Virus record (IMG/VR): IMGVR_UViG_3300017963_000242
Coordinates: 15,804 to 79,803 of that record
Origin: a virus
Reading direction: 5' to 3' (one strand)
Length of the DNA stretch: 64,000 bases
The translations under genes and the position numbers were made by a program. This document shows, piece after piece, positions 1 through 64,000 of the stretch (positions are counted from its first letter, which is position 1; every line of letters starts with the position of its first letter). The notes under the pieces are model-generated. The model did not search any database. It saw only the letters and a list, made by a program, of their open reading frames with translations, and was not told the DNA's origin.

Positions 1-567
1 CTGCGCGCGTGCGTAGGCGTGAATCGCAAACCCATCGCAGCTAGTGAGCGCCTTTTGCACATCCTGGAAATACTGAATCCAGTCCCCGTGCTCGTTGTTA
101 CGATAGCTCGTCTGCGGGTTCCACGGCGCAACCGCGCCGACAAGCACCTCGTCCCGCTCGTGGCCCGCCAGCGCGTGGATTGCGTTGCGGCATAACTCGT
201 AGCACTCGGCATAGTCCCACGGCCAGATAGTGACGCCTTTCGGTCGCTCGTCGGCGTGGTTCATTTCGTTGCCGATAATCCAGCGCGTGCAACCCTGGCT
301 GCCTGCCACAAAATTCGCCACGCGCTGCGCGAACGCTTCATAGTGCTGAGGCTCTGGAATCGTCCCGTTCGGCTTGTAGCCGTTGTTGAGCCGCGCAATC
401 ACCGCATGCCGCGCGCCGCGATAATCTGTCCCGTGTGCGTGGTTCGGGTCATGGCCCAGTTCCTCTGTGCGAATCTCCCATCCGGGCAGCACTATACCGT
501 GCTCGTCGCGCATGCTATAGTCTAGGTCATTCTCACCGTGAATTGCGTACAAGCTGCTCCGCATCAT
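1..567 (-). CDS. Putative endolysin, glycoside-hydrolase-like N-terminal domain (partial, runs off the left edge)
   Basis: Not in the ORF track. Manual translation from ATG 567 (RBS AAGGAGG) is open to position 1: MMRSSLYAIHGE...ARLNNGYKPNGTIP...WIIGNEMNH...GAVAPWN...CDGFAIHAY. It has a clan GH-A-like NE motif and lies downstream of the tail genes. Confidence 0.65.
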   Translation of the reverse strand, partial: MMRSSLYAIHGENDLDYSMRDEHGIVLPGWEIRTEELGHDPNHAHGTDYRGARHAVIARLNNGYKPNGTIPEPQHYEAFAQRVANFVAGSQGCTRWIIGNEMNHADERPKGVTIWPWDYAECYELCRNAIHALAGHERDEVLVGAVAPWNPQTSYRNNEHGDWIQYFQDVQKALTSCDGFAIHAYARAQ

Positions 568-581
568 TTAGTCGCCTCCTT

Positions 582-965
582 TTAGTCCGGGTCCACTGGC
601 GGCACGTACCGCGTCAAATCTTCTGCGACTTCGTACAAGGCGCACTGCTCATTGAACCAATACAGCAATGCTGCGCGAATGCCCAACGTCGCCGTCACAG
701 GCCCGTCGGCACGAACCGTGATCGGACCGTCAATCAGCAGAATCCGCACGCCTGCCGGCAGCGTTACCGTTTGATTCTCTTCCAGCACCACCGGCTGCTC
801 GACCGGCAGCACAACGGATGGATGGTCATCGCCGACTTGTATGCTTCCATCGGCGTTGTAGATTTTGAAATCAGCCGTTGCGACAATCCCGCCATTTTCC
901 GGTTGCACCGACAGCCTGGCGGGGCTGTACTGCTCTGGCGTAAGTCGGAGTCTAACGTCGCTCAT
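582..965 (-). CDS. Hypothetical protein
   Basis: 127 aa ORF with RBS, co-oriented between the tail fibre and lysin genes. Confidence 0.6.
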   Translation of the reverse strand: MSDVRLRLTPEQYSPARLSVQPENGGIVATADFKIYNADGSIQVGDDHPSVVLPVEQPVVLEENQTVTLPAGVRILLIDGPITVRADGPVTATLGIRAALLYWFNEQCALYEVAEDLTRYVPPVDPD

Positions 966-974
966 TGGTTTCTC

Positions 975-3900
975 CTAGCTCAGTGTGTAGATCGGGATGA
1001 AATACGCTTGGTCCGCGATCTGGTTCCCGGTATCTGTAACGTAGACTTTGAGCCACCCCGCGCGCGTCTCGCTGCTTTGATCACCCTCGTCCACAATCGA
1101 GCGCGTGAGGTTCCCCGCCGCCGCCTCGCCGTAATAGTGGACAAACGCCTCGTCCACGTCGGCCTGGTCCAGCAGCAGCACCTCGATTCCACCCGCCGCG
1201 CTGCTCTGGTCTACGTGTAGCTGTGCCAGCGTGTTGGTGAACGAGTCCGCAATTTTGACGCGGCCCGTCTCGGCAACACGCATCCGCTCCGCCGCTGTCA
1301 CGCTAGAGGTTGGCGCCGTGTAAAATCCCAGGCTCGTACCCATCGCCGCGTCGGTGAAATTCTCGGCGGCGTCTACCTGGACAAATCCAGTAGACGCGGC
1401 TGCGAACCCAGTCGCGCCATACCCGCCCGCGCCCAGCCTTCCTAGAATATCGCCGCTTTGCGCTGCCGTGGGCGTGCCCCGCGTGCCCTGCGCACGTCGG
1501 CCTCTGAAGATCGGATAGTCGGCAGCGTCCGCGCCATAGGCGAACGCCTGATACACTGCTGCGCTACCATCGTTCGACACACCGATGTTGTTATCAAGCA
1601 CCGTGAGGCTGGCCGTCATCAGCGCGTCGGGCGCTGTTCCGCCTACGATCACGTGCGCGTCCTGGAACTCGATCTGGTCCGTGCCCTGGTCATCGAACGT
1701 AATCCGCCCTGCGGCTGCGCCCAGCCCGATCCCGGTATCATCGGCCATCGTGACAAATGACCCGGATAGCACGTCGAGCGAGTTGGCCGTGAACGTGAAA
1801 TCCTCAGCGCCGTTGATCGAGATACTGAGTTCGCCGCCCGCACCGGCTAGAACGAACGCCGCTGTATCATTCGCCGCCTCGGTCAACGTGAGCAGGTCCG
1901 CGCCCCCGACGTGGAACGTGATCTCGTCATCGGTAAAATTCACATAGGTGTCTGTGTCGCCGCTGTGAATGATGTACTGTGGCACAATCAGCTCGTTGCC
2001 GACCGTCGCGTTGCCGTTTGAGTCCACGCCAAATGCAAAGCCGCCCGCGCTGTCTTGTACGAGGAACGAGCTTACCCCGGCTGCCTCAGAAAGTAGAAGG
2101 CGAAAGTCACCGTTCGTGTCGTCCGCCAGCAGTTTAATCTCGTCGTCGCTGCCCGTGATAAAATACAGCAGTGGCGAGTTGCCGCTGCCATCATCCATTA
2201 TGATGTCGTCGGTGTGGGTGTGGACGCCGGTCCAGGCGTCGAACGTCGCGTCCAGATCGATCCGCAGGTCGCCGCCGCTGAACTCAAGTCCGCTCCACGC
2301 TGCAACCAGATCGACGACCAGATCATAGTCCCCATTCGCGCCGCTGTCTGTGCCTGCCAGGCCATTGCCTGGAACGAATCTGCGTTCCGCGCTCAAATCG
2401 CCGTCCAGGGCCAGCGTGAGGTACTGCGCGTCCGCAGGCGCCGCGCCGATGTCTACGAAAGTGCCGGGGATGTAGCGCGTGCCGTCGCCGACCAGCACCG
2501 CGCCTGCCGCCACGCCGTCCGCGTGGATGATACCCAGGCCAGAGGCGATGTACAAGTCACCGTCAAGCAGACTTAGGTGCTTCGTCAGCGTCCACTTGTC
2601 GTCCGATTCGTCCCATGCCAACGTCGGTGCGCCGGTCACATCCAGTTGCAGAATCGCCGGGAAGTCTTGATCCGCGCCGTCCATCGAGCAGATGATATGT
2701 TGCTCGGACACGTCGCCCTGATCGAGTAGTAGCACGGGCTGTCCGCCGCTTGCGCTGCTCTGGTCCACGTCCAGCGCCGCACCTGTGCCGGTCGTGCCAA
2801 CGGACAGAAAGCCTCTCAGGATATTTTGTGCCGTGCCGTCTTGGTATACGCCATAATTGATCCCGGTACGCTCGTCGATGTACAGGCCATAGGCGTTGCC
2901 CGTTACAGTCCCGTCGCAATCCATGACGATCCGGTTGCCAAACACGTCCCCGCTCACGGTGTTGGCGGCTTCCTGGTCAACGAACACCTCAATCCCCACC
3001 GCATCATCCGTCACCGTTCCGGCATTCAGGTCGAGATTATAGTATCCGACTTGAGCATCGCGCTTGTTGCCGACCGCGCCCACGCTGCCGTCATCGATTT
3101 GCACCTCTGCGAAAAATCCACGCGCGTGCCCGATTGTACCGCCGCTCTGATTCAACCGAACGAACAGGGACATGCCCAACAGCGCGTCGTCGTGGTCCGT
3201 CGCTCCCGCCGTTTTCGCCAGGTCGAGATCGATCCCGCTCGCGGCAGTGGTTGTGTCCAGCGCCGTGTTTTGCAAGTTCAGAATGATAGAATCGATGACA
3301 CTGGCATTTGGCCCCGCTGCTATGTGGCCAAGGAAATCCGCGTTCCCGTCCGCGTCCACATAGGCTACGTCGGCGTCACCGCTATCGCGCCAGATAAATT
3401 GACTGTCCGTATCCGATGCCGGAAACTTGACGACAAAATCAGAGTCGCCCGCTGTGCCATCGTCCTCTAGCCATAGCGAGAATGTGTCATCGTTTGAGCC
3501 GCCAACAAAATTCAGAGACGGACTATCGCCCGCGCCATCATCCATCGACAAGTTACCGACCAACGTCGGAGATGTATCACTGATAATATCTGTTCCATCA
3601 CCAATGAGCACGCCGCCTTCCGTGCTCGCATCGTAGCTGGCCCACACCGGCCCGGCTTCTCCGCGTATGATATGCCCGCGTGCGCCTGGTGGAATTGGAT
3701 AGTTGGCATTGGCTGCTATTGGAATGAATCGCGTGCCGTCGCCGCCCAGTACCAAGCCTGCCGCCACGCCGTCCGCGTGGATGATACCCAGCCCGGAGGC
3801 AAAGTGCAGATCACCGTCTACCAGCGAGAAATCGTCCGTGATGTCCCACGAGTTGTCCGATTCGTCCCATGCCAACGTCGGTGCGCCGGTCACATCCAGT

Positions 3901-5222
3901 TGCAGAATCGCCGGGAAGTCTTGATCCGCGCCGTCCATCGAGCAAACGATATGTTGCTCGGACACGTCGCCCTGATCGAGTAGTAGCACGGGCTGTCCGC
4001 CGCTTGCGCTGCTCTGATCAACGTGGAGTTGAGCTAAAATCGTATCATCGCCGCCGATTTTGGTATCGCCGCCGAGTTTGCTGTCTGCGTCTGAGTCGTG
4101 GTAGATTGCCCAATCGACACCGGAACGCTCGTTCAGATACAGCATCCGAACCGCGCCGGTTGTCGTACCATCCATATCCATTCGGATGCGGATCCCGTTT
4201 GCAGTGCCGCTTACGGTGTTCGCTGCCTCCTGGTCCACGAACACCGTGATACCATAGGCGTCTTGCCAAACTTGCCCGCCGTTCAGATCAGTGATAATGT
4301 TCATCGCACGCATATCTTTAGGCGTGCCTACGCTGCCAACGTTTCCGTCTTTCAATCGGGCAATGCCATAGATGCCCGTTGTGTCTCCGACCGTGCCTCC
4401 AGCCTGGTTCAACGTTGCCGTGAACGCCAGCCCTACCCACTCGTCTGCCTCGTCTGTCGCGCCTGCTGTTTTCGTCGTGGTGAGTTGCAGGCCGTAATAG
4501 GTACTGGCCGTGTCTACTGTTGCATCCGAGATCGCTACGATGGTATTAGCAGATATGCCCGCGCTGGCCCCCACAGCTAGATGCGCTTCAAAGTCTGCGT
4601 TTCCGGCGGCGTCCACATAGGCTACATTAGAATCGCCCTCGTCGCGCCAAATGAACCGGCTGTCCGTATCCGCCGCCGGGAACTTGACGACAAAATCAGA
4701 GTCGCCCGCTGTGCCATCGTCCTCTAGCCATAGCGAGAACGTGTCATCGTTCGAGCCACCGACGAAATGGATCGCTGGGCTGTCGCCTGCGTCATCGTCC
4801 CAGGTGTGATCGCCGGTCCACGTCGGTGTTTGATCCCAGACCACATCGTCGGCGTCCGTGGTCAGCGCATAGCCAGCCGCGCCTGGATGTGCCAATCGCT
4901 GCCATGTAATCGTCGCCGTGCCCTGGCCCGACATGAGGTCGCCGCGCTGTACTGCTGCTGCTGTGGAGTCTAGGTGTGTAGAGGATAGTATCTGATGTGA
5001 TGCCGCGCCGCTTCCACCTGCGATATACTGCCAAGCCGTTGCACCGTCTGAGTTGACGTACAAGTCGTCGCCCACCGTATCCCAAAAAAACACACCCTCT
5101 GCGGCTGTATGGTCTGGTACAGCGGTTCCGGTGTGCATGCTGGAATATTCGTTCCTGGAATTTACACGGCGTTCCAGCGCGCGCATCTGTCTATAAACTT
5201 GCTCGTTGACGCGCTCAGTCAT
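975..5222 (-). CDS. Large tail fibre / receptor-binding protein with internal duplication
   Basis: ~1415 aa, G/D/A/T-rich beta-repeat protein after the baseplate genes; start MTERV overlaps the upstream stop. Confidence 0.75.
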   Translation of the reverse strand: MTERVNEQVYRQMRALERRVNSRNEYSSMHTGTAVPDHTAAEGVFFWDTVGDDLYVNSDGATAWQYIAGGSGAASHQILSSTHLDSTAAAVQRGDLMSGQGTATITWQRLAHPGAAGYALTTDADDVVWDQTPTWTGDHTWDDDAGDSPAIHFVGGSNDDTFSLWLEDDGTAGDSDFVVKFPAADTDSRFIWRDEGDSNVAYVDAAGNADFEAHLAVGASAGISANTIVAISDATVDTASTYYGLQLTTTKTAGATDEADEWVGLAFTATLNQAGGTVGDTTGIYGIARLKDGNVGSVGTPKDMRAMNIITDLNGGQVWQDAYGITVFVDQEAANTVSGTANGIRIRMDMDGTTTGAVRMLYLNERSGVDWAIYHDSDADSKLGGDTKIGGDDTILAQLHVDQSSASGGQPVLLLDQGDVSEQHIVCSMDGADQDFPAILQLDVTGAPTLAWDESDNSWDITDDFSLVDGDLHFASGLGIIHADGVAAGLVLGGDGTRFIPIAANANYPIPPGARGHIIRGEAGPVWASYDASTEGGVLIGDGTDIISDTSPTLVGNLSMDDGAGDSPSLNFVGGSNDDTFSLWLEDDGTAGDSDFVVKFPASDTDSQFIWRDSGDADVAYVDADGNADFLGHIAAGPNASVIDSIILNLQNTALDTTTAASGIDLDLAKTAGATDHDDALLGMSLFVRLNQSGGTIGHARGFFAEVQIDDGSVGAVGNKRDAQVGYYNLDLNAGTVTDDAVGIEVFVDQEAANTVSGDVFGNRIVMDCDGTVTGNAYGLYIDERTGINYGVYQDGTAQNILRGFLSVGTTGTGAALDVDQSSASGGQPVLLLDQGDVSEQHIICSMDGADQDFPAILQLDVTGAPTLAWDESDDKWTLTKHLSLLDGDLYIASGLGIIHADGVAAGAVLVGDGTRYIPGTFVDIGAAPADAQYLTLALDGDLSAERRFVPGNGLAGTDSGANGDYDLVVDLVAAWSGLEFSGGDLRIDLDATFDAWTGVHTHTDDIIMDDGSGNSPLLYFITGSDDEIKLLADDTNGDFRLLLSEAAGVSSFLVQDSAGGFAFGVDSNGNATVGNELIVPQYIIHSGDTDTYVNFTDDEITFHVGGADLLTLTEAANDTAAFVLAGAGGELSISINGAEDFTFTANSLDVLSGSFVTMADDTGIGLGAAAGRITFDDQGTDQIEFQDAHVIVGGTAPDALMTASLTVLDNNIGVSNDGSAAVYQAFAYGADAADYPIFRGRRAQGTRGTPTAAQSGDILGRLGAGGYGATGFAAASTGFVQVDAAENFTDAAMGTSLGFYTAPTSSVTAAERMRVAETGRVKIADSFTNTLAQLHVDQSSAAGGIEVLLLDQADVDEAFVHYYGEAAAGNLTRSIVDEGDQSSETRAGWLKVYVTDTGNQIADQAYFIPIYTLS
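2500..4790 (-). repeat. Internal tandem duplication (~1255 bp period) in the tail fibre gene
   Basis: Near-identical blocks starting 3424 vs 4681 and 2601 vs 3855. Confidence 0.85.
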
Positions 5223-6318
5223 TGCTCTCCCATTCCACACGAGCGTCTATGGTTTCCTTGCCTGCTTCCACAGTAATTGACACCGACCGGACTATCGACT
5301 CGAATCGCCGTCCGAGAAATTCTGCATTGACCTTGTCGCCATACTGCCAGTCAACGCCATATCTCGCACCATCGGTGTCGATGATTTTCCCGCCAAACCG
5401 ACGAATTGGACGAGCTTGTGCAAGCGCATCGTTCGCCACCTTGTCCACCTCGTCATCGTCTCTGGCATCATTCGCATCTATGTAGCCCTCGACCCGCCCG
5501 AACCTGCTTTGCTCAGATCGTTCTGTGTCTTCTACCTCTCGCTTGCGCCGACTTGACCCGGTGCTCTGGCCTAGAGCATAGATGTAGTTTTGAGCATTCG
5601 TTGCGTCAAACTCGTAGAATGCCTGTGACAATGAGCCCTTCTCCCGACTCAATACCATGTAATCGCCTGTACGGTCGCTTCCAGGTTGCCCGGTATAGGT
5701 TAGAAACCGACAAGTAAAGGATGTAGCCGTGATCGAATCCAGAACAACGTCAAAGAAAACTTCTGTTCCCGCCGCCCGGCTTGCTTTGCTGATGCGCTTG
5801 AATTCTGCAAATACGTTTTGCCATTCCGACCGGACAAATACGATAGGCCCCTTTGACACAGCAGACCCGCTTGTAAAGAAGTCCAGGTTGCGGTCTGTGT
5901 CTACTGCGCTGATCAAGTTTTCGTCCACGAACTCTGTCATTAGATCGTCTGCGTATCCGGTTTTCTCAGTAAAAGCCAGCCCACCCGCATAGGCTACGAT
6001 TCGCCGCTTGAGCAAGTCTTTGAATCCCGGTCCTCCTACTCGCAAGCGCAGCAACCCGGAACTGGCCTCTTCATAGCGGTAGTATCGCACGATGAATGCT
6101 CGTTCTAGGGTCATTCGTGTTCCCGCTGAGGATCTCCAAATCTGAACAACGCTATCAGGCTCTAGCAGCCTATCATCGAACCCTTTGCTTGGCATATCTA
6201 GTATGAATTGGCCCATATCGTTGACGACGATGGAATATTGCATGCGTACAAAGTTGTCCAGCAGCGCCAGCCTTGCACCCTTGTCGTTTGTCAACCAGAC
6301 TTCATATTCACCCGACAT
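5215..6318 (-). CDS. Siphovirus minor tail / baseplate hub protein (ReqiPepy6 Gp37-like)
   Basis: Lies after Dit; C-terminal YGVDWQYGDKV motif; LLKRRIV. Confidence 0.75.
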   Translation of the reverse strand: MSGEYEVWLTNDKGARLALLDNFVRMQYSIVVNDMGQFILDMPSKGFDDRLLEPDSVVQIWRSSAGTRMTLERAFIVRYYRYEEASSGLLRLRVGGPGFKDLLKRRIVAYAGGLAFTEKTGYADDLMTEFVDENLISAVDTDRNLDFFTSGSAVSKGPIVFVRSEWQNVFAEFKRISKASRAAGTEVFFDVVLDSITATSFTCRFLTYTGQPGSDRTGDYMVLSREKGSLSQAFYEFDATNAQNYIYALGQSTGSSRRKREVEDTERSEQSRFGRVEGYIDANDARDDDEVDKVANDALAQARPIRRFGGKIIDTDGARYGVDWQYGDKVNAEFLGRRFESIVRSVSITVEAGKETIDARVEWESND

Positions 6319-8798
6319 CAGTCATATCCCGCATAGGTGTCTTTCCAAATCAAGTACCCGCTTGCAACCGCCCCCGCACTTTGATAGACAAACGAGTTAA
6401 TAATGTTGTCTCCTGGCATCAGTGACCATTGCCCAAGCGTGCTTCCTGGAAGAACAGCATCAAATCGTCGTCCATAGAATGAGCTTATGATGTCCTTCGA
6501 CTTTGGCTCTAGGTCTATCGTGATAGTCTCTCCATTTTGTAGTGCGTATGTCATCCAAATTGTCTTTCCAGTCGAGACATTCCGCAGCGTTCTCATATAT
6601 GCAGGTGTCGCGCCGGACCTAGCAACGATGAACCTTGGATAGGCCGGAACCGACCCCTCATTTGTCACAGTATCTTTTCCTGCGTGGTATCTTGTTCCCG
6701 CTCCGCCTGTTACACTCCATCCTAGATAAACATCGTAGTTATCGTCTCTGCGGCTGGCTTCTCCTAATGCAACAGAAAACCCCACAGACGATAGATCAAT
6801 TCCAGGAAACACCCACGATGCTCCGTTCCAAATCAAAACGCCAGTTGATAGGGTTATGCCACCATAGATATCATAGTACACATCAAATGCCCCGACTGCC
6901 CACAGAAGGCGGTCTGGGCCGAACTGCATTTTCCACACGATGTCATTCAGCAAATCATTTGTCCCGACTGAAAGCCATCTGCTCCCGTTCCACCGCGCGA
7001 TATAGTTCGCGGTTTCCCCACCTGCCGTGGTGAAATTCCCACCCACGTAAACATCATCATTGGTGTCTATCGCCAGCGAATATGCAGTGTCGTTTAATCC
7101 TGTCCCTAGCGCTGTCCAGGTAGAACCATCATATTTGACGATTCCTGCCGCTGCCGTTCCTCCATTCACGCTTGTGAAACTCCCAGCAAAATAAATGTTG
7201 TTCTGCGAATCTACTGCAACCGCATAGACTGTTCCGTCATCTATCCCGCTGCCTACAGCGTTCCATGCAGCCCCGTCCCACATTGCTACTCGCGCCGTGT
7301 TCGCTACCCCGCCCATTCCGGTAAATGCGCCAACCGCGTATAAGTTACCTGCTAGATCAAATGCTAAACCGCGAACATCGACCGTAGCCGATACGCCCGT
7401 TCCTAGTGCAGACCACGTACTGGTACTGATTGTATAAAGCGCTACCCCGTCCGTGTTTGCCTGCGCGCCTGCTCCCGTGAATGTCCCTCCTGCGTATAAT
7501 GAATCGCCGTCCGCACCCAGAACAATCGCATAGGCTGTACCGTTGTCAATTCCATCTCCCGCGTCCCAGTCCCAAGTATCAGTTAGTGGTGTATACCGTC
7601 CTATGCGGTCGGCGTCAGCATCTCCGTCCAAGTTCGTAAAATTACCTACAACATACAGACGGTGATCTGGCGCAATGAGCATGTCATAGAACATCGTCGT
7701 GCCTGCTTCTGCGTCTGCTGGAGCACCCAGGCCATACCATCGTTCTGGATATGGACATGATTCATTCACGAGCCGACCAATGACCTTATTTGTACTTTCG
7801 CCGGTTTCCAGCGTGAGCACTTTACTGCTCTCTCCAATTTCATACCAGTACGGGTCATTCGCTACGAATCGTAGGCCCACATCTTCCATTACAATGTTAT
7901 CTGGCTCGACATTTCCTTGCAGTCCGCTTTCATAGTGTGCTGAGATTTGCTTGACCACTGCGCCGCCAGTGTACCAGATGCGAACCGCCTGATATTCGTC
8001 GTTGAGCTTTGGATAAGCCGATGGCAACAAGATGTCTTCCAAGTTGCGCCGAACTGTATGCAAGCTACAACCCGACCCGGTTGCGCGAAGTGGGCCAGAC
8101 AGCATAAACGGTCGAGCTGGATATTGAATGTTGTCCAACTGCCCGCCCGGCAAGTTCGCGTATCCGTTCACTCGCAGAGCATGCGGCGTGACACCTGCGC
8201 CCGCCTCACTCGCTACGCCAAAGTAGTAATCGTCTTTTAGGTCCATCACCCTCCCGCCCGCGCGGGAATATACCGACCGAGTAGACGAACTACCGTGCTC
8301 TGATTGATCCCACGCACAGCCCTCTTGTGTTCCATCCACGTATGTCGTCCAATACGCCGCCGCTTCCACCTGAACGCCGTCGATGTAGAACGACCCTGCG
8401 CCTGCCCCATCCTGATAGATGTACAGCGTCGTCGATGCGTTTGCCTGAGCCGCCACAAACGATGCTCCATACAAAGACCAGTTCTCGTCCATTTCCATAA
8501 TCAGGCTTGGCGTTGTCCAGTTGGCGTTATCCAGCGACCAGTCCCACGCGCTAGGCAGCGTGCCGCGCACGCGCAATGTGACATAATGAACTGCGTTACT
8601 GAGTGCGCTCAACGCCAGCGTCATACCCTCATTGTCTCCGCTTGTCTGGACCCAATAGCTATATAGACCGTAGTGGCTATACGTCGTGCTTTGCGCCGCA
8701 GACCCACCGACTGCTGCAAAGTTGCCCGCAATTTCTGCCGATGGATTTAGGACCATGTTCTGTGCAAGTTCCGGTACAACTATTTTCCAATTGCTCAT
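6318..8798 (-). CDS. Distal tail protein (Dit) with carbohydrate-binding and beta-propeller insertions
   Basis: FVANDPYWY and C-terminal LMPGDNII Dit-like motifs; NMVLNPSAE CBM-like start; YVGGNFT..G...IARWNG repeats; start at MSNWK with RBS GGAGAGG. Confidence 0.75.
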   Translation of the reverse strand: MSNWKIVVPELAQNMVLNPSAEIAGNFAAVGGSAAQSTTYSHYGLYSYWVQTSGDNEGMTLALSALSNAVHYVTLRVRGTLPSAWDWSLDNANWTTPSLIMEMDENWSLYGASFVAAQANASTTLYIYQDGAGAGSFYIDGVQVEAAAYWTTYVDGTQEGCAWDQSEHGSSSTRSVYSRAGGRVMDLKDDYYFGVASEAGAGVTPHALRVNGYANLPGGQLDNIQYPARPFMLSGPLRATGSGCSLHTVRRNLEDILLPSAYPKLNDEYQAVRIWYTGGAVVKQISAHYESGLQGNVEPDNIVMEDVGLRFVANDPYWYEIGESSKVLTLETGESTNKVIGRLVNESCPYPERWYGLGAPADAEAGTTMFYDMLIAPDHRLYVVGNFTNLDGDADADRIGRYTPLTDTWDWDAGDGIDNGTAYAIVLGADGDSLYAGGTFTGAGAQANTDGVALYTISTSTWSALGTGVSATVDVRGLAFDLAGNLYAVGAFTGMGGVANTARVAMWDGAAWNAVGSGIDDGTVYAVAVDSQNNIYFAGSFTSVNGGTAAAGIVKYDGSTWTALGTGLNDTAYSLAIDTNDDVYVGGNFTTAGGETANYIARWNGSRWLSVGTNDLLNDIVWKMQFGPDRLLWAVGAFDVYYDIYGGITLSTGVLIWNGASWVFPGIDLSSVGFSVALGEASRRDDNYDVYLGWSVTGGAGTRYHAGKDTVTNEGSVPAYPRFIVARSGATPAYMRTLRNVSTGKTIWMTYALQNGETITIDLEPKSKDIISSFYGRRFDAVLPGSTLGQWSLMPGDNIINSFVYQSAGAVASGYLIWKDTYAGYD

Positions 8799-8873
8799 CA
8801 ATACCTCTCCGCTCCCGACCGACAGCACCAGAACTATCGGGATAAAAACACGAAATACGACACGATTCATTGG

Positions 8874-11800
8874 CTATCCTGCTCCTAACGCCGCCAGCTC
8901 TGAGTAGTCTTGCAGATATGTGCTTGTCGTGGCCGATGTCGTGACATTTAATGTGTTGTTTGTTATCCGGTTGTCTGCGCCCGCCTGTCCTATTTGCGGG
9001 AATGACAATTCAGACATCGCTCTGCCGAACCCCGGCAACTCCTGTCGAGACAACTCGGCCATCAGGTCACGCGTGTTCGTCAGCATTTGCTCAATCGGTG
9101 ATGGAGAATGGCGCTGTGCCCAATCCGGCAACTTTGTTTTGGCCCACTCCTTTAGCTTGTCTATAAACTTGACGATTTTATCTGTCGTGTCTTTGATAAG
9201 CCCTTTTAGATTTTCAAATGTTTCTACAAGCCCATCTAGGACTTTATCTTTCGTATCCTTGATAGCACCTGAGATTTTTTCCCAAGCTGTTAGAAATGAG
9301 CCTTCGAGTGTATCACCAATGGTTTTTAGGAGCGGCTGAATGTCATCTTTCCATATATCGCGCAGCTTTTCGAAAATATCCATCACGCTGTCCTTGACAA
9401 AGTCATAGACCTTCGTCAGCGCTGGAACAAGCACTTCCTCAAACAACCTGCGCAGTTCCTCGATCTTGGGTTCAATGTGATCACGCCAGAAATCGCGTAG
9501 TTTTTCGAAAATATCAATCACTTTTTCTTTGACAGACGATGCTAATTCATTAAATTTATCAACTAATTTGTCTTTCAATGCTATGGCTAGTTCTTTGGAC
9601 AAATCTAGCAAGTCTTTGAACATTTCCCATGCTTGGCCGCCCCAAACAACAATAGCAGCAATACCGGCTATCAGCAAAACAATCGGGTTGGTTAAGAGCA
9701 AAATCGCGCCTACTAGAATACCTGCCACTACAGCCACCACGCCCATCACTCCCGCAAACTTGCCCAAGTTTTGCAAAGCCTCTGGTGGAATAAACTTTTT
9801 GATTTCTTCTATGATAGGAACAACTTTTTCGTCCCAGAACTCCCGCACTGTCGTAGTGAACGTTTCCCACGTAGACTGTAACTCTGCTAATGGCCCTTCC
9901 TTCAGCCGCGTCCACTCATCTATCACTGGCTGGAACATCCCTAGCAGCTTTTCCTTGATACTTTCCTTGGCATTCTCGAATGCAGTCGAAAGGCTACTCG
10001 CTATACCTCCCTCTCCGCTAAATATTGGTATTGGTATCTCTGGTGGTTCCAATTCACCAGTTAGCCCATCTGCCAGCCCATCAGTCAATCCGCCAATGGC
10101 AGCCGTCAACGAGTCGGTGACTTCCGACATCGGCTCCGTCATCTTGAACATCTGGTCGATGATTTTTTGCTGTAACGCTACCTGTTCTTGTAGTGGACTG
10201 AGTGCCTTTTGCGCTTCTTCGGCTTGTGATTCCGTCGCGTCTACCTGGTCATCTGCGAGGTCTAGCGCCTTTTCCGCTTCGGCAAACTCGGCCCGCTTGG
10301 CTGCGAGGACCGATTCATCCGCGCCCGCTGCCAGCAGTTTGTTGTATTCGTCAGCCAGCTTTGAGACGTTATCCTGAGCATCTTTTTGAGCTGACCTTGC
10401 CCTTTCAAGAGATTCCTCTGCTTCTTGGACCGCCTTCGTTGCTGCCGCGAGTTTGAACTGTCGTTTGGCAAGTTCCGCAATGTCCTTTCCGTATGCTCCC
10501 GTTGTTTTTTCCAGTTGCTTGAAAATACCATCTGTCATGTCGCCTGTCGCTGCCGCTTTTGCCAGACCTTCGGACAGACCGCGAAACATCTCAGCGCTGC
10601 CCTTTTCGGACATATCGCCCGAATCGACCAACCGAGATAGTGCCGTGCTAATTGGTCCCTGCATCGTATCCAGGATGCCAAAGTCGGCTTGCGTCATGTT
10701 GTGAAGGTACAAGTTCATCGACGATTGCGCCCACTTGTCCAGGTTTGGCATAATCTTCGGTGGCGATGATGGAGCCAGCCAGCTTTGCAGGATTCCGCCG
10801 ATGAATTGCATTGCCTGAGTCAGTGCCGCTGCCGCACCTTGTACCATTCCAGACGCAAACTCGGTGACGACCTGAATGCCCCACTTGAGTGCCCTTGATG
10901 CCATCTCGGACCATTTGTTGACCAGCTTGTCAACAGACGACTTACCCACGTCCTCGATAACCGGAACCATATTGCCCAGCCCGTCAGTGGTAAAGTTGAC
11001 AAACTGCGCCGTCGCCTGCGCTGCCGTATCGAATTTGCTTACCCAGCCCTCAACCAATCCGAGTACAACTGAGATAGCAGGCGCTATCTTGTTCACAAGA
11101 ATGTCTTGCAGTGGAGGTAGTACAAGATTCGCCAATTTGAGCAGGATACCTGTCGCCTGACCCAACACCGGAGAAAGGCCAACGGCAACTTGATCCTTGA
11201 AATTCTGAATGACAGCACCAAGCCCCGCGACCTTTTCCGACGTCGTCATGCCCGCGCCGCCAGTCTGCGCAATGAGTTTGTTTGTTGCCTCAACCGTGGC
11301 GTTTAGGATCGCGACTGACTTTTCTTCACTGGTCAGGTCTTTGACCGCCTTCCCGACTTTGGCGGCCATGGCCTCGTTCGCCTCACCCATTTTCAACACG
11401 ATGCCCGTGTTGTCAATGAGCATCGGACTTGAGCGTTTCACGCCAGTTACGAGGGACTGAAACATGAACTCGGCAGATCCGCCCGTAGCCGCCGCAGCGG
11501 CACGCGCGCCTGCAAGTAAGGTCGGCAGATTCTTGCCAAACTCTTTTCCGAGCATCTGACCCGCACCGGTTAGGGCGACGTTGGCCTGCGTCATCATCTC
11601 AAATTCGCTGATGGTCCCGCCTGACGCCCGTTGCATTGCAGACAGGTTGACGCCGAACTGAGCGGCATTGCGATTGAATGCGGCAGCAATACCCGGCAAG
11701 CCCGCACCCGCCTTGACCGTATTGACCAGGCCACCCGCTGCGCTCTTTGCGGCCTGCGCTAGAAAGCCAAGCCCCTTCGTCACCACTGCGGTAGACAGCG

Positions 11801-11924
11801 CCGACTTCATCTTTTCGCCCCAGGACGTCGCAGTTTTGATGCTCTGTCCCATAGCGTTATTAAACTGGTCTGAATCTAGGACTAGTCTTGAAACAAGTCT
11901 AGCAACTTCGATTGAACCGGCCAT
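8874..11924 (-). CDS. Tape measure protein
   Basis: 1016 aa helical/coiled-coil protein with W/F periodic repeats and a hydrophobic segment; follows the chaperone genes. Confidence 0.9.
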   Translation of the reverse strand: MAGSIEVARLVSRLVLDSDQFNNAMGQSIKTATSWGEKMKSALSTAVVTKGLGFLAQAAKSAAGGLVNTVKAGAGLPGIAAAFNRNAAQFGVNLSAMQRASGGTISEFEMMTQANVALTGAGQMLGKEFGKNLPTLLAGARAAAAATGGSAEFMFQSLVTGVKRSSPMLIDNTGIVLKMGEANEAMAAKVGKAVKDLTSEEKSVAILNATVEATNKLIAQTGGAGMTTSEKVAGLGAVIQNFKDQVAVGLSPVLGQATGILLKLANLVLPPLQDILVNKIAPAISVVLGLVEGWVSKFDTAAQATAQFVNFTTDGLGNMVPVIEDVGKSSVDKLVNKWSEMASRALKWGIQVVTEFASGMVQGAAAALTQAMQFIGGILQSWLAPSSPPKIMPNLDKWAQSSMNLYLHNMTQADFGILDTMQGPISTALSRLVDSGDMSEKGSAEMFRGLSEGLAKAAATGDMTDGIFKQLEKTTGAYGKDIAELAKRQFKLAAATKAVQEAEESLERARSAQKDAQDNVSKLADEYNKLLAAGADESVLAAKRAEFAEAEKALDLADDQVDATESQAEEAQKALSPLQEQVALQQKIIDQMFKMTEPMSEVTDSLTAAIGGLTDGLADGLTGELEPPEIPIPIFSGEGGIASSLSTAFENAKESIKEKLLGMFQPVIDEWTRLKEGPLAELQSTWETFTTTVREFWDEKVVPIIEEIKKFIPPEALQNLGKFAGVMGVVAVVAGILVGAILLLTNPIVLLIAGIAAIVVWGGQAWEMFKDLLDLSKELAIALKDKLVDKFNELASSVKEKVIDIFEKLRDFWRDHIEPKIEELRRLFEEVLVPALTKVYDFVKDSVMDIFEKLRDIWKDDIQPLLKTIGDTLEGSFLTAWEKISGAIKDTKDKVLDGLVETFENLKGLIKDTTDKIVKFIDKLKEWAKTKLPDWAQRHSPSPIEQMLTNTRDLMAELSRQELPGFGRAMSELSFPQIGQAGADNRITNNTLNVTTSATTSTYLQDYSELAALGAG

Positions 11925-11944
11925 CAGCGTCCCTTGAGATTAGC

Positions 11945-12313
11945 CTATATCGGCCCATCTCGCTTCTTTTTCCATTCCGGTCGATTGTCTTGTATGTTGC
12001 CACCGAACAGACTGGCTAGATTTTTCATAGCGCCTAGTGCCTGTTGTGGCGTCTTCAGTCGTGGAGCCTGCCGCTTCTTGAACTGCGGCATAAAGTCCTT
12101 GAGCTTTGGCTTTCTGCCTTTCTTGCCGCGCCACATATTTGCCATCGTAAACGCGACCATCGCCGCTCGCCAGTCGGCACGTTCTTCGTCCCACGGGTCT
12201 ATTTCTGCATATGCAATCCACTCGCGGTAGACCCGTTGTGGCATCACCGACAGCATAGCGTCGGGGTTGGGCCACCCAAGCGCCAGCGCAAGTCGAAACT
12301 CGAACTGGCGCAT
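11945..12313 (-). CDS. Tail assembly chaperone, T part (frameshift product)
   Basis: LALALG...EWIAY motif; in the -1 frame relative to the upstream gene. Confidence 0.8.
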   Translation of the reverse strand: MRQFEFRLALALGWPNPDAMLSVMPQRVYREWIAYAEIDPWDEERADWRAAMVAFTMANMWRGKKGRKPKLKDFMPQFKKRQAPRLKTPQQALGAMKNLASLFGGNIQDNRPEWKKKRDGPI

Positions 12314-12318
12314 GGGCG

Positions 12319-12717
12319 TCAGTTTGGGGATTCCTGCTCTTCCCCTTCCTCGTCCTCGTCTCCGGTCAACCCGGACAGGTCATAGACGGCATTAGCGATA
12401 CTCGCTAGGCCAGCATAGAACGATGCCCGTTTGCCACGCTTGCGCAAGGTTGCCTTGTCCTTGTTCTCGAACACGGGCTCGCCTTTGTCATCGACGCAGC
12501 ACCATACAACCACGTCGTAGGTGTAATCGAGCGCTTGACTGACTGCCTCTCTACCTTCGGCCTGATTCATATCCAGGCCAACTCTTTGGAACTCTTCGGC
12601 AGACAGTTCGCGCACGCGAACCTCGACGCCTTTGCCCCATTCCGGCACGGCAACGACGGCCATCTTGAACCCCTGCTCTGCGATATCAAAAATCGCTGCT
12701 TTATCCAGCAGTGGCAT
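12319..12717 (-). CDS. Tail assembly chaperone (G)
   Basis: VPEWG..V.VRELS motif; lies between tail tube and tape measure genes. Confidence 0.85.
   Translation of the reverse strand: MPLLDKAAIFDIAEQGFKMAVVAVPEWGKGVEVRVRELSAEEFQRVGLDMNQAEGREAVSQALDYTYDVVVWCCVDDKGEPVFENKDKATLRKRGKRASFYAGLASIANAVYDLSGLTGDEDEEGEEQESPN
12322..12328 (-). other. -1 programmed ribosomal frameshift site C CCA AAC
   Basis: X XXY YYZ heptamer directly before the TGA; the -1 frame reads CCC AAA CTG ACG CCC ATG into the next ORF. Confidence 0.75.
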
Positions 12718-12767
12718 GTAAAAAACCTTTCAGCCTCTATAACATTTTGTTATGTCGGCACTAGACG

Positions 12768-13217
12768 CTAGGTGATCGCCAGCGTCGGCTTGCCCGAAAT
12801 CTTGATTGTGAGTTCAGCAGTCAGCACATCGTCCATCGGGTCGTCTACGTCGAACCCGCTCACAAAGCCGTCGAACGTGAACGTAGCCGTCCCGCCGCAA
12901 CCGTCTAGCTGCCACTGCCACGTAGCGAGCGTGCATTGCTCTGTCTCAAAGTCGGACAGCAGGCCCGTACCCGCCGTCTGCGCGTGCGTGGTATCAGCAA
13001 TCGGATCCCAGGTCAGGCCGAACGAGATAGCGCCCGGGTCCACGCGCCCGCCGATGTACTCATTGTAGTATGTGGTCATACTGCGATCCGCAATCTCGAT
13101 TTCATTGCGGCTAATAGACGGGCCGGACATGTCCCTAATCTTTGCGATGTTGGTATAGGAAGTGCCGCCTGCTGGATCCCAGCCAAGCGTTCCTAAGTGC
13201 CCCGGATGATTTGCCAT
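12768..13217 (-). CDS. Major tail (tube) protein, lambda gpV-like
   Basis: SGPSISR..IE...G..DPG...FDGFVSGF...LTIKISGKP. Confidence 0.85.
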   Translation of the reverse strand: MANHPGHLGTLGWDPAGGTSYTNIAKIRDMSGPSISRNEIEIADRSMTTYYNEYIGGRVDPGAISFGLTWDPIADTTHAQTAGTGLLSDFETEQCTLATWQWQLDGCGGTATFTFDGFVSGFDVDDPMDDVLTAELTIKISGKPTLAIT

Positions 13218-13264
13218 CGTATCTATTCCTTTGAACCGCCAATGTCATCATTGCGATTCTACAA

Positions 13265-13876
13265 TTACCAGCGGCTTCTCCACCGCTGCCAAAAAACTCG
13301 ATTGTCCATTGAAAACCACGGCTCGTGTGGTTCGTGCAGTCCGTGGTCCACGTATACAGAAGGTATCCACAGCGCTCGTTTGTTATGGTCCCTCTGCGCT
13401 CTCCACTGCCAGTCTACGTCACTGCCATAGTGCCTGAACGTTTCATCAAGCGGACCAAGCGCCTGGATTGCCGCCCGCTTGACAACGAGACAAAAACCCG
13501 CGCAATGGCTGACCACCTGCGGTTGGCGCTCGTCGTTTGGCCGTCCTGTATTCTGCGGCGCTGTTCTGCATGGTCCCGACGGCCCCGCGAACCAGCAATC
13601 TGAGCGCTTCTCCAATTCGTCCCATAGCGTTGCCAACCATCCTATCCGAACGATACAGTCATCGTTCAGGATACACACGTCATCCGTCGCCGTCCAACTC
13701 TGGTCCTGATTCTGTCGCGTCAACGGCAGGTGTCGATTCACGTTCCTCGTCCACCCGCTCCTGCTTTCGTCCACTGCAACCACGGCACGGACGTTTTCTA
13801 GTCCAGCCAGTAGCAAAGCCTGATTTCGCGCTTTCATCCCCATCCCCCGGTCCAGCGTCGGAACGATGATCAACAT
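13265..13876 (-). CDS. GT2-like glycosyltransferase
   Basis: ILNDD (DxD-like), GFCLVVKR, GPLDETFRHYGSDVDW. Confidence 0.8.
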   Translation of the reverse strand: MLIIVPTLDRGMGMKARNQALLLAGLENVRAVVAVDESRSGWTRNVNRHLPLTRQNQDQSWTATDDVCILNDDCIVRIGWLATLWDELEKRSDCWFAGPSGPCRTAPQNTGRPNDERQPQVVSHCAGFCLVVKRAAIQALGPLDETFRHYGSDVDWQWRAQRDHNKRALWIPSVYVDHGLHEPHEPWFSMDNRVFWQRWRSRW

Positions 13877-14555
13877 GGTTATAGTGCCTCAGACCTTTCT
13901 CTAGCCAGTTCAATGCTGGCGTGATAACGCGCTTGTGCCCCGGTATATCCAGACCTTCATAGCAGTAGTCGTGTAGGTTGAGAAGCTCTGTGACCGGCTC
14001 TTCGAGCAGCTTGTCATAGTCCACCTGATAGACCATACCTGGAAAATTGCCAAGCTGGTACAGAAGCGCCTTGCGCCATTTTTCCATCAGCGCCCGCGCC
14101 TCGTCCTCTGTCATCGGCCAGCGTCCGTGATAGGCTAGTTCGGTGTGTCGCTTGAACGACTTGACGATGTTCTCAAAGTCTCGATGTGCCCAGACGACAC
14201 GCAGTTCGGTGTCTGTTTCCGCGAACAAAGGCCAGATGTGATTGAAGGTAAAGGCCATGCGAGGCCCCTTGACTCCAAATATCGGCGCGCGGCTGCATTT
14301 GGCTATCAATCGACGATAGGCGTCAAGCTGTGTTGGCGTAGCATCCATCCAGCGGACGGTATACCTTTCGCCTCCGATTTGCTTGTTTATACGCTGCCAC
14401 GCAAGCGATTCATAGTAGCCGTTTTCATTTAGGATGTCAGCCACCTGTAGACGTTCACCCATATTGACCCCAAGCCGGTGAAGGCTCCCAGCCAGTGCTG
14501 ATGATCCGCTGCGCGGACAACTCAATATAAAAATTGCGCGTGACTTGTTCTTCAT
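13680..14555 (-). CDS. Sulfotransferase-family protein
   Basis: ILSCPRSGSSAL PAPS-binding loop, N..GYYE, GVKGPR. Confidence 0.75.
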   Translation of the reverse strand: MKNKSRAIFILSCPRSGSSALAGSLHRLGVNMGERLQVADILNENGYYESLAWQRINKQIGGERYTVRWMDATPTQLDAYRRLIAKCSRAPIFGVKGPRMAFTFNHIWPLFAETDTELRVVWAHRDFENIVKSFKRHTELAYHGRWPMTEDEARALMEKWRKALLYQLGNFPGMVYQVDYDKLLEEPVTELLNLHDYCYEGLDIPGHKRVITPALNWLEKGLRHYNHVDHRSDAGPGDGDESAKSGFATGWTRKRPCRGCSGRKQERVDEERESTPAVDATESGPELDGDG

Positions 14556-15133
14556 ACCAAGTACCCTTCCCACTTCTTCGCCATCATCGGGTTTTGAATC
14601 CCTTCTCGCTCCAATAGTGAAGCGGCTTGATGAAACGCTTGAAACACTGGCGGCATATTCATATCGTCCAGACAGATGACCCGCGCCGACCGAACTGCCA
14701 TCACATCACAAAGCACTTCTGCGTGCTTGTGCAATCCATCCACCAACGCAAAGGCCCACTCGCGCCCTTGTAATGCTCGAATCGCTACCGGGCTTTGCGA
14801 CTCTACTCTCAACACATCCAGCACGCCGTTCTCTCTCCACTTCTCTGTTCGCGCCTTGAACCTGCTGTACTCGTGCCCTTGACAGTTCTGCGTTCCTGGC
14901 GTCCACGGATCCACGACGAGCACGCGCCTGCCGTACCGCGCTGCAATCTTGCAGAACTCAACCGTTGAATCGCCTTCCATCGCGCCTATTTCTACGATGT
15001 CTCCCGGTCCCGCCTCCACTGCGGCTTGCGCTGCTTGAATCCACCTGGCGCGGCGCTGTATCCTGTGGTCATCCGTGCCGGTGTCCATTGCCAGTATCTC
15101 GCGTATGCGGTTGGTCAACTCGGCCTTGTCCAC
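14552..15133 (-). CDS. Class I SAM-dependent methyltransferase (Methyltransf_24-like)
   Basis: IVEIGAMEGDST, VDPW, LVDGLH, LDD. Confidence 0.8.
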   Translation of the reverse strand: MDKAELTNRIREILAMDTGTDDHRIQRRARWIQAAQAAVEAGPGDIVEIGAMEGDSTVEFCKIAARYGRRVLVVDPWTPGTQNCQGHEYSRFKARTEKWRENGVLDVLRVESQSPVAIRALQGREWAFALVDGLHKHAEVLCDVMAVRSARVICLDDMNMPPVFQAFHQAASLLEREGIQNPMMAKKWEGYLV

Positions 15134-15798
15134 CCGTCCCTCTTCTCACATTTCAAATTGATGCGGAACTTTTCCCAGTCGTAGTCGAGTGCTTCCAGTT
15201 CGTCTAGCAAGTCGTCTGTTGTCCGTCCGTGCTCGGCCAGCGTCGGACCGTGTATCTCGATGAACAGGAATGGCACGGTCTGAAACAGTTCAGCGCCTCC
15301 CTCCAAGATGTCTACCTCTGTTCCCTGCGTGTCCACCTTGACTAGCTGGACATCCGGCCTACCTGCTTCGTTCCACCACGTATCAAGCGTCGTGACTTTG
15401 ACTGACTCTGTCTGAGACTCCACTTTCTTGTTCAGCGCCTCGTAAAAGTTTGGCCTATCCGCAATGCTGGCCCATCCCGCGATAGACGGGTCAACCGGGT
15501 ATTTGAGCACTGCGTCTCCCTGGCTCGAACTCACGGCCAGCCGATGCAACTCAATGTCTACCTGGTTGACTTCTGCCATCTCTACCAGCGCGTCAGCGAC
15601 CCGCGTCTGTGGCTCGAATGCCACGCACCGCGCATCCTCTACGCCCAGCAACGTGGCGATACACAGCGCCCCCACGTTTGCGCCCACGTCTACTAGCAGA
15701 CCGCTCGGCGTCATCTTGGATACCATCCACTCGACGTTTGGCGGATTCCCAGCCAGCTTGTTCGGGCAGTATCGCAGTGCCTCTTCTATCCAGATCAT
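15115..15798 (-). CDS. FkbM-family methyltransferase
   Basis: VDVGANVG, AFEP, LVKVDTQGTE. Confidence 0.9.
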   Translation of the reverse strand: MIWIEEALRYCPNKLAGNPPNVEWMVSKMTPSGLLVDVGANVGALCIATLLGVEDARCVAFEPQTRVADALVEMAEVNQVDIELHRLAVSSSQGDAVLKYPVDPSIAGWASIADRPNFYEALNKKVESQTESVKVTTLDTWWNEAGRPDVQLVKVDTQGTEVDILEGGAELFQTVPFLFIEIHGPTLAEHGRTTDDLLDELEALDYDWEKFRINLKCEKRDGWTRPS

Positions 15799-16547
15799 GC
15801 GCCCTTCTCCACAAGTTGTCCCTTCTCGGTCAGTTTCCAGGTCGCACTATTCAACGTCCCCGGCTTTTCAAATTCCACAAGCGCCTGTTGCCATATCGCT
15901 TGGTTGCGCATGACCTCGCCTTGCGGTTTGTGCTTCGCGTGCTGCTGATGGTATACAACCGTGAACCCTGTCGCGTCGATGATAGGCAGTTTCTCTTGCT
16001 TATCTGCCCAACTCACAATCCAGTTATCCCACGCTGTCCGGCCTACTCCGAACGGTGGAATGTCTCTCAGCCAGTCGCCGCGATAGCAAAACACGTCGAT
16101 GCCTGAACGGGTATAGTCTGTAAATGGCAGGTCTTTTATCATGCCGTGCCAATCTTCAGAGAAGTCCAGTTCGTCGTCTACCTGGATATTCCGCCTACGT
16201 GTGATGAGCAGAAAGTTGCTGAACCTATCTTCCACTGCCTGTACTGCTGTAGCGAACTGCGGTTCTAGGACGATGTCTGCGTTAATCAAGCAACGTGTGT
16301 CTCTTGACCTTGCCAGCTTGTGCGCACTGTCTATCACGTCTGGCAGCAATGGCGCTCCCTTTTCTGTTCGCCTCATTGGCATAAGCTGGATACCGTTCGC
16401 CTCAGCCTCTTCTGCTGCCCCAGGTTCGTCTTGTCCGAACCATACAATCTGAGCTTGTGGAAAGACCGTCTGCCATGACCGTACAGCGTTACGCTGGATG
16501 TGCTCGAACTCTCCCGCAAACCCTTTGACGATGCTGTAAATCAGCAT
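15795..16547 (-). CDS. Putative GT-A glycosyltransferase
   Basis: QRNAVRSW, INADI, WDNW, HQQH motifs; cluster context. Confidence 0.6.
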   Translation of the reverse strand: MLIYSIVKGFAGEFEHIQRNAVRSWQTVFPQAQIVWFGQDEPGAAEEAEANGIQLMPMRRTEKGAPLLPDVIDSAHKLARSRDTRCLINADIVLEPQFATAVQAVEDRFSNFLLITRRRNIQVDDELDFSEDWHGMIKDLPFTDYTRSGIDVFCYRGDWLRDIPPFGVGRTAWDNWIVSWADKQEKLPIIDATGFTVVYHQQHAKHKPQGEVMRNQAIWQQALVEFEKPGTLNSATWKLTEKGQLVEKGA

Positions 16548-17671
16548 AGCTCTGGCCCCTTGCCAAAGCGATTGAACCTATCTCCGTATATGCCCCACCA
16601 ATCCCAGATAGTTTTCCCGGTTGTGTCCATGTACAATATCGCATCCATCCCCTCGAATGGCATTGCCAGAACGACGCTGTCACACTGCTCTATCAGTTCC
16701 TCGAATGTCTCACACGTGCTATACAGATTCGGGTCGTATGTCTCGGCATTCAGCAGTTCGGCCAATCTGGCCCCTGGCGATTCTGTGCCATCGACGACGC
16801 CCGGTTTGAACGATAATCCAGCTACGCCAAACCTTTGATACTGGCACAAGTCTGCCTCTCTGACCAATTGCGCCATGTGTATCATCTGTGACCGATTCCA
16901 GCACGCCACGCTCTCGGTCATCACCGGAGCGACATTTGCTTGCTGCAATGCATTGCTGAAAGCCAAGTCGTCTCTCGGAAAACACGGTCCCCCGTATGGC
17001 GGTCCGGCCTTGAAATATCTTGGACCGATGCGCGAATCTTGACCGATGGCGTTCAGCACATCTTCGGCGTCTGCTCCATCTGTACGCTGGCACAACCAGG
17101 CTATCTCATTTGCCTTTGCCAGCTTTGAGGTAATGGCTGTGTTCAATCCAATTTTGGCAATCTCGGCGCTTGGAATGCTCATAAACGTTGGCTTTGTCCA
17201 GCACGCCCACCTGTAAAAACTTTCTAGGTGGCTGCGCTCCAACTCTGTTGCGCACCCTGCTACAATAAACTCTGGATGTGCAAAGTCCTCTTGCACGTTG
17301 CCCTGGCGCACAAACTCCGGTACGTAGGCAAAGCCGAAATCCGCATGCGCGTACATTCCGCTCTGTTCCAATGCTGCCCGGATAGGCCCTTCCGTGTCGC
17401 CCGGATTGACCGTGCTGGATATGATGACCATCCTCCAACAAGACAGGTCTATCTCTGAGCAAGCCGCGACCACGTTCGCTATATCATAGCTGCCATCTGG
17501 CAGGCTCGGCGTATTCACGATGACGATCACTATGTCCGCGTCTTTGGTTGTCTCTGCCGTCGATTTGCATTCTGGCGCGACATCTGCAATGCGCACAGGA
17601 TAAGAACGCCCGATGTGCTGCGCCATCACACTGCCTAACTTGCCCATCCCGCCTACCACTGTCACGTTCAC
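16541..17671 (-). CDS. UDP-glucose/GDP-mannose dehydrogenase family protein
   Basis: GGMGKLG Rossmann motif, VNTP, SSTV.PG, PEF, AEIAK, YGGPCFPRD catalytic Cys, GLSFKP. Confidence 0.9.
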   Translation of the reverse strand: MNVTVVGGMGKLGSVMAQHIGRSYPVRIADVAPECKSTAETTKDADIVIVIVNTPSLPDGSYDIANVVAACSEIDLSCWRMVIISSTVNPGDTEGPIRAALEQSGMYAHADFGFAYVPEFVRQGNVQEDFAHPEFIVAGCATELERSHLESFYRWACWTKPTFMSIPSAEIAKIGLNTAITSKLAKANEIAWLCQRTDGADAEDVLNAIGQDSRIGPRYFKAGPPYGGPCFPRDDLAFSNALQQANVAPVMTESVACWNRSQMIHMAQLVREADLCQYQRFGVAGLSFKPGVVDGTESPGARLAELLNAETYDPNLYSTCETFEELIEQCDSVVLAMPFEGMDAILYMDTTGKTIWDWWGIYGDRFNRFGKGPELC

Positions 17672-18453
17672 AAAGAGTACCTTTCTGGATAGTTCTTGAT
17701 ATATGGTCGCGTTTCGACTCTTGCCCAACCATCCATCACGCTTCCGATGTCTATGGCAATTCCGCCCTGTTGTTTTATCACATCACAGTAGACCTTACCA
17801 TTTGGACCAGCGCCTACAAAGAATAAATCGCCTAGATTTACATCTCGTTCTAGTTCCTCAATCAATTCATTATGTCGCTGAGGATAATGCTGCGCTATAG
17901 GCTTTACATACTTTGCCTCACTTGGGACTGGATACCAGCGAACGTCTTTGACGCCTATAGCGCATAAGGTTTGCCTTACGTCAAAACATCCGATAACTGA
18001 TATTGCATCCTGTTCAGAGATTAGATTTCTCCACCAACCTTGACGCTGTATTTCTCTTGTTACTGTGCAATGCGCAATTTCATGTTTGATAAGGTCTAGC
18101 TTGCCTATGAGTTGCGAGACAAGCACCCGATGCATCTTGTTCTTTGCCTTTTTCTTTGGCAATCCCAAGATATTCGCGTTTTGGGCTGCGGTGACAACCT
18201 GTGCTTTTAATGGCAACATGACCTTGCCGTCAAGGGGTCTATATTTTCCGTACCATATCAATAATGAATGCTGCAATTCGTTGACATCATGAAAATCTGG
18301 ATAGCCCAGTAGCCGCGCCTCTCCATCACCTAGACGAATGAGTGAGAATGGTCTGCGCTCTGTGACGTGTTCACAAATTATATCCATCACGTCTTTCGCG
18401 GTTAGCATCCATTTGTCTTTTATTTTTCTGGTCGCGTCGTTAGTCTGCGCCAA
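17668..18453 (-). CDS. GT-D-fold-like glycosyltransferase (paralog 1)
   Basis: FSLIRLGDGE, GAGPNGK, AIDIGS. Confidence 0.7.
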   Translation of the reverse strand: MAQTNDATRKIKDKWMLTAKDVMDIICEHVTERRPFSLIRLGDGEARLLGYPDFHDVNELQHSLLIWYGKYRPLDGKVMLPLKAQVVTAAQNANILGLPKKKAKNKMHRVLVSQLIGKLDLIKHEIAHCTVTREIQRQGWWRNLISEQDAISVIGCFDVRQTLCAIGVKDVRWYPVPSEAKYVKPIAQHYPQRHNELIEELERDVNLGDLFFVGAGPNGKVYCDVIKQQGGIAIDIGSVMDGWARVETRPYIKNYPERYSL

Positions 18454-19129
18454 CCCTTCCCTCTCGCTCGTACACTGTCAGTTCGTGATTATCTATCGTA
18501 TACCCGTATCGCTTCATCTCTCCTGTCAAATCACCTAGCAATCGCTCTGGAAGCTGTGTTAGCTCGAATCCTTTTGGTGATGCGAAACATCTCGTATTGC
18601 ACGTCCTGTCATTGTAGATCGCCCGCTCCTTGTAAGCGATGTCCAGTTTTTCCAACAGTGATTTAGCATCGTCCTCAATCCTGTGCGTTGCGTCAGCGTG
18701 AGGCACAATGCGCCTATTCCATTCAATCCAGAAATAGGCCGCACGCGCTGGACCTGTCTTGAGATCAAATAGCTCTGGTATAGTCTGTCGTACCACCTTC
18801 TGCCATTTGCGGTATCGCCCGGTATTTGTCAAAAGCTGCGTTCGTAACAATGACCTAATGACATTGCGCGGATGCCGAACGACATGCACCACAATTATTT
18901 GTCTTAGCCATTCACTGCCTAGATATGGTACTGCTAACCACGAACACTCGGCCTGATAACCCTTTCTGGTCCATTCATCGTGCCTTGTGATTTGCTCGTC
19001 TGGATTTTCTATGCTTTCTGGTCTAAATATCTTCTCGTGTGTACATAGAATATCCACCGAATTCATGACACGCGCCATATAACCTGTTCCACAACGTCCT
19101 GTGCCCGTGAATAACCATTTCATCACCAC
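18440..19129 (-). CDS. Sulfotransferase-like protein
   Basis: FTGTGRCGT, HE, SW, VRHP..VI.S. Confidence 0.65.
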   Translation of the reverse strand: MVMKWLFTGTGRCGTGYMARVMNSVDILCTHEKIFRPESIENPDEQITRHDEWTRKGYQAECSWLAVPYLGSEWLRQIIVVHVVRHPRNVIRSLLRTQLLTNTGRYRKWQKVVRQTIPELFDLKTGPARAAYFWIEWNRRIVPHADATHRIEDDAKSLLEKLDIAYKERAIYNDRTCNTRCFASPKGFELTQLPERLLGDLTGEMKRYGYTIDNHELTVYEREGRVGAD

Positions 19130-19785
19130 GAGTAGCCGTATCGTTCTGCTATTCGCTCTATGCTTGCTCTGATGTCCAGGTCCATGACCTTTTTCGGATT
19201 GAACTGGTACTGCGGTTTCTTTTCTCTGTCCGGCCTATGCCGGTTGATTCCGCGTTTCTGGTATACCGGCTCGCTCGCTTTGATGCTCAGTCTCAGTCCG
19301 CGCTCTTGCAACAGCGCAAGCAGGTCCAGAGGGTCAGCATCGTCTACCTTCCACGTGATGTGATTGCTTGCCGCTAGTTTTAGCTCTATCATCTGATTCC
19401 AGAATACATAGCGGTATGCGAGCCCATCCCATCGCTTGCCGTATTCCAGCAGCCTCGGACACCACGCCGCCGCGAATAGCCAGTACCGCCCTGCCCCTGT
19501 CGGAACCCTGCTCATAGTCGAGATGACCTTTGCCGGATGGCGAATCAGGTGAACGATAACCGCATCTCGCAACTCTGGTCTGTCCAGATAGGGCGCTGCA
19601 AGCCAGCTTGACTCAGCCGGGCGGCACTTGTCATCGTTTAGGTTCTCTAGCGCCTTGGTGTAGCCAAATGGACCGAACACCTTTTCGTGCCCGCACTGCA
19701 AGCCAGCCTGTGAGACATATTGCGCATAGGCTCCCGTTGCACACGCACCTGTACCTGTGAATAGTAGTTTAAGCTTTTGTGTCAT
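19123..19785 (-). CDS. Sulfotransferase-like protein (paralog of 18440-19129)
   Basis: FTGTGACATG, GHEKVF, ESSWLAAPYL, LIRHP. Confidence 0.6.
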   Translation of the reverse strand: MTQKLKLLFTGTGACATGAYAQYVSQAGLQCGHEKVFGPFGYTKALENLNDDKCRPAESSWLAAPYLDRPELRDAVIVHLIRHPAKVISTMSRVPTGAGRYWLFAAAWCPRLLEYGKRWDGLAYRYVFWNQMIELKLAASNHITWKVDDADPLDLLALLQERGLRLSIKASEPVYQKRGINRHRPDREKKPQYQFNPKKVMDLDIRASIERIAERYGYSW

Positions 19786-20531
19786 CTGCCTGCCAACTCC
19801 ACGCGAATGTAAGACCTCGACGGTACACCTGCCAGCAAGTCGAAAATCGAACCGATGTCCAGAGCCACCGCGCCGTCTCGCTTGGCTGCATTGCAGTAGC
19901 ACTTTCCATTTGGCCCAGCACCGACTAACACCACGTCACCCGGTCCTACGTCCAGTTCTCGCAATATTCGGCTATGCGCGTTTGGATAGTGCTGCTCGCT
20001 TGGCTGGCCCATCTGCGCCTCTTGAGGTACTCTGATCCAGCGCACCTCTTCTATGAGCAAGTCGTTCTTGAATATGTCTCGCACGTCCCGGCACGTGATG
20101 AGCGTTACCGATGACAATGCGCGTAGCAGGCTATACAGCAAGCCTTCCGAGTAGAGCCACCTGTGAACGCCACAATGGCAAGTATCGCCCCGCGCCAGCC
20201 CTTCCACCATCGCTAGATGATGCATCAGCTTGTAGAATTTGTTCCGGCTTTGCTGCTCGGTGCTTGGCAGTCCCAGCACATCAGCCCCCTGGCAAGCCGT
20301 GATTAGCTCGGCGCGTAACCGGCTGATACCATCCCTGTCCGGCTTCATTGTTCCGTACCAGTATTTGAGCGACTGGTTCAGGTCTGGAAACGAGATATAC
20401 GATGGATAGCCTATCAGCCGCGCCTCTCCATCGCCCAATCGAATGAGCGAAAATGGTTGACGTTCCTCTATTGCCTGTGCAATCTTGGCGTATACGCCTT
20501 GTGTATCGAGATGCGTCATCGCTGTATCCAT
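19782..20531 (-). CDS. GT-D-fold-like glycosyltransferase (paralog 2)
   Basis: FSLIRLGDGEARL, GAGPNGK, ALDIGS. Confidence 0.7.
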   Translation of the reverse strand: MDTAMTHLDTQGVYAKIAQAIEERQPFSLIRLGDGEARLIGYPSYISFPDLNQSLKYWYGTMKPDRDGISRLRAELITACQGADVLGLPSTEQQSRNKFYKLMHHLAMVEGLARGDTCHCGVHRWLYSEGLLYSLLRALSSVTLITCRDVRDIFKNDLLIEEVRWIRVPQEAQMGQPSEQHYPNAHSRILRELDVGPGDVVLVGAGPNGKCYCNAAKRDGAVALDIGSIFDLLAGVPSRSYIRVELAGR

Positions 20532-20564
20532 TTGGGATAATTTGGGATAATGTACGGCTGTACG
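20530..20564 (+). repeat. Dispersed 34-35 bp repeat, copy 1
   Basis: ATTTGGGATAATTTGGGATAATGTACGGCTGTACG. Confidence 0.9.
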
Positions 20565-20568
20565 CGCA

Positions 20569-20817
20569 TCACTCGCGCACCTCTACCGAGCACGTCCCGG
20601 TTGCGATTGCCAGTAGCTCGACAACCTCAAACGCACTGACCAACGACCGATCTCCACCGAACGCGGCCCACGCCTTGCCGTCATCTGTCCACAGCGACAA
20701 CTCGCCGTTTTTAGTGCTCTCTGGCTTGCCTGTGTAGACACGAATTGGCACGCAGTCCGGCAACTGTGCGATGTGTCCGCAAAGTCGCTTGACCAACTGA
20801 CCGTATTGCTTTGTCAC
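20569..20817 (-). CDS. Hypothetical protein
   Basis: 82 aa, translationally coupled to the upstream gene. Confidence 0.5.
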   Translation of the reverse strand: MTKQYGQLVKRLCGHIAQLPDCVPIRVYTGKPESTKNGELSLWTDDGKAWAAFGGDRSLVSAFEVVELLAIATGTCSVEVRE

Positions 20818-21617
20818 GGTTTCAGCGTCCTTTCCACTTCGCTCCAGAACATCTCTACCCCGCGCCCAATGTCATCGGGTCTTTTCTCTATCCATTCCAG
20901 CGCGCCTATCCATCCGTCTACCATCAGTTCGCAGCCTGCCGCCCACGCCTCCACAACCGTTCTGCCAAACGGCTCCTTGTGTGTCGGATAGAAGATAAAC
21001 TGCTTGGCTGCCCCATAGATGCTTGGCAAAACGTTGTATGGCACTGGTCCGTGGTATCTGGCAAGCCCGCCTAACTCTGCAAAATTGATGTAGCGAATGC
21101 TTATGTCGCCATAGATGTCAACCGGCTCTTGCTCGCGCCACGCCCAGTCCAGTACCGTGTGCAGCCCCTTGCCCGGATCGGCACGTCCAACCCAGATCGT
21201 GCCCTGGCGCTCCTCGTCCGGCAGTGCTGCGTCTCGGAACATATCCAAATTGACCGGCGGCGGCACGACTGCGTATTCGTTGTCGTACCAGTGCTCATAG
21301 TTGTCTGCCTGTAGCTGAGACGAGAACAAGAGCAGTTTTGCATGGTCCAGCAGCCAGCGCCGCAAGACGATGCTACCCGACCACCACGAGTCACGGTTTT
21401 GCTTGATGACCGGAACCTTTTCCAGAACCTCTATCCACTGCGATGGATAGGCCGTGCAGTGCTGGATGATGAAAGCCTCGATGTCCTCCGGCGGGCGCTT
21501 GTTGGGTGGACACAATACGATGTCTGCCCACTCTGGCGCGCCCGCGCGTAGCGTTCGCTCTGATAGTTCTGCTCCGCCTACTATGCCCAAATCGTCGTGA
21601 AGCCAGCCGATTTTCAT
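20814..21617 (-). CDS. GT4 (GT-B) glycosyltransferase
   Basis: GGAE, VGRADPGKG, EPFGRTVVEAWAAGC. Confidence 0.85.
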   Translation of the reverse strand: MKIGWLHDDLGIVGGAELSERTLRAGAPEWADIVLCPPNKRPPEDIEAFIIQHCTAYPSQWIEVLEKVPVIKQNRDSWWSGSIVLRRWLLDHAKLLLFSSQLQADNYEHWYDNEYAVVPPPVNLDMFRDAALPDEERQGTIWVGRADPGKGLHTVLDWAWREQEPVDIYGDISIRYINFAELGGLARYHGPVPYNVLPSIYGAAKQFIFYPTHKEPFGRTVVEAWAAGCELMVDGWIGALEWIEKRPDDIGRGVEMFWSEVERTLKP

Positions 21618-21630
21618 TCTGTGAGCCTTT

Positions 21631-22161
21631 CTAGTATTGCCCCGGCTTGGTCCAGCCTAACTGAATTTCTATCCAGTCTCTCGTAATACCATCTAGTTGT
21701 ATCTGGTCGCGGTTTTTCACATACCATCCTACTGTATCTTGGTTTCCGTATGCACGTCCAGCGCCGCGCCAGTCTGCCAGCATTTCCTTGCGATACCGAT
21801 CTGGCATCGGAAGCGGAACAATTTTATCACTACCCCTCGCGCTGTCCATCGTCAGTAACTATCGCTGCCAATGATGTTTGTTTCTGTGCTGGTGATTTAG
21901 CCAAGCACGGTTAAATGCCTCTACAACGTATTTCGGTTTGTACTCGTCATCTCTCGGATATGGACCGTAAAAATAATATGCGTATGGTCCGAACTCACTC
22001 GGCAGAAACTTGCTCAAATCGTGAACGATCCCCCGCCACGGAATTCCTAGCTTGCAGCATTCCAAGAATACAAACCACTTGTGCCGCAAAACTGCCCAAA
22101 GGTATTTAGCATACATATTGACATACATATTGACATTCCCTTCTTTCCATCGAATCACCAC
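21631..22161 (-). pseudogene. HD-like (DUF5662-like) protein interrupted by an in-frame TAG
   Basis: HK..V, HDLSKF, HQHRNKHHWQR*LL...EMLADW; both halves are in the same frame with TAG at 21859-21861. Confidence 0.65.
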
Positions 22162-23318
22162 ATTTCACTAGAAACGCGGTCAAGTAGCGGCAGCCATTTC
22201 CTCTCAAACAAGTCCGGCCAGTGATATTTTCTCCGTACCTTGTGGACTGCTTGCACCGTCGCTCTTTCGTCCGGTAGAGCATTATAGGCTGTAGCCAGTG
22301 CTTCCGAGATGAGCGGTACGGATGCCAGCGACCAGTAGTAGTCGAGTTGTGGAACATAGAACGATTGCAGCGGCTTGATACACTGGCCTAGCAAGGTGTT
22401 CTCTGTCATCGCTGTACAGTCCTGCGTGATGACCGGCGTCCCGCACGCTTGCGCTTCTATCAGTGGCAGTCCAAAGCCCTCTCCCATCGACGGAGCCAAG
22501 AGCACGTCAAACGCTCGATACAGGTTAGCCATCTGGTCCTCTTGGACACCGATAGCAATGTCTGCCTCAGCCGTGATTTGTACCACGCCTCTTGACAGTC
22601 CTAACCGCTCTTGCAACCGATAGATATTCACGCCTTCGTGCGTCCCGTATGGCACTGTAGTCGTGTGGAGATGTAGAATCGTATTGCGCGGAAACCGCCT
22701 ATGAAAGTTCGCAAACCCGGCTAGTAGTTCAGGCCAGCTTTTGCGACACGGCCAGCCTTTGTTTGCTGCCACGACGCCGACAATGAACGCATCCGGTGGA
22801 AAGCCTAGCTGCTTACGCGCCTCTTCTCTGTCGCCCGGATGATACACGTCACAGTCAATGCCTAGCTGAATGCACTCGGACGGTATGCCGACCTTGCCTA
22901 GCTCGGCTTGTCCGAACTGCGACATCGCAACTACCCAGTCGGCCTTTTTAGTCGATGCCTGTACCCGCTCTGGGACCGGCACGCCGTCAATTGGAACCCA
23001 TGCCAGCCACGGCACGCCTATGTCGTCGCGTGTCGATTCAGGCAGTGGGAACATGTCGTAAAGCGATAGGATCAAGTCTGCCTTAAAGTGCTTTGCGTAC
23101 TCTCCTATTAGCTTCATATTGAATGGGTTGCCGCGCATTGGATAGATGTCGATGCCTTGCCAGTTTATCGCTTGGCCTGATAGACCGGAGTTGGCGAACA
23201 CGGCGACTTCATAGCCCGCCTCTTTGAGCAGCGGTATAAGCGCACGTATTTGAGTGCCGTACCCCGTCTGTTCGTGTACAGAGTTGGAGAATATACCTAT
23301 TCGTTTCAGCTTACCCAT
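22155..23318 (-). CDS. GT4 glycosyltransferase
   Basis: TGYGTQ, RKSWPELL, GEGFGLPLIEAQACGTPVI. Confidence 0.9.
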   Translation of the reverse strand: MGKLKRIGIFSNSVHEQTGYGTQIRALIPLLKEAGYEVAVFANSGLSGQAINWQGIDIYPMRGNPFNMKLIGEYAKHFKADLILSLYDMFPLPESTRDDIGVPWLAWVPIDGVPVPERVQASTKKADWVVAMSQFGQAELGKVGIPSECIQLGIDCDVYHPGDREEARKQLGFPPDAFIVGVVAANKGWPCRKSWPELLAGFANFHRRFPRNTILHLHTTTVPYGTHEGVNIYRLQERLGLSRGVVQITAEADIAIGVQEDQMANLYRAFDVLLAPSMGEGFGLPLIEAQACGTPVITQDCTAMTENTLLGQCIKPLQSFYVPQLDYYWSLASVPLISEALATAYNALPDERATVQAVHKVRRKYHWPDLFERKWLPLLDRVSSEMW

Positions 23319-23393
23319 CGGTAGCCCTTTCTATACAATTGTTAAAGAACCCGGTTCTCTGTCGGCTCACTGGCCGCCCTTTCTGGTCTTTTA

Positions 23394-23636
23394 TTAGACC
23401 TTCGTCAGACTCCCTGATGTCGTATATGTCCACTGAGTTGGAAGCGGATCGCCTGTAGAATTAGGCCATAACTCCCAAGGCTCTGGGCCTCTGTTTTTCT
23501 GACAGTCACAGTAATGAATATCTGGCGACCATATTCGCTTGCACAATGGACACTGCCAGCCTTGTCGTTGCGTTGGTTCTCCGAAGGTGCTCACAAGAGC
23601 TACTTTATCCGTGCTATCTTCTACCACAGTTTCCAT
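23394..23636 (-). CDS. Small Zn-ribbon hypothetical protein
   Basis: GWQCPLCKRIWSP...CDC. Confidence 0.55.
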   Translation of the reverse strand: METVVEDSTDKVALVSTFGEPTQRQGWQCPLCKRIWSPDIHYCDCQKNRGPEPWELWPNSTGDPLPTQWTYTTSGSLTKV

Positions 23637-23826
23637 TCGCATTCTCTTTCTATGCCCGCAAGTCCGGCTGTATGCCGATACGCACGCTCGCCCTCCCAAC
23701 AAACCATTTTCCCGAAGCGACGCCTGCACTTTGATAGACGGCGCTTCCACCACCGCCCGACGCCCTCCCGTTCCCATTTCTGGCTGAACGAAACATACCA
23801 CGCAGTTGAATGGTCTGTCCTGCTCA

Positions 23827-24228
23827 TTATGTATCCGTAGCCCTCTCGATTTGCACGTCTACTATCACCCGATGCTGGTTCAGTGGCACAGAGTAGCTAT
23901 CTGTTCTATTCTGCACAAAGCATATTCCAAGTGGACACCCAGTTCCTTTATATCCGTCCCAAGCATCCACTAGTTGGTCTGCCAGCGCATTGGCCGCGTC
24001 CGACGTGGCTGCATAGCAGTCAAACTGAATGCGGTACTTTGCTCTACCCGGCGCACTGGTCCTGTCCCTAGCATAGTCGTTCGATGCTGAGATGACCCGA
24101 TAGCGTAGACACGGGACTGTGTAGTTCTCAGGCAAACGCACCGGATAACAGCGCTTGGCTATCAGCGCCGACAGGCCCGCGTGACCACCTGTTACGCAGC
24201 GGTCAAAGATGTCGCTCCGTAGCGTCAT
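23827..24228 (-). CDS. Tail terminator/completion protein (DUF3168-like)
   Basis: RCYP..LPE...P...Y..IS, RIQFDCYA. Confidence 0.8.
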   Translation of the reverse strand: MTLRSDIFDRCVTGGHAGLSALIAKRCYPVRLPENYTVPCLRYRVISASNDYARDRTSAPGRAKYRIQFDCYAATSDAANALADQLVDAWDGYKGTGCPLGICFVQNRTDSYSVPLNQHRVIVDVQIERATDT

Positions 24229-24563
24229 TCTGCCTGGTCATCCTCTGGCGGTTCGTATCCAAACTTGTCACACAGCGATAGATATTCCATACGCAGCGCC
24301 TTTCTTTTGTCCAGTTCTCCAAGCCCTGCCAGAACGATGGACGACGCTTTGGGTCCGAACTCCACATCCTTCTCTTGTACGGCGTCTTGCTTCCACCGCA
24401 CCGCGTTTTCTTCCGTGTAGAACTCTAGCGCCGCGTGCTCTTCTTCTGTGAAAGACAACTCGCGTTCTAGGTCGCGCACGATTCGCAGGGTAGTGACATC
24501 GCCCTGCTGCGGCATAACCCGCAGCAGGACCATTCTTTCAAGGACCGATAGTTTCAGATTCAT
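24225..24563 (-). CDS. Hypothetical protein
   Basis: 112 aa, coupled to neighbouring genes. Confidence 0.6.
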   Translation of the reverse strand: MNLKLSVLERMVLLRVMPQQGDVTTLRIVRDLERELSFTEEEHAALEFYTEENAVRWKQDAVQEKDVEFGPKASSIVLAGLGELDKRKALRMEYLSLCDKFGYEPPEDDQAE

Positions 24564-24592
24564 TCGCTGTCGTCTTTCTGGCCTTGTCAGAC

Positions 24593-25720
24593 CTACCGAT
24601 TATGCCCCACATGGATGTAGTCCACGTCCACCGTCTTGGACGCCGTGCCATCGCCGCACGCGATGATCGTCGGATACAGGTTCGTGTTCGGCGTAACTCC
24701 GCCACCCGATAGCGTGGCTTTCAGTACATCATCCACATAGAACGTACACGTCCCACCGCCGACACTGACCTCGATACGAAGTTTCTGATACGTGTCTGCC
24801 GTTGGCCCCGATGCCATCGGATCATTGGTCGTGTCCTCGACCGTGCTATCCACGGCACACGCGTGCCAACTACCCGCTGCGGTAGCTGCTGCATCGTACA
24901 GAAACACCACCGCGTCATTCGCAGCAGCAGCATATGCCGTACCGGTGCAAGTGTATGGTTCCTCCAGGGTAGTCACGTCCGTCAGGCCAAAGTTAACCCT
25001 CGCGTTTGCGATAGCGGTATTGATGTGAAGTCTTGCCTCTACAAACAGCCCGCCGCTATCCGCCTGAACTGGGACTGCGCCAGCAAATTGACTCCCATCC
25101 CGTGCTGTCGTTCCATCATCGTCGCCTGTGACCAACTGGAGAACCCCATTTTCTTGCGCGCTGATAGCTGGATCTGCTGCCGTACCAGATGCGCCAGAGT
25201 TCAGCACCCACGGCGTGTAGGTCGCTGCGATGGTCTGGTAGTTAAAGTCGTCAAAGATTTCCCAAAAGTAGGACCGGTCGATTCCTGCTTGAGGTTCTAG
25301 CGGCTTGCCGACCTCGACACGCTCTACTCCATCCGATGTATTGAATGCGATATACTGATTTGATCCTTGCATGACGCGGAATGCGCCGCTATCGTTGTCC
25401 GCTACTGACAAGTCGACGCCGGTCGTTCCGTCGTGCAGGATATTCGCGTCCTGGTCCGCGCCAAAATAAACGCCTTTGCTATCCGACAGATAGACACTAC
25501 CCCATTCTGCGCTCGTGCTGCCCAAGTCGGACCCGCCGCCCGTTGCGGGCAGAATGTCCTTCGTATTCGCAATCGTCAAGTCGTCGGACAACGTTACCGT
25601 GCCGTCGAATGTGACTGCGCTTTGCGGATTGTGTAGCGTATCAACCAGATCGTCGTTCTGGTCGGTTGGGTTCCGCTCCCAAAAGTTGTTTTTCAGTGCC
25701 GCACTTGTTCGTGCAGTCAT
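24593..25720 (-). CDS. Putative virion fibre/decoration protein with lectin-like C-terminal domain
   Basis: DILP....DLGS....W repeat; FDDF...VDVDYI jelly-roll pattern; located in the neck region. Confidence 0.55.
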   Translation of the reverse strand: MTARTSAALKNNFWERNPTDQNDDLVDTLHNPQSAVTFDGTVTLSDDLTIANTKDILPATGGGSDLGSTSAEWGSVYLSDSKGVYFGADQDANILHDGTTGVDLSVADNDSGAFRVMQGSNQYIAFNTSDGVERVEVGKPLEPQAGIDRSYFWEIFDDFNYQTIAATYTPWVLNSGASGTAADPAISAQENGVLQLVTGDDDGTTARDGSQFAGAVPVQADSGGLFVEARLHINTAIANARVNFGLTDVTTLEEPYTCTGTAYAAAANDAVVFLYDAAATAAGSWHACAVDSTVEDTTNDPMASGPTADTYQKLRIEVSVGGGTCTFYVDDVLKATLSGGGVTPNTNLYPTIIACGDGTASKTVDVDYIHVGHNR

Positions 25721-25730
25721 GTCCCTACTC

Positions 25731-26255
25731 CTATAATTTCAACCTCGAACCGCCGCCTCTTATGCTCACGGCCTTTGGTTGTCTCTTTACCATCTCGTGA
25801 CGCAGTTTTTTGCCCATCGCGTGAGCTGCTTCGCTTTTATGTGAATCTATCGCAGGTCGCAAGTACGGACGTGCTGGGATTGTGTACGTCGTGGATAGTG
25901 CCAGCGCCCGCCACATGCCCTCATTCGTTTCGTACCACTTTGCCCAGAAGAATTTTCGCTGCAGCTCCGTGATAACCTGATTCTCTAGCCCGTACTCGTG
26001 AGCGGCAGAGTATACGATGTCAAACTCGACATTCGCTGCATACTGGTTGACCATCACGATCTTGCCGCTGTCCTCCAACGCGCCCGTCTGATTCTCAAAG
26101 TTCGCGCGTACATTGGCCTGGGCGGCTTCTAGAATGACCTCAGCACCAGCTTTGACCGCTGTCACTGTGAGCTTTCCAGGCGCTTGGCTAGCCATGTACC
26201 TGAAATAGCCGGTCAATTCTTTGACGCCGGTTACTCGCTCTTTAGCGTGCGCCAT
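25731..26255 (-). CDS. HK97 gp10-like neck protein
   Basis: TGALEDS, YSAAHEYG, IPARPYLRPA. Confidence 0.8.
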   Translation of the reverse strand: MAHAKERVTGVKELTGYFRYMASQAPGKLTVTAVKAGAEVILEAAQANVRANFENQTGALEDSGKIVMVNQYAANVEFDIVYSAAHEYGLENQVITELQRKFFWAKWYETNEGMWRALALSTTYTIPARPYLRPAIDSHKSEAAHAMGKKLRHEMVKRQPKAVSIRGGGSRLKL

Positions 26256-26617
26256 TATTCGACTCGCTCCAGTTTGATGCTCATATGGTGCGCCTTGGTC
26301 GAATTGCGTCCTAGCAAACTCTCGATGATGAACGGTCCAGAGTCTACTAGTATCCCAGTTGCCGCGAATCGAACGTTTGTAATCCGGTCCTCCTCAACCA
26401 CATCTTCGCCTGTATCACACAGCAGCAGGTGGTCCTCGACCATCGGATAGCCCTGGCCCTCATCCGCGATACGCTCTGACTGCTGAATGTACCGGCAGTC
26501 TATCGTGCCCGCTGTGGACCACGAGTCTATCAGTTCGCCACTTGCGCTCTGGGTCTGCGTCGTCCTGCGTATGGTCGCCGTGTGTATCAGGTGCTTCTTG
26601 AAGTGCGGGCCTGCCAT
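26255..26617 (-). CDS. Head closure / head-tail adaptor
   Basis: Size, synteny and beta-rich pattern. Confidence 0.7.
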   Translation of the reverse strand: MAGPHFKKHLIHTATIRRTTQTQSASGELIDSWSTAGTIDCRYIQQSERIADEGQGYPMVEDHLLLCDTGEDVVEEDRITNVRFAATGILVDSGPFIIESLLGRNSTKAHHMSIKLERVE

Positions 26618-26620
26618 AGT

Positions 26621-27073
26621 CTAGCTCTGATCACTTCTATCTGGCGGCACAAAAGTCGTGCCAGCGAAATCGTAGAATCCGATTTCTCGCAACCCAGCTT
26701 TCTTGAGTCCCAACTTGGCGAGCTTGCCTGAGCAGTCAATCATTTTTGCGTTCTGTCCGTATAGGCTTGCGTCTAGCCCTAGCCCATCCGAGCCGCGATA
26801 AGTGATTGACCACTCGCCGCCTACGCTCTCGCTTTTAGCGGACCCTTCCCGTAGCGTGATAAAGTGCGCGGCAAGGAGTTTCATGATATCGCATTCCATG
26901 TTGCTCCCGCCACACGAACCAAGATCACCCGAGATGAGCCGAGTCACGTTGTACGCCATATTGATGAACGCATTGATCTGTGCGTCCGTCAAGTCTGTGC
27001 TGATGATCTCACGCACCTCGTCCGCATCCATCGTCGGACATACAACTGTGACCCCGGCCAGTAGAGTTGCCAC
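26621..27073 (-). CDS. Head-tail connector protein
   Basis: LAAHF...SESVG..SITY...L..S.YGQ. Confidence 0.75.
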   Translation of the reverse strand: MATLLAGVTVVCPTMDADEVREIISTDLTDAQINAFINMAYNVTRLISGDLGSCGGSNMECDIMKLLAAHFITLREGSAKSESVGGEWSITYRGSDGLGLDASLYGQNAKMIDCSGKLAKLGLKKAGLREIGFYDFAGTTFVPPDRSDQS

Positions 27074-27076
27074 AGG

Positions 27077-27301
27077 CTAGCCTCCGGTTGCCAGGCGCAG
27101 CCGCCCGATGTCCACAAGCGGCTGCGCAGCTTCCGGCATCAGCATGATTTCTGTGCCCGCTGGCACATAGACTTGCTCGCCCTTCGGCTCGTCTCTGTCG
27201 GTCGCCGCCTTGGTTTGATTCCAGAGCCACATTCCCTTTTCAGGATTGTTTGCTCCCGGCGCTGCCGTCACGACGTATTTTTTCATTCCCGCTGCTGGCA
27301 T
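27077..27301 (-). CDS. Hypothetical virion-associated protein
   Basis: 74 aa directly after the capsid gene, with RBS. Confidence 0.55.
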   Translation of the reverse strand: MPAAGMKKYVVTAAPGANNPEKGMWLWNQTKAATDRDEPKGEQVYVPAGTEIMLMPEAAQPLVDIGRLRLATGG

Positions 27302-27359
27302 ACTATGCCCTTTCTACCGTGCTAGAATTCCAGCACAGTGATATATGCTATGTATCGTA

Positions 27360-28397
27360 CTACGCACCCGTAAAATATACCACGCCTGAATTCCCGTTAT
27401 AGTCACTTTTAATGCGTGGCGCGCCGATGGACATCACCTTGAAGTTCTGTGCCATTCCGTCCGGGCTGGTCCACTCGACTACCTGGTTGAGCTGGTAGAC
27501 GCAGAAGTCCAGTACGTTCGGCGTCATCTGAACACCCACCAGCGTACCGGCGGTCATCCAGTCTGACGGATAAACGGCAGCGATTCCAGCCATCTTGAGA
27601 ACGCGGGTTAGGCCGCTGTCGCCAGTGCCGTCCGCGAAGAAGTTGAGCGCCATTTCGTTGTACTGCGTCCGCGCTACCCAGAACTCGTAAGGGCCAAAGT
27701 AATTATCGCCCGCCAGCGCGATAATCATATTTCGGAAAGTCGGCGTGATATTCGCCAGCGTCCCAAAGTCGCCCGTGGCCGCGCCAGTATTGATATTCGG
27801 TTCGTTTGTGATACCGTACAATACATTCTGGTTCAGCGCGATATTCGTATTCCCGGCAAAGCCGATGCGCTCCATTTCCTCGGTCACGACGCGGCTCGCC
27901 TCGAATGCGTTAGTGGTGTCGATGCCGGAGCCATAGGCCCGGCTGGCCTCCAATTCGCGCATCCCGATTTGAAACTCTTTGTGGATGACCGGGATAGGCA
28001 CGCCGGTCAGGTTATAGTCCTGCCGGTCGAAGTCCGGCGCAGCGCGCCCCGAAAGGCTGACCGTTGCCCGCGTCATCTCGGACCCCTGGTTGTACTGGCT
28101 GACCAGCACGCCCATCGAGTTGAGATTCTTGCGCAACTGCGGGTCGCCATTCAGGCGCGAGATAAGGTTCATTTGCCCGGTTGCCGCAACCTGTACTGCG
28201 TCGTCCAGCGATTCCCACTCGTCTTTGCGGAGTAGGGAGTTGGTGACTAGCCCGCGCCCGTTGGTGATCTGCACGAAACCTTGCTCGTTCGTTACCAACT
28301 CTTGCGTGCCGTCAGGGTTCTGCCGCGCCATTGGCACGTATCCACCGATCTGCTGCAATTGGCTGATCGGGTTGATTGTTGCTTTTTCAATAGTCAT
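27360..28397 (-). CDS. Major capsid protein (HK97 fold, encapsulin/linocin-like)
   Basis: LRKDEW..LD, PIPVIHKEF.I..REL.ASR, YGITNEPN; follows protease and decoration genes. Confidence 0.85.
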   Translation of the reverse strand: MTIEKATINPISQLQQIGGYVPMARQNPDGTQELVTNEQGFVQITNGRGLVTNSLLRKDEWESLDDAVQVAATGQMNLISRLNGDPQLRKNLNSMGVLVSQYNQGSEMTRATVSLSGRAAPDFDRQDYNLTGVPIPVIHKEFQIGMRELEASRAYGSGIDTTNAFEASRVVTEEMERIGFAGNTNIALNQNVLYGITNEPNINTGAATGDFGTLANITPTFRNMIIALAGDNYFGPYEFWVARTQYNEMALNFFADGTGDSGLTRVLKMAGIAAVYPSDWMTAGTLVGVQMTPNVLDFCVYQLNQVVEWTSPDGMAQNFKVMSIGAPRIKSDYNGNSGVVYFTGA

Positions 28398-28405
28398 TGT
28401 ATCTC

Positions 28406-28867
28406 CTACACAATCCGCACGCGGAGTCTGGTGTCCGTTGCACACACCAAATCCTCGTGAGGCACACCGACGATGATCAGGTCCGCAGACCCGCTCGTGC
28501 TAACGCGCAGCGTTCCATCGCCGTTAGAAACCAAGCGCGAACGACCACGAACCGCCGTGCCAGTCGCCAGGTACATGTACAGCAAGTCGCCCGGTAGCGC
28601 ATAGATGTAGCGCACGGTGTCCGCCGTCAGATACGGCGAGTCGATGGCCGCTGCGGCATTGTCGTCGTCGAACGGGTTTTCGATAGCAACCATTCGCTGA
28701 TGAAAGCCAGTCCCGGTTGCATGCGCGACCAGATGCTCGTTTGCATCGTACTCAATGAGATAGCCGGGGATAATCGTCCCCGACCCGTAATCCTCTTGCA
28801 CGCGGCCCTCAATATTGAACGGCACGGCGGTGCTGAGAACAATGGTATGATCCGTTGTGCTCGACAT
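28406..28867 (-). CDS. Capsid decoration/cement protein
   Basis: Lies between protease and capsid genes; IIPG.LI, LVSNGDGTLR. Confidence 0.7.
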   Translation of the reverse strand: MSSTTDHTIVLSTAVPFNIEGRVQEDYGSGTIIPGYLIEYDANEHLVAHATGTGFHQRMVAIENPFDDDNAAAAIDSPYLTADTVRYIYALPGDLLYMYLATGTAVRGRSRLVSNGDGTLRVSTSGSADLIIVGVPHEDLVCATDTRLRVRIV

Positions 28868-28870
28868 ATC

Positions 28871-30325
28871 CTACTTCTCCTTGCCCGCCCGGTTGCCGCT
28901 CCACGCGACGATTGGCCGGGTATCCTGTTTTTGATTGGCGGTTGGCCCGCCTTCTTGTCCCGCATACGAGCGCGGCATCAGAGAACGCGCCAGTTTTTGC
29001 AGCGTAGGAACATCCTGCCGCTCTAGCTCGTCCTTGCTGAACGCGCATCGCTCGTTGGCCGCAAGTTCCGAGACCAACCTGGCCTTTTCGCTTGCCTGCG
29101 CCTCCTGGTGCGCTTTCACCACGTCCTTGGACGCTTCCAACTGACTCGACAAATCCGCAACCAGTTTTTCCAGCGTAGCCATGCGCTCTTCTTGCGCTGC
29201 GACTGCATCTGCACACGGTTGTTCGTTGCCTGTCGGCTCCTCTTCTTCCGGCTCATCGGCGGCCTTGGCGGCTTCCGTCTCCGGCGTTTGTTCCTCTTGT
29301 GGCATCGGCTCATCCTCTTTTTCTGGCTTGTCCTCTTCCGGTTCGTCTTCCTTGTCCGGTTTGCCAAACGCATTGAGAATTTTGCGCAGCACATCTGCGG
29401 ATAGGGCTTCAAACCCCTCCGCGTTATCGTCTGCGTTCAGCTCAAGGCGAGTGCAGAGGTCTTTTACCAAATCGGCTTTACTTTTAGCCATTGTCTCTAC
29501 ATCCTCCGAGATGTCTGTTCCGTCGTCTATACCTAACGCACTCGCCAAGATGTGCAGTGCGCCTTTCACAATGTTTTTCTTTGGCGCGTCGTTTCCGACT
29601 GCCTGTTTTCCCATATCCGTTTCCTCCGCCTGGTACACCAACTCGGTCGGCTGTGACCAGATCATTGTATCTGTGCAAGGCTCCCCCGCCTCATTCACTC
29701 GCGGACACCCGCAACCGTCCTCCCACGAACACGCACCAACTGAGTCGAGAAGCGCGGCGAGATGGTCTGGTCGCAGGTTTCTAGCTACTCCATTGTAGGA
29801 CTGGCCTTGCCATTCACCGCCGCGCTTCTCCAAGTCCCGAAAGTAGCCGGTCGAAACTTCTATCTTGTCTCCGTCCAGCACGCGCCGCATCAGTTCAGGC
29901 CCGCCTTTTAGCTTGCCCGCTCTGTCTACGTCGATCCACAATTCTGCTGGAACGGACTGGTCGCTCTCTCGATATTCAGTGCCAAACACGTACCCGGCGC
30001 GATGTTTTTCCATCATTGCCGGATCGTTGGCACTGACAGCCGTATCGCCCTCGTGTGGGTGATCAATGACGAACGGGCGACCATTCCACGCTGCTGGGAA
30101 CTTTGCCAACTCTTCAGCTGGCACGAGTTCGCCGTTGAGTACACCTTCTCTAATCATCACGGTCGGGACAACTAGCCAGTCGCGGCCTTCCCAACTTGTG
30201 CGGTATGTTTTGTCTACTGTGTTTGCTTGCACCCTATTGGTCGATTGATTTGGTTTTTGTATTTTGACGTTGCCCTTGCGCCAAGAAAATCTAGCCGTTC
30301 TGTCTTTCATATCGACCCTTGTCAT
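28871..30325 (-). CDS. Prohead protease/scaffold (DUF2213-like)
   Basis: EGVLNG, DHP, EVSTGY, PDHLAAL...GACSWEDGCG; acidic coiled-coil C-terminus. Confidence 0.85.
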   Translation of the reverse strand: MTRVDMKDRTARFSWRKGNVKIQKPNQSTNRVQANTVDKTYRTSWEGRDWLVVPTVMIREGVLNGELVPAEELAKFPAAWNGRPFVIDHPHEGDTAVSANDPAMMEKHRAGYVFGTEYRESDQSVPAELWIDVDRAGKLKGGPELMRRVLDGDKIEVSTGYFRDLEKRGGEWQGQSYNGVARNLRPDHLAALLDSVGACSWEDGCGCPRVNEAGEPCTDTMIWSQPTELVYQAEETDMGKQAVGNDAPKKNIVKGALHILASALGIDDGTDISEDVETMAKSKADLVKDLCTRLELNADDNAEGFEALSADVLRKILNAFGKPDKEDEPEEDKPEKEDEPMPQEEQTPETEAAKAADEPEEEEPTGNEQPCADAVAAQEERMATLEKLVADLSSQLEASKDVVKAHQEAQASEKARLVSELAANERCAFSKDELERQDVPTLQKLARSLMPRSYAGQEGGPTANQKQDTRPIVAWSGNRAGKEK

Positions 30326-31299
30326 TCTTCTAACCCCATCACTATTTCTCTTGGGTCACTGTCGTACCCGGTATCACTCAATACCGTGAATGGTTTACCT
30401 CTTGCAAGTAACAATTCAGTTTCAGACGGCCTGCTCTGTAATTTCCATCGGTCCATATACAACGCCTGAGCGCCCTTTGGTAATCGTATCTCAATCGTGG
30501 CCCCTGTTGAGCGCTGTTCCGCTACACCTTTATATAAAGCTGTTGACACAAAAGCATCATCTGTCCAAGTGCTACCAGTCAAGTCTTCATCATAGTCATC
30601 CAACATCTCTACATCTATGCCCCGATAAACCGTAACCGGTTCAGGAAGACTCGACCTTTCTAGAGCCGCGTCAATTCGCTCCACGTCATCACTATAGGCT
30701 TCGCTATATCCAGCTTCTCGCAAATCATCATTGATGTCGTAGTATCCGTCACCTTTATACATTTCTAGAGATGCGGATTCTTCGTCTGATAGTTCTGGAT
30801 TCAATCCGCTTTGAGCAGAAGCCCAATCATCTGCTTCTCTGCGAGAGCCAAAAGACCTTCCGCCCAAACTGCCTTTCCCGTGCGTGCCCGCTGGCGGGCC
30901 ATGCCACCCCTTTCCCGGCCCTTTCTTTCCCGCGTTATCCTCTACGACCTCGACTTCCGCTTCCATCATCGCCCCACACTCTGAGCATTTAATCGAGCGA
31001 CACGGAACACCGCGTTCCTTCTCTACCACGTGCCCGCAGTCTGGACACACACACCGCTCTGGCCCCCCTGGCGCTGGCTCAACGCCTGGACCGTAGGCGA
31101 ACTCTGATGTATCGTCATTTTCTTTCAGCATAGCCCCATTTGCCTGCTTGAACGCCTGACCCTCACAGTCCTCTCCGCCGCTGTCATTGCAATCCTGGTA
31201 TGTGTCCATCCACACAGCAACCCAAGTTGCTCGCTTGTCCTCCGGCAGTTCCTTGACGTGCTGCGGTAACGATTTGTCTCCCGGTCCACTGTATGGCAT
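30322..31299 (-). CDS. ChaB-like / Zn-ribbon / VIP2-like ADP-ribosyltransferase fusion
   Basis: N-terminal ChaB-like (LPQHVKELP...AFKQAN); CVCPDCG..PC..CSECG; R-S-E catalytic motifs VYRG, FVSTA, ETELLLARG. Confidence 0.8.
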   Translation of the reverse strand: MPYSGPGDKSLPQHVKELPEDKRATWVAVWMDTYQDCNDSGGEDCEGQAFKQANGAMLKENDDTSEFAYGPGVEPAPGGPERCVCPDCGHVVEKERGVPCRSIKCSECGAMMEAEVEVVEDNAGKKGPGKGWHGPPAGTHGKGSLGGRSFGSRREADDWASAQSGLNPELSDEESASLEMYKGDGYYDINDDLREAGYSEAYSDDVERIDAALERSSLPEPVTVYRGIDVEMLDDYDEDLTGSTWTDDAFVSTALYKGVAEQRSTGATIEIRLPKGAQALYMDRWKLQSRPSETELLLARGKPFTVLSDTGYDSDPREIVMGLEE

Positions 31300-31361
31300 C
31301 TTACCTCGCCAGTGTCCACGCTGCCAGCCACATCAAAGCAGTCAGCAGTCGCGCTTTCCAT

Positions 31362-31946
31362 TTAGTCATGCTGTGCGATCACCAGATGCCACTTTATATC
31401 CGATGTGCTCGTGTATGTCGGCGTGCCCTCGGTTTTTGCCTGGGTGTACAGGTCTGTAACACCCGCACCTAGCACAAACGGAAACGGTGGATTGCAGACA
31501 TAGGTTGCTACGGAGTTGTCTTTGAACGACACATATGTACCGGATCCAACAGAAATCACCCCCAGGCTGTTCAGCAAATCAGCATCAGATATATCAAGCT
31601 CTGCATCGTTAGCCGTCGGTGTAAACGTGCCTGAAAAAATCACCAGATCAAATGCGGCATTCTGTGCGCCTTTGTCCGTGATGACCACTTTGCGAATCTC
31701 TCCGTGTCCGCCTTCGCCGTCTACCACGTCCTCGAATTTCATCAGGCCGCCAACAGCATCCCCAGCAGCATAAGCCGTTCCAGACGTAATAGTCGGTGTC
31801 ACGTCTACTCGCGTCAGTTCAAGCTGCGACCGTGCTTCAATTCGGCCAGTCGTGTCTACGCGCAGCGGATACCGCGTTCCGCCTGCATTCTCTCCGAATA
31901 CAAGCTGAACTCCGCCGCCCTTGTCCTCAAAGTCGGTCGTTGCCAT
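31362..31946 (-). CDS. Hypothetical virion protein
   Basis: 194 aa beta-rich protein (AYAAGDAVGG) with RBS GAGG. Confidence 0.6.
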   Translation of the reverse strand: MATTDFEDKGGGVQLVFGENAGGTRYPLRVDTTGRIEARSQLELTRVDVTPTITSGTAYAAGDAVGGLMKFEDVVDGEGGHGEIRKVVITDKGAQNAAFDLVIFSGTFTPTANDAELDISDADLLNSLGVISVGSGTYVSFKDNSVATYVCNPPFPFVLGAGVTDLYTQAKTEGTPTYTSTSDIKWHLVIAQHD

Positions 31947-31958
31947 AGTTCCACCTCG

Positions 31959-32014
31959 GAAACAAAAAAGGCCACTCCCATCCAGAACGTTCCCGTTCCG
32001 GGTAGAAGTGGCCT
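31959..32014 (-). terminator. Long-stem intrinsic terminator in the leader of the head-tail operon
   Basis: GGCCACTTC...GAACG GGAA CGTTC...GAGTGGCC followed by a T-tract on the minus strand. Confidence 0.7.
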
Positions 32015-32124
32015 CCGAAAAATCGTATGCCTATATGAGGTTATGATTGCTCTTAGCTGGACTCCCTGGCGTTGACGCTTGGGTGGGAATCCCTGATTGT
32101 TACGCGCCCATCCGCGCTAAGAAT

Positions 32125-32153
32125 ATTATAGCAGGTTTGCGGCACGATGTCAA
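32125..32153 (-). promoter_or_regulatory. sigma70 promoter
   Basis: TTGACA-17 bp-TATAAT with extended TG. Confidence 0.85.
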
Positions 32154-32159
32154 GCTATT

Positions 32160-34346
32160 CTATAATTTGCCCTCGCACCGCTTGATATGCGCGACCTGCT
32201 TGGCAATCGTTTTGTCACTCGGTCCACGTCGCTTAATCCAGAGCAGCTTTTCCGATGTCGTTGGTGATAATCCAAGCTGTTGTTCATAGACGGCAAGCTG
32301 GGCTAACGTGACGCTGCGCAAGTTCATCAGGTATGTGCGGTCTTGCATAATAGACCCGCCTTCTGCTTTTATGTCGCTATCGCCCACGTCATCCTCCGTA
32401 CAGCCGTACATTATCCCAAGTTATCCCAAGTCAGCGAACTAGCCCTGCCAACAGCGGGTCGTCGACTGGCCGAGCATCGTCTTGCGCCGATGCCATTTCT
32501 CGCCTCAAGATGTCATCGCCATTCGGCGGTATCCGTTCCACATCCACGGCAAATGGAATGAACTCATTGATAGCGGTCTGCTCTCGCTCGAATACTAGAG
32601 TAGTCACATACTCTGACAATCTCATCGCAGCGGCATCGAGAACCGACCATCCAGTCACGAACCGCCAGCCCTCAGCGGCTGTCTGATTCAGACTCTCTTC
32701 CACTTGCCCCGATGTCAAATCGTGACGCAATACAACCGTTTTATACTGCTGCTCCATCACTCGCCTTTCTGCGATGCATATGCGTTTCTCATAAACTCTG
32801 CTTGCATCGCAATCGTCATCTGCATAGACTGTGAGTCAGTGAATCCTGCCTCACGACATACAGCATAATATTGAAAGTAGGTTTGTGCCATAGCCCGCAG
32901 TTCTTGAACGCCTTCGTCCTTGAGCAATTCATCCAAGTATTGCTGCCACGGGTTTTCCGGTTCAGGTTTGTGTCTAGCCATTGATTAGTCTTCCGTTCCG
33001 ATTCTCAACCCAGTTCCCTCGTGAATCAGGTAGAGCTTGCCATCATTGCCGAACTCATAAAAGCATTCGATGTCCATAGTCTTGATGATCTCGTTCGCTT
33101 CAAGAACAAAATCGTGCCGTTCTGCTTGGTTACTCAAGTTTTTGATTGCGGGTCTCAACCCGGAAAGTAGTTCAATGGCTCGCCAGTTCAGCGCCTTCTT
33201 GCGTGCCCATTCTTTTCTGCAAATCGGGCACTTTGGAAACCCTTGCGGCCAATCTACATAATGTTCTGCTGCCACATACTGATGTCCATGTTCACACCAT
33301 ATCAAGCCGGTCATTGCCTACCTTTCTGTTTGGAATCTTTCAACGCGCCCCAATCCAACCTCGAACGATGTAAACTTTTCGTCGTGACGAAATGACTCAG
33401 CTATACCCAAATCTTCTTTGAGTATGTTTCCGTCTTTGACAAATCGAATATCCATATCTGAGACTGGAACGGTCAGATGCTTGTCTATCACGATGTACGT
33501 ATCTGGCGCAGTCATTGGTTCGCCTTTCCGTTTGAATCATCTGCACTTGCGGAAAAGTGCTGTGATTTTTATACAATGTCTCCATAGCCAGTGAACTGGA
33601 CGCGCCCAGCGATTCGGCCACTGTACGTCGTAGCCCGGTGCGTGTACATCAAAGCTAACTTGTACAGCGTCCTCTATTTCTTGCTGTGTCGTCTGATTGA
33701 TAGTTGCACGCTGCATAGTAATGGTCGGTTGAAACCATTGCCGCCCTGGCTTATAGGTTATCGTACTCGTCGGTCGATGCTCTCGCACAAGCATGTCCCA
33801 TATAGTATCCCAACCTCCCGATACGTTTTCAACATCGAAGCTGTACTCGGTCTGCAATCCGGTTATATCTAGCTTGTTACTTGGAGGCTGTTCGCACTCG
33901 TCTGCAATAAGACCGTAGCCCACTCGCTCATCATTTATGAATATCTGTGCTGTCCCCGCCTTGCTCATTCCTGCTACCATCGTCAAGCCTTTCTGCTATT
34001 CAATCGAAATCGACATTGAAAGCAATGGTTCCATGCTGCCCAGTCCCTTGAATGCTCGTATACGGTCAAGGCCCGGAATCGTCCACGCTTGCCTAATGAG
34101 GACCATAAGTGCATCCTCTTGTGTGAACCCCTCACCTGATGGCATGACCACCGCTGCGTATGGGCTGTCCGTTACCCACGAGTCATGGCAGATCGCACAC
34201 CGCCACAGTGTCCTATTCACGCCTGATTCGCATTTGTACTCGATTGAGTACCCACACTCTCGCAGTAGTGCCTCAAGTTGTTCTTTTGGAGTCGGATAAA
34301 GACTGGTTGGCATTCCCGATGCCGAAACGCTTATATCCATTGTCAA
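32160..34346 (-). CDS. Run of seven small hypothetical genes (32160-32348, 32431-32760, 32757-32981, 32985-33314, 33318-33515, 33537-33986, 33996-34346)
   Basis: Closely packed co-oriented ORFs with AAAGG-type RBS; no recognisable family. Confidence 0.55.
32397..32430 (-). repeat. Dispersed 34-bp repeat, copy 2 (inverted)
   Basis: Reverse complement reads CTTGGGATAACTTGGGATAATGTACGGCTGTACG. Confidence 0.9.
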
Positions 34347-34352
34347 GCCTTT

Positions 34353-35006
34353 CTACTCTCCTAGCCACAAGTCGGCGCAGTTTAGCTTTCCACGTTGCTT
34401 ATAATTCATAGACCAAAAATGTGGGCAGTTTGGATGGAATTTTCCAGGATTCGCCATTGCCACACGAATGGGGACGTTGCCTCGCGCAATCCAGCCTTGG
34501 CAGATAGGACACACGGCAGTTCTTGGTTCTAGCCTCGCTGTCCCCTCTTGTAGCCCGTTCATCTGAACAAAGTCCTGCTGTGCCTGAGTGCGCCCGTCGC
34601 CCTCTACCATCTGTGCGATCTGCACATCCTTCCACGCTGCCCGTTTCTCGTACCATCCCTCTAGCCGCTTTGCATACGTGTACCTGTTCGCCGTTGGTGT
34701 CTCTTGTCGGATGTGCGCGATTGCGATAGCCAGGTCATAGTTGTATGTGTTGACGATGGATTCCGCGTGCCACCGCGATTTTTCATTTAGCTTGGATAGG
34801 ATAGGCCCCTCTCGCACCCCGCCCACGCGATTGCACCCAGCCCGACGCGCCTGAATATTCAACTCATCATTGTACGCCGCACGCATATCCCGCAACAACG
34901 ACCCGCGTATGCTCTCGACATCGAATGCATCATATCGCGCCGCCAGGTGAACCAGCTTGCCCACGTCGCTCAAGTCGCCAACCGCTGCGCGCCAGTCTCT
35001 AGCCAT
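34353..35006 (-). CDS. MuF-like minor head morphogenesis protein
   Basis: VCPIC...HPNCPH motif; downstream of the portal. Confidence 0.65.
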   Translation of the reverse strand: MARDWRAAVGDLSDVGKLVHLAARYDAFDVESIRGSLLRDMRAAYNDELNIQARRAGCNRVGGVREGPILSKLNEKSRWHAESIVNTYNYDLAIAIAHIRQETPTANRYTYAKRLEGWYEKRAAWKDVQIAQMVEGDGRTQAQQDFVQMNGLQEGTARLEPRTAVCPICQGWIARGNVPIRVAMANPGKFHPNCPHFWSMNYKQRGKLNCADLWLGE

Positions 35007-35205
35007 CGTCGTCCTCTACCATTGCTTCTATCAGTGTCGCCAATACATCCTCGGCAGGCGCTCCATCGTCAAGCGCATCCTCAATCGCTTTGCCAAATCC
35101 AGGCCCAGCGTCCACCTCGTTCAACACGAACCAACGCGCCTTGTGCGCTTCTGTCATTGCGCCTAGTAGATAGGATATGCTGCGTCTTGCGTCCAGAGTT
35201 TTCAC
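34999..35205 (-). CDS. Small acidic hypothetical protein
   Basis: 68 aa, coupled on both sides. Confidence 0.5.
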   Translation of the reverse strand: MKTLDARRSISYLLGAMTEAHKARWFVLNEVDAGPGFGKAIEDALDDGAPAEDVLATLIEAMVEDDDG

Positions 35206-35690
35206 GCTGTCACCTCCAAGCTGCCCGACTTTGGCGTCATCCTTGCACCGAGCACGGTCTGAGCAAACGAGTCAGACCCGACCAGATAACCGCGCAACTG
35301 CCCGCCGACCTTGAGCGGCATGTGCCATTGCTGGCTGCGCTCGACCGGCAAGACTGGATTTTGTCTCAGCGTCTTGATTGCGCTCCGCACAGCCTTGTAC
35401 CCTGTGCGCTGGCCTGCTCGCTCCCAAACGTGACCTGGAATCTTACCAAGCGTCTTGCCGTGTGTTCCTTTCGGAGGGCCATGCCAGCCCTTACCTGGGC
35501 CTTTCGCTTGAACCGTCAGTTCATCTTGAGCAACCGTCTCTTGCCACTCGCTATCAGGAATGGCTTTCAGTCGCACCATTGCGTCACCGAACGAACGCAG
35601 CCCCATCTCCGCTACGTTTTTCTTGATGACCCTTCCCAATCGCTCGCGCTGCTTTTTATCCTGCTCAGTCCGCTGCTTACGTGTCGGCAT
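35202..35690 (-). CDS. Hypothetical protein with the KGPGKGWHGPP motif and a basic C-terminal domain
   Basis: 162 aa; H.WER...R pattern reminiscent of RelE/BECR-type RNases. Confidence 0.6.
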   Translation of the reverse strand: MPTRKQRTEQDKKQRERLGRVIKKNVAEMGLRSFGDAMVRLKAIPDSEWQETVAQDELTVQAKGPGKGWHGPPKGTHGKTLGKIPGHVWERAGQRTGYKAVRSAIKTLRQNPVLPVERSQQWHMPLKVGGQLRGYLVGSDSFAQTVLGARMTPKSGSLEVTA

Positions 35691-35898
35691 TCTGGCTGCC
35701 TTCAGCTAGCTCAAATTGAATATCGCGATCTCCTTGAAACGAATCGCGATGATCGTTGTCGCCTTTCCATATTTCTATCGGAATACCCTCTGGAAAAGCT
35801 GCGCATTTTCTTTCCGAACCATCGGTCAAATGCTTACACGTTGAGCACGTCGGACTGTAGATAGGCGTTTCAAATTCCTTGTCAATAGTAAAGGTCAT
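35677..35898 (-). CDS. Small Cys-rich protein of a type found downstream of phage MuF-toxin genes
   Basis: CSTCKH...CAAFPEGIPIEIWKG..DH....GD..IQFE. Confidence 0.7.
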   Translation of the reverse strand: MTFTIDKEFETPIYSPTCSTCKHLTDGSERKCAAFPEGIPIEIWKGDNDHRDSFQGDRDIQFELAEGSQNADT

Positions 35899-38192
35899 TC
35901 AATCACCTCATACGTTAATCCTAGCCCCGGATGATTTTTTGTAAGACGCTCCCATACTTCATGATTATGCAGCATATTAGCCGCCGACGTTGTCGTCTTT
36001 TTATCAAAGATTCTCGCCATAAAGTGCCCTCGAACCTGATCGTCAACAATATCTACCTTGGGCTTTATGTCTTTCCAGGTAGGTGTTTTCTCAGACCTAG
36101 ACATAATATATGTTTTTCCTGTGCTTCCAGCCGCACGAATCGACATTAGTTTTCCATCGGTCAATAGCCTAATATCCGACTCTGAAAAAGAACGCCCGGT
36201 TGGATGGTTATGAGTTAGCACCTTTCCAGACATCTGCGCCACTTCTTTGTCTGTAAACGAAACGGACGAAGCTCCGCCACTTTTTGCAAGCAACTCTTTT
36301 CCTGTTTCTGGATCAAACAGTCCAGCGTGCTCAGTTGGTGAACTTCGGATATATCCCTCTGCGCGCTGAATAGCTTCTTCTGCTATTGGCGACAGCCCGC
36401 CGCTGCCCCCTTTCCCTGCCCCATGTGTCCCTCCCTTGCTTGGCCCCCACCATCCCCGACCCGGCCCCTTGCCGGACTGCGCGACGATGTAACCCACGCC
36501 CTCGACGGTTGGGTCATAGGTTTTTCGACAGTCCGGGTTAGCGCATCGCAGCAGTGGGCCGTGACCTTCATATCTCTCAGCTTTGACAAACCCGCACAAC
36601 GGACACGTGCTGTCCACGATAACCGGCTTGTGCGAACCGATGAACAGAGACGCGATATAATCCTCGTTGGCCCTTGCCCGCTCTGTTTCTTCGTCCGGCT
36701 CTTCCGACGGTGGCTCTACAATCTCCGGCTCTGTCGGCTGCTCCGGCTCATCCGCCCCCGGCTGTTCAACCGGCGCTTCTGGCATGGCAGGTGCTTCCGG
36801 TTCATCGTCCTCCATATCCTCTGGAATGTCCGGCGGGAAACCGACAACCGCGCGCTGCTCTTTTTTAGTGAACGGCGTTGCGCCTTCTGCATCGGCAAAC
36901 TGTTTCATTGCCGTCGCCTTGCGCATCGAAATCGTCGCAGCCTGCTCTTCGTCCGGTGGTATCAGCGGCGGCCAGTGTCGGTTGCCTTCATCGTCGGCCT
37001 TGCCAATCTTATAGCCGTCTGCTGGCTCTGGCAGAACGCCGTACCAGATAAGCCGGTCGCTGAACGGTCTTAGAATGCGCGGCTCTACATAGGTGTTTTG
37101 TCGCCGAGCAATCACGCCCGACCATCGCCGTGTATCCTCTTGGCTGGACGCTAGTTCGCCCGCCGCAGAACCAAACAGTACGTGCATCGGAATTCTCGTG
37201 ATAGCAGCGATGTGTTTCATAAACGCATTGAACAACCCAGTCGGGTCCCACACGTCCGATCCGCCCAACTCAGCTACGTCCATCCCCGGCGCAAACAGGA
37301 ATCGCGCCAGGTCGTGAACGTATGCCTCTAACTGGTCTTTGAACCCGTCTACCACCTTCGCATCACCCAGGTCAAAGTCCCATCCCTCACGAGGCGATAG
37401 CACCGCGCCCTTGCGCTGATTCAACCAAGCTGATTCTGCCGACCCGCCAAGCGTCTTGTAGAGCATATCTATCAACGTGTCGTATGGCCGCTTGAGCCAG
37501 GGCCGACCGTAGACTTCGCTATCCGTGCGAAACTCGGCTATGTGTAACATCCGGGTATAGTGGACGCGCTCGCGGCTATCTTCGCCTACCTGGACATCGT
37601 AGTTCAGCGGATAACCACATCGCTTGGAGGATGGGTCATCGTCTACATCGCCTATCTTTGCCTGTCCTTCGTTCAGCGGTCGCAACCACAAAAGCCCTTC
37701 CGGTCCCTTGACGCTGCCCTTCTCAACCGGCTTAGACAAGTCGGCGTTACCCGCTAGGCCAAACATCAGCGCGCCATAGTTGCCTATCCCTGATGCTGCA
37801 TCGGCTCGCCGCAGTACGTCCCAAATGTAATGACGCTCGACTAGCTCGTTCCACGCACTGACGAACTCGGTATCCTCTTCGTCGTTCTCTGTGACTGCTG
37901 GTGGCTGGCCCCATGAGTCATCAGCGCGAACATCGATGATCTGACCGGCCAAGCCGCCCCTCTCGTATAGCCATAGATAGGAGCCGAAATCCAGTTCCTC
38001 GCTGTAGCCCAAGACGGTTGAGAACCTGCGCGCTCCCTCGTGCGTGCTTGCCCCGCCCATCACCCTGGACCGCCTGGACGGGTCAAATGCCGATGCTTGC
38101 GGCATCAGTCGTTGGCGGTTGGCGGATAGCTGTACCATCCGCAAGAACCGCATCGCACCCGCCGCTTGTTCGTCTGTGAATCTCTCGCTCAT
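35895..38192 (-). CDS. Portal protein (DUF1073-like) with C-terminal Zn-ribbon and JAB/MPN-like extension
   Basis: Follows TerL; YERGGLA..IID, RVHYTR, IP...LFG...GELAS..D; C-terminal E...THNHP...FSESDI. Confidence 0.85.
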   Translation of the reverse strand: MSERFTDEQAAGAMRFLRMVQLSANRQRLMPQASAFDPSRRSRVMGGASTHEGARRFSTVLGYSEELDFGSYLWLYERGGLAGQIIDVRADDSWGQPPAVTENDEEDTEFVSAWNELVERHYIWDVLRRADAASGIGNYGALMFGLAGNADLSKPVEKGSVKGPEGLLWLRPLNEGQAKIGDVDDDPSSKRCGYPLNYDVQVGEDSRERVHYTRMLHIAEFRTDSEVYGRPWLKRPYDTLIDMLYKTLGGSAESAWLNQRKGAVLSPREGWDFDLGDAKVVDGFKDQLEAYVHDLARFLFAPGMDVAELGGSDVWDPTGLFNAFMKHIAAITRIPMHVLFGSAAGELASSQEDTRRWSGVIARRQNTYVEPRILRPFSDRLIWYGVLPEPADGYKIGKADDEGNRHWPPLIPPDEEQAATISMRKATAMKQFADAEGATPFTKKEQRAVVGFPPDIPEDMEDDEPEAPAMPEAPVEQPGADEPEQPTEPEIVEPPSEEPDEETERARANEDYIASLFIGSHKPVIVDSTCPLCGFVKAERYEGHGPLLRCANPDCRKTYDPTVEGVGYIVAQSGKGPGRGWWGPSKGGTHGAGKGGSGGLSPIAEEAIQRAEGYIRSSPTEHAGLFDPETGKELLAKSGGASSVSFTDKEVAQMSGKVLTHNHPTGRSFSESDIRLLTDGKLMSIRAAGSTGKTYIMSRSEKTPTWKDIKPKVDIVDDQVRGHFMARIFDKKTTTSAANMLHNHEVWERLTKNHPGLGLTYEVIE

Positions 38193-38210
38193 ATTATATC
38201 CCTAGTGCGC

Positions 38211-39101
38211 TCATTCGACGCGCTCATTTATCGTCTTTATTCTAATGTCTATAGGTGCTGCGACCAATGCGATCAATCGGCATAATGCATTGGCAATCCA
38301 TGCTTTCCAGACAGCCATTTCTTGTTGCTGGAAAATAATTTCTATGGGCCATATTTTTGTAAAAGCCTCTACCTGCTTGGCTTGCATATCGGCCAATTCC
38401 TGCAACACTTGAACAGTCTCTAGTATGGATAATATCTGTCCGCTCATATTATCTCCTGTCTCTCTGAAGTGACTCAATCCCCAACCCGCTCCCACTTCCA
38501 CCCCAGCAGCGCCCAGTGCCACAACCTATGCCACCAGTTTGGTCTATCTGCCAGCGACAAAATCTTAATCGCGCAATGTTCCGGTCTATCCCGGTCTACG
38601 CCAATTATTAGCCGCGAACGTGGCCCTTGTGCATATGTCTCATCCAAGTATAAGCCCGTCGATGAAAATACACCCACCTCTGTATCGGTGCTGTCTATCT
38701 GAAAGTCATTCATACCGCACCCTTCTCCACACTAGTCGGTCTACGCAATAGCCCCCGCCCATGCCAGTTCCGGTTCAATCGGACTAGGCAATTTCCACGG
38801 ACACGGATAGTTCAGTATTCCAAGTGGACCTCTTCCGACTAGCTCAATCCGCGTCCCATTCTACTCTCTCGAATATCTGACTCGGAACAACTCCGCGAAC
38901 GAGGTCGATGCCGCCTTCGACTTTGCCGTCCAGGTGTTCTACCCTCGGCTGTCGCTTGTGTGCGGAGCAACGATAATGTACTGCGTCGCTTACCCACGCC
39001 GTCCCGCCGCTCTCTGTCTCGACTTCTCTCAAGTCTCTTGTGAATTGCAAGGCGGGCTTTTCGCATATTTCACAGACGTGCTCGGTTTTCAAGATTTGCA
39101 T
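38211..39101 (-). CDS. Small hypothetical genes (38211-38447, 38474-38713, 38844-39101)
   Basis: Co-oriented short ORFs between TerL and the portal. Confidence 0.5.
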
Positions 39102-39377
39102 TCGTTTGTCCTGTCTGGTACGGCATCTAATATTGTTTCGCTTTCGCGTCAGTCACACCAACCCCTTTCTTCATAATAAAGCTCCACCAGATTGCTGTTC
39201 CCGCCGCGTCACTTTTTACGGCGTCGCCGCCTATCCCGATCTGTCAGTCGCCCAACACAACCGCGCCCGCCCCGCGTTCTGTGACCAACAATGCGCTCCT
39301 CTTCCCGCCAGCCACGGCTACCGTCTGCGCGCTTGATCCAGGCATGCTTGTATGGATTGTAAACGATATCCATCCAG

Positions 39378-39803
39378 TCAGTCACACCAACCTCTTTCCC
39401 GGCACTCTCGCTCAAGCGCCGACCAGTTTGTCACACTCACATACGGAATCGGTTGTGTCCACGTGGCCCAATATTCCGGCACGTCTACAGCAATCGGCTG
39501 CCCACCTCGAAACGTCCGGCTTGTCAAATCGCCAGCATCTAACGCCCTGGCCTGAAACGAAGGCCAGCCTACCGGAGAGACTGTCACCCAGTCGCCACAC
39601 ACAACCAGCCCGCTCTCAAACGCCTCTTTCGGAAACGCTACCCAAGGGCCAATTGAGCGGTCATAGACAAGCCCGCTGCCCTGGTCGCAGTACAGCGGAT
39701 TGCCAATGTGTTCCGCCTCTGTATACTGCGTCGCTACACCTGTGTATGTGTATGCGTGTGCTGCTATGAGCGATAGCATTAGGATGTGCATTAGACGACC
39801 CAT
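39378..39803 (-). CDS. Secreted RlpA-like double-psi beta-barrel protein
   Basis: Signal-peptide-like N-terminus; GVATQY, WVA, CGDWVTV, ALDAG, IAVDV. Confidence 0.55.
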   Translation of the reverse strand: MGRLMHILMLSLIAAHAYTYTGVATQYTEAEHIGNPLYCDQGSGLVYDRSIGPWVAFPKEAFESGLVVCGDWVTVSPVGWPSFQARALDAGDLTSRTFRGGQPIAVDVPEYWATWTQPIPYVSVTNWSALERECRERGWCD

Positions 39804-41131
39804 CCTGGTTGCGCCTTGCGCCTCGCCTTACGTGAGAGACGGTCAACGTAGGCGCAGATATAGCGAGTGTAGTCTACAGAATGATCATTTTCTTTCACTG
39901 GAACGTCCTTCGCTTTCTTGTCTGCCCACACATAGCCCGGAATCTCTTCTTCCAGACACGTCGGCGCGTGCGATTCCGACAAAGTGTCGTCCTTGTATCT
40001 CAGGCAGTCTCGAACAATGAATAGCCGGTCCTCTGCAAATCGCTGCTGAACATTCGTAATGCCCGGTAGTACATCCGTAAAAGCCGCTACCGCAGGCAAC
40101 CCAGCGCGCCTAAACTTGGCTATGTACGCCGGTTGTTCTGCGCCACATTGCAACGTCTCGAACTTGAATTCTTTGTACAATTCCTTAGCTCGCTCAAGCC
40201 ACCAGTCATCCGTCTCACCTGTACGATAGAGTTGAGCGACTAGGTACATTCGCCCTTCCCAATCGACGGCAAAGACACCCATCGCGCCCGGATTTCGATA
40301 GCCCCAGTCAATCCCAGCCACATAGCGGTGAATGGCCTGCGGAACATCCACCTGATAAATGAGATGGCGCGACTCGGTATACTGCTCATAGACAACGCCT
40401 TCGGACTGTACCCACCGACCGAAACGTAGACGCTCTTTACGCGCACCCGTCAAACTGTCCAGCTTGGCAATATAGTCTAGCCCGAACTCTGTCCAGCCGT
40501 TCTCATTGTCATATAATAGTGGATTCTCTTCGTGCCGACTATTGAGCAAGGTCATCGCCGGGCCGCTCGACCGTCGCTTGATCCAGTGCTGTGGTGGCCC
40601 TGGGTTACAGTCGCCCAACAGTTGACGATAAGGCATTGCCGTGCCACGCAGTCGAGTAATCAATATCTCGACATCGCCCTCGCTAAACTCTTCAGTTTGT
40701 AGGCACAGCACTAAATCAAATTCGCTCGATAGAATTCGACCGGGCTTATCAATCCCGCCTGTATTGATCTGGCTTCCGTTATCGTAAAGGTAGACTTGGC
40801 GATTTGGCCTCTTGGGACCATTGAGCACCATCGGGTGGTCTAGGCCGAGCACGAACTTTTCAAATGTTTGTAGGCCCGTCTCGCTCAGGCTTGTGCGCGT
40901 CTTGCGTACAATGAGCGCACGAGTACCAGGATATGTTAAGCAGCAGTAGTTTAGCTTCTCAAGGCCAGCGCGTGTTTTGCCTGTCCCGGCAGGTCCAGAG
41001 ATGAGAATGGCCGCCGCCGCGCTTGCCAGTAGTTCAACTTGCGTCCCGCGAGGCGCGTACTTGTTCCTCGGATTGATCCCCTTCGGGATGTCTTTCTCTA
41101 ATCTCTGCCAATACTCGGTGATAGAATGCAT
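39791..41131 (-). CDS. terL: Terminase large subunit
   Basis: GPAGTGKT Walker A, DCNP, GIDWG, NDHSVDYTRY nuclease motifs. Confidence 0.92.
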   Translation of the reverse strand: MHSITEYWQRLEKDIPKGINPRNKYAPRGTQVELLASAAAAILISGPAGTGKTRAGLEKLNYCCLTYPGTRALIVRKTRTSLSETGLQTFEKFVLGLDHPMVLNGPKRPNRQVYLYDNGSQINTGGIDKPGRILSSEFDLVLCLQTEEFSEGDVEILITRLRGTAMPYRQLLGDCNPGPPQHWIKRRSSGPAMTLLNSRHEENPLLYDNENGWTEFGLDYIAKLDSLTGARKERLRFGRWVQSEGVVYEQYTESRHLIYQVDVPQAIHRYVAGIDWGYRNPGAMGVFAVDWEGRMYLVAQLYRTGETDDWWLERAKELYKEFKFETLQCGAEQPAYIAKFRRAGLPAVAAFTDVLPGITNVQQRFAEDRLFIVRDCLRYKDDTLSESHAPTCLEEEIPGYVWADKKAKDVPVKENDHSVDYTRYICAYVDRLSRKARRKAQPGWVV

Positions 41132-41678
41132 CCATCGCCGCCTTTGCTTCTTCTGGATTCAAGCCGACCTGCTTGACCTCGATTTCGCCATCCTTGCCCG
41201 TGCCGCTATGCTGAACCTTCGTCGTAGCATACACGCCGAAAATCTTGCACCGCTGCTCAATACACCATTGAATGCCAGTCAAGAATCGCGGGTCGCCTGC
41301 TTGCCCTTTGCGCGTGCGCTCCACTGTGCTTGTATGAACCTGGCCCGGAGTATCGCCCGGCTGCCCTCGCTGTCTGACTGTCTCTGTGTCCTCACAACTT
41401 CGCAACCACGCATTCCAGTATGTGACCTCTAAGTGATTGATTCGAGCAAGCTCTTGCGCCTTTGCGTCGTCAATGTCGGCTAGTCCAGATTCGCGCCAAC
41501 TCTTGACCAACACGCCGATGTCATAGCTAACCATCTGCTGTGTGAGCGTATAGTCGCGGCTATCGTCCTCGTTAATCTTCTCGGCAATCTCGGCCTGCTT
41601 CCAGCCTTGCAGATACCAGTCTGCAATCTGGCGTCTATCTCGCTCTATTTGAATCTGTGTTCGTTTATTCGCTGCCAT
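41034..41678 (-). CDS. terS: Terminase small subunit (HTH)
   Basis: YLQG.KQ.EIA HTH; upstream of TerL; HSGTGKDG tail. Confidence 0.7.
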   Translation of the reverse strand: MAANKRTQIQIERDRRQIADWYLQGWKQAEIAEKINEDDSRDYTLTQQMVSYDIGVLVKSWRESGLADIDDAKAQELARINHLEVTYWNAWLRSCEDTETVRQRGQPGDTPGQVHTSTVERTRKGQAGDPRFLTGIQWCIEQRCKIFGVYATTKVQHSGTGKDGEIEVKQVGLNPEEAKAAMDAFYHRVLAEIRERHPEGDQSEEQVRASRDAS

Positions 41679-41770
41679 ACTACAATACAAACCTCATATA
41701 CAAACCTAGCAGTCAGTGCTTGCTATCGCGGCCCTACCCCTCCGTCAGTTTTGGCATGGCGCTCATTGCG

Positions 41771-42253
41771 TTATTGGCTCTCAATATACTTTTTAGCTGG
41801 GAGCAATAGCGGGCCACCCCCGATCAAAATGATAGCTTCGCTCACCGTCACGGTCAGCAATGACAACCAGAACAGATCGATCTCAAGCGCCCATAGCATC
41901 ACCGCAACCGCCGCCCCTGTCGTCGCCGCATATACGAACAGTGGAACGGCGATCCACTTTCTTTGCAAGGCTCGGTAGATGGTCCAGGCGAGCAGTCCAC
42001 CAGCCATATCAGTCAGCGGCATCCATACCAGTTCCCACGGTCCGACAAAGGGGCTGGTCAAGTTTGCGATCAACGTCCCGATGCCAATACCCAAGCACAA
42101 GAACGGATCAAACAACACGAATACCTTGAGCGCCTCGCTCGCTCTGAACTGGATCGGCCCAAACGAGAGCGGCGAGATGCCCACGGTGAGCACCACATAC
42201 AACGCCGCCACGATTGCAATCAAAACCACTCTTTTCGTCGTCAGTTTCATCAT
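41771..42253 (-). CDS. queT: QueT-family queuosine-precursor transporter (ECF S component)
   Basis: AALYVVLT...PLSFGPIQFRASEAL...G.LIANL.SP; five TM-like segments. Confidence 0.85.
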   Translation of the reverse strand: MMKLTTKRVVLIAIVAALYVVLTVGISPLSFGPIQFRASEALKVFVLFDPFLCLGIGIGTLIANLTSPFVGPWELVWMPLTDMAGGLLAWTIYRALQRKWIAVPLFVYAATTGAAVAVMLWALEIDLFWLSLLTVTVSEAIILIGGGPLLLPAKKYIESQ

Positions 42254-42299
42254 AACTCCTGTCTTTGTTGCGCGGGTGACTGCGACCGCGCCGATTTTG

Positions 42300-43484
42300 T
42301 TAAGCCGGGTTGTCGGAACCGGCATAAAGCTCGTTCACCTTCCACCCTACATTGCCCAGCGAAATAGACAGAGCGATGTAGGCGGGATTGACACGAGTGT
42401 CAATCCCGTATGCTGGCAAGTCCTTCCGCGTCCCATCGGGTAACACCGCGCCCCCCACTTGCGCGATTTTGCTTAGATAGTTATTGTCAAAACTTACCAC
42501 ATCGTCACCTAGCGCCGCCATGTGTGCAAGCTGTGCCTTCCAGCTTCCGCCCAGCAGATGAACACGCCGCCCTTTGAACGCCTCTGTAGGCAAAGGTGTA
42601 CCGCCGTGGGAGGTAGGCACAGAGTAGCCCAGCACATAGCGATCTGGTATTTGATCAAGCACGTCCACTTTCGGGATCACAATCACGTTCTCAGCGTACT
42701 GCTCAAGCTCCATCGCCCAATCAAGCACCTGGGGCAATTCGCAGAACTCGATACCGACTTCGTCACACTGTGACTTGCTCATATAATCGCGCACGGTAGC
42801 GTACTTGGGCCGTCCCTCTCGGCAAGCTGCCAAATGCTTACCGTGGTCGTATTTCTCGTAATCGCAATCAACAAACATAAGGCCGTGACTGCCCATTATG
42901 TTCATATTTGGACAAAATGCCTTTCCTGATTGTAGCCCATAGCCGAACCCGGCCATAGCCGCCAAGCAACACGACGCCGGAAAAGTGGCAGTATAAATCG
43001 CATCAATCGGTAGCTGGCGCGGATTCGGTTTGGCGCTCTTCGGTACGCCTAACAAATCTCCCGGCTCATCCCACCCCACCAACTCCCCCTCTTCGAACCC
43101 CCAGTCGAGCAGGTCGGACATCTCGAACGACGACGCCAACTCATCCCAGTCCCACTGGCCCGTCGTGCCCTTGTGCAAGTACACCACCAACTTTTGCCGC
43201 TCTTGCTCCGTCAGCGCCCGCGACGACACGCGCACGTCTACCTCGTAATCCGGGCCAAACTGCGGCAGCACGCTCCACACGAGTTTTCTCTGATGCCCAT
43301 CATACACTTCGTTAGTCGGGCCTATGGCGATGGTTTGAATCTGGCCGAACTCAGCCAGCGACTCGCCCAGCCGCTCGGCCTCACGTTTGTTGATCTCACG
43401 CGGGTTGTGCTCCCACGGAACAAGATCACGTAGCTTGCGGCGCTCATTCGTCCAAGTTATCGGTTCACTGTGCAAGTCGCCCAT
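42300..43484 (-). CDS. ParB-like N-domain fused to a TGT/DpdA-like (DUF6610-like) domain
   Basis: LVPWEHNPR...SL.EFG...DGHQR; C-terminal ATVRD, IVIPK, LGYSVPT, VHLLGGS, VVSFD. Confidence 0.7.
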   Translation of the reverse strand: MGDLHSEPITWTNERRKLRDLVPWEHNPREINKREAERLGESLAEFGQIQTIAIGPTNEVYDGHQRKLVWSVLPQFGPDYEVDVRVSSRALTEQERQKLVVYLHKGTTGQWDWDELASSFEMSDLLDWGFEEGELVGWDEPGDLLGVPKSAKPNPRQLPIDAIYTATFPASCCLAAMAGFGYGLQSGKAFCPNMNIMGSHGLMFVDCDYEKYDHGKHLAACREGRPKYATVRDYMSKSQCDEVGIEFCELPQVLDWAMELEQYAENVIVIPKVDVLDQIPDRYVLGYSVPTSHGGTPLPTEAFKGRRVHLLGGSWKAQLAHMAALGDDVVSFDNNYLSKIAQVGGAVLPDGTRKDLPAYGIDTRVNPAYIALSISLGNVGWKVNELYAGSDNPA

Positions 43485-43500
43485 ACTCTACCTTTCCAAC

Positions 43501-43534
43501 ACAAAACGCGGCGAACCAAACATCTCGCCGCGTT
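43501..43534 (-). terminator. Hairpin plus T-tract directly upstream of the first late gene
   Basis: AACGCGGCGA...TCGCCGCGTT TTGT. Confidence 0.55.
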
Positions 43535-43816
43535 ACTTACTAATGTAGAAAAACCAGGCTGGTCGCCTGGCTGAATGTCGTCCCGATGCTGTTGTTATAG
43601 CATCGTCCATTTGTAGTCCTAAATCGGGGCGTGGACAAGACGGGGGGGAGCCTTATCCACAACCCCATGAACAAGCGCATTTGCGCTTTTCACCAAAGAC
43701 CGCGCCGCCGTTGTCTACTCACTCATCCCGATTACGACGACGCGGCCCTAAGGAGAACACAGAACCGAAAGACTGTTGCCCAAGCAGTAGAAAGGAAGGT
43801 TCTGTATCACATTCTC

Positions 43817-43845
43817 ATTATACTCGATTCCCGGCAGGATGTCAA
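43817..43845 (-). promoter_or_regulatory. Leftward sigma70 promoter (morphogenesis arm)
   Basis: Perfect TTGACA-17-TATAAT. Confidence 0.85.
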
Positions 43846-43884
43846 GCTATATCCCAAACAAATCCCAATCCAGACTGGTCATAT

Positions 43885-43938
43885 CCCAACCTTAAATTTC
43901 CAAAAAGACTTGACAACTTCCAGAAAAGGTGCTATAAT
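43885..43938 (+). promoter_or_regulatory. Rightward sigma70 promoter with upstream CCCAACCTTAAATTT box
   Basis: TTGACA 43910, TATAAT 43933, 17-bp spacer, extended TG. Confidence 0.85.
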
Positions 43939-43978
43939 ACTTATGAGGTTAAGGAACCCGACACACAAGGAGGCCCAA

Positions 43979-44368
43979 ATGAAGACCTACAGCAAGCGGT
44001 ATCTTGAGAGCCTAGATGTTCGATTTGACCGAGTTCCTAATCTGAACGAAGTCGAAGTCTCTTGGAAAGAGCGCGGATATAGACAGGCTTTGCGGGTCTG
44101 CGCAATGAACAGCGACAAATTCTGCATTGCAAGACCTGGCCTTGGTGGAACGTTTCGGCTCTCTTATGACTGGGTATTCCAGACCCTTCCACTCGTTGGA
44201 ACTGGACCGAAGACAATCAAGGCGCACCTGCTCGACAGCAGGCACACCTGCTACCGCTATACTCACCATGGCGATGAACTGATGACGAACCTGTTAACCT
44301 CGATGCTAGACGTGGCACGCAAGATGCTGCTGAAAGAGGTTGCCCAACACGAAAGGAAATCCAGATGA
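43979..44368 (+). CDS. Hypothetical early protein
   Basis: ATG with RBS AAGGAGG after the promoter. Confidence 0.65.
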   Translation: MKTYSKRYLESLDVRFDRVPNLNEVEVSWKERGYRQALRVCAMNSDKFCIARPGLGGTFRLSYDWVFQTLPLVGTGPKTIKAHLLDSRHTCYRYTHHGDELMTNLLTSMLDVARKMLLKEVAQHERKSR

Positions 44369-44973
44369 ACAAGTGCCCAAACTGCAAGAAAACTTTTGTA
44401 GACATTGGCGAGGGATGCCGAGAGATTCTTGGATGCCCCAAGTGTGGACTCTATAAAGAGGACGCCGAACGAGTAGTTCAGAACCAGCGCAATCGCGCGC
44501 CCATCCCCGCCCCCGAACCCACCCCCGAACCAGAACCCGAAGATACCTGGACCGCCGACTGCAAGTGGATGAAAAGGTTGACACTCAAAATGGCCGAAGA
44601 ACACGGTCTTGAAATGAGAGTCACCTGGGGGAAAGCGTATAGCTGGCATCGCAAGCGCGGCGGCCAACCCCACCGCATCCACTACGGAGCCGAGGACATC
44701 TTTGACACCAAGACTAATGGGATGCGCGAGTATCCCACTTGGGCGCACATCTGGCGCGCCCAGAGCAAAATCACCCGCGACCACAACGTGGCCCTCCTTG
44801 TCGATATGACTGGACGCAAGGGATTGTGGGGCGTCGTCCTCCACGAATTTGGGCACGCGGTGGCGAAAGAAAACGGATACCGGGTGCGCGGCAGCGCACA
44901 TAATGAAGGTTGGGCGAGCGCGGTCAAAGACCTTCAGGAGCTTTATCCATTTGAAGAAGTCAATAGCCTGTAG
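44365..44973 (+). CDS. SprT-like zinc metalloprotease domain protein
   Basis: VVLHEFGH...AHNEGW; N-terminal CxxC pairs. Confidence 0.6.
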   Translation: MNKCPNCKKTFVDIGEGCREILGCPKCGLYKEDAERVVQNQRNRAPIPAPEPTPEPEPEDTWTADCKWMKRLTLKMAEEHGLEMRVTWGKAYSWHRKRGGQPHRIHYGAEDIFDTKTNGMREYPTWAHIWRAQSKITRDHNVALLVDMTGRKGLWGVVLHEFGHAVAKENGYRVRGSAHNEGWASAVKDLQELYPFEEVNSL

Positions 44974-45044
44974 AAAGGACTCAACTCCTGCAAAACCTGC
45001 TATAATGTGTATGAAGTTAAAAACACCCACCCAGGAGGCACAAT

Positions 45045-46437
45045 ATGAGCAGCTACGACGAACTGATGGGAAAAGTTAACCGAAGAGCAGAAGCCCGACG
45101 CGCAAGCGACCGAGCGGTCGCCAAGGCCACCCGGCAGACCATCGAAGAGTTTGACGCAGACGCCACCGCACCCGACCCGCGCACCGAAGACGAGCCTCTG
45201 CCCAAGCCGACCAGGTGGCACAGCGCCCATAGAGCCAGTCAGATTGCCGACCAGCTTTCTTCTGGTGAATTTAGCAAAGCCACAGCCTGGACCTATGAAG
45301 TGGTTCTCGATGACAAAGACGATGATTATGCCGCCGTCGCCGTGTTCGATGAGACCGGCGAATTTGTGACCTACTGGAACTAGCACCAGAAAGGAATCAC
45401 CCAATGACCAGTCAAATGCCGACCATCGGCCTTGACCATCTGACCCCCGAAGAACGCAAAATCGCGCAAGGAATTGTCGCCAGCCGTGGCAAGAACAAAG
45501 GCCGCTTGCGGGCCAGCAAGCCCAAGGTCGAGCGACACATCGCCCGCTACGAGCACTATGACTTGCCCAGTGGCCCTTACGAAAGCCCAGTCTATGAACC
45601 CGACCGCGACCAAGGCGAAACCGCCTATGTCTGGCGGATGGTGGCCTTTGCAGTCAGTCCCAAGAGCCAGCACCATTGCCTGCCTTGTACCGCCGGCTTT
45701 GACATTCCCGGCAAGTGGAGCGAGAAACGCGCCAGGCTGGACGAATTGAACGCCCTGGCCGACAAGATCATCAGTGTTATCCCTGCCCGCCAACATCGCG
45801 GCACAATCCGGTGGGGACAAGCCTTCGGGCAAATCGGAACGCCCCAAGTTGCGCCTGATGGTTCGATAGTTTATCGCTAGTCTCCCGCCCAGCCCGGAGC
45901 CGCTAGGTTCCGGGCACTATAGAAAGGAAATCCCGATGACAGATCAAGTTAACCGCCCCGACTTCGTGACAGATGACCACTTGGAATATCTTGATGCCTT
46001 GCGCGAAAGCGGCGCAACCAATATGTTCGGCGCGACACCATATGTAGAATCTACCTTCGGAATGAGCCGAAAAGAAGCCATGGCTGTGCTTATGTACTGG
46101 ATGAACACGTTCTCAGAGCGCCATTCCGATGACTAACATCGCCATCCCACCCACCGAGCCATATCCATTCGGCACGGTATTGTCCATCAAGCCCGGTCGC
46201 CACGAACTGCTAACCGCTGTGGTATTCAGCAGCGACCCGCCCAAGTGTGGCAACGGTTATAGGTATCGGTGTCTCTTTCCCTGGATCGGCCACCGGCCAC
46301 AAGTCGCCAAAGTCTACTCCGACGAAATCCTTGCTGTGGCCGACCAAGACGCCGGTGACATCCTATGCAGTGGATGTTCACCTGCTACCCGTGAGCGTTG
46401 TCGCTTGCAAGGCATCACGCCTCAAACGTGCTGCTAG
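45045..46437 (+). CDS. Hypothetical early genes (45045-45383, 45404-45880, 45936-46136, 46129-46437)
   Basis: Strong RBS; extended -10 TGCTATAAT at about 44998-45006. Confidence 0.6.
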
Positions 46438-46449
46438 AAAGGAAACCTA

Positions 46450-47496
46450 ATGACTGAGAATTTTGACTGGACAGCGTTTCAAGACGAAGTTGACTATGCA
46501 TCATACTCCCTCGACGATGACAAGCTGCGCGTTTTCTCTGGCCGTGTGACATCCGAACTGTACGACGAATTCAAGTCGAACGGCTGGAATCGAGCCTACA
46601 AGCAAGGCTGCTTTTTCGCCAAATGGACGCCACGGCGAGAAGACATTGCCCTTGCTCTTTGTGAAGAAATCGTAGACGAAGACTCGACCGCCGAAGACCG
46701 AGCAAAAGAACGATCCGAACGGTTTGCCGGATACTCTGAGCACGCCACCGAACGCGCCCAAGACGCACGCGACCGATCTGACGCCATCAGTCGAAACATT
46801 CCATTCGGTCAGCCTATCCTCGTAGGACACCACAGCGAGAAACGCCATCGGCGCGATATTGACCGGATGTGGAAGTTGACCGGAAAGTCTGTCGAAGAGG
46901 GCCGCAAGGCTGAATACTGGCAGCGTCGAGCAGATGCCGCCATACGTCATGCCGAGGCCCGATACGAACCTGGCAAGATTGCGCGGCGCGTTAAAAAGTT
47001 AGGTGCTGAAAAGCGCAAGAAACAGCGCGAGAGAAACACCAACAAGTCGCACATGCGCGAGTATGTCATCAAAGACCATTATCCCGACTTGGCCTACTAT
47101 GACCGTCCTCGCTATGGCGAACTGGACAATACCGAGCGTTCAAAAGTGGACGCCGACATCGCCGCCCGTGTTGCCCGACACGAACAATGGTCTGACCGCT
47201 GGATCGAGCACCTGGACAGTCAGATCGCCTACTGGCAAGCTATCTATAACGAGGTCAAGCCGGACGACCTGCCTGAAGCTGGCGAGCAGTTTCCGCTCAA
47301 GAAGGGCTGCTGGGTGAAATCGTCCTATTATCGAGGCGCGTGGGGCAAGGTCCAGCGCGTGAACAAAAGCCGTGACAAACGAATCAGCAGCGTAACGATT
47401 GACGAAAACAACGTTATCGGTGTAAAGTTCTTTGTACGCCGATGGGACTATACCGAACTGACTGCCTGGTCAGAGACAAGGCCGGAGGTAGAGTGA
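46450..47496 (+). CDS. DUF3560 domain protein
   Basis: IPFGQPILVGHHSEKRHRR signature. Confidence 0.85.
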   Translation: MTENFDWTAFQDEVDYASYSLDDDKLRVFSGRVTSELYDEFKSNGWNRAYKQGCFFAKWTPRREDIALALCEEIVDEDSTAEDRAKERSERFAGYSEHATERAQDARDRSDAISRNIPFGQPILVGHHSEKRHRRDIDRMWKLTGKSVEEGRKAEYWQRRADAAIRHAEARYEPGKIARRVKKLGAEKRKKQRERNTNKSHMREYVIKDHYPDLAYYDRPRYGELDNTERSKVDADIAARVARHEQWSDRWIEHLDSQIAYWQAIYNEVKPDDLPEAGEQFPLKKGCWVKSSYYRGAWGKVQRVNKSRDKRISSVTIDENNVIGVKFFVRRWDYTELTAWSETRPEVE

Positions 47497-49053
47497 ATAT
47501 CACAGAAGCCCAAGTGTCCCAAGTTGAGAAGCGCGGTGATGCATATGCTATCCCACCTATTATAGTTTGCAAGAGGCATCTGCATCTTGCCCTAACCGTG
47601 CTCTATGATCTGATGCAGTACGGCGAGTCGTTGACGCAAGTCGCCCCACTGAAACAGCGGCTCGACGTTCCACCCAAGTGGACTCGGCGCGATATAGAGC
47701 AGTACATTGAACTGAACAGTGGTCGCATCGTCATCGACGAATGGCTCAGTCCGGTCGGATGGACTGGACACATCGAGCCTGTTGAAACCCAACCTTAAAT
47801 TTTAGCAAAAGGCTTGACAAAACCTTGCAAATCTGCTATAATATTTGTGAGGTTGAAAACGCCCACACAAGGAGATGCAGATGCTAAAGTTGGTTCAGAG
47901 ACAGAAGATGGATTTTCTCAGAGTTTGGAACCTTGGATATAGACTGTTCGATCAGTTCCGTGGGGATAGCCTAAGTGGCATTGACGACTTGTCAATGCTC
48001 AGTGTCTATGATACCGAAACCGGACAGTACCACCCGTTTAACCGCGAAGACTTGTCCGCTGCGGTCAACGCCGCCAACAAAAAGACCCCGATGCGCCATC
48101 AGCACACATACCGGCTCTATGCAAGATTCCACAGAACGTTCACCGGTAAGCTCCGGTTCGACGGTGTTGAGATCATCGACGCCTTGGCTTTGACCAGCCC
48201 CAGTGGTTGCGCTGTCAGGCTCGGCAAGGAAGAGGTGAACCTGTAATGGCATACTTGGTGATTTCATCTAGGCGACCCGGAACCCCCAGGCCCCCGGCCA
48301 AGGTCCACGTCAGGGGCAACCAAGCCTCTTTCACCACCCCGTACTACAAGGGGTGGGCCGTTGACGAATTCAAAAACTCCGTTCCCTGGCAAGCGCGACG
48401 CTGGGATGAAGGCACTAAAACGTGGTCGTGTAAAGTCGAGTATCTCGAACAGATGACCGAATTCGCTGACTGCTTTGGAGATGTCAAGATTATCAAGGAT
48501 GCGGCACAATGACAACCCGCATTGTTTGCAAGCATCACCTAGACAGCGTTGTCGCCTCGTTCAAGCCAGAAGAGGACTTGGCCCAAGGTATCCAGCTTTA
48601 TCAGTTGAGCGGCTGGCCCTATCTTCTCAAGCCGTGTGGATGCCCGGACCAACAAGACCCGCCTGACTGCTACGAACCACTGACGCCCGAACAGGTACGC
48701 CAGTGGATGGAGGCGCATTGATGACGACAACCTGCATTTATCGCTATTCAGTTCACGGGCAGCGTGATCAATACCGACCTGATGAACCGGTAGCGCTATT
48801 GCACCAATGGTGTGGGCAGTTTTGGCGCAAGACTTCAGAGCCAGTCTGCCAAAACTGCCCACACCAACGGCCATTTGACGAATACGACGAAGATGGTTTA
48901 CTTCGTCTGATTTGCCGTATCGTGCGAGATTCTATTCAGGCAGCGCAACATGGTATGCCGGAACAGGCACGCGTCGCGGTAGCGTGGTCTGTGATAGGCG
49001 GTATGGATGTAGATGTCGCCACGCGCGCGATAAGGAAGGCTATAAATGATTGA
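47493..49053 (+). CDS. Hypothetical early genes (47493-47798, 47875-48246, 48246-48512, 48509-48721, 48721-49053)
   Basis: Coupled ORFs; 48246-48512 has a HARP-like RRWDEGTKTW motif. Confidence 0.55.
47788..47842 (+). promoter_or_regulatory. sigma70 promoter with upstream CCCAACCTTAAATTT box
   Basis: TTGACA 47814, TATAAT 47837. Confidence 0.85.
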
Positions 49054-49429
49054 ACTTTGGATTGATGGACAGCCACCGCGCAAAAGCAACAACCGGCGCA
49101 TCGTCCGACGCGGACGCAATGGGCCGCCGATGTCCATCAAGAGCCAAGGCGCTCTGGACTGGATACGCGCAGCAAACATGCAAATACCAGTCGATGCGCG
49201 ACAATGTCTAGGCAGTCTAGAGCGTCCTCTCAGAATTAGAATGGACATCTATTATAAGTCACGTCGGCCTGATTTGTCTGGAGAACTTGTGCTAGACCTA
49301 CTCCAGACAGTCGGCGTTATCTCCGATGATCGCTACGTGTACGCCTGGGAGCTTTACAAGCATTTTGATAAAGAACGACCGGGCATAGCGATACGGGTTG
49401 AATACTTGAACAATGATGAGGCAGAATGA
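49046..49429 (+). CDS. rusA: RusA-like Holliday junction resolvase
   Basis: G.PP.KSN, RPDLS...LDLLQ..GVISDDR.V. Confidence 0.75.
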   Translation: MIELWIDGQPPRKSNNRRIVRRGRNGPPMSIKSQGALDWIRAANMQIPVDARQCLGSLERPLRIRMDIYYKSRRPDLSGELVLDLLQTVGVISDDRYVYAWELYKHFDKERPGIAIRVEYLNNDEAE

Positions 49430-49622
49430 ACATCGACGAATGGAAGCGAGTAGCCGAGCGCCATGCTGGTTGTCCGCTCAAATGGACAGACCGCTCTTGC
49501 CCTTGGTCCGGCGCTACTGCGTGGGCAGACGGGCCGCTCTGGACCTATTCTATCATGATGAAACACGACCCGCCCGCCGTGCGCATACGCGGCACAGAAA
49601 CAATTCCACTGGAAGGAGAAAC

Positions 49623-49823
49623 ATGCGAACCAAAACCTGTCCCATCTGTGAAGGAAGCAAGACATGCAACCACTGCTACGGAGTCGGCTGTGAATGGTGC
49701 GATTTCACTGGCAAGTGCCTTACCTGTTCTGGAACAGGCGTCGTTCCTGTGACCCCGCCCAAATTCACTATCTCGCACAAAGGCGAGTACGCTCAAATCT
49801 CATTGGAGCGGGCGAATGACTGA
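49623..49823 (+). CDS. DnaJ-type CxxCxGxG zinc-finger protein
   Basis: Four CxxC.G repeats. Confidence 0.6.
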   Translation: MRTKTCPICEGSKTCNHCYGVGCEWCDFTGKCLTCSGTGVVPVTPPKFTISHKGEYAQISLERAND

Positions 49824-50580
49824 AACCCGCGCACCTTATGTCATCGACCGCAAAATGCCAAAGTTTACCGTTGCACAGGAAACCGCCGACTGGCCCAAGC
49901 TGCTCAAGGCGTGTACCCTGTTCGTCCTCCCGGCATCGGTGTCCGAGTGGTATGCCATTGACGACAGCGGACTGCTCTATGCAAATGGCGTTGACGAGAA
50001 TGCCTTTCGCGCTATGTGGAAGCACTTGGTTTCTCTCGAAAAGGCACTGCCACGCGCCATTGGCAATGCTCTTAACTATGCCGAGCGTCATTTCAACGAG
50101 GATCTGATTGACGAACTGATGATCCTATCAGGTAGGCGCGAAAGCACGCTACGCCAGTACAAGCGCGTCTACAATCCGCATACCGGCGTTGCGCCTGAAC
50201 GCCAGCGAGACGGTGTTCCATACTCATACGACCGCGAAGCCGCGCCACTGCCACCAGACGAACAAGACAAGCTGCTCGACCGGGTAGTGGCCGGAGAGTT
50301 TGATAGCTCTGAGCAAGTGCATGCCGAGCGGCTGCGCATCCAGAAGGAAACGCCTAAAGAGACGTTCGCGCCCGAACTGCCTGTTATCTGCCCGATATGC
50401 GGTGGACAGCATGGATGGAATAGGGCGCGGTTGGACTGGGTAGAATGCGCAGACTGTCACGCGAAAGGCTTTGAGCCATTGGATCACTTGGCAAAGCTGC
50501 GTGCCGCTGTGGTGCATCTTTACAAAACTGGCGACCGTGGGCCGCTAGATGCTTACGTGGCAGACTACCACGTCTGCTAA
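49816..50580 (+). CDS. LmbU-like putative regulator with Zn ribbon
   Basis: IGNALNYAE...STLRQYKRV...YSYDREAAPLP..EQDKLL; CPICG..C.DC. Confidence 0.5.
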   Translation: MTETRAPYVIDRKMPKFTVAQETADWPKLLKACTLFVLPASVSEWYAIDDSGLLYANGVDENAFRAMWKHLVSLEKALPRAIGNALNYAERHFNEDLIDELMILSGRRESTLRQYKRVYNPHTGVAPERQRDGVPYSYDREAAPLPPDEQDKLLDRVVAGEFDSSEQVHAERLRIQKETPKETFAPELPVICPICGGQHGWNRARLDWVECADCHAKGFEPLDHLAKLRAAVVHLYKTGDRGPLDAYVADYHVC

Positions 50581-50598
50581 TGTGGAGTAGCGGATACT

Positions 50599-51405
50599 AT
50601 GAACGAATTCATTTGTCGTATCTGTGGCAAAGCCGGTGAGGGTCAGTCATTCGAAGCGTGGGTCAAGCCCACATTTATGGACTGGGACAAACTCGTGCCT
50701 GGAGAGATCATTTGTTCTGATTGCCTATTCTGGTTTGAGGAGCGTAGCGAGGAATTGGCGCGGCGCGTCGGCAAAGAAAAGCCGCAGCGAATGCGGAATT
50801 ACAGCCACTTTATTGTGGCTGGCGAGTGGATACCACTTTCCAAAGGAGACAAGACGCGAATGCAGGCGCTGCTGTTTGCGTCTCCTTTTCCAGAGCTTGC
50901 CGCCGTCGCGGTGAGCGGTCAGAAGCATATCGCGTTTAGAGCGCAACGCAACCCGCCGGGCGCGGCAGGTGGCTGGGTACAGGTAGAAGAGCAGGCGCTT
51001 TATCTCGCACCGGATAAATTGCGCGCTGTGTTGGCGACAGTCGAAGCGCTGTATGCCGGATTCAGCAAGTCGGAAATCGAGACCGGCGACTATGCCGGTT
51101 ATCGCGTTTTAAAGTTCGGGTTGGAAGCATGGCAATCGCTAGAAGCGGTTGTCTCACCCCAACGGGGTAGTTTGTTATTTCAATTGGCGCTGTTTTTGGC
51201 GCAGAAAGGTACAAGCGGCGATGGACGAACTCAAGCAGCAGGCCATAGAACTGCTGGCGATTCTATGGCGCGGGATGCCGGCGGACTACAAAAGCCGGTA
51301 TCGGATGAACATTTGGGATCAGTTTCGAGACCAGATCAGGAGCGCGGCCTACACAAGCAGCCTGGACAGGTGTATCAGCTCACTTTGCCAGAAATTGAAC
51401 TGTGA
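50599..51405 (+). CDS. csf1: Type IV CRISPR-associated large subunit Csf1 (Cas8-like)
   Basis: CRICG...TF.DWD...ICSDC, RNYSH, SGQKH; first gene of the operon. Confidence 0.75.
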   Translation: MNEFICRICGKAGEGQSFEAWVKPTFMDWDKLVPGEIICSDCLFWFEERSEELARRVGKEKPQRMRNYSHFIVAGEWIPLSKGDKTRMQALLFASPFPELAAVAVSGQKHIAFRAQRNPPGAAGGWVQVEEQALYLAPDKLRAVLATVEALYAGFSKSEIETGDYAGYRVLKFGLEAWQSLEAVVSPQRGSLLFQLALFLAQKGTSGDGRTQAAGHRTAGDSMARDAGGLQKPVSDEHLGSVSRPDQERGLHKQPGQVYQLTLPEIEL

Positions 51406-51598
51406 TATTGGCCGAAACGCCGATGACCGGGAGCGCGCCGAGGAGATCTTGAACAGCGCGGATGATCGCGCAATACTCAAGTTGCTGCGCGATGAAACAA
51501 CCGTGCTCGTTCTGCACGTGCGAGTCGCCAACCAGGCGCGGCGCAAGGAGTGGGAAGAGGAGCACCTGGACGAATGGACAAAGGAGACAGCAGTGTGA
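51221..51598 (+). CDS. cas11: Type IV-B small subunit Cas11 (Csf4)
   Basis: ~125 aa all-helical protein between csf1 and csf2. Confidence 0.7.
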   Translation: MDELKQQAIELLAILWRGMPADYKSRYRMNIWDQFRDQIRSAAYTSSLDRCISSLCQKLNCDIGRNADDRERAEEILNSADDRAILKLLRDETTVLVLHVRVANQARRKEWEEEHLDEWTKETAV

Positions 51599-52569
51599 AG
51601 ACTTTTGTATTCGAAGGAACGATGATGGCGTTAACGAGTATCTCTCATATCGGCGATACGTTCGGCGTGAATGCGCGCTTGCGGCGCGAAAAGGTGGTTC
51701 AGCCGGACGGTTCAGTAGAAGAGATCCCGATCATCAGCGGAAACGCGCTGCGCGGCATCCTGCGCGACCGGGGAATGCTGCATATGGTGCGACAGCTTGG
51801 CTATGGCGAACCGGGCGAGGATGGCGTGCCACAAGGTATGTCGTTGGCCGCGTTTTACTTTCTCTTTTCCGGCGGCGCGCTGACCAAAGACGCCGGGCGC
51901 GGGCTGGACATTGACCGGGCGCGCCAGTGGCGCGAGTTGATCCCGCTTGTGGCGCTGTTTGGCGGGGCGATGGGAAATCAAATCATGCCGGGCAAGCTCA
52001 AAGTCGGCAAGGCGATCCCGATCTGCCAGGAGACGGCGCACATCTTGCCGGAGCGGTACGCTCAAGGCGAGATCAAGTCGGTGTGGGACTTTTGCCAAGA
52101 GGAGGCATACACGCGGCGGGACGATGAGAAAAACGAGAATCTACGCCAACTGATCGCGCCTGCTGCTCGCGCGCTCTTGGAGGCCAAAGCCAGCGTAGAA
52201 CGGCAAAAGAGCGGCACGAAAGAGGATGTGGTGGCCGAGACCGGCCAAAAGCAGCAGATGCGCTATTACGTCGAGACGCTGGCGGCGGGGACCCCATTGT
52301 TTTGGGACTTGACGCTAGACGACGCGACAGAGATCGAGTTTGAGGCGTTCGCGGTGACGTTGGCCGAGTTTGGCCGCCTGCCCTACATCGGCGGTAAAAG
52401 CGGCGTGGGGCTGGGCAAGGTCTCGATCTCATTCGACCAGTGGATCGAGATCAACCCACGCCTCGCGCCGGATGGGCGCGAGGTCGGCCTGCCGCTTGGA
52501 TCACAGTATATGGATCACATACGGGAGCGCGGGACAGAAATCCGCGACTTGATCGATGGCCTATCGTGA
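51595..52569 (+). CDS. csf2: Type IV Cas7-like backbone Csf2
   Basis: ALTSISH, IPIISGNALRGILRD, LFSGGAL, LFGG, YTRRDD, QM.Y..E, IGGKSGVGLGKV Gly loop. Confidence 0.9.
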   Translation: MKTFVFEGTMMALTSISHIGDTFGVNARLRREKVVQPDGSVEEIPIISGNALRGILRDRGMLHMVRQLGYGEPGEDGVPQGMSLAAFYFLFSGGALTKDAGRGLDIDRARQWRELIPLVALFGGAMGNQIMPGKLKVGKAIPICQETAHILPERYAQGEIKSVWDFCQEEAYTRRDDEKNENLRQLIAPAARALLEAKASVERQKSGTKEDVVAETGQKQQMRYYVETLAAGTPLFWDLTLDDATEIEFEAFAVTLAEFGRLPYIGGKSGVGLGKVSISFDQWIEINPRLAPDGREVGLPLGSQYMDHIRERGTEIRDLIDGLS

Positions 52570-53245
52570 CAGATACGACCTAGAACCGCTGCGCGTGCGC
52601 GCCTGGCTGCGCAGCGGCGTAGTGGCGGATCGGCACTTGCCGCTAGATGGCATTCTGCTCTATCAGAATCACCGCGCCGCGCTGGGCGCGCTAGAGATGA
52701 CAGTGCCGGGCGAGTACACCAACAATGCGCCGGTGGCAACGCTACCGCTGGGCATCCTGAACCCCGGGCGTCGCCACTGGTACTACCAGTGCTCGTGGGC
52801 ACAGTGGTCACACCAGGTCGAGGGTCAAGATCACTGGAATAAGCGATTCAGATCGCAGTTGGTCGATCTGGTTGAGTTCGGCAAGCGGCGGGGTAAGGTG
52901 ATCGTGGAGCAAGGTGAATATCGAGCGTATCATATGCCGATCTTTTACCGCACCGCGCTGTGGGTCGAATGGTACTGCGTAGGCGACAAAAAAGAGATCG
53001 AATATTTTTTGTCCACCGTCACGCACCTGGGCAAAAAGGCCGTGCAGGGCTGGGGCCGCGTGGCGCGTTGGCAGATCGAGCCGTGGCCGTGGGACTGGTC
53101 CGTGTGGCGCGCGGATGGTCGCTTGATGCGCGGCATACCACCAGAGGACCTAGACGGCCACCAGTTTGATTTGAGCGTCGGTAATTATGGCATACGGCCT
53201 AGCTACTGGAAGCGTAGCAATCAGATGGTGCTGGTGCTGCCATGA
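52556..53245 (+). CDS. csf3: Type IV Cas5-like Csf3
   Basis: PLRVRA.L, LDGIL, LPL, VGD, LGKKAVQGWGRV, RPSYW. Confidence 0.85.
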   Translation: MAYRDRYDLEPLRVRAWLRSGVVADRHLPLDGILLYQNHRAALGALEMTVPGEYTNNAPVATLPLGILNPGRRHWYYQCSWAQWSHQVEGQDHWNKRFRSQLVDLVEFGKRRGKVIVEQGEYRAYHMPIFYRTALWVEWYCVGDKKEIEYFLSTVTHLGKKAVQGWGRVARWQIEPWPWDWSVWRADGRLMRGIPPEDLDGHQFDLSVGNYGIRPSYWKRSNQMVLVLP

Positions 53246-53988
53246 TGCCGGACGAATTACGAGAGCGGTTTGAATTGTATGGCCGATTGGACCAGCACCG
53301 GCGGCGTGTCAAGCAGGCGCGGGATATAGTAGCTCGCGCCTTAGATACGTGCGGTAACTGGTACGTCGCATTTAGCGGCGGAAAAGACAGCACGTGTGTA
53401 TTGACATTGGTACGTGAGCAAGCGCCCCGCACAGTTGCCGCGTGCTCTGTTCCAGAGTTTACATTGCCAGAGACAGCCGCCTATCTGGAGAACGTGCCGA
53501 ATCTGGAGCGAGTGGCGTCAGGTTCGGATCACGAAACAGGGTGGGCAGTGAATTGGGCAGGGCCAGAGGATGTGCCAGCGCATATTCGATGGATTGGAGC
53601 ACGCGGGAGCACACTGCCGAACTATGGCCTGGCTTTGTCGAATGTGTTCCTTGGCTTGCGAGAGGAAGAGAGCAGCGCTCGCAGCGCTCACCTGCGCTCA
53701 CAGGGCGTGCTGTTTTTCTCGAAAAAGGGACAAGGCTGGCACTGCTCACCACTGGCAAAGTGGACGGTCGAGGATGTGTGGGCGTACATTTTGGGGGAGG
53801 GATTGGACTATAACCACGCATACGACAGAATGTCCGAGATCGGTGTGCCACTGGAACAGCAGCGGATCGGGCCGTTTGCGGTTGATCGCGTGTTAGGCTA
53901 TGGGCCTCTTGCGATCTTAAAGCGGGGCTGGCCGGATGTGTTTAATGCATATGCGGCGCTGTATCCAGAGGCGCGCCAGTTCGTATGA
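53242..53988 (+). CDS. cysH: CysH/PAPS-reductase-like protein of the type IV-B locus
   Basis: AFSGGKDS PP-loop, GLREEES..R, PLAKW...DVWAYI. Confidence 0.85.
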   Translation: MMPDELRERFELYGRLDQHRRRVKQARDIVARALDTCGNWYVAFSGGKDSTCVLTLVREQAPRTVAACSVPEFTLPETAAYLENVPNLERVASGSDHETGWAVNWAGPEDVPAHIRWIGARGSTLPNYGLALSNVFLGLREEESSARSAHLRSQGVLFFSKKGQGWHCSPLAKWTVEDVWAYILGEGLDYNHAYDRMSEIGVPLEQQRIGPFAVDRVLGYGPLAILKRGWPDVFNAYAALYPEARQFV

Positions 53989-54034
53989 GGCTTGGTATTC
54001 CGCCAATGTGGAAACTCAGAAAGGGAGAATATAA

Positions 54035-54250
54035 ATGAAACGATATAATACGCCATGCGGTCAAACAAAAGTGTGCACTAACTGCGACGGCACAGGCGAG
54101 TGCCCAGAGTGTAGCGGCACAGGCGAGTGCCCGATATGTGATGGTGATGGCTGTGATGATTGTGGCCATTCTGGTTCGTGTGACTATTGCGCTGACAACC
54201 CTGGGCGCTGCAACGAGTGTAATGGCACTGGACGTATTCCGCTAAGTTGA
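54035..54250 (+). CDS. DnaJ-type cysteine-rich zinc-finger protein
   Basis: Multiple CxxCxGxG repeats. Confidence 0.7.
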   Translation: MKRYNTPCGQTKVCTNCDGTGECPECSGTGECPICDGDGCDDCGHSGSCDYCADNPGRCNECNGTGRIPLS

Positions 54251-54270
54251 CTACTTGGCATCCCCCTGTA

Positions 54271-54305
54271 ATTTGGGATAACTTGGGATAATGTACGGCT
54301 GTACG
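54271..54305 (+). repeat. Dispersed 34-35 bp repeat, copy 3
   Basis: ATTTGGGATAACTTGGGATAATGTACGGCTGTACG. Confidence 0.9.
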
Positions 54306-54315
54306 AGTGCATTGT

Positions 54316-54371
54316 CCCAACCTTAAATTTTATCCGAAAGCCTGACAATTCACCTGCCAATGTGCTATAAT
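54316..54371 (+). promoter_or_regulatory. sigma70 promoter with upstream CCCAACCTTAAATTT box
   Basis: CTGACA 54342, TG-TATAAT 54366. Confidence 0.75.
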
Positions 54372-54406
54372 GAGTTATCGGGTAAACTGACAGAGAAAGG
54401 ATAGTT

Positions 54407-55550
54407 ATGAAACTGAGACGATATAGTAAAAAAGAAGATGCACTTATCAAAGAGTGTGTTCAAAAAGGAATGGTGGCTACAGAGATCGCGGAGACGCTGA
54501 CAGAGGCCGGTTATCCGCGCAACTATGGCAGCGTGTACATGCGCTGCCGGGCACTTGGTATCAAAATTCCCAAGCGGCGAGCCACCCCCGCTCCGCCGCC
54601 GCGCCAACGTGCTCGGTATCAGATTGGCAAATCGGGCCAGATCGGCGTGCACACGCCAAAGGGCCACAAAGACCAGTGGCAGGGATGGCTTGATACTGTC
54701 AGCGATGTAATGCATGACGCGCGAGGCTATCCAACTCTGACCAAGGCAGTGGCCTACTGCCTTCAGGCCGGGGCTGAGAAAGCAGAGCGAGAGGCGTCCG
54801 AGTGAACGAGCGCGTGGACTTGCGTATCAAGATCACGCCGACCGAATCGGTACAGTGGCGAGCCGATATAGCCAAAATCCATGCCGTATTGGGCAGGGTG
54901 CCATACAAGTACCTGATTCTGATAGCGGTTCACAGATTCGCCAAAGAACTGAGCACTTCAGATAGAAAGGTTGGGCAGGATGTTCAAAAGATGTGATCTC
55001 TGCGGCAAACCTGCAAAGAAATGAGACAAATCTGGCGATATGGATTTGGGCCACACTACGGCACTGGATGCGCAACAAATTGGATGCGCCAGGTGTACGA
55101 GTATCGCGGCCATATCGTCTACATCGACCGGCAGCACAGGCCCTCGCGCCAGTTCGAGGTCTTTGTGCCAGTTGATAAAGACCTCTGGTTCATCGGAGAG
55201 TTCTATGCATCTCCGATGCGCCACATCCGAACGTGGAGTGATGCAGAACGAAAGGCCCGCCAGTTGGTTGACCAGTGGATGGTAGAAAGGAAGACTGCAT
55301 GATGACCAGTACAACAGCAGAACAGGCCAGAAACGCAATTGAGAGCGCACGCGAGTATGGAACACCGCTCAAGATGCTTGATAGTCAGATTGAACTAGCC
55401 GTCGAGGCTATTATCGAAGATCTGACTGGCCGACGCGGAATCAAGCACGAATGGCATCAAATCGACCAAGACATCCAGAACGAAATCCGCTACGTGTGGG
55501 GATGCATTATCGAGAGCGTGTTGGTCGACGCCGGGGCTAGGGAGGACTGA
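54407..55550 (+). CDS. Small hypothetical/regulatory genes (54407-54805 Myb/HTH-like, 54802-54996, 55021-55302, 55299-55550)
   Basis: Coupled ORFs with RBS. Confidence 0.55.
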
Positions 55551-55954
55551 TGCCATTCATTAAATACGTCTGCGACCTTAACAATGACTCGCCAGAACTG
55601 AGAGACTGTCTGCATTGTCACCGTTCCGGTTCTTGGGTCAAGCTCGAACAGGAATGCAAGCGAGAGGGCTATCCTACCCGAATGATATTCTTTTTCGTTC
55701 GCTGTACCGATTGCGGCATGCGTGGACCTGAATACGGAGCAGATAGATACAACTGGCGCGATGAAGATGAAGCAAAACTTAACGCTCTCCGTGCGTGGAA
55801 TGGTCTGCATCGTCCGTGCGATGACCCGCCGCCACAGAAGCCGCGAGAGACGCCGTTTCCAGGCTGGACGCTGATTCGCTCTCTGGTCCTACGACTGGCT
55901 GTACTCGTTGATAAAGTACAGAAAGAACTTGATAGGCCCGACTTGACAGACTAG
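55550..55954 (+). CDS. Lar-like (restriction alleviation) Zn-ribbon protein
   Basis: CLHC...FVRCTDCGMRGP...A..AWN. Confidence 0.55.
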   Translation: MPFIKYVCDLNNDSPELRDCLHCHRSGSWVKLEQECKREGYPTRMIFFFVRCTDCGMRGPEYGADRYNWRDEDEAKLNALRAWNGLHRPCDDPPPQKPRETPFPGWTLIRSLVLRLAVLVDKVQKELDRPDLTD

Positions 55955-55967
55955 AAAGGAACTAGCG

Positions 55968-56439
55968 GTGCTAACAATCGAAGCAACTCGAATCACCGTG
56001 ACAATCACAGAGCATACAGACGAGATACCTCAAGGGCTCGCCCGTGATGCAGCAATCAGATACGCACTTGGTATTGGCATTGGTTGGAAAGTCGTGTCTG
56101 CGCATTGGAACAACCATCGGTGGAATATCATTCTGAGCAGAGATACCAATACGCCCGTTCGCAATGGCAAAGATGTCCAAGCTATCTCGCGTGCTGTTGA
56201 CAGAATCAGACAGAAAGGAACTAGCGATGGGCAGATACTCAACTCAATCAAGCTACGATCATCGGTGCAAACGCATAACATGGGGCTTTGAAATATCCTG
56301 GACCATTGATCGGTATTACAGTGGCTCAAGACTCCGCTTCCCCACCACCTACAGGCGCATCACAGACCGGGCCGGAGCGCGCCGCTTTTGCAAAAAGTGG
56401 GGGCTTGACGAACCCGACTTGACAAATCGAGACGGATAG
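55968..56439 (+). CDS. Two hypothetical genes (55968-56291, 56227-56439)
   Basis: Both preceded by the identical AGAAAGGAACTAGCG initiation region. Confidence 0.55.
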
Positions 56440-56448
56440 GAAAATGCT

Positions 56449-57237
56449 ATGCCACTAATTGAACCAATGCTAACCGGAACACGAGATAGGATACAAATCG
56501 CCATTGACCGGCTACGTAACTTTGAGCCGCCAGATGGCTACTACTTGGCGTTCAGTGGTGGCAAAGACAGCGTGACCATTCTGCGACTGGCAGAGATGGC
56601 AGGTGTCAAATTTGATGCGCATTATCACGTTACCACAGTGGACCCGCCAGAGCTTGTAAAGTTTATCAAGTCAGAACATCCAAGCGTGGAACGCCACCGG
56701 CCTGAGATGTCGATGTTTCGCTTGATTTTGTTCAAGCATTGGCCGCCCATGCGCAAACAGCGATATTGTTGTGAGCGACTGAAAGAGCACGGCGGCGACG
56801 GTCGAACAATTGTCCAGGGCGTTCGGTGGGCTGAGTCTCCAAGGCGCAAGACACAGCGTAAAATGGTTGAGATTTGTGGGCGGCGCGATATGAGAACTGT
56901 TAACCCGATTATCGACTGGTCGGATGCAGACGTGTGGGAATTCATTCACCAGGAACAAGTACCCTACTGCTCGCTCTACGATGAAGGGTTCAAGCGACTT
57001 GGCTGCGTTCTTTGTCCACTTGGCGGACATCCTGAGCTAGAGGCCGAACGGTGGCCGCAGATAGCCAAAGCGTACATAAGCACATTTGATAGGCTGCTTG
57101 ATGTACGTGCCGCGATTGGAAAGACGCAACGATTCCAAACCGGACAAGAGCTATTCGACTGGTGGATTGACCGTCGCCCCCACAAGCGACCGCCTGACGA
57201 ACAGATGACTTTCGACGAACTCGACTTGACAAATTGA
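56449..57237 (+). CDS. Second PAPS-reductase-family protein (Fe-S type)
   Basis: AFSGGKDS, TTVDPPE, RYCCERLKE, GVRWAES.RR, RLGCVLCP. Confidence 0.9.
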   Translation: MPLIEPMLTGTRDRIQIAIDRLRNFEPPDGYYLAFSGGKDSVTILRLAEMAGVKFDAHYHVTTVDPPELVKFIKSEHPSVERHRPEMSMFRLILFKHWPPMRKQRYCCERLKEHGGDGRTIVQGVRWAESPRRKTQRKMVEICGRRDMRTVNPIIDWSDADVWEFIHQEQVPYCSLYDEGFKRLGCVLCPLGGHPELEAERWPQIAKAYISTFDRLLDVRAAIGKTQRFQTGQELFDWWIDRRPHKRPPDEQMTFDELDLTN

Positions 57238-57270
57238 CCGAATCATGACCCTATAGAAAGGATACCACCA

Positions 57271-57495
57271 ATGGCATATCAAACAAAAGTAGTGAACTAC
57301 TCAAGCGAAAAAGAAATGCAGCGCGGCATTCGAGTAATGCAGCGCCGTGGCTGGGAAGTCGTCACGACCAGCACTACCGACGAAGGGTATGGATGTTTCA
57401 AAACAGCCACACTCGGCTGTCTTTTCCTGCCGCTGGCTCTACTCGGCAAGAAACCCAAGAAGTACACGGTTCAGTATCGACGACCAAAAGCCTAA
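57271..57495 (+). CDS. Small membrane-associated hypothetical protein
   Basis: GWEVV plus hydrophobic GCLFLPLALLG. Confidence 0.6.
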   Translation: MAYQTKVVNYSSEKEMQRGIRVMQRRGWEVVTTSTTDEGYGCFKTATLGCLFLPLALLGKKPKKYTVQYRRPKA

Positions 57496-57501
57496 CTCGA
57501 T

Positions 57502-57712
57502 TTGACAAGCTGACCCATCTTGTGCTATAATGTGTTTGTCGCAAGAAAAAGCGCGACAACCCGATTAAAGACCTGTGGCAGGGTCTAAACGACGGATGAA
57601 AGATATACTAGAACCAGGATCGCCTTTTTTGCGTCCTGTTGTATCCTACCTCTTTACCCGTCGTAGGGCTGCCACAGGATATACAGGACGCAAAGCAGGC
57701 GATTTTTGTTTT
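57502..57712 (+). promoter_or_regulatory. Promoter plus attenuator-like structured leader
   Basis: TTGACA 57502, TATAAT 57526; long hairpin 57619-57703 followed by a T-tract. Confidence 0.7.
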
Positions 57713-57729
57713 GAGAAAGGACCGCTCTG

Positions 57730-58005
57730 ATGTTAAGACGCAAATGCCCAAAATGTAGACGACGAAAACGGATCCACCCATTCCATTGCGAATGGTGCGA
57801 TGACTGCCAACTTTCCGCTACTGATGATATTATGCGGATGATTGGCTACACCGTTTCGTTTTGTCACAAAGACCTAATCGATGATGCCGAAGAGACCTGG
57901 CAGGCCGCTTGGGATTTGACAATGAATCTGCCGCATGACTATCCTGATTATTCTGCTCTATGTGACATTCTGAGCGACATTTGTCCCGTTCCGGGGGAGC
58001 AATGA
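57730..58005 (+). CDS. Hypothetical Zn-finger protein
   Basis: CPKC...C..C; RBS AAAGGA. Confidence 0.55.
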   Translation: MLRRKCPKCRRRKRIHPFHCEWCDDCQLSATDDIMRMIGYTVSFCHKDLIDDAEETWQAAWDLTMNLPHDYPDYSALCDILSDICPVPGEQ

Positions 58006-60422
58006 ACTACCAAGACTTTTTGGCAAGTAAGCAACAATACGGTGCTCAGTCTGGATTCAAGCCTGTGTTTATGTCTGAATCTCTGTACGATTTCCAGACA
58101 TACCTCGTTGACTGGGCTGTTCGACTTGGACGCGCTGCGATATTCGCGGACTGCGGGCTAGGCAAAGGCCAACCGATGAACGCGGGAGTTCTCACTCCTA
58201 CAGGTTGGCGCAGGATGGGCAACCTTGAGATAGGAGATTCGGTCATCGCCAGCAACGGACAATCCTATCCGGTCACGGGTATCTATCCGCGCGGAGAGCA
58301 GCTGACCTATACAATCCGCTTTTCTGATAACACATCCCTCACGGTCGATGCAGACCATTTGTGGTTCGTCAAGAGCTTTAACGATAAAGCGCGTGGTAGT
58401 CCGTGGCGCGTAATAGCGACAAAGGATCTGGTCAAAACCCCGCTCAAGTATGGCATTCACGGCCAGTCTAGAACGTGGCACATTCCGCTCGTTGAGCCAG
58501 TTCAGTTTGAACTTATCCAAGATGACTTTGTGATTGATCCTTATTTGATGGGACTTTTGCTTGGTGACGGCACCATCTCGGGGGGTGGCATACAGATCAG
58601 TACGCCAGACGAAGAGATCGTTGAGTCCGTACAGCGACTTATCCCAGAGACATATACCATCAAAAAGGTCAAGGGAAGCGACTACGATTACTCCATCACA
58701 AAGGGGCGCGGTTACAAGAACGAGTTATTGAACGAACTGAGACGGCTCAAGCTGTACGGTGCTCATTCGTATGAAAAGTTTATCCCCCGATGCTATCTTT
58801 TTGCATCGGTTAAAGACCGCCTATCCATTCTCCAAGGTCTAATGGACACGGACGGATATGCGGGTGAATCACCAGAATACTCCAGCTCGTCCCTATGTCT
58901 GGCACAAGGAGTAGTATTTCTGGTACAATCGCTTGGCGGCACGGCACGCATCGGCGTCAAGGAAAATCCAACCTACACATATAAAGGGCAAAAGCTCACT
59001 GGTCGAACGTCCTACCGTGTCACAATGACCTTGCCCGCTGGTATTAAATTGTTCCGCCTGGCACGGAAAGCCAATAATTATCACGCGGCGACTCGCGGTC
59101 TAGGTCGCTGGATTGACAGCATTGATGAAAACAATAGACAGCCAACTCAGTGCATCTCGGTCGCGTCGCCAGACGAAAGCTATGTAACCGAGCACTTTAT
59201 TGTCACTCACAACACGCCGATGCAGTTGACCTGGGCACAGAACATTGTGCAATACACAAACAAGCCGGTCCTGGTCCTCGCGCCCCTGGCGGTCACGGGC
59301 CAGACACTCGACGAGGCCACCAAGTTCGATATAGCCGCCCAGCGCGCCGACCCCGATTCCGATAGCGCCACAGCTATCATTGAAATCACGAATTATGAAA
59401 AGTTGCACCTGTTCGATCCTCGTCGATATGGCGGCATCGTATGCGACGAGAGCAGTATACTCAAAAACTTTAATGGAAAACGTCGCAAAGAAATCACCGA
59501 GTTTATGCGCACGCTGCCCTATCGCCTACTGTGTACGGCTACAGCAGCGCCGAATGACTGGGTAGAGTTAGGCACATCCAGCGAGGCCCTGGGCTACTTG
59601 GGTGAACGCGATATGAAAACGCGCTTCTTCTCACGCAAGGCGATCTATGCACGAGAGAATGCTGGTCGCAAGGAATGGAACCTTAGACTGTGGGCAGAGC
59701 AAGGTCCGTTTTGGCAATGGCTCTCTACCTGGGCTAGGACCGCCCGCAAGCCGTCAGACTTGGGCTTTGATGATAACGGATTCATTTTGCCACCGATTAA
59801 GGCCAACCACATCAAAGTGGATGCCGTTCTCCCCACGCCAGGAATGCTATTCGATGTACCCGCCGTCTCATTCCACGAGGAACGAGAGGCGATTCGCCGC
59901 ACAATCCAAGAACGGTGTGAAGCCGCTGCCCAAACCGTGGCCGACAACGGCGCAACATCTATGGTCTGGTGCAACCTGAACGACGAAGGCGACCTACTCG
60001 AAAAGCTGATCCCCGGATCCGTCCAAGTTGCCGGTCGGCACTCTGACGAGAAAAAAGAGGAAGCGGCGCGGTGGTTTGTCCACGGTACAGACGAACGGCG
60101 TGTTCTGATTAGCAAGCCGTCTATTTTTGGTTTCGGCCTGAACTTCCAGCACTGCCAACACATGACATATTTTCCGACTTGGAGCTACGAAAAATACTAT
60201 CAGGCCAGCCGCCGCCTGTGGCGGTTCGGACAAACCCAACCGGTCGAGATTGACTTGATCTATACAGATGGCGGGAAGCGAATGCTTGCCGGAATCGAGA
60301 GAAAGGAACAACGCGCAACTGAGATGTTCGAAAACCTTGTGCAGCACATGAACCACGCGCTGCACATCAAAGAAACCTATCAAACACAGAAAGTGAAGGT
60401 GCCTCAATGGATGAAAAAGTGA
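58002..60422 (+). CDS. SF2 (SNF2-like) helicase containing an intein
   Basis: ADCGLGK/T, ITNYE, CDESS, TAT, GFGLNFQ, RLWRFGQ. Confidence 0.9.
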   Translation: MNYQDFLASKQQYGAQSGFKPVFMSESLYDFQTYLVDWAVRLGRAAIFADCGLGKGQPMNAGVLTPTGWRRMGNLEIGDSVIASNGQSYPVTGIYPRGEQLTYTIRFSDNTSLTVDADHLWFVKSFNDKARGSPWRVIATKDLVKTPLKYGIHGQSRTWHIPLVEPVQFELIQDDFVIDPYLMGLLLGDGTISGGGIQISTPDEEIVESVQRLIPETYTIKKVKGSDYDYSITKGRGYKNELLNELRRLKLYGAHSYEKFIPRCYLFASVKDRLSILQGLMDTDGYAGESPEYSSSSLCLAQGVVFLVQSLGGTARIGVKENPTYTYKGQKLTGRTSYRVTMTLPAGIKLFRLARKANNYHAATRGLGRWIDSIDENNRQPTQCISVASPDESYVTEHFIVTHNTPMQLTWAQNIVQYTNKPVLVLAPLAVTGQTLDEATKFDIAAQRADPDSDSATAIIEITNYEKLHLFDPRRYGGIVCDESSILKNFNGKRRKEITEFMRTLPYRLLCTATAAPNDWVELGTSSEALGYLGERDMKTRFFSRKAIYARENAGRKEWNLRLWAEQGPFWQWLSTWARTARKPSDLGFDDNGFILPPIKANHIKVDAVLPTPGMLFDVPAVSFHEEREAIRRTIQERCEAAAQTVADNGATSMVWCNLNDEGDLLEKLIPGSVQVAGRHSDEKKEEAARWFVHGTDERRVLISKPSIFGFGLNFQHCQHMTYFPTWSYEKYYQASRRLWRFGQTQPVEIDLIYTDGGKRMLAGIERKEQRATEMFENLVQHMNHALHIKETYQTQKVKVPQWMKK
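58167..59213 (+). mobile_element. Class 3 intein with LAGLIDADG homing endonuclease (349 aa)
   Basis: Inserted in Walker A GK|T; GQPMNAGVLTPTGW, DHLW, LGDG, GLMDTDG, TQCISV, YVT...THN|T. Confidence 0.9.
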
Positions 60423-61417
60423 CACAAGTTGTGACCGAAAACTACGGTCTATACCAAGGCGATTGTCTCGAAGTAATGCCGCAGTTTCCAAGCGAAAGCG
60501 TACACTTTAGCGTTTACTCTCCTCCGTTTTCTGGATTATATCATTACAGTAGCAGCGCCCGCGACCTGTCCAACTGCCGTAGCTATGATGAGTTTATGCA
60601 GCACTATCGGTTCGTCGTCGAGCAGGTACACCGGCTCACCCTACCAGGGCGATGCACCGCCGTGCATTGCATGGACATCCCGCAGGGCAACACCGGGACG
60701 GGGATGGACCACCTGCAAGATTTCCCTGGCGACATCATCCGCTTGCACGCCGACATCGGATTCCGCTACATCGCCCGCTATTGCGTGTGGAAAGAGCCGC
60801 TCGGTGTTCGCAACCGCACGATGGCAAAGAAGTTGGCCCATGATACCATCGTCAAGGATTCAAGCAAGTGCGGTGTAGCCAGCGCCGACTACCTACTCGT
60901 ATTCAGAAAAGACGGCGAGAACACTATCCCTATTTCGCACCCGGTCGGCCTGTTGGAATACGCAGGCGAGAGGCAGATACCTGCGGACTTGATGCGATAC
61001 CGTGGCTGGCAAGGCAACCAGATTGAGAACAGATATTCACACTGGATTTGGAGACAGTACGCTTCTGCCTTTTGGGACGATGTGCGCATTGACCGAGTGC
61101 TGCCCTACCAAGCTGCCAGAGACCCTGAAGATGAGAAACACGTCCACCCGCTCCAATTGGATGTTATCGAGCGTGCTGTGGTCCTATGGTCCAACCCCGG
61201 CGAAGTCGTCTTTACTCCGTTCATGGGTGTTGGCTCTGAGGTTTTTGGAGCAGTTCAAAATAACCGCTTTGGCCTTGGCGTTGAGCTAAAACCGACCTAC
61301 TTTCGTCAGGCTGTAAAGAACCTGGAAGCCGTGGACATCAAAGAACCGGAATCGCTGACGCTGTTCGATATGTCGGATCCAAATCTGTTTGTCGGTCCAG
61401 ACAGAGGTTCATGTTAG
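60407..61417 (+). CDS. DNA methyltransferase (N4C/N6A, beta class)
   Basis: YSPPF catalytic motif; HVHP; TPFMGVGSE SAM-binding motif. Confidence 0.9.
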   Translation: MDEKVTQVVTENYGLYQGDCLEVMPQFPSESVHFSVYSPPFSGLYHYSSSARDLSNCRSYDEFMQHYRFVVEQVHRLTLPGRCTAVHCMDIPQGNTGTGMDHLQDFPGDIIRLHADIGFRYIARYCVWKEPLGVRNRTMAKKLAHDTIVKDSSKCGVASADYLLVFRKDGENTIPISHPVGLLEYAGERQIPADLMRYRGWQGNQIENRYSHWIWRQYASAFWDDVRIDRVLPYQAARDPEDEKHVHPLQLDVIERAVVLWSNPGEVVFTPFMGVGSEVFGAVQNNRFGLGVELKPTYFRQAVKNLEAVDIKEPESLTLFDMSDPNLFVGPDRGSC

Positions 61418-61477
61418 CAAGGCCAGTTATGCACAAATGATTGAAAATGCCTATGCGCCAACCGATGATGTTCAGTC

Positions 61478-61675
61478 TTGACAAATTGAGATGGATAGTA
61501 TATAATGGGTTTAATTAGTACCGTGAGGTACGGGACTTGTCCCCGCAGGTCCGGTTCGCGCAAATAACCCAAGAACCGCTTTCTTTGAGAAAGCTGGTAA
61601 GCTGTAGGTGTTTTTGGGTTACTTGCCGCCTACCAGCCGGGGACCAGCTTTCTCAAGGCAAGCGGTTTTTGTTTT
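61478..61675 (+). promoter_or_regulatory. Promoter plus attenuator-like structured leader
   Basis: TTGACA-17-TATAAT; hairpin 61574-61667 followed by a T-tract. Confidence 0.7.
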
Positions 61676-61703
61676 ATGGCGGCATCGCCAAAGGGCTATA
61701 ACA

Positions 61704-62876
61704 ATGACTGACACATATAAATCTTTCGGTGGCTTTTCAGACCCAACACAGAACTGGAGCAGGCTACCACACCAACTGATAGGTGCACTGCCGCTTGTCA
61801 GTAGTCTTGGAGAGATGAAGGTCATTCTCTATGTCTTGCGTCACACTTGGGGCTTTCACGACAATGACAAAAGAATCAGCACCGACGAGTTCTGTAACGG
61901 GCGCAAGCACTCATTTCGTTACAAACAAAAGCACCCTGACGAATCTGACCGGCTAGATAAAGGAACCGGAATGAGCAAGGCAGCTGTCCTTCGCGGTATC
62001 GAGCGTGCCGTTGAACACGGATTCATTATTGTAGAGACCGACGATAGCGACAGAGGTCGGATCAAAAAGTATTATCGGTTGACCCAGCCAAGTGACTTTC
62101 ACCCAGATGTCTCGAAACGAGACATGTCTCAAAATGAGACACCTAAAACTACAAAACAAGACTCCACCGACCCTGAAACAATACACCAATCAAAGAAAGA
62201 AACTATAGAAAGAAACCAAGAAAAAGAACCGCCGTTGGCGGCTATCCCTTCCGGTCCTTCTTCTGACCTTGACGACCAACAAGCTGGCATCACTGATGTT
62301 CCCGAACCTGATGCACCTGACGACATTGCAGAAACAGAAGCGATGTTCAAGACGCCGCCGCCACGAGAGAAACGCACAGCCGAACAGGCCAAGGCGGGTA
62401 TCGGTCGCGCCATACGGACCTTTGAAAAGAACGGTGGTCGCGCTGGGGTTGCAGACCCTACTCAAACCTGTAACCCTTTCCTGGAAGCCGTTGACGAGTT
62501 CTACCACCGATTCAAACCTGGCTTGGAAAATGCCCAGCATCTCGACGCCAAAACGCGAACCAATTGTGCTAGACAAATCGAAAAACTATCCAAGGCTGGT
62601 GCTAAAAACCTTGGATTGAGCACAGCAGACCTAGCTCAACGCGCCTTTGAATTAATGGAGCCACTGTCTATAATGGAAAAGTGGTTAATCAAATCTTCTA
62701 CGTCTCCATTTATGAGTAGTTGGGAAGAGGCATTCAAAACGCTGATGGCTGTTGGGCCTACGGTTGCCCGAACATACGTGCGAGAAGATGACCAAAGGAA
62801 AGGTGGCCCATCGACGGCGCGCAATGAACCAAACTCTGACGGATTCCGCACTGTACCGAAGGGGCGCATTCGATGA
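61704..62876 (+). CDS. Phage replication initiator (lambda O-like wHTH N-terminus)
   Basis: EMKVILYVLRHTWGF...IS...TGMSK..V...I; upstream of DnaB. Confidence 0.75.
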   Translation: MTDTYKSFGGFSDPTQNWSRLPHQLIGALPLVSSLGEMKVILYVLRHTWGFHDNDKRISTDEFCNGRKHSFRYKQKHPDESDRLDKGTGMSKAAVLRGIERAVEHGFIIVETDDSDRGRIKKYYRLTQPSDFHPDVSKRDMSQNETPKTTKQDSTDPETIHQSKKETIERNQEKEPPLAAIPSGPSSDLDDQQAGITDVPEPDAPDDIAETEAMFKTPPPREKRTAEQAKAGIGRAIRTFEKNGGRAGVADPTQTCNPFLEAVDEFYHRFKPGLENAQHLDAKTRTNCARQIEKLSKAGAKNLGLSTADLAQRAFELMEPLSIMEKWLIKSSTSPFMSSWEEAFKTLMAVGPTVARTYVREDDQRKGGPSTARNEPNSDGFRTVPKGRIR

Positions 62877-63859
62877 CATCTAAATCACAGTCCCAGCCGT
62901 TCGATTTTCATCATTTCCTTCATAAGCCTGATGACCAGTCGTCTGAGTTTTTGAGATGGGCAGAAGGAATCAAGGATTCGCCTGGTATTCCGTTTGGTAT
63001 TGGCGCGGTAGACGAAAGAGTCCTGCCGCTGCGAAAGGGAACAGAGACGATTTTGCTTGGACGCCCAGGTATGTGCAAAACCAGCGTGCTCCTGTCTCTG
63101 GCAAAAAAGGAAAGCGAGCGCATTGTACGTGATGGAAAGTGGGACAAACAAGCCGTGGTGTATGTGTCCTATGAACAGACCGCTGAAGAACTGAGCGCGA
63201 TTTTACAGTCTGACCTTTCGCTAGAATCTCTGGTTCGCGGTACGGCCAAGCCCGCAGATATTCGACGCACCGCCTGGCCGATGAGCAGGCGCGGGTTATG
63301 GATTGTCGGACACGGACTAGGGCGGACAAACTCCAAAGCGCCGCGCCTTACGCCTGAAAACGTGTGGCGCACAATTCGTGTTATTCAAGAAGAGTATGGT
63401 CGAGAAATAACGCTTCTCTGCTTTGACTATCTGCAACTCGTTCCAGTCGAGCACACTAGAGACCGCGTGCAAGCTGTGACGGAAGTCCCTATTCGCGTTA
63501 AGGAACTGGCAATGTCTGTTGGTTGTCCAGTCATTCTTGCAGCACAGGCATCCCGCGCTGTGGACTCTTACAAATGGCCGATTCCAACACTTGGCGATTG
63601 TCAGTGGGGATCTAGCATAGAGCAGGCGGCTGACTTGGTTCTCGCTCTATGGCGACCCTGGAACACCTACGGCCCAACAAGCGAGCTAGTTCCTGTTGGC
63701 GATTCGCAATTTCCTGTCACTGACAAGCTGCTGGTAATGAGAATGTTGAAACAGCGATTTCAGTCTGGATTTCACACCTGGGCATTATCGTTTGATCCAG
63801 AAACTCTCGACATGCGACATATGGCTGTTCAAAAAGAACCTATTTCCGAAGACTGGTAA
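62873..63859 (+). CDS. DnaB-like replicative helicase (C-terminal domain)
   Basis: GRPGMCKT, SYEQ, FDYLQL, AQASR, IEQAAD, KQR. Confidence 0.9.
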   Translation: MTSKSQSQPFDFHHFLHKPDDQSSEFLRWAEGIKDSPGIPFGIGAVDERVLPLRKGTETILLGRPGMCKTSVLLSLAKKESERIVRDGKWDKQAVVYVSYEQTAEELSAILQSDLSLESLVRGTAKPADIRRTAWPMSRRGLWIVGHGLGRTNSKAPRLTPENVWRTIRVIQEEYGREITLLCFDYLQLVPVEHTRDRVQAVTEVPIRVKELAMSVGCPVILAAQASRAVDSYKWPIPTLGDCQWGSSIEQAADLVLALWRPWNTYGPTSELVPVGDSQFPVTDKLLVMRMLKQRFQSGFHTWALSFDPETLDMRHMAVQKEPISEDW

Positions 63860-63877
63860 ATAGAAAGGAAGGCTCCT

Positions 63878-64000
63878 GTGACATCCTCTCCCCTCTAAAG
63901 AGGGGAGCTTCTACCGACTGACGCATCAGCGTCAGAGCACTTTAAGGTAAGGACCTGTCCGGCCCTATTGAGAATATTCCTAGCGGCATTGACATCTCGA
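63878..64000 (-). mobile_element. Right end of an IS200/IS605-type element
   Basis: Subterminal hairpin CTCCCCTC TTTA GAGGGGAG then AGGATGTCAC on the minus strand, following a TnpB C-terminus. Confidence 0.8.
63895..63999 (-). CDS. tnpB: TnpB C-terminus (partial)
   Basis: Manual translation RDVNAARNILNRAGQVLTLKCSDADASVGRSSPL*, containing the RuvC-III D.NAA.NI motif. Confidence 0.8.
   Translation of the reverse strand, partial: RDVNAARNILNRAGQVLTLKCSDADASVGRSSPL

Follow-up and report, generated by a model that had tools for sequence, protein, structure and literature searches.

Proteins that are injected with the phage DNA act ahead of any phage gene expression and are strong candidates for a part in counter-defence and host takeover. 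Recognising them is difficult, as the targeting peptides known so far, among them the capsid-targeting sequence (CTS) of phage T4, are lineage-specific. Encapsulin cargo-loading peptides are usually C-terminal and dock inside the HK97-fold shell, and in the Dar antirestriction system of phage P1 the DarB helicase/methylase is reportedly packaged via an N-terminal signal. In T4, the internal proteins IPI-III and Alt carry the CTS, which the prohead protease gp21 cuts off (reviewed in PMC3012670; PMC9026906). The polyvalent proteins of Iyer, Burroughs, Anand, de Souza and Aravind (2017; PMC5512222) consist of conflict domains joined in series or attached to portal or MuF proteins. They are encoded among the late genes, and the proposal was that they are packaged, that a peptidase embedded in them does the processing and that they are injected, with no conserved junction peptide being described (PMC5512222). 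The MuF polymorphic toxins that temperate phages encode have a carrier located inside the head and, behind it, a C-terminal domain that varies and is toxic or enzymatic; no junction motif is mentioned for these (Jamet et al., 2017; PMC5576092).

Within the window (the whole stretch of DNA that was analysed, 64,000 nucleotides), three genes encode proteins that share a short peptide, here called the tag. All three lie inside an 11-kb TerL-portal-protease-MCP head module, with the following features:

39791–41131, minus strand: terminase large subunit (PF04466, PF03237; phrog_2), upstream boundary of the head module
35895–38192, minus strand: 765-aa portal fusion (PF06381, E=1e-33; phrog_146, E=3e-59)
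36906–37976, minus strand: portal domain of the 765-aa fusion (aa 73–429)
36528–36605, minus strand: Zn ribbon of the 765-aa fusion, following an acidic linker and ahead of tag copy 3
36420–36470, minus strand: tag copy 3, KGPGRGWWGPSKGGTHG (aa 575–591), followed by the tether AGKGGSGG
35898–36395, minus strand: predicted JAB/MPN-like domain of the 765-aa fusion (aa ~600–765; AF2, Foldseek)
35202–35690, minus strand: 162-aa protein (ORF; AF2) with a long N-terminal helix, the predicted disordered tag and a predicted C-terminal RelE/ParE-like domain
35457–35504, minus strand: tag copy 2, KGPGKGWHGPPKGTHG (aa 63–78 of the 162-aa ORF)
34353–35006, minus strand: 217-aa putative minor head protein, between portal and protease
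30322–31299, minus strand: 325-aa protein (ORF; PF03496, phrog_3895) with an N-terminal region, Zn ribbon, tag and ADP-ribosyltransferase (ART)
30976–31053, minus strand: Cys4 zinc ribbon (CVCPDC...CSEC), about 17 aa upstream of tag copy 1
30877–30924, minus strand: tag copy 1, KGPGKGWHGPPAGTHG (aa 126–141 of the 325-aa ORF), followed by the Gly-rich tether KGSLGG
28871–30325, minus strand: DUF2213 head protease/scaffold protein (PF09979, E=6e-7; phrog_760, phrog_12864, phrog_530 'head maturation protease'), directly downstream of the tagged ART gene
27360–28445, minus strand: major capsid protein (DUF6260/HK97-like; PF19774, E=1e-28; phrog_771, phrog_264)

A six-frame regex and a degenerate DNA pattern both gave exactly three copies of the tag in the window and no further ones in the remainder of the 79.8-kb record. 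All three are on the minus strand and have the common pattern KGPG[KR]GW[HW]GP..GTHG; copy 3 has one additional residue ahead of GTH. Chance or low complexity as the origin of the tag was ruled out, with 100 dinucleotide shuffles of the sequence giving no match. It should be noted that GC-rich off-frame matches to the pattern were readily distinguished from genuine tags. The mean column identity of the three DNA copies is 73%, with exact runs of about 11 nt, and the differences lie mostly at third positions, so conservation is at the protein level. The tag was found to span about 25–30 residues: a short hydrophobic strand with K or E as its last residue (position −7/−6), then G-G-P-G-[SRK] and G-W-[WFYH]-[GAS]-P-P-[KR]-G-T-H, then a Gly-rich tether, with GG motifs past the tag. 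Within it the Thr is invariant, and Ser runs occur in some lineages. AF2 predicts the tag to be an intrinsically disordered peptide, giving it a pLDDT below 50 in two different proteins (the 162-aa protein and the portal fusion) while the flanking domains are confident. This predicted disorder, with the Gly-rich residues past GTH, would be the layout of a tethered docking peptide. No Pfam or PHROGs match covered the tag in any protein tested, and in the literature strings such as GWWGP and GWHGP were found in unrelated contexts only. The tag is probably undescribed.

The domain behind copy 1 is placed by its sequence in the ADP-ribosyltransferase exoenzyme family PF03496, with a match at aa 158–307 (E=7e-25; 87.9 bits against a gathering cut-off of 23.4) and the R-S-ExE catalytic triad present (R in YRG 225, STA 252, ETE 293). 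The zinc ribbon of this protein is 56% identical over 36 aa to that of a head-module protein of phage G003. Behind copy 2, the AF2 model of the 162-aa protein shows a helix (aa 4–42), residues 49–76 with pLDDT below 50 and an alpha-alpha-beta-beta-beta domain (aa 77–160), which is predicted to have a RelE/ParE-like fold. Almost all of the best 15 matches in a VIA-wide search were RelE/ParE/HigB/YoeB toxins, with Z scores of 5.0–5.8 (the tool's caution level being 8) and rmsd of 2.4–4.2 Å. Foldseek gave an E-value of about 0.4 for this domain, and no PBECR match was obtained from Pfam for the 162-aa protein. The RelE-like domain family is kept in 11 of the first 25 tag proteins.

The domain behind copy 3 had no Pfam match at E ≤ 0.1. 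Its AF2 model (pLDDT 86) points to a JAB/MPN fold, as nearly all the Foldseek matches listed were JAB/MPN/RadC chains (PfJAMM1, RadC, Rpn11, AMSH, Cap3; best E 8.6e-3, probability up to 0.99). A conserved E..HxH..S..D pattern, made up of E622 and HNHPTGRSFSESD (aa 661–673), is kept in 10 homologues, which were taken from among the tag proteins by local jackhmmer; its spacing is x6, compared with x7 in the JAB/MPN+ motif E...HxHx7Sx2D. A word-index search for homologues of this domain at similar lengths found none. The preliminary description, which had claimed a near-identical motif of 16–17 aa in three otherwise unrelated proteins, codon differences between copies with conservation at the protein level, and a different domain behind each copy (ART, RNase-like and, on the portal, JAB-like), was borne out by these analyses, the second domain taking the form of the predicted RelE/ParE-like fold.

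To establish how widely the tag occurs, an exhaustive tag-profile search was done among 1.84 billion representatives, which gave 163 protein clusters at E ≤ 1e-3, and DNA-pattern scans of metagenomes, from which the genomic contexts of tag genes were taken, gave 46 loci, all 46 being true in-frame tags. The core GW.xPP.GTH is nearly invariant across the collected phages, although this invariance is partly by construction because the matches were selected with a profile and a regex. Only one contig matched the tag pattern among the bacterial genomes of GTDB (about 185,000 species representatives). The tag phages are therefore not typical prophages, and the uncultured phages bearing the tag are apparently non-integrating. 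A tblastn search of INPHARED with the tag and with the 162-aa protein gave no match, where the low-complexity filter may hide the tag; with the portal fusion as query, matches ran through the portal domain only and no homologue of a tagged protein was otherwise found. The complete 77.7-kb phage G003 carries five tag proteins and a pseudogene copy grouped around TerL and portal, and four of the five begin with MKLTLKGSSSSGWY..GTH. Arrays of adjoining tagged genes also occur.

An all-against-all BLAST of four long tag-bearing genomes showed almost no head proteins in common. Neither DUF2213 nor PF04233 MuF proved to be a partner of the tag common to the tag-bearing genomes, and when the genes around 48 loci were clustered, no partner shared by all of them emerged. 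Among the non-tagged neighbours, the best family (5 contigs) had only weak glycosyl-hydrolase-like or HpiC1-like matches.

Across 219 tag proteins, the tag was always on the N-terminal side of a module and never formed a C-terminal tail. It lies within 35 residues of the protein start in 128 of them; in the others it marks a joint, and the part ahead of it is a portal, a small helical domain, a MuF-like protein or a further module. BLAST sorted the 231 post-tag units into 83 clusters, with Pfam matches to PI3/PI4-kinase-like (11), PF03496 ART (10), DUF3626 (6), ART (4), DRAT (3) and PARP (2) families and further to GNAT, HipA-like, ATLF, ParB_N and Prok-JAB. Such family matches are typical of effectors. 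Zincin and JAB peptidases, RelE-like domains and a helicase are also present, the last in P0012 (1746 aa, SNF2-type) with the tag at its start. Zincin (HExxH, 20 units) and JAB-like (11 units) domains rank with the most frequent cargo and in many cases are the unit fused to the portal; no zincin was found in this window. L057 has a tag-bearing giant polyvalent protein with HEWFH that adjoins a MuF-like gene. For embedded LPD domains, one weak LPD1 match was seen (E=1.5e-3), below the cut-off.

The carriers vary in the same way. At least 11 portal-type fusions with the tag were found, the portal and tag being followed by JAB in this phage and by ART in L012, and relatives encode MuF-like-tag-kinase and MuF-like-tag-ART proteins. 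One zincin peptidase family appears in three settings (stand-alone, behind a small N-domain and behind the portal). More generally, the same cargo family was seen on its own, behind a portal, behind a MuF-like protein and with a tag on either side, and proteins with two or three tags are strings of tag and module units. The claim of a modular tag in head modules ahead of variable enzymatic domains was thus found to extend to the 163 clusters and 46 metagenome loci. As to the carriers first proposed, the portal stood; the ChaB likeness of the carrier in the ART protein was unconfirmed, being by eye only, with no Pfam ChaB match for the whole protein (E ≤ 0.01) or for aa 1–63 (E ≤ 0.5). The statement that cargo is carried in this way rather than on MuF was corrected in that MuF-like carriers do bear cargo in the relatives. 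PF04233 itself had no match in this genome at E ≤ 1, and the 217-aa putative minor head protein, which had no Pfam or PHROG match, has a Cys/His-rich C-terminus that is MuF-like by eye only.

With the same peptide ahead of three enzymes here and of at least 80 unrelated families elsewhere, the tag is probably an address or cut-here signal. We give a probability of roughly 0.55 to its being a capsid-cargo address tag, a processing site, or both, on units delivered with the DNA. The tag would mark the N-terminal side of each enzymatic cargo unit, whether stand-alone or at a carrier joint, and the carriers would be head-internal: the portal C-terminus, a MuF-like protein, a small helical domain or the preceding cargo unit. 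Portal C-termini point into the capsid interior. As an address, the tag would draw the unit into the procapsid during assembly; as a processing site, it would mark the point of release from the carrier, with cleavage possibly after the K/E ahead of the Gly run. We infer packaging, cleavage and ejection of the tagged units, by which the ART and the RelE-like domain of this phage would be delivered into the host with the DNA, while the JAB peptidase anchored to the portal would act as a delivered effector or else process cargo inside the head. Several points speak against this reading. A scaffold-binding tag would be expected to diverge with the phage-specific scaffold, yet the core is nearly invariant across genomes that have almost no head proteins in common, and targeting seems redundant for portal-fused cargo. 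In this phage the scaffold/protease and the MCP showed nothing resembling the tag, which is therefore not the general maturation site.

It is also conceivable, though unlikely, that the tag is a processing site only, at which a peptidase (the prohead protease, or the JAB and zincin peptidases frequent among the cargo) separates polyprotein units and frees the cargo. The tags lie exactly at unit boundaries in proteins with two or three tags and in the portal and MuF fusions, K or E follows the hydrophobic strand and GG motifs follow the tag, and peptidase-mediated processing of polyvalent proteins was proposed by Iyer et al. (PMC5512222). The abundance of zincin and JAB-like cargo, often fused to the portal, fits as well, and these peptidases may be processing enzymes rather than effectors. 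However, a cut at the 128 tags that are at the extreme N-terminus would free just 6–20 residues, the complete phages G001 and G003 have tags without recognisable HExxH or JAB cargo, and protease families vary among tag phages.

The extreme conservation of the core across phages without detectably related head proteins would also be expected of a linear motif that acts after delivery or in the infected cell, binding a conserved host component or nucleic acid and localising or activating the enzymes, and a disordered, Pro/Gly-rich peptide with aromatic and His anchors would suit such a role. This would leave the fusions to the portal C-terminus and MuF-like proteins and the clustering in head modules unexplained, however, and the searches suggest no host partner; we regard it as quite unlikely. 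The shuffling of domains on either side of the tag and the arrays of tagged genes recall instead a pre-toxin-type junction, such as VENN (CdiA) or DPxGL (Rhs), that serves as a hinge for cassette exchange by recombination and has no specific partner. The low identity of the DNA copies in this genome (just 73%, exact runs ~11 nt) does not favour this, and conservation at the amino acid level across very distant phages suggests that the peptide is itself under selection, making such a hinge very unlikely.

Glycosyltransferase and sugar-nucleotide genes recur beside tag genes, for example at 16541–17728 and 22155–23318 of the window, in G003 and in L059, which has an 820-aa triple glycosyltransferase. 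Together with the invariant Thr and the Ser runs, this could suggest a sequon for post-translational modification, for example glycosylation by the nearby-encoded enzymes. The co-occurrence may, however, reflect lineage, there is no such neighbour beside the tag genes of G001 and L057, and the tag resembles no known sequon, so that a modification site appears highly improbable.

If the tag is a capsid-cargo signal, a peptide so conserved and specific would allow injected effectors to be listed directly from metagenomes. At least 83 cargo clusters are connected through it to carriers inside the head, and it would provide a handle on the loading and release of polyvalent and portal- or MuF-fused effectors. 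It may further be suggested, tentatively, that GW-PPKGTH is a cargo code portable across phage lineages, in which about 25 residues suffice for procapsid loading, release and injection of any protein. Phages with unrelated head proteins would then share it by docking to a structurally conserved portal, MuF or HK97 feature or to the DNA itself. Were this true, hundreds of formerly unrecognisable injected effectors would be identifiable by sequence alone, with kinase-like, DUF3626, DRAT-like and ATLF-like families among them, and a generic means of loading proteins into phage capsids would be at hand. To our knowledge, the PI3/PI4-kinase-like, DUF3626, DRAT-like, HipA-like and ATLF-like families have no known role in phages.

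Compared with the known systems, the relatives of this phage resemble the MuF toxins in their MuF-like-tag-ART and MuF-like-tag-kinase proteins, whereas the three tagged proteins of the window lack PF04233 and have other N-terminal parts and, unlike the MuF toxins of prophages, the tag occurs in one contig of the GTDB species representatives. P0012 resembles P1 Dar in being a very large helicase protein with an N-terminal leader, but has no sequence similarity to it, and we know of no Dar-like ordered incorporation pathway for tag phages. The tag shares with encapsulin peptides a short conserved sequence, a flexible Gly-rich tether and diverse cargo enzymes; it differs in its consensus and in its position N-terminal of the cargo. 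With polyvalent proteins the tag units have in common ART, predicted JAB/RadC-like, ParB, GNAT, helicase and zincin peptidase domains and a candidate BECR-type RNase domain, and at least two domains are joined in a late-gene context in the window (portal and JAB-like domain, Zn ribbon and ART) and in relatives with two or three tagged units. Unlike polyvalent proteins, most tag units are small and stand-alone with the tag at their start. In sequence the tag is unrelated to the T4 CTS, being longer (~25–30 aa), Gly/Pro/Trp-rich, predicted disordered and also internal, behind portal, MuF-like and other modules; unlike the lineage-specific CTS it is conserved across phages with unrelated head proteins. 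As with the CTS, however, a short shared N-terminal leader is found on otherwise unrelated proteins, an ART included, the genes of which sit with the head genes, and the cargo genes are polymorphic and arranged in arrays.

The 79.8-kb IMG/VR virus record that contains the window has a completeness rating of 94%, and megablast found no close relative among deposited phages. A tape-measure protein of 1016 aa is encoded at 8874-11924, which indicates that the phage is long-tailed. The head module lies at 27-41 kb of the window on the minus strand.

Genes of the head module, in gene order, with the copies of the tag
39791-41131, minus, terminase large subunit
35895-38192, minus, portal fusion, 765 aa
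36420-36470, minus, tag copy
35677-35898, minus, Cys-rich 73-aa protein (CSTC...C.AFPEGIP), overlapping the portal-JAB gene end and the 162-aa gene start
35202-35690, minus, 162-aa protein
35457-35504, minus, tag copy
34999-35205, minus, 68-aa ORF
34353-35006, minus, putative minor head protein, 217 aa, followed by several small genes
30322-31299, minus, ADP-ribosyltransferase (ART) protein, 325 aa
30877-30924, minus, tag copy
28871-30325, minus, DUF2213 protease/scaffold
between the preceding and the following gene, minus, 153-aa protein
27360-28445, minus, major capsid protein

By eye, the 68-aa ORF resembles the N-terminus of a 304-aa protein (86621-87535) of the complete tag phage G001 (shared MT.EHKAR...LNEVD), in which a ChaB-like segment and then an XkdF-like protease region can be discerned, also by eye. 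This likeness suggests that a head-protease-associated protein was split here or survives as a remnant. A 394-aa protein (42300-43484, minus strand), encoded just upstream of the terminase region, has an N-terminal domain of ParB-like nuclease or methyltransferase type.

Whether the window or the entire record was searched, a six-frame regex and a degenerate DNA pattern both yielded exactly three copies of KGPG[KR]GW[HW]GP..GTHG, in agreement with the preliminary description; 100 shuffles gave 0 matches. At the DNA level, most differences between the copies are synonymous. The ART domain reported downstream of one copy was recovered with PF03496 (E=7e-25), with R, STA and ExE in place. The JAB-like domain on the portal was borne out in its predicted fold (AF2 pLDDT 86) and conserved E..HxH..S..D, with a best Foldseek E-value of only 8.6e-3; JAB/MPN/RadC proteins made up nearly all of the matches listed, and these models support a JAB fold for the portal C-terminus. 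For the domain of the 162-aa protein described earlier as RNase-like, the nearest structures were RelE/ParE/HigB/YoeB toxins (Z 5-5.8), and the C-terminal 85 residues are predicted as alpha-alpha-beta-beta-beta, which is suggestive of a RelE/ParE-like toxin fold, though not conclusive. A ChaB-like N-terminus of the ART protein received no support from Pfam.

Without exception the tag lay N-terminal to a module, at most 35 residues from the protein start in 128 of 219 tag proteins, and 11 proteins carried two or three tags. Where it was not near the start, it came after a portal of PF06381 (8 proteins) or of a second portal-like family encoded beside TerL (3), after a MuF-like minor head protein (6) or a small helical N-domain (7), or after another cargo unit. 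The 231 post-tag units fell into 83 BLAST clusters, the largest of which are a RelE-like domain (21 units), an HExxH zincin peptidase (20), kinase-like (19), GNAT (15), PF03496 ART (15), JAB-like (11), DRAT-like (11) and DUF3626 (8) units. Pfam tallies of 150 tag proteins agree with these clusters and add PARP, HipA-like, ATLF, ParB_N and ART-PolyVal domains; the commonest family was PI3/PI4-kinase-like, an atypical kinase (11 of 150), and DUF3626, to which no function is assigned, occurred in 6. Examples of kinase-like cargo are P0027, P0075-like and L082:3153-4610, with one case of a MuF-like-tag-kinase fusion.

The same carrier bears different cargo, as with portal-tag-JAB in the window phage versus portal-tag-ART in the IMG/VR locus L012 and the protein P0118. 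One kind of cargo also occurs with several carriers. The JAB domain is joined to the portal in P0119 as well; in locus L082 a portal-like gene is overlapped at its end by a separate, tagged JAB gene. Zincin cargo stands alone, behind a small N-domain or behind a portal. The complete 77.7-kb phage G003 encodes five tagged proteins and a pseudogene copy, all around TerL and the portal; four of the five (an ART, two DUF3626 paralogues and one unassigned) begin MKLTLKGSSSSGWY..GTHTGEKHR, and the fifth is a portal-position protein with an internal tag. That the tag is a recombination junction between such modules is considered very unlikely. Of the outcomes that the preliminary description had named as counter-evidence, none was seen: the tag does not occur at random, is followed by variable domains and does not lie outside virion modules. 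These sequences support a modular tag for enzymatic cargo tied to head-internal carriers, and we infer that the tagged modules would be packaged, cleaved and ejected.

When 157 tag instances were aligned on the tryptophan (position 0), G at -1, W at 0, P at +3, G at +6 and H at +8 were present in all 157, followed by P at +4 (156), T at +7 (153), G at -5 (139), G at -3 (132) and P at -4 (109), an invariance which is partly by construction because the instances were picked by profile and regex. The specificity of the DNA-pattern matches is independent of this selection. Other positions are K or E at -7/-6, S, R or K at -2, aromatic or His at +1, G, A or S at +2 and mostly K or R at +5. A short hydrophobic stretch (L/I/V/T) lies upstream of -7 and a Gly-rich segment, often GxGSQGG or GEKHRxVGSGK, follows +8. 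The AF2 models of two unrelated proteins show the tag as disordered (pLDDT <50) with confident flanking domains.

Within IMG/VR, degenerate-pattern scans returned a few true tags amid GC-rich off-frame noise. Among them are the portal-tag-ART protein of L012 with a second tagged gene after it, the L014 homologue of the 162-aa protein, a protein of 1746 aa (L018) that opens with the tag and closes with an SNF2-type helicase, and one of 689 aa (L028) in which the tag stands at residue 489. The tag profile retrieved 25 proteins through a word index and 163 clusters (E<=1e-3) in an exhaustive HMMER search of 1.84 billion representatives. A broader DNA pattern gave 46 metagenome loci, all 46 with true in-frame tags and many with two or three neighbouring tagged genes. 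Only one contig among approximately 185,000 bacterial species representatives matched, a Burkholderiales MAG fragment (JAISYH010000035.1, 1236-7999), probably phage DNA that was assigned to the MAG in binning. On it lie genes for a MuF-like protein and for a giant polyvalent protein, 1210 aa or longer, that bears two tags and an HEWFH zincin motif and has a post-tag domain in common with the 1746-aa helicase protein. A tblastn search of INPHARED, in which the low-complexity filter may mask the tag, gave no match in deposited phage genomes. Being nearly absent from bacterial genomes and not found in deposited phages, the tag seems confined to uncultured phages that are probably virulent. No description of the peptide was found in the polyvalent-protein paper (PMC5512222), in the MuF-toxin paper (PMC5576092) or by string search.

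In the record of L018, the tagged helicase protein has as neighbours several giant proteins and a RadC/JAB protein (51482-63657, minus strand) that carry another repeated leader, approximately LLLVKAGPxKxRPGLxLRxLTDxxGHxTxRW or MMLLLKTRVRGH. Since it shares with the GW-PPKGTH tag only the hydrophobic-strand-plus-K start, the strand may be the common element of such leaders, with an exchangeable second half.

Sugar-nucleotide and glycosyltransferase genes were observed within the structural region at 13000-26000 of the window (e.g., 16541-17728 and 22155-23318). Similar genes lie directly beside tagged genes at other loci, as in G003 (11157-12224, 14122-15934) and L059:1582-4041, where an 820-aa triple glycosyltransferase is encoded immediately upstream of the tagged gene. 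They may serve virion or DNA glycosylation or may be linked to the tag; their recurrence near tag genes hints at a modification sequon, a reading to which we give very little credence. The most recurrent untagged neighbour is a family found beside tagged genes on five contigs (whole record 11664-12509 and 15285-16370, the latter window 1-567; G003 26951-27730; L062:3590-5212; L082:5287-6846), with weak Pfam matches only (glycosyl-hydrolase-core-like, HpiC1-like).

Three complications arise for a simple targeting peptide. Between the four long tag-bearing genomes hardly any shared head protein or protease family could be detected, yet the tag core is nearly invariant, so the partner would have to be structurally very conserved, or else a nucleic acid, an enzyme active site or a host factor. 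That the tag acts once delivered, by way of a conserved host partner, is rather improbable. Secondly, targeting seems redundant for portal-fused cargo, which favours a role in release or cleavage there; that the tag is a cleavage site and nothing else is unlikely. Thirdly, zincin and JAB peptidases are among the commonest cargo and often the portal-fused member, and they may serve in processing instead of acting as effectors; two complete tag phages have no recognisable peptidase cargo. Weighing these complications together with the known precedents, we put the probability that the tag is a capsid-cargo address and/or a processing tag at about 0.55. The closest precedents are the capsid-targeting sequence on IPI-III and Alt of phage T4, Dar of phage P1, and those polyvalent proteins of phages in which effector domains are joined to portal or MuF. 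For the polyvalent proteins, Iyer et al. proposed that they are packaged, that an embedded peptidase processes them and that they are injected (PMC5512222).

Follow-up and report, generated by a model that had tools for sequence, protein, structure and literature searches.

Background

To our knowledge, type IV-B is the sole widespread CRISPR-Cas subtype without a known function. The closest described systems are those of Mycobacterium sp. JS623 (PDB 7JHY, PMC7937560) and of plasmid pRHL3 of Rhodococcus jostii RHA1, in which csf1, cas11, csf2 and csf3 have a cysH-like neighbour as they do in the locus described here, and IV-B loci on actinobacterial megaplasmids are likewise without array, Cas6, helicase and adaptation genes. 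A Bathyarchaeia 'Fuxiviridae' virus has a IV-B cassette of these five genes, without an adaptation module and with a two-repeat mini-array (PMC10848311). Orf40-44 of Skermania phage SPI1 (KR011061), annotated only as hypothetical proteins, form the same set in the same gene order, also without an adaptation module, and SPI1 is the only match among 50,697 GenBank phage records. Array-less IV-B on viruses is already published, and the cassette reported here is ordinary for the subtype.

The record analysed, IMG/VR IMGVR_UViG_3300017963_000242, is 79,803 bp long, 'linear' according to IMG/VR, and 94% complete by CheckV. The window is the whole stretch of 64,000 nt at positions 15,804-79,803 of the record, and coordinates below count from its first base.

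Gene content

Positions 50599-53988 contain csf1, cas11, csf2, csf3 and a cysH-like gene, all co-oriented on the plus strand and coupled. The features of this region are:

50599..51405, + strand, csf1 (type IV large subunit), 268 aa; PADLOC Csf1_0_IV, E 1.4e-20, aa 6-203
51221..51598, + strand, cas11 (small subunit), 125 aa; ATG preceded by GAAAGG; matches 7JHY Csf4/Cas11
51462..51914, + strand, spurious 150-codon ORF inside csf2; zero family matches; Arg/Ala/Gly-rich
51595..52569, + strand, csf2 (Cas7 backbone), 324 aa; starts with GTG, 8 nt downstream of AAGGAG; this start and the cas11 stop share GTGA
52556..53245, + strand, csf3 (Cas5), 229 aa; PADLOC Csf3_0_IV, E 1.8e-51, aa 8-229
53242..53988, + strand, cysH-like (CasCysH) PP-loop enzyme, 248 aa; PF01507, E 8e-11; SGGKDS motif

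Starts and stops overlap by 4 nt (cas11/csf2), 14 nt (csf2/csf3) and 4 nt (csf3/cysH), and each of the five genes is backed by an HMM, solved-structure or fold comparison, PADLOC models matching Csf1, Csf2 (Csf2_0_IV, E 8e-81) and Csf3. The cassette is almost certainly an intact array-less type IV-B CRISPR-Cas effector set. The first-pass annotation, made from the sequence and its ORFs, had named the same five tightly coupled genes, the IV-B subtype and the phage context, all of which hold; a correction places cas11 at 51221-51598 and not in the ORF at 51462-51914. That ORF, the longest there, was rejected as cas11 because it lies inside csf2, has no family match and is Arg/Ala/Gly-rich, and the weak similarity of its product in relatives is as expected from csf2 nucleotide conservation.

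Homologues of Csf2 are 323-326 aa long. Against PDB sequences its own sequence places it far nearer to IV-B (7JHY, 9e-28) than to IV-A (8RC3, 2.6e-4), with IV-C Cas7c at 1.2e-16, and its nearest subtype is thus neither IV-A nor IV-C. Csf3 also matches TIGR03116 (E 6.6e-16), with a score below NCBI's curated cut-off. A search with the single Cas11 sequence matches 7JHY Csf4 (Cas11) at E 6.4e-4, and a 20-sequence profile improves this to 3.8e-5 over positions 6-116 of 123. Csf1 consists of a four-Cys zinc ribbon and folded core (aa 1-203) followed by a tail (aa 204-268) that is predicted to be disordered; C6, C9, C39 and C42 are invariant or nearly so in the homologue alignment, and pLDDT in the AF2 model is 85-98 up to aa 200. 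Foldseek comparison of this model with the PDB gave only two significant matches, 7xg1_A (7e-5) and 8rc3_G (1.1e-3), both from type IV-A entries and both chains presumably Csf1 subunits, the search output being limited to entry titles.

Among 41 aligned homologues of the CysH-like protein, S-x-G-K-D-S, G138, R140, E143 and R147 are invariant and no Cys is, and a C-terminal catalytic Cys (ECGLH-type motif) was not found in the window's protein. The predicted structure (pLDDT 96) is nearest to PAPS reductases, the PAPS domain of FAD-synthase/FMN-adenylyltransferase, and TtuA. A bona fide PAPS/APS reductase of sulfate assimilation was considered and rejected: the fold and PP-loop are kept and the catalytic Cys motif is absent. 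The gene belongs with the Cas-associated clade, as its product is nearer to the IV-B CysH-like proteins of Rhodococcus pRHL3 and Skermania phage SPI1 (30-31% identical, full length) than to the phage's own second PAPS-reductase paralogue (only 25%, partial), and as it overlaps csf3.

The cassette belongs to a large phage-associated clade. Csf2 has 910 homologues, the best 120 of the 910 at 68-90% identity, and the same gene set occurs in 21 IMG/VR loci. Flanks are not common to related loci, so the cassette moves as a module. Matches in genome collections lie mainly on contigs of Chloroflexota MAGs, and the phage host, as read from these short binned contigs, is probably Chloroflexota. In all, the clade takes in hundreds of relatives from metagenomes, many of them on contigs of phages, and stands far from the actinobacterial plasmids that have been studied to date. 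A non-functional CRISPR-Cas remnant hitch-hiking on the phage would be consistent with a cassette without array, nuclease or demonstrated function, but it is highly improbable: none of the five ORFs is interrupted, hundreds of metagenomic relatives share 66-90% identity in Csf2, the catalytic PP-loop does not vary, and gene order is constant across phages with unrelated flanks.

Array, accessory genes and transcription

No CRISPR-like array was found by k-mer and TRF scans of the whole record, and neither Cas6 (PF01881), Cas1 (PF01867) and Cas2 (PF09827) in a Pfam search nor Csf4/DinG (TIGR03117) had a match anywhere in it, at its 94% completeness; an Rfam search of the window returned zero matches. 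The absence of cas1, cas2, cas6, dinG and an array, earlier claimed for the window, therefore extends to the full 79.8-kb contig, and the cassette remains array-less. Repeats in three related loci (L011, L015 and L018) are irregular palindromic sites and not arrays.

These absences bear on guide-dependent interference or silencing, in which the complex would borrow host or co-resident crRNAs and act in an IV-A-like (CRISPRi-like) manner on competing mobile elements or host genes. The Cas5, Cas7, Cas11 and large-subunit set is complete, hybrid assembly on the crRNAs of other systems was considered by Zhou et al. (PMC7937560), and a mini-array accompanies the IV-B genes of one archaeal virus (PMC10848311). 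We nevertheless regard borrowed guides as very improbable, since no array, Cas6, helicase or nuclease for such a system was found on the contig or in 27 related loci, and since the JS623 complex hardly took up the crRNAs that it was offered (PMC7937560).

As a portable module of five genes, the cassette sits in the early/replication arm of the tailed phage's genome, and its surroundings are bounded by the following features:

47814..47842, + strand, promoter-like site TTGACA-17-TATAAT with TG; 12/12 sigma-70 consensus, a consensus match only
54272..54371, + strand, 34-bp TTGGGATAA/TGTACG repeat element, then a promoter-like site at 54342-54371; downstream boundary of the unit

Transcription of the unit with the cassette probably starts at the first of these sites. 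Genes are tightly packed from there up to 54250, no terminator-like site stands out in between, and the gene before csf1 stops 18 nt ahead of it, leaving no non-coding space. A RusA-like gene lies upstream at 49046-49429 (weak matches: PHROG 4.7e-5, Pfam 5.6e-4), and a helicase, a DNA methyltransferase, a replication initiator and a DnaB-like helicase lie downstream. The first-pass placement of the cassette on the early side, between rusA and the replication genes, fits the consensus promoter-like site with its packed genes. Two stretches proposed along with it as candidate guide RNAs are weak ones: 43485-43812, downstream of a promoter-like site at 43845-43817, is probably the leader of a leftward operon, and 54271-54320 covers the TTGGGATAA-repeat element, which sits about 37 bp upstream of the 54342-54371 promoter-like site and looks like an operator rather than a guide.

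Two functions were put forward in the first-pass annotation, sequestering of host crRNAs and guiding of the PP-loop CysH enzyme to nucleic acid. An RNA sponge or anti-CRISPR, in which the array-less Csf filament would soak up host crRNAs or other small RNAs early and disarm RNA-guided defences, agrees with the absence of both array and Cas6, with the place of the cassette in an early-arm transcription unit, and with the heterogeneous RNA bound by the solved IV-B complex, whose authors raise the sponge idea (PMC7937560). We consider it improbable. So complex an Acr was judged unlikely by Pinilla-Redondo et al. (PMC7038947), the negative co-occurrence of IV-B with other CRISPR systems credited to them in a passage of Zhou et al. 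(PMC7937560) also speaks against it, and it leaves unexplained both the near-invariant, co-diversifying PP-loop enzyme and the clamp-type docking peptide described below.

The Csf1 tail

The last part of csf1 contains two further features:

51208..51405, + strand, Csf1 C-terminal tail (65 aa), out of frame with cas11, whose 5' half it overlies
51376..51402, + strand, terminal Csf1 peptide QLTLPEIEL, at the position of Q-L-x-L-F in relatives, with P in place of F

Bacteria use a clamp-binding peptide to dock proteins on the DNA sliding clamp; QL[SD]LF is the bacterial beta-clamp-binding consensus, the QLxLxL hexapeptide is its alternative form, and one or the other is terminal in the beta-clamp (DnaN) clients Pol II, Pol IV, UmuC, Hda and MutS. 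A Q-[L]-x-[LM]-[F] motif was found in the C-terminal tail of 115 of 120 Csf1 homologues, 0-24 residues from the C-terminus where measured in relatives, with F at position 5 in 95 and P in 6, and the commonest forms in the clade, QLSLF (17) and QLDLF (13), match the consensus exactly. After 50% clustering, 31 of 114 Csf1 representatives end in the motif, about 50-fold more than the 0.6 expected from shuffled tails (maximum 4 in 500 shuffles). In a second Csf1 lineage the tails are unrelated and about 90 aa long, their invariant residues being one Gly and the terminal Q..LF only; a third lineage ends in QL[GRS][FLI]xW or QLGLGL, and several of its loci have more than 1 kb between the csf1 stop and csf2. 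At least three lineages, whose linkers are unrelated, carry the exact clamp consensus at the very end of a disordered C-terminal tail. The disordered terminus typical of clamp clients is predicted for the window's Csf1 as well, with pLDDT below 50 over most of aa 206-253 (206-232 and 242-253) and about 50 from there to the end.

The csf1 tail and cas11 share DNA in two frames, cas11 overlapping the last 185 nt of csf1, a dual-coding arrangement that gene callers and annotators will mis-handle. Because of the second frame, the peptide has some of its conservation in common with Cas11. The conservation of one tail stretch, G-[VL]-H-x-Q-P-G, follows from that of the Cas11 motif RSAAYT, which is universal. 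Of the Cas11 residues whose codons specify the motif (NS[LI]C), tail-less L014 retains only L-C, and in tail-less L017 they are not conserved. Across the clade, cas11 shows higher conservation of synonymous sites inside the tail overlap (identical-codon fraction 0.55) than outside it (0.33-0.35; Mann-Whitney p 2.4e-6). When the window is compared with L001 (QLALPEVEL), its nearest relative, 62 cas11 codons inside the overlap show 18 synonymous changes, as do 62 outside it, and this sub-lineage gives no sign of added constraint. The tail frame is open in 17 of 20 viral loci and the tail is missing from Csf1 of three (L013, L014 and L017), of L026, and of Rhodococcus pRHL3 and Skermania phage SPI1; the motif was not found elsewhere in these tail-less cassettes either, so clamp docking cannot be essential to IV-B function.

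Docking of the L025 Csf1 tail (QLDLF) to DnaN from the same MAG, with our own alignments, scored 0.52 (best control 0.00) and was rated 'weak support', with runs agreeing in at least 45% of contacts and a partner pLDDT of at least 38. Solved complexes passed the same mark in 58 of 80 cases and mismatched pairs in 2 of 110; only 7 of those 80, and both passing mismatches, scored 0.60 or less. As DnaN-peptide complexes have already been solved, the pass may reflect structures known to the docking model. We consider clamp docking by the Csf1 tail somewhat probable within the clade. The change of F to P and the lack of extra constraint relative to L001 make docking uncertain for the window's own QLTLP copy, and here we lean mildly against it.

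The cassette could instead be a genuine IV-B RNP whose CasCysH acts on nucleic acid or some other substrate and which has no link to the replisome, its QLxLF-like end binding some other partner or being tolerated overprinting, and QLTLP being in decay. The missing aromatic anchor and the unconstrained overlap in the window, the tail-less cassettes without a compensating motif, and the docking grade are all in keeping with this, which we still find rather unlikely in view of the motif's recurrence at the very C-terminus in at least three lineages, its enrichment over shuffles, and the raised clade-wide conservation of synonymous sites in the overlap.

Proposed role

We favour a replisome-tethered particle, and put the whole chain (early RNP, replisome tether, delivery of the PP-loop enzyme) at a probability of roughly 0.4. 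The cassette would be transcribed early to yield an RNP, whose proteins, by homology to the JS623 complex (7JHY), may form a filament of Cas7 and Cas11 along RNA. In this clade, the particle would be held at replicating DNA by the disordered tail of Csf1, bound to the beta sliding clamp (DnaN) of the host. The CysH-like enzyme could then consume ATP in adenylating a nucleic acid or protein, or in modifying it in some other way. That IV-B particles of this phage clade ride sliding clamps at forks and deliver the CasCysH ATP-pyrophosphatase to new DNA or fork RNA is a speculative proposal that we think unlikely as it stands.

On that proposal, a CRISPR-derived machine would have been repurposed for replication-coupled nucleic-acid modification or replisome control and not for guided immunity. 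Binding of the peptide to DnaN would show where in the cell IV-B acts and hint at the substrate of the CysH-like enzyme, and if the tail is a true docking peptide, the cas11 overlap is a case in which overprinting has given rise to a functional linear motif. The peptide on Csf1, of the clamp-docking type, is a clue that is cheap to follow and falsifiable.

Comparison with known systems

The chains of 7JHY are the best PDB matches of the window's Csf2 and Cas11, although Csf2 is only about 35-37% identical to actinobacterial IV-B Csf2. The carrier here is a tailed phage, probably of Chloroflexota, whereas the JS623 and pRHL3 loci are on actinobacterial plasmids, and the window's csf1 has a 65-aa extension overprinted on cas11, whereas Csf1 of pRHL3 and SPI1 ends without extension or QLxLF. 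SPI1 csf1 and cas11 overlap by only 14 nt compared with 185 nt here, and its Csf1 has no clamp-like end. The two-repeat mini-array of the Fuxivirus has no counterpart on the window's contig. Type IV-A (a Csf complex with CasDinG; PDB 7XG1, 8RC3) has the Csf1 core fold in common with the window and homologous Cas7 and Cas5 subunits; the window differs in having Cas11 and a CysH-like gene, and in being without DinG, Cas6 and array. The tails of the clade's Csf1 resemble beta-clamp clients in carrying a short Q-L-x-L-F at a terminus predicted to be disordered; the window's peptide, with P at position 5, is only partly like the Hda-type QLSLPL, and the clamp-like peptide of Csf1, unlike those of the listed bacterial clients, sits in an overlapping frame.

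Genome context of the cassette

The source record is a single 79,803-bp IMG/VR virus entry, classed as linear, with a CheckV completeness of 94%; the window covers its bases 15804-79803. Transcription runs leftward over positions 1-43000 of the window, and the rightward arm, which carries the type IV-B cassette, starts at about 43900. The features referred to below are:

41771-43484, -, QueT transporter and ParB-like/DUF6610 pair (PF06177, 4.4e-26; DUF6610, 5e-35)
43817-43845, -, sigma-70-like promoter (perfect consensus, 12/12)
43910-43938, +, sigma-70-like promoter (perfect consensus, 12/12)
47814-47842, +, sigma-70-like promoter (consensus match)
49046-49429, +, RusA-like gene (weak match)
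51221-51598, +, cas11, frame-2 ORF of 125 aa (7JHY Csf4/Cas11 match; GAAAGG before the start)
54035-54250, +, CxxCxGxG zinc-finger ORF of 71 aa (repeated CxxCxGxG units)
54272-54305, +, 34-bp element with two TTGGGATAA and two TGTACG repeats (repeat composition)
54342-54371, +, sigma-70-like promoter (consensus match)
56449-57237, +, second PAPS-reductase-like gene (phrog_424, 3.6e-42; PF01507, 4.8e-23)
57981-60422, +, helicase or primase-like protein of 813 aa (P-loop region, Helicase_C)

The two perfect promoters stand back-to-back at the divergence point of the leftward and rightward arms. The forward promoter falls within the nominal ORF 43631-44368, which makes the 5' part of that ORF doubtful. 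The five cassette genes are among the rightward genes tightly packed between the promoters at 47814-47842 and 54342-54371, and their placement is as the first-pass annotation had it, with the RusA-like match upstream and replication genes downstream. The genes 3' of the unit are the PAPS-reductase-like gene, a LAGLIDADG-bearing helicase, a DNA methyltransferase, a replication initiator and a DnaB-like helicase. In the helicase or primase-like protein, LAGLIDADG_3 (PF14528, 5e-10) covers aa 281-331, between the N-terminal P-loop region and Helicase_C, possibly as an intein or an inserted homing endonuclease. The cassette's transcription unit ends with the gene at 54035-54250, which includes a 27-bp tandem repeat at 54073-54130; no family match was found for it, and its repeated units predict a DnaJ-type zinc-finger-like protein.

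The QueT gene adjoins a ParB-like N-terminus fused to DUF6610. This module is about 7 kb from the cassette, on the opposite strand and not interleaved with it, and an Rfam gathering-threshold scan of the window, module included, found no riboswitch.

Identity of the cassette genes

The five-gene IV-B assignment is secure. Pfam and NCBIfam gave a PAPS_reduct match, and their RAMP, Csf2 and Csf3 matches fell below the curated cut-offs; these two collections alone were thus insufficient for naming the cassette, and the CasTyper-derived PADLOC models were decisive (Csf1_0_IV, 1.4e-20; Csf2_0_IV, 8.3e-81; Csf3_0_IV, 1.8e-51). Against solved structures, Csf2 matched IV-B 7JHY at 9e-28, IV-C Cas7c at 1.2e-16 and IV-A Csf2 at 2.6e-4. 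AF2 modeled the core of Csf1 (aa 1-203) with confidence, and the model's only significant PDB matches are type IV-A 7XG1 and 8RC3. The cas11 gene starts 185 nt upstream of the csf1 stop; its helical-looking product matched 7JHY Csf4/Cas11 at 6.4e-4 as a single sequence and at 3.8e-5 as a 20-sequence profile. Apart from csf2, no ORF between csf1 and csf3 is longer than the one at 51462-51914 (150 codons), which was rejected as cas11: it is spurious, lying within csf2, with no family match and skewed composition. The csf2 start is most likely the GTG at 51595, with AAGGAG preceding it, giving a product of 324 aa, a length typical of homologues.

The CysH-like protein has a PP-loop SGGKDS, and the Gly, Arg, Glu and Arg of a downstream GLREEESSAR stretch are invariant among homologues. 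The homologue alignment contains no invariant Cys, so in catalytic terms the protein is not a PAPS reductase. The nearest structures to its model (pLDDT 96) are PAPS/APS reductases, the PAPS domain of FAD synthase/FMN adenylyltransferase, and TtuA. The product of 56449-57237 is of a common phage type and only 25% identical to the cassette's protein, so the phage encodes two different PP-loop enzymes, at a distance of 2.5 kb. The cassette's copy is closer to the IV-B homologues of Rhodococcus pRHL3 and Skermania phage SPI1 than to this paralogue.

Array, helper genes and candidate guide RNAs

The proposal that the cassette lacks an array holds: TRF and two k-mer scans of the record, and Rfam on the window, gave none. 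No CRISPR array was found in the window, in the whole 79.8-kb record (94% complete) or in the flanks of 27 related loci, and model searches of the whole record for Cas6, Cas1, Cas2 and Csf4/DinG were negative. Repeats at loci L011, L015 and L018 were rejected as arrays, being palindromic with irregular spacing or present in two copies only; the few repeats at related loci are palindromic operator-like sites.

Guide RNAs had been suggested at 43485-43812, at 54271-54320 and in the leader RNAs, and these candidates found no support. The second contains the 34-bp element, which recurs at 20531-20564 (+) and 32397-32430 (-) and also at G000 5080-5097. Its post-cassette copy lies about 37 bp upstream of the promoter-like site 54342-54371, and the element has the look of an operator for a phage regulator rather than of a guide RNA.

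Relatives, mobility and host

A search of the protein collection gave 910 homologues of Csf2, with identities of 68-90% for the best 120, and the same cassette is present on 21 IMG/VR contigs. The flanks of these contigs share nothing with the window, so the cassette is a mobile module; apart from paralogous PAPS-reductase and methyltransferase matches, no homologue of the window's ten flanking proteins stands beside the cassette of another locus. The module itself varies (inserted genes or altered cysH arrangement in L003, L010, L013; L006-L008; L005; L004; L011; L016, L017, L019). Insertions between csf3 and cysH encode an HTH protein (106-122 aa), a sigma-like protein (184-200 aa), a P-loop kinase-like protein (167 aa) or a double-HTH protein (184 aa); three loci show the arrangement csf2-cysH-csf3. 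No cysH lies near the cassette of one locus. At L011 the place of cysH is taken by a 513-aa gene. Matches in the species-genome collection were mostly short contigs of Chloroflexota MAGs, and Chloroflexota is our best guess for the host. At the DNA level, GenBank phages gave no match; at the protein level, only SPI1 among 50,697 records has a homologue.

A dual-coding Csf1 tail with a clamp-like terminus

The last part of Csf1 (aa 204-268, window 51208-51405) is read out of frame over the 5' half of cas11. The csf1 frame runs on over cas11 for about 60 codons without a stop in 17 of 20 viral loci. AF2 predicts the Csf1 tail to be disordered. A Q-[L]-x-[LM]-[F] motif occurs in the C-terminal tail of 115/120 Csf1 homologues, within 24 residues of the end wherever this distance was measured. 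Its most frequent forms, QLSLF and QLDLF, are textbook beta-clamp-binding pentapeptides.

Codon usage in cas11 is more conserved within the overlap: over locus pairs from 15 divergent loci, the same Cas11 residue is encoded by the same codon in 55% of cases within the overlap vs 33-35% outside (Mann-Whitney p 2.4e-6). Some of the conservation seen in the tail follows merely from the RSAAYT motif of Cas11, which is universally conserved. As for the Cas11 residues that encode QLxLF, tail-less locus L017 does not conserve them, and tail-less L014 retains L-C alone.

An exhaustive profile search yielded 114 Csf1 cluster representatives, each of at least 200 aa, and 31 of them terminate in the motif, vs 0.6 expected from shuffled tails. 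In one Csf1 lineage the tails, about 90 aa long, are unrelated, and their only invariant residues are one Gly and the terminal Q..LF. Viral contigs scanned for two Csf1 proteins of this second lineage, P0345 and P0371, gave no match. A divergent lineage (L080, L085, L089, L103, L108, L109, L098 and protein P0251), whose identity to the query is about 32-39% (47% for L098), has QL[GRS][FLI]xW or QLGLGL as its very last residues; QLGLGL resembles the hexapeptide class of clamp-binding motifs. In four loci of this lineage the csf1 stop is more than 1 kb upstream of csf2. The same ending is thus reached in differing sequence contexts, and this convergence is the strongest argument that the terminal peptide itself is under selection. 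The tail of the clade offers a testable link to the replisome.

Docking of the tail on the beta clamp (DnaN) was modeled with the QLDLF tail of L025 and the DnaN of the same MAG, using analyst-made alignments as input. The score was 0.52 vs 0.00 for the best control, graded "weak support" by the tool, whose mark is attained by 58/80 solved complexes and 2/110 mismatches, scores of 0.60 or less comprising 7/80 solved complexes and both passing mismatches. Runs agreed on at least 45% of contacts, and partner pLDDT was at least 38. The pass may reflect memorised DnaN-peptide structures.

The window's own tail ends in QLTLPEIEL and that of its nearest relative, L001, in QLALPEVEL; the aromatic anchor is absent. 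Variants with P recur elsewhere (QLAMPAF, QLSLPKF, QLTLPESW). The cas11 genes of this pair differ by 18 synonymous changes per 62 codons within the overlap and beyond it alike, with no excess synonymous conservation in the overlap, so that either the tail is relaxed or this pair carries no information. A shift of the clamp motif to another subunit was considered for tail-less L014, L017, L026, SPI1 and pRHL3 (the Csf1 proteins of the last two were checked and lack the tail), and no such motif was found; the tail is an add-on of the clade, not a core IV-B feature. For the clade a replisome link is plausible; for the window's copy it is uncertain.

Comparison with known IV-B systems

Type IV-B is defined by csf1-cas11-csf2-csf3 without an array or Cas6 and with a cysH-like neighbour, and has been described chiefly on actinobacterial plasmids and sometimes in prophages (PMC7038947, PMC8175902). 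The JS623 complex binds heterogeneous RNA (PMC7937560), and IV-B function was still called unclear in 2026 (PMC13676074). Virus-borne IV-B has been reported from Bathyarchaeia viruses (PMC10848311), in a paper that also cites type IV systems described previously in several lytic phages. In the literature searched, neither Csf1 nor any type IV system is connected with the sliding clamp. Csf2 of the actinobacterial-plasmid loci is only about 35-37% identical to the window's copy. In the cultured actinophage SPI1 (L032, KR011061, record 32609-36242), Orf40-44, annotated only as hypothetical proteins, are a IV-B cassette by order and size, with Orf42 the Csf2 homologue (37% identity) and Orf44 the CysH-like homologue (31%). 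The cassette described here is a further member of this published kind, within a phage clade that has a distinctive dual-coding Csf1 tail.
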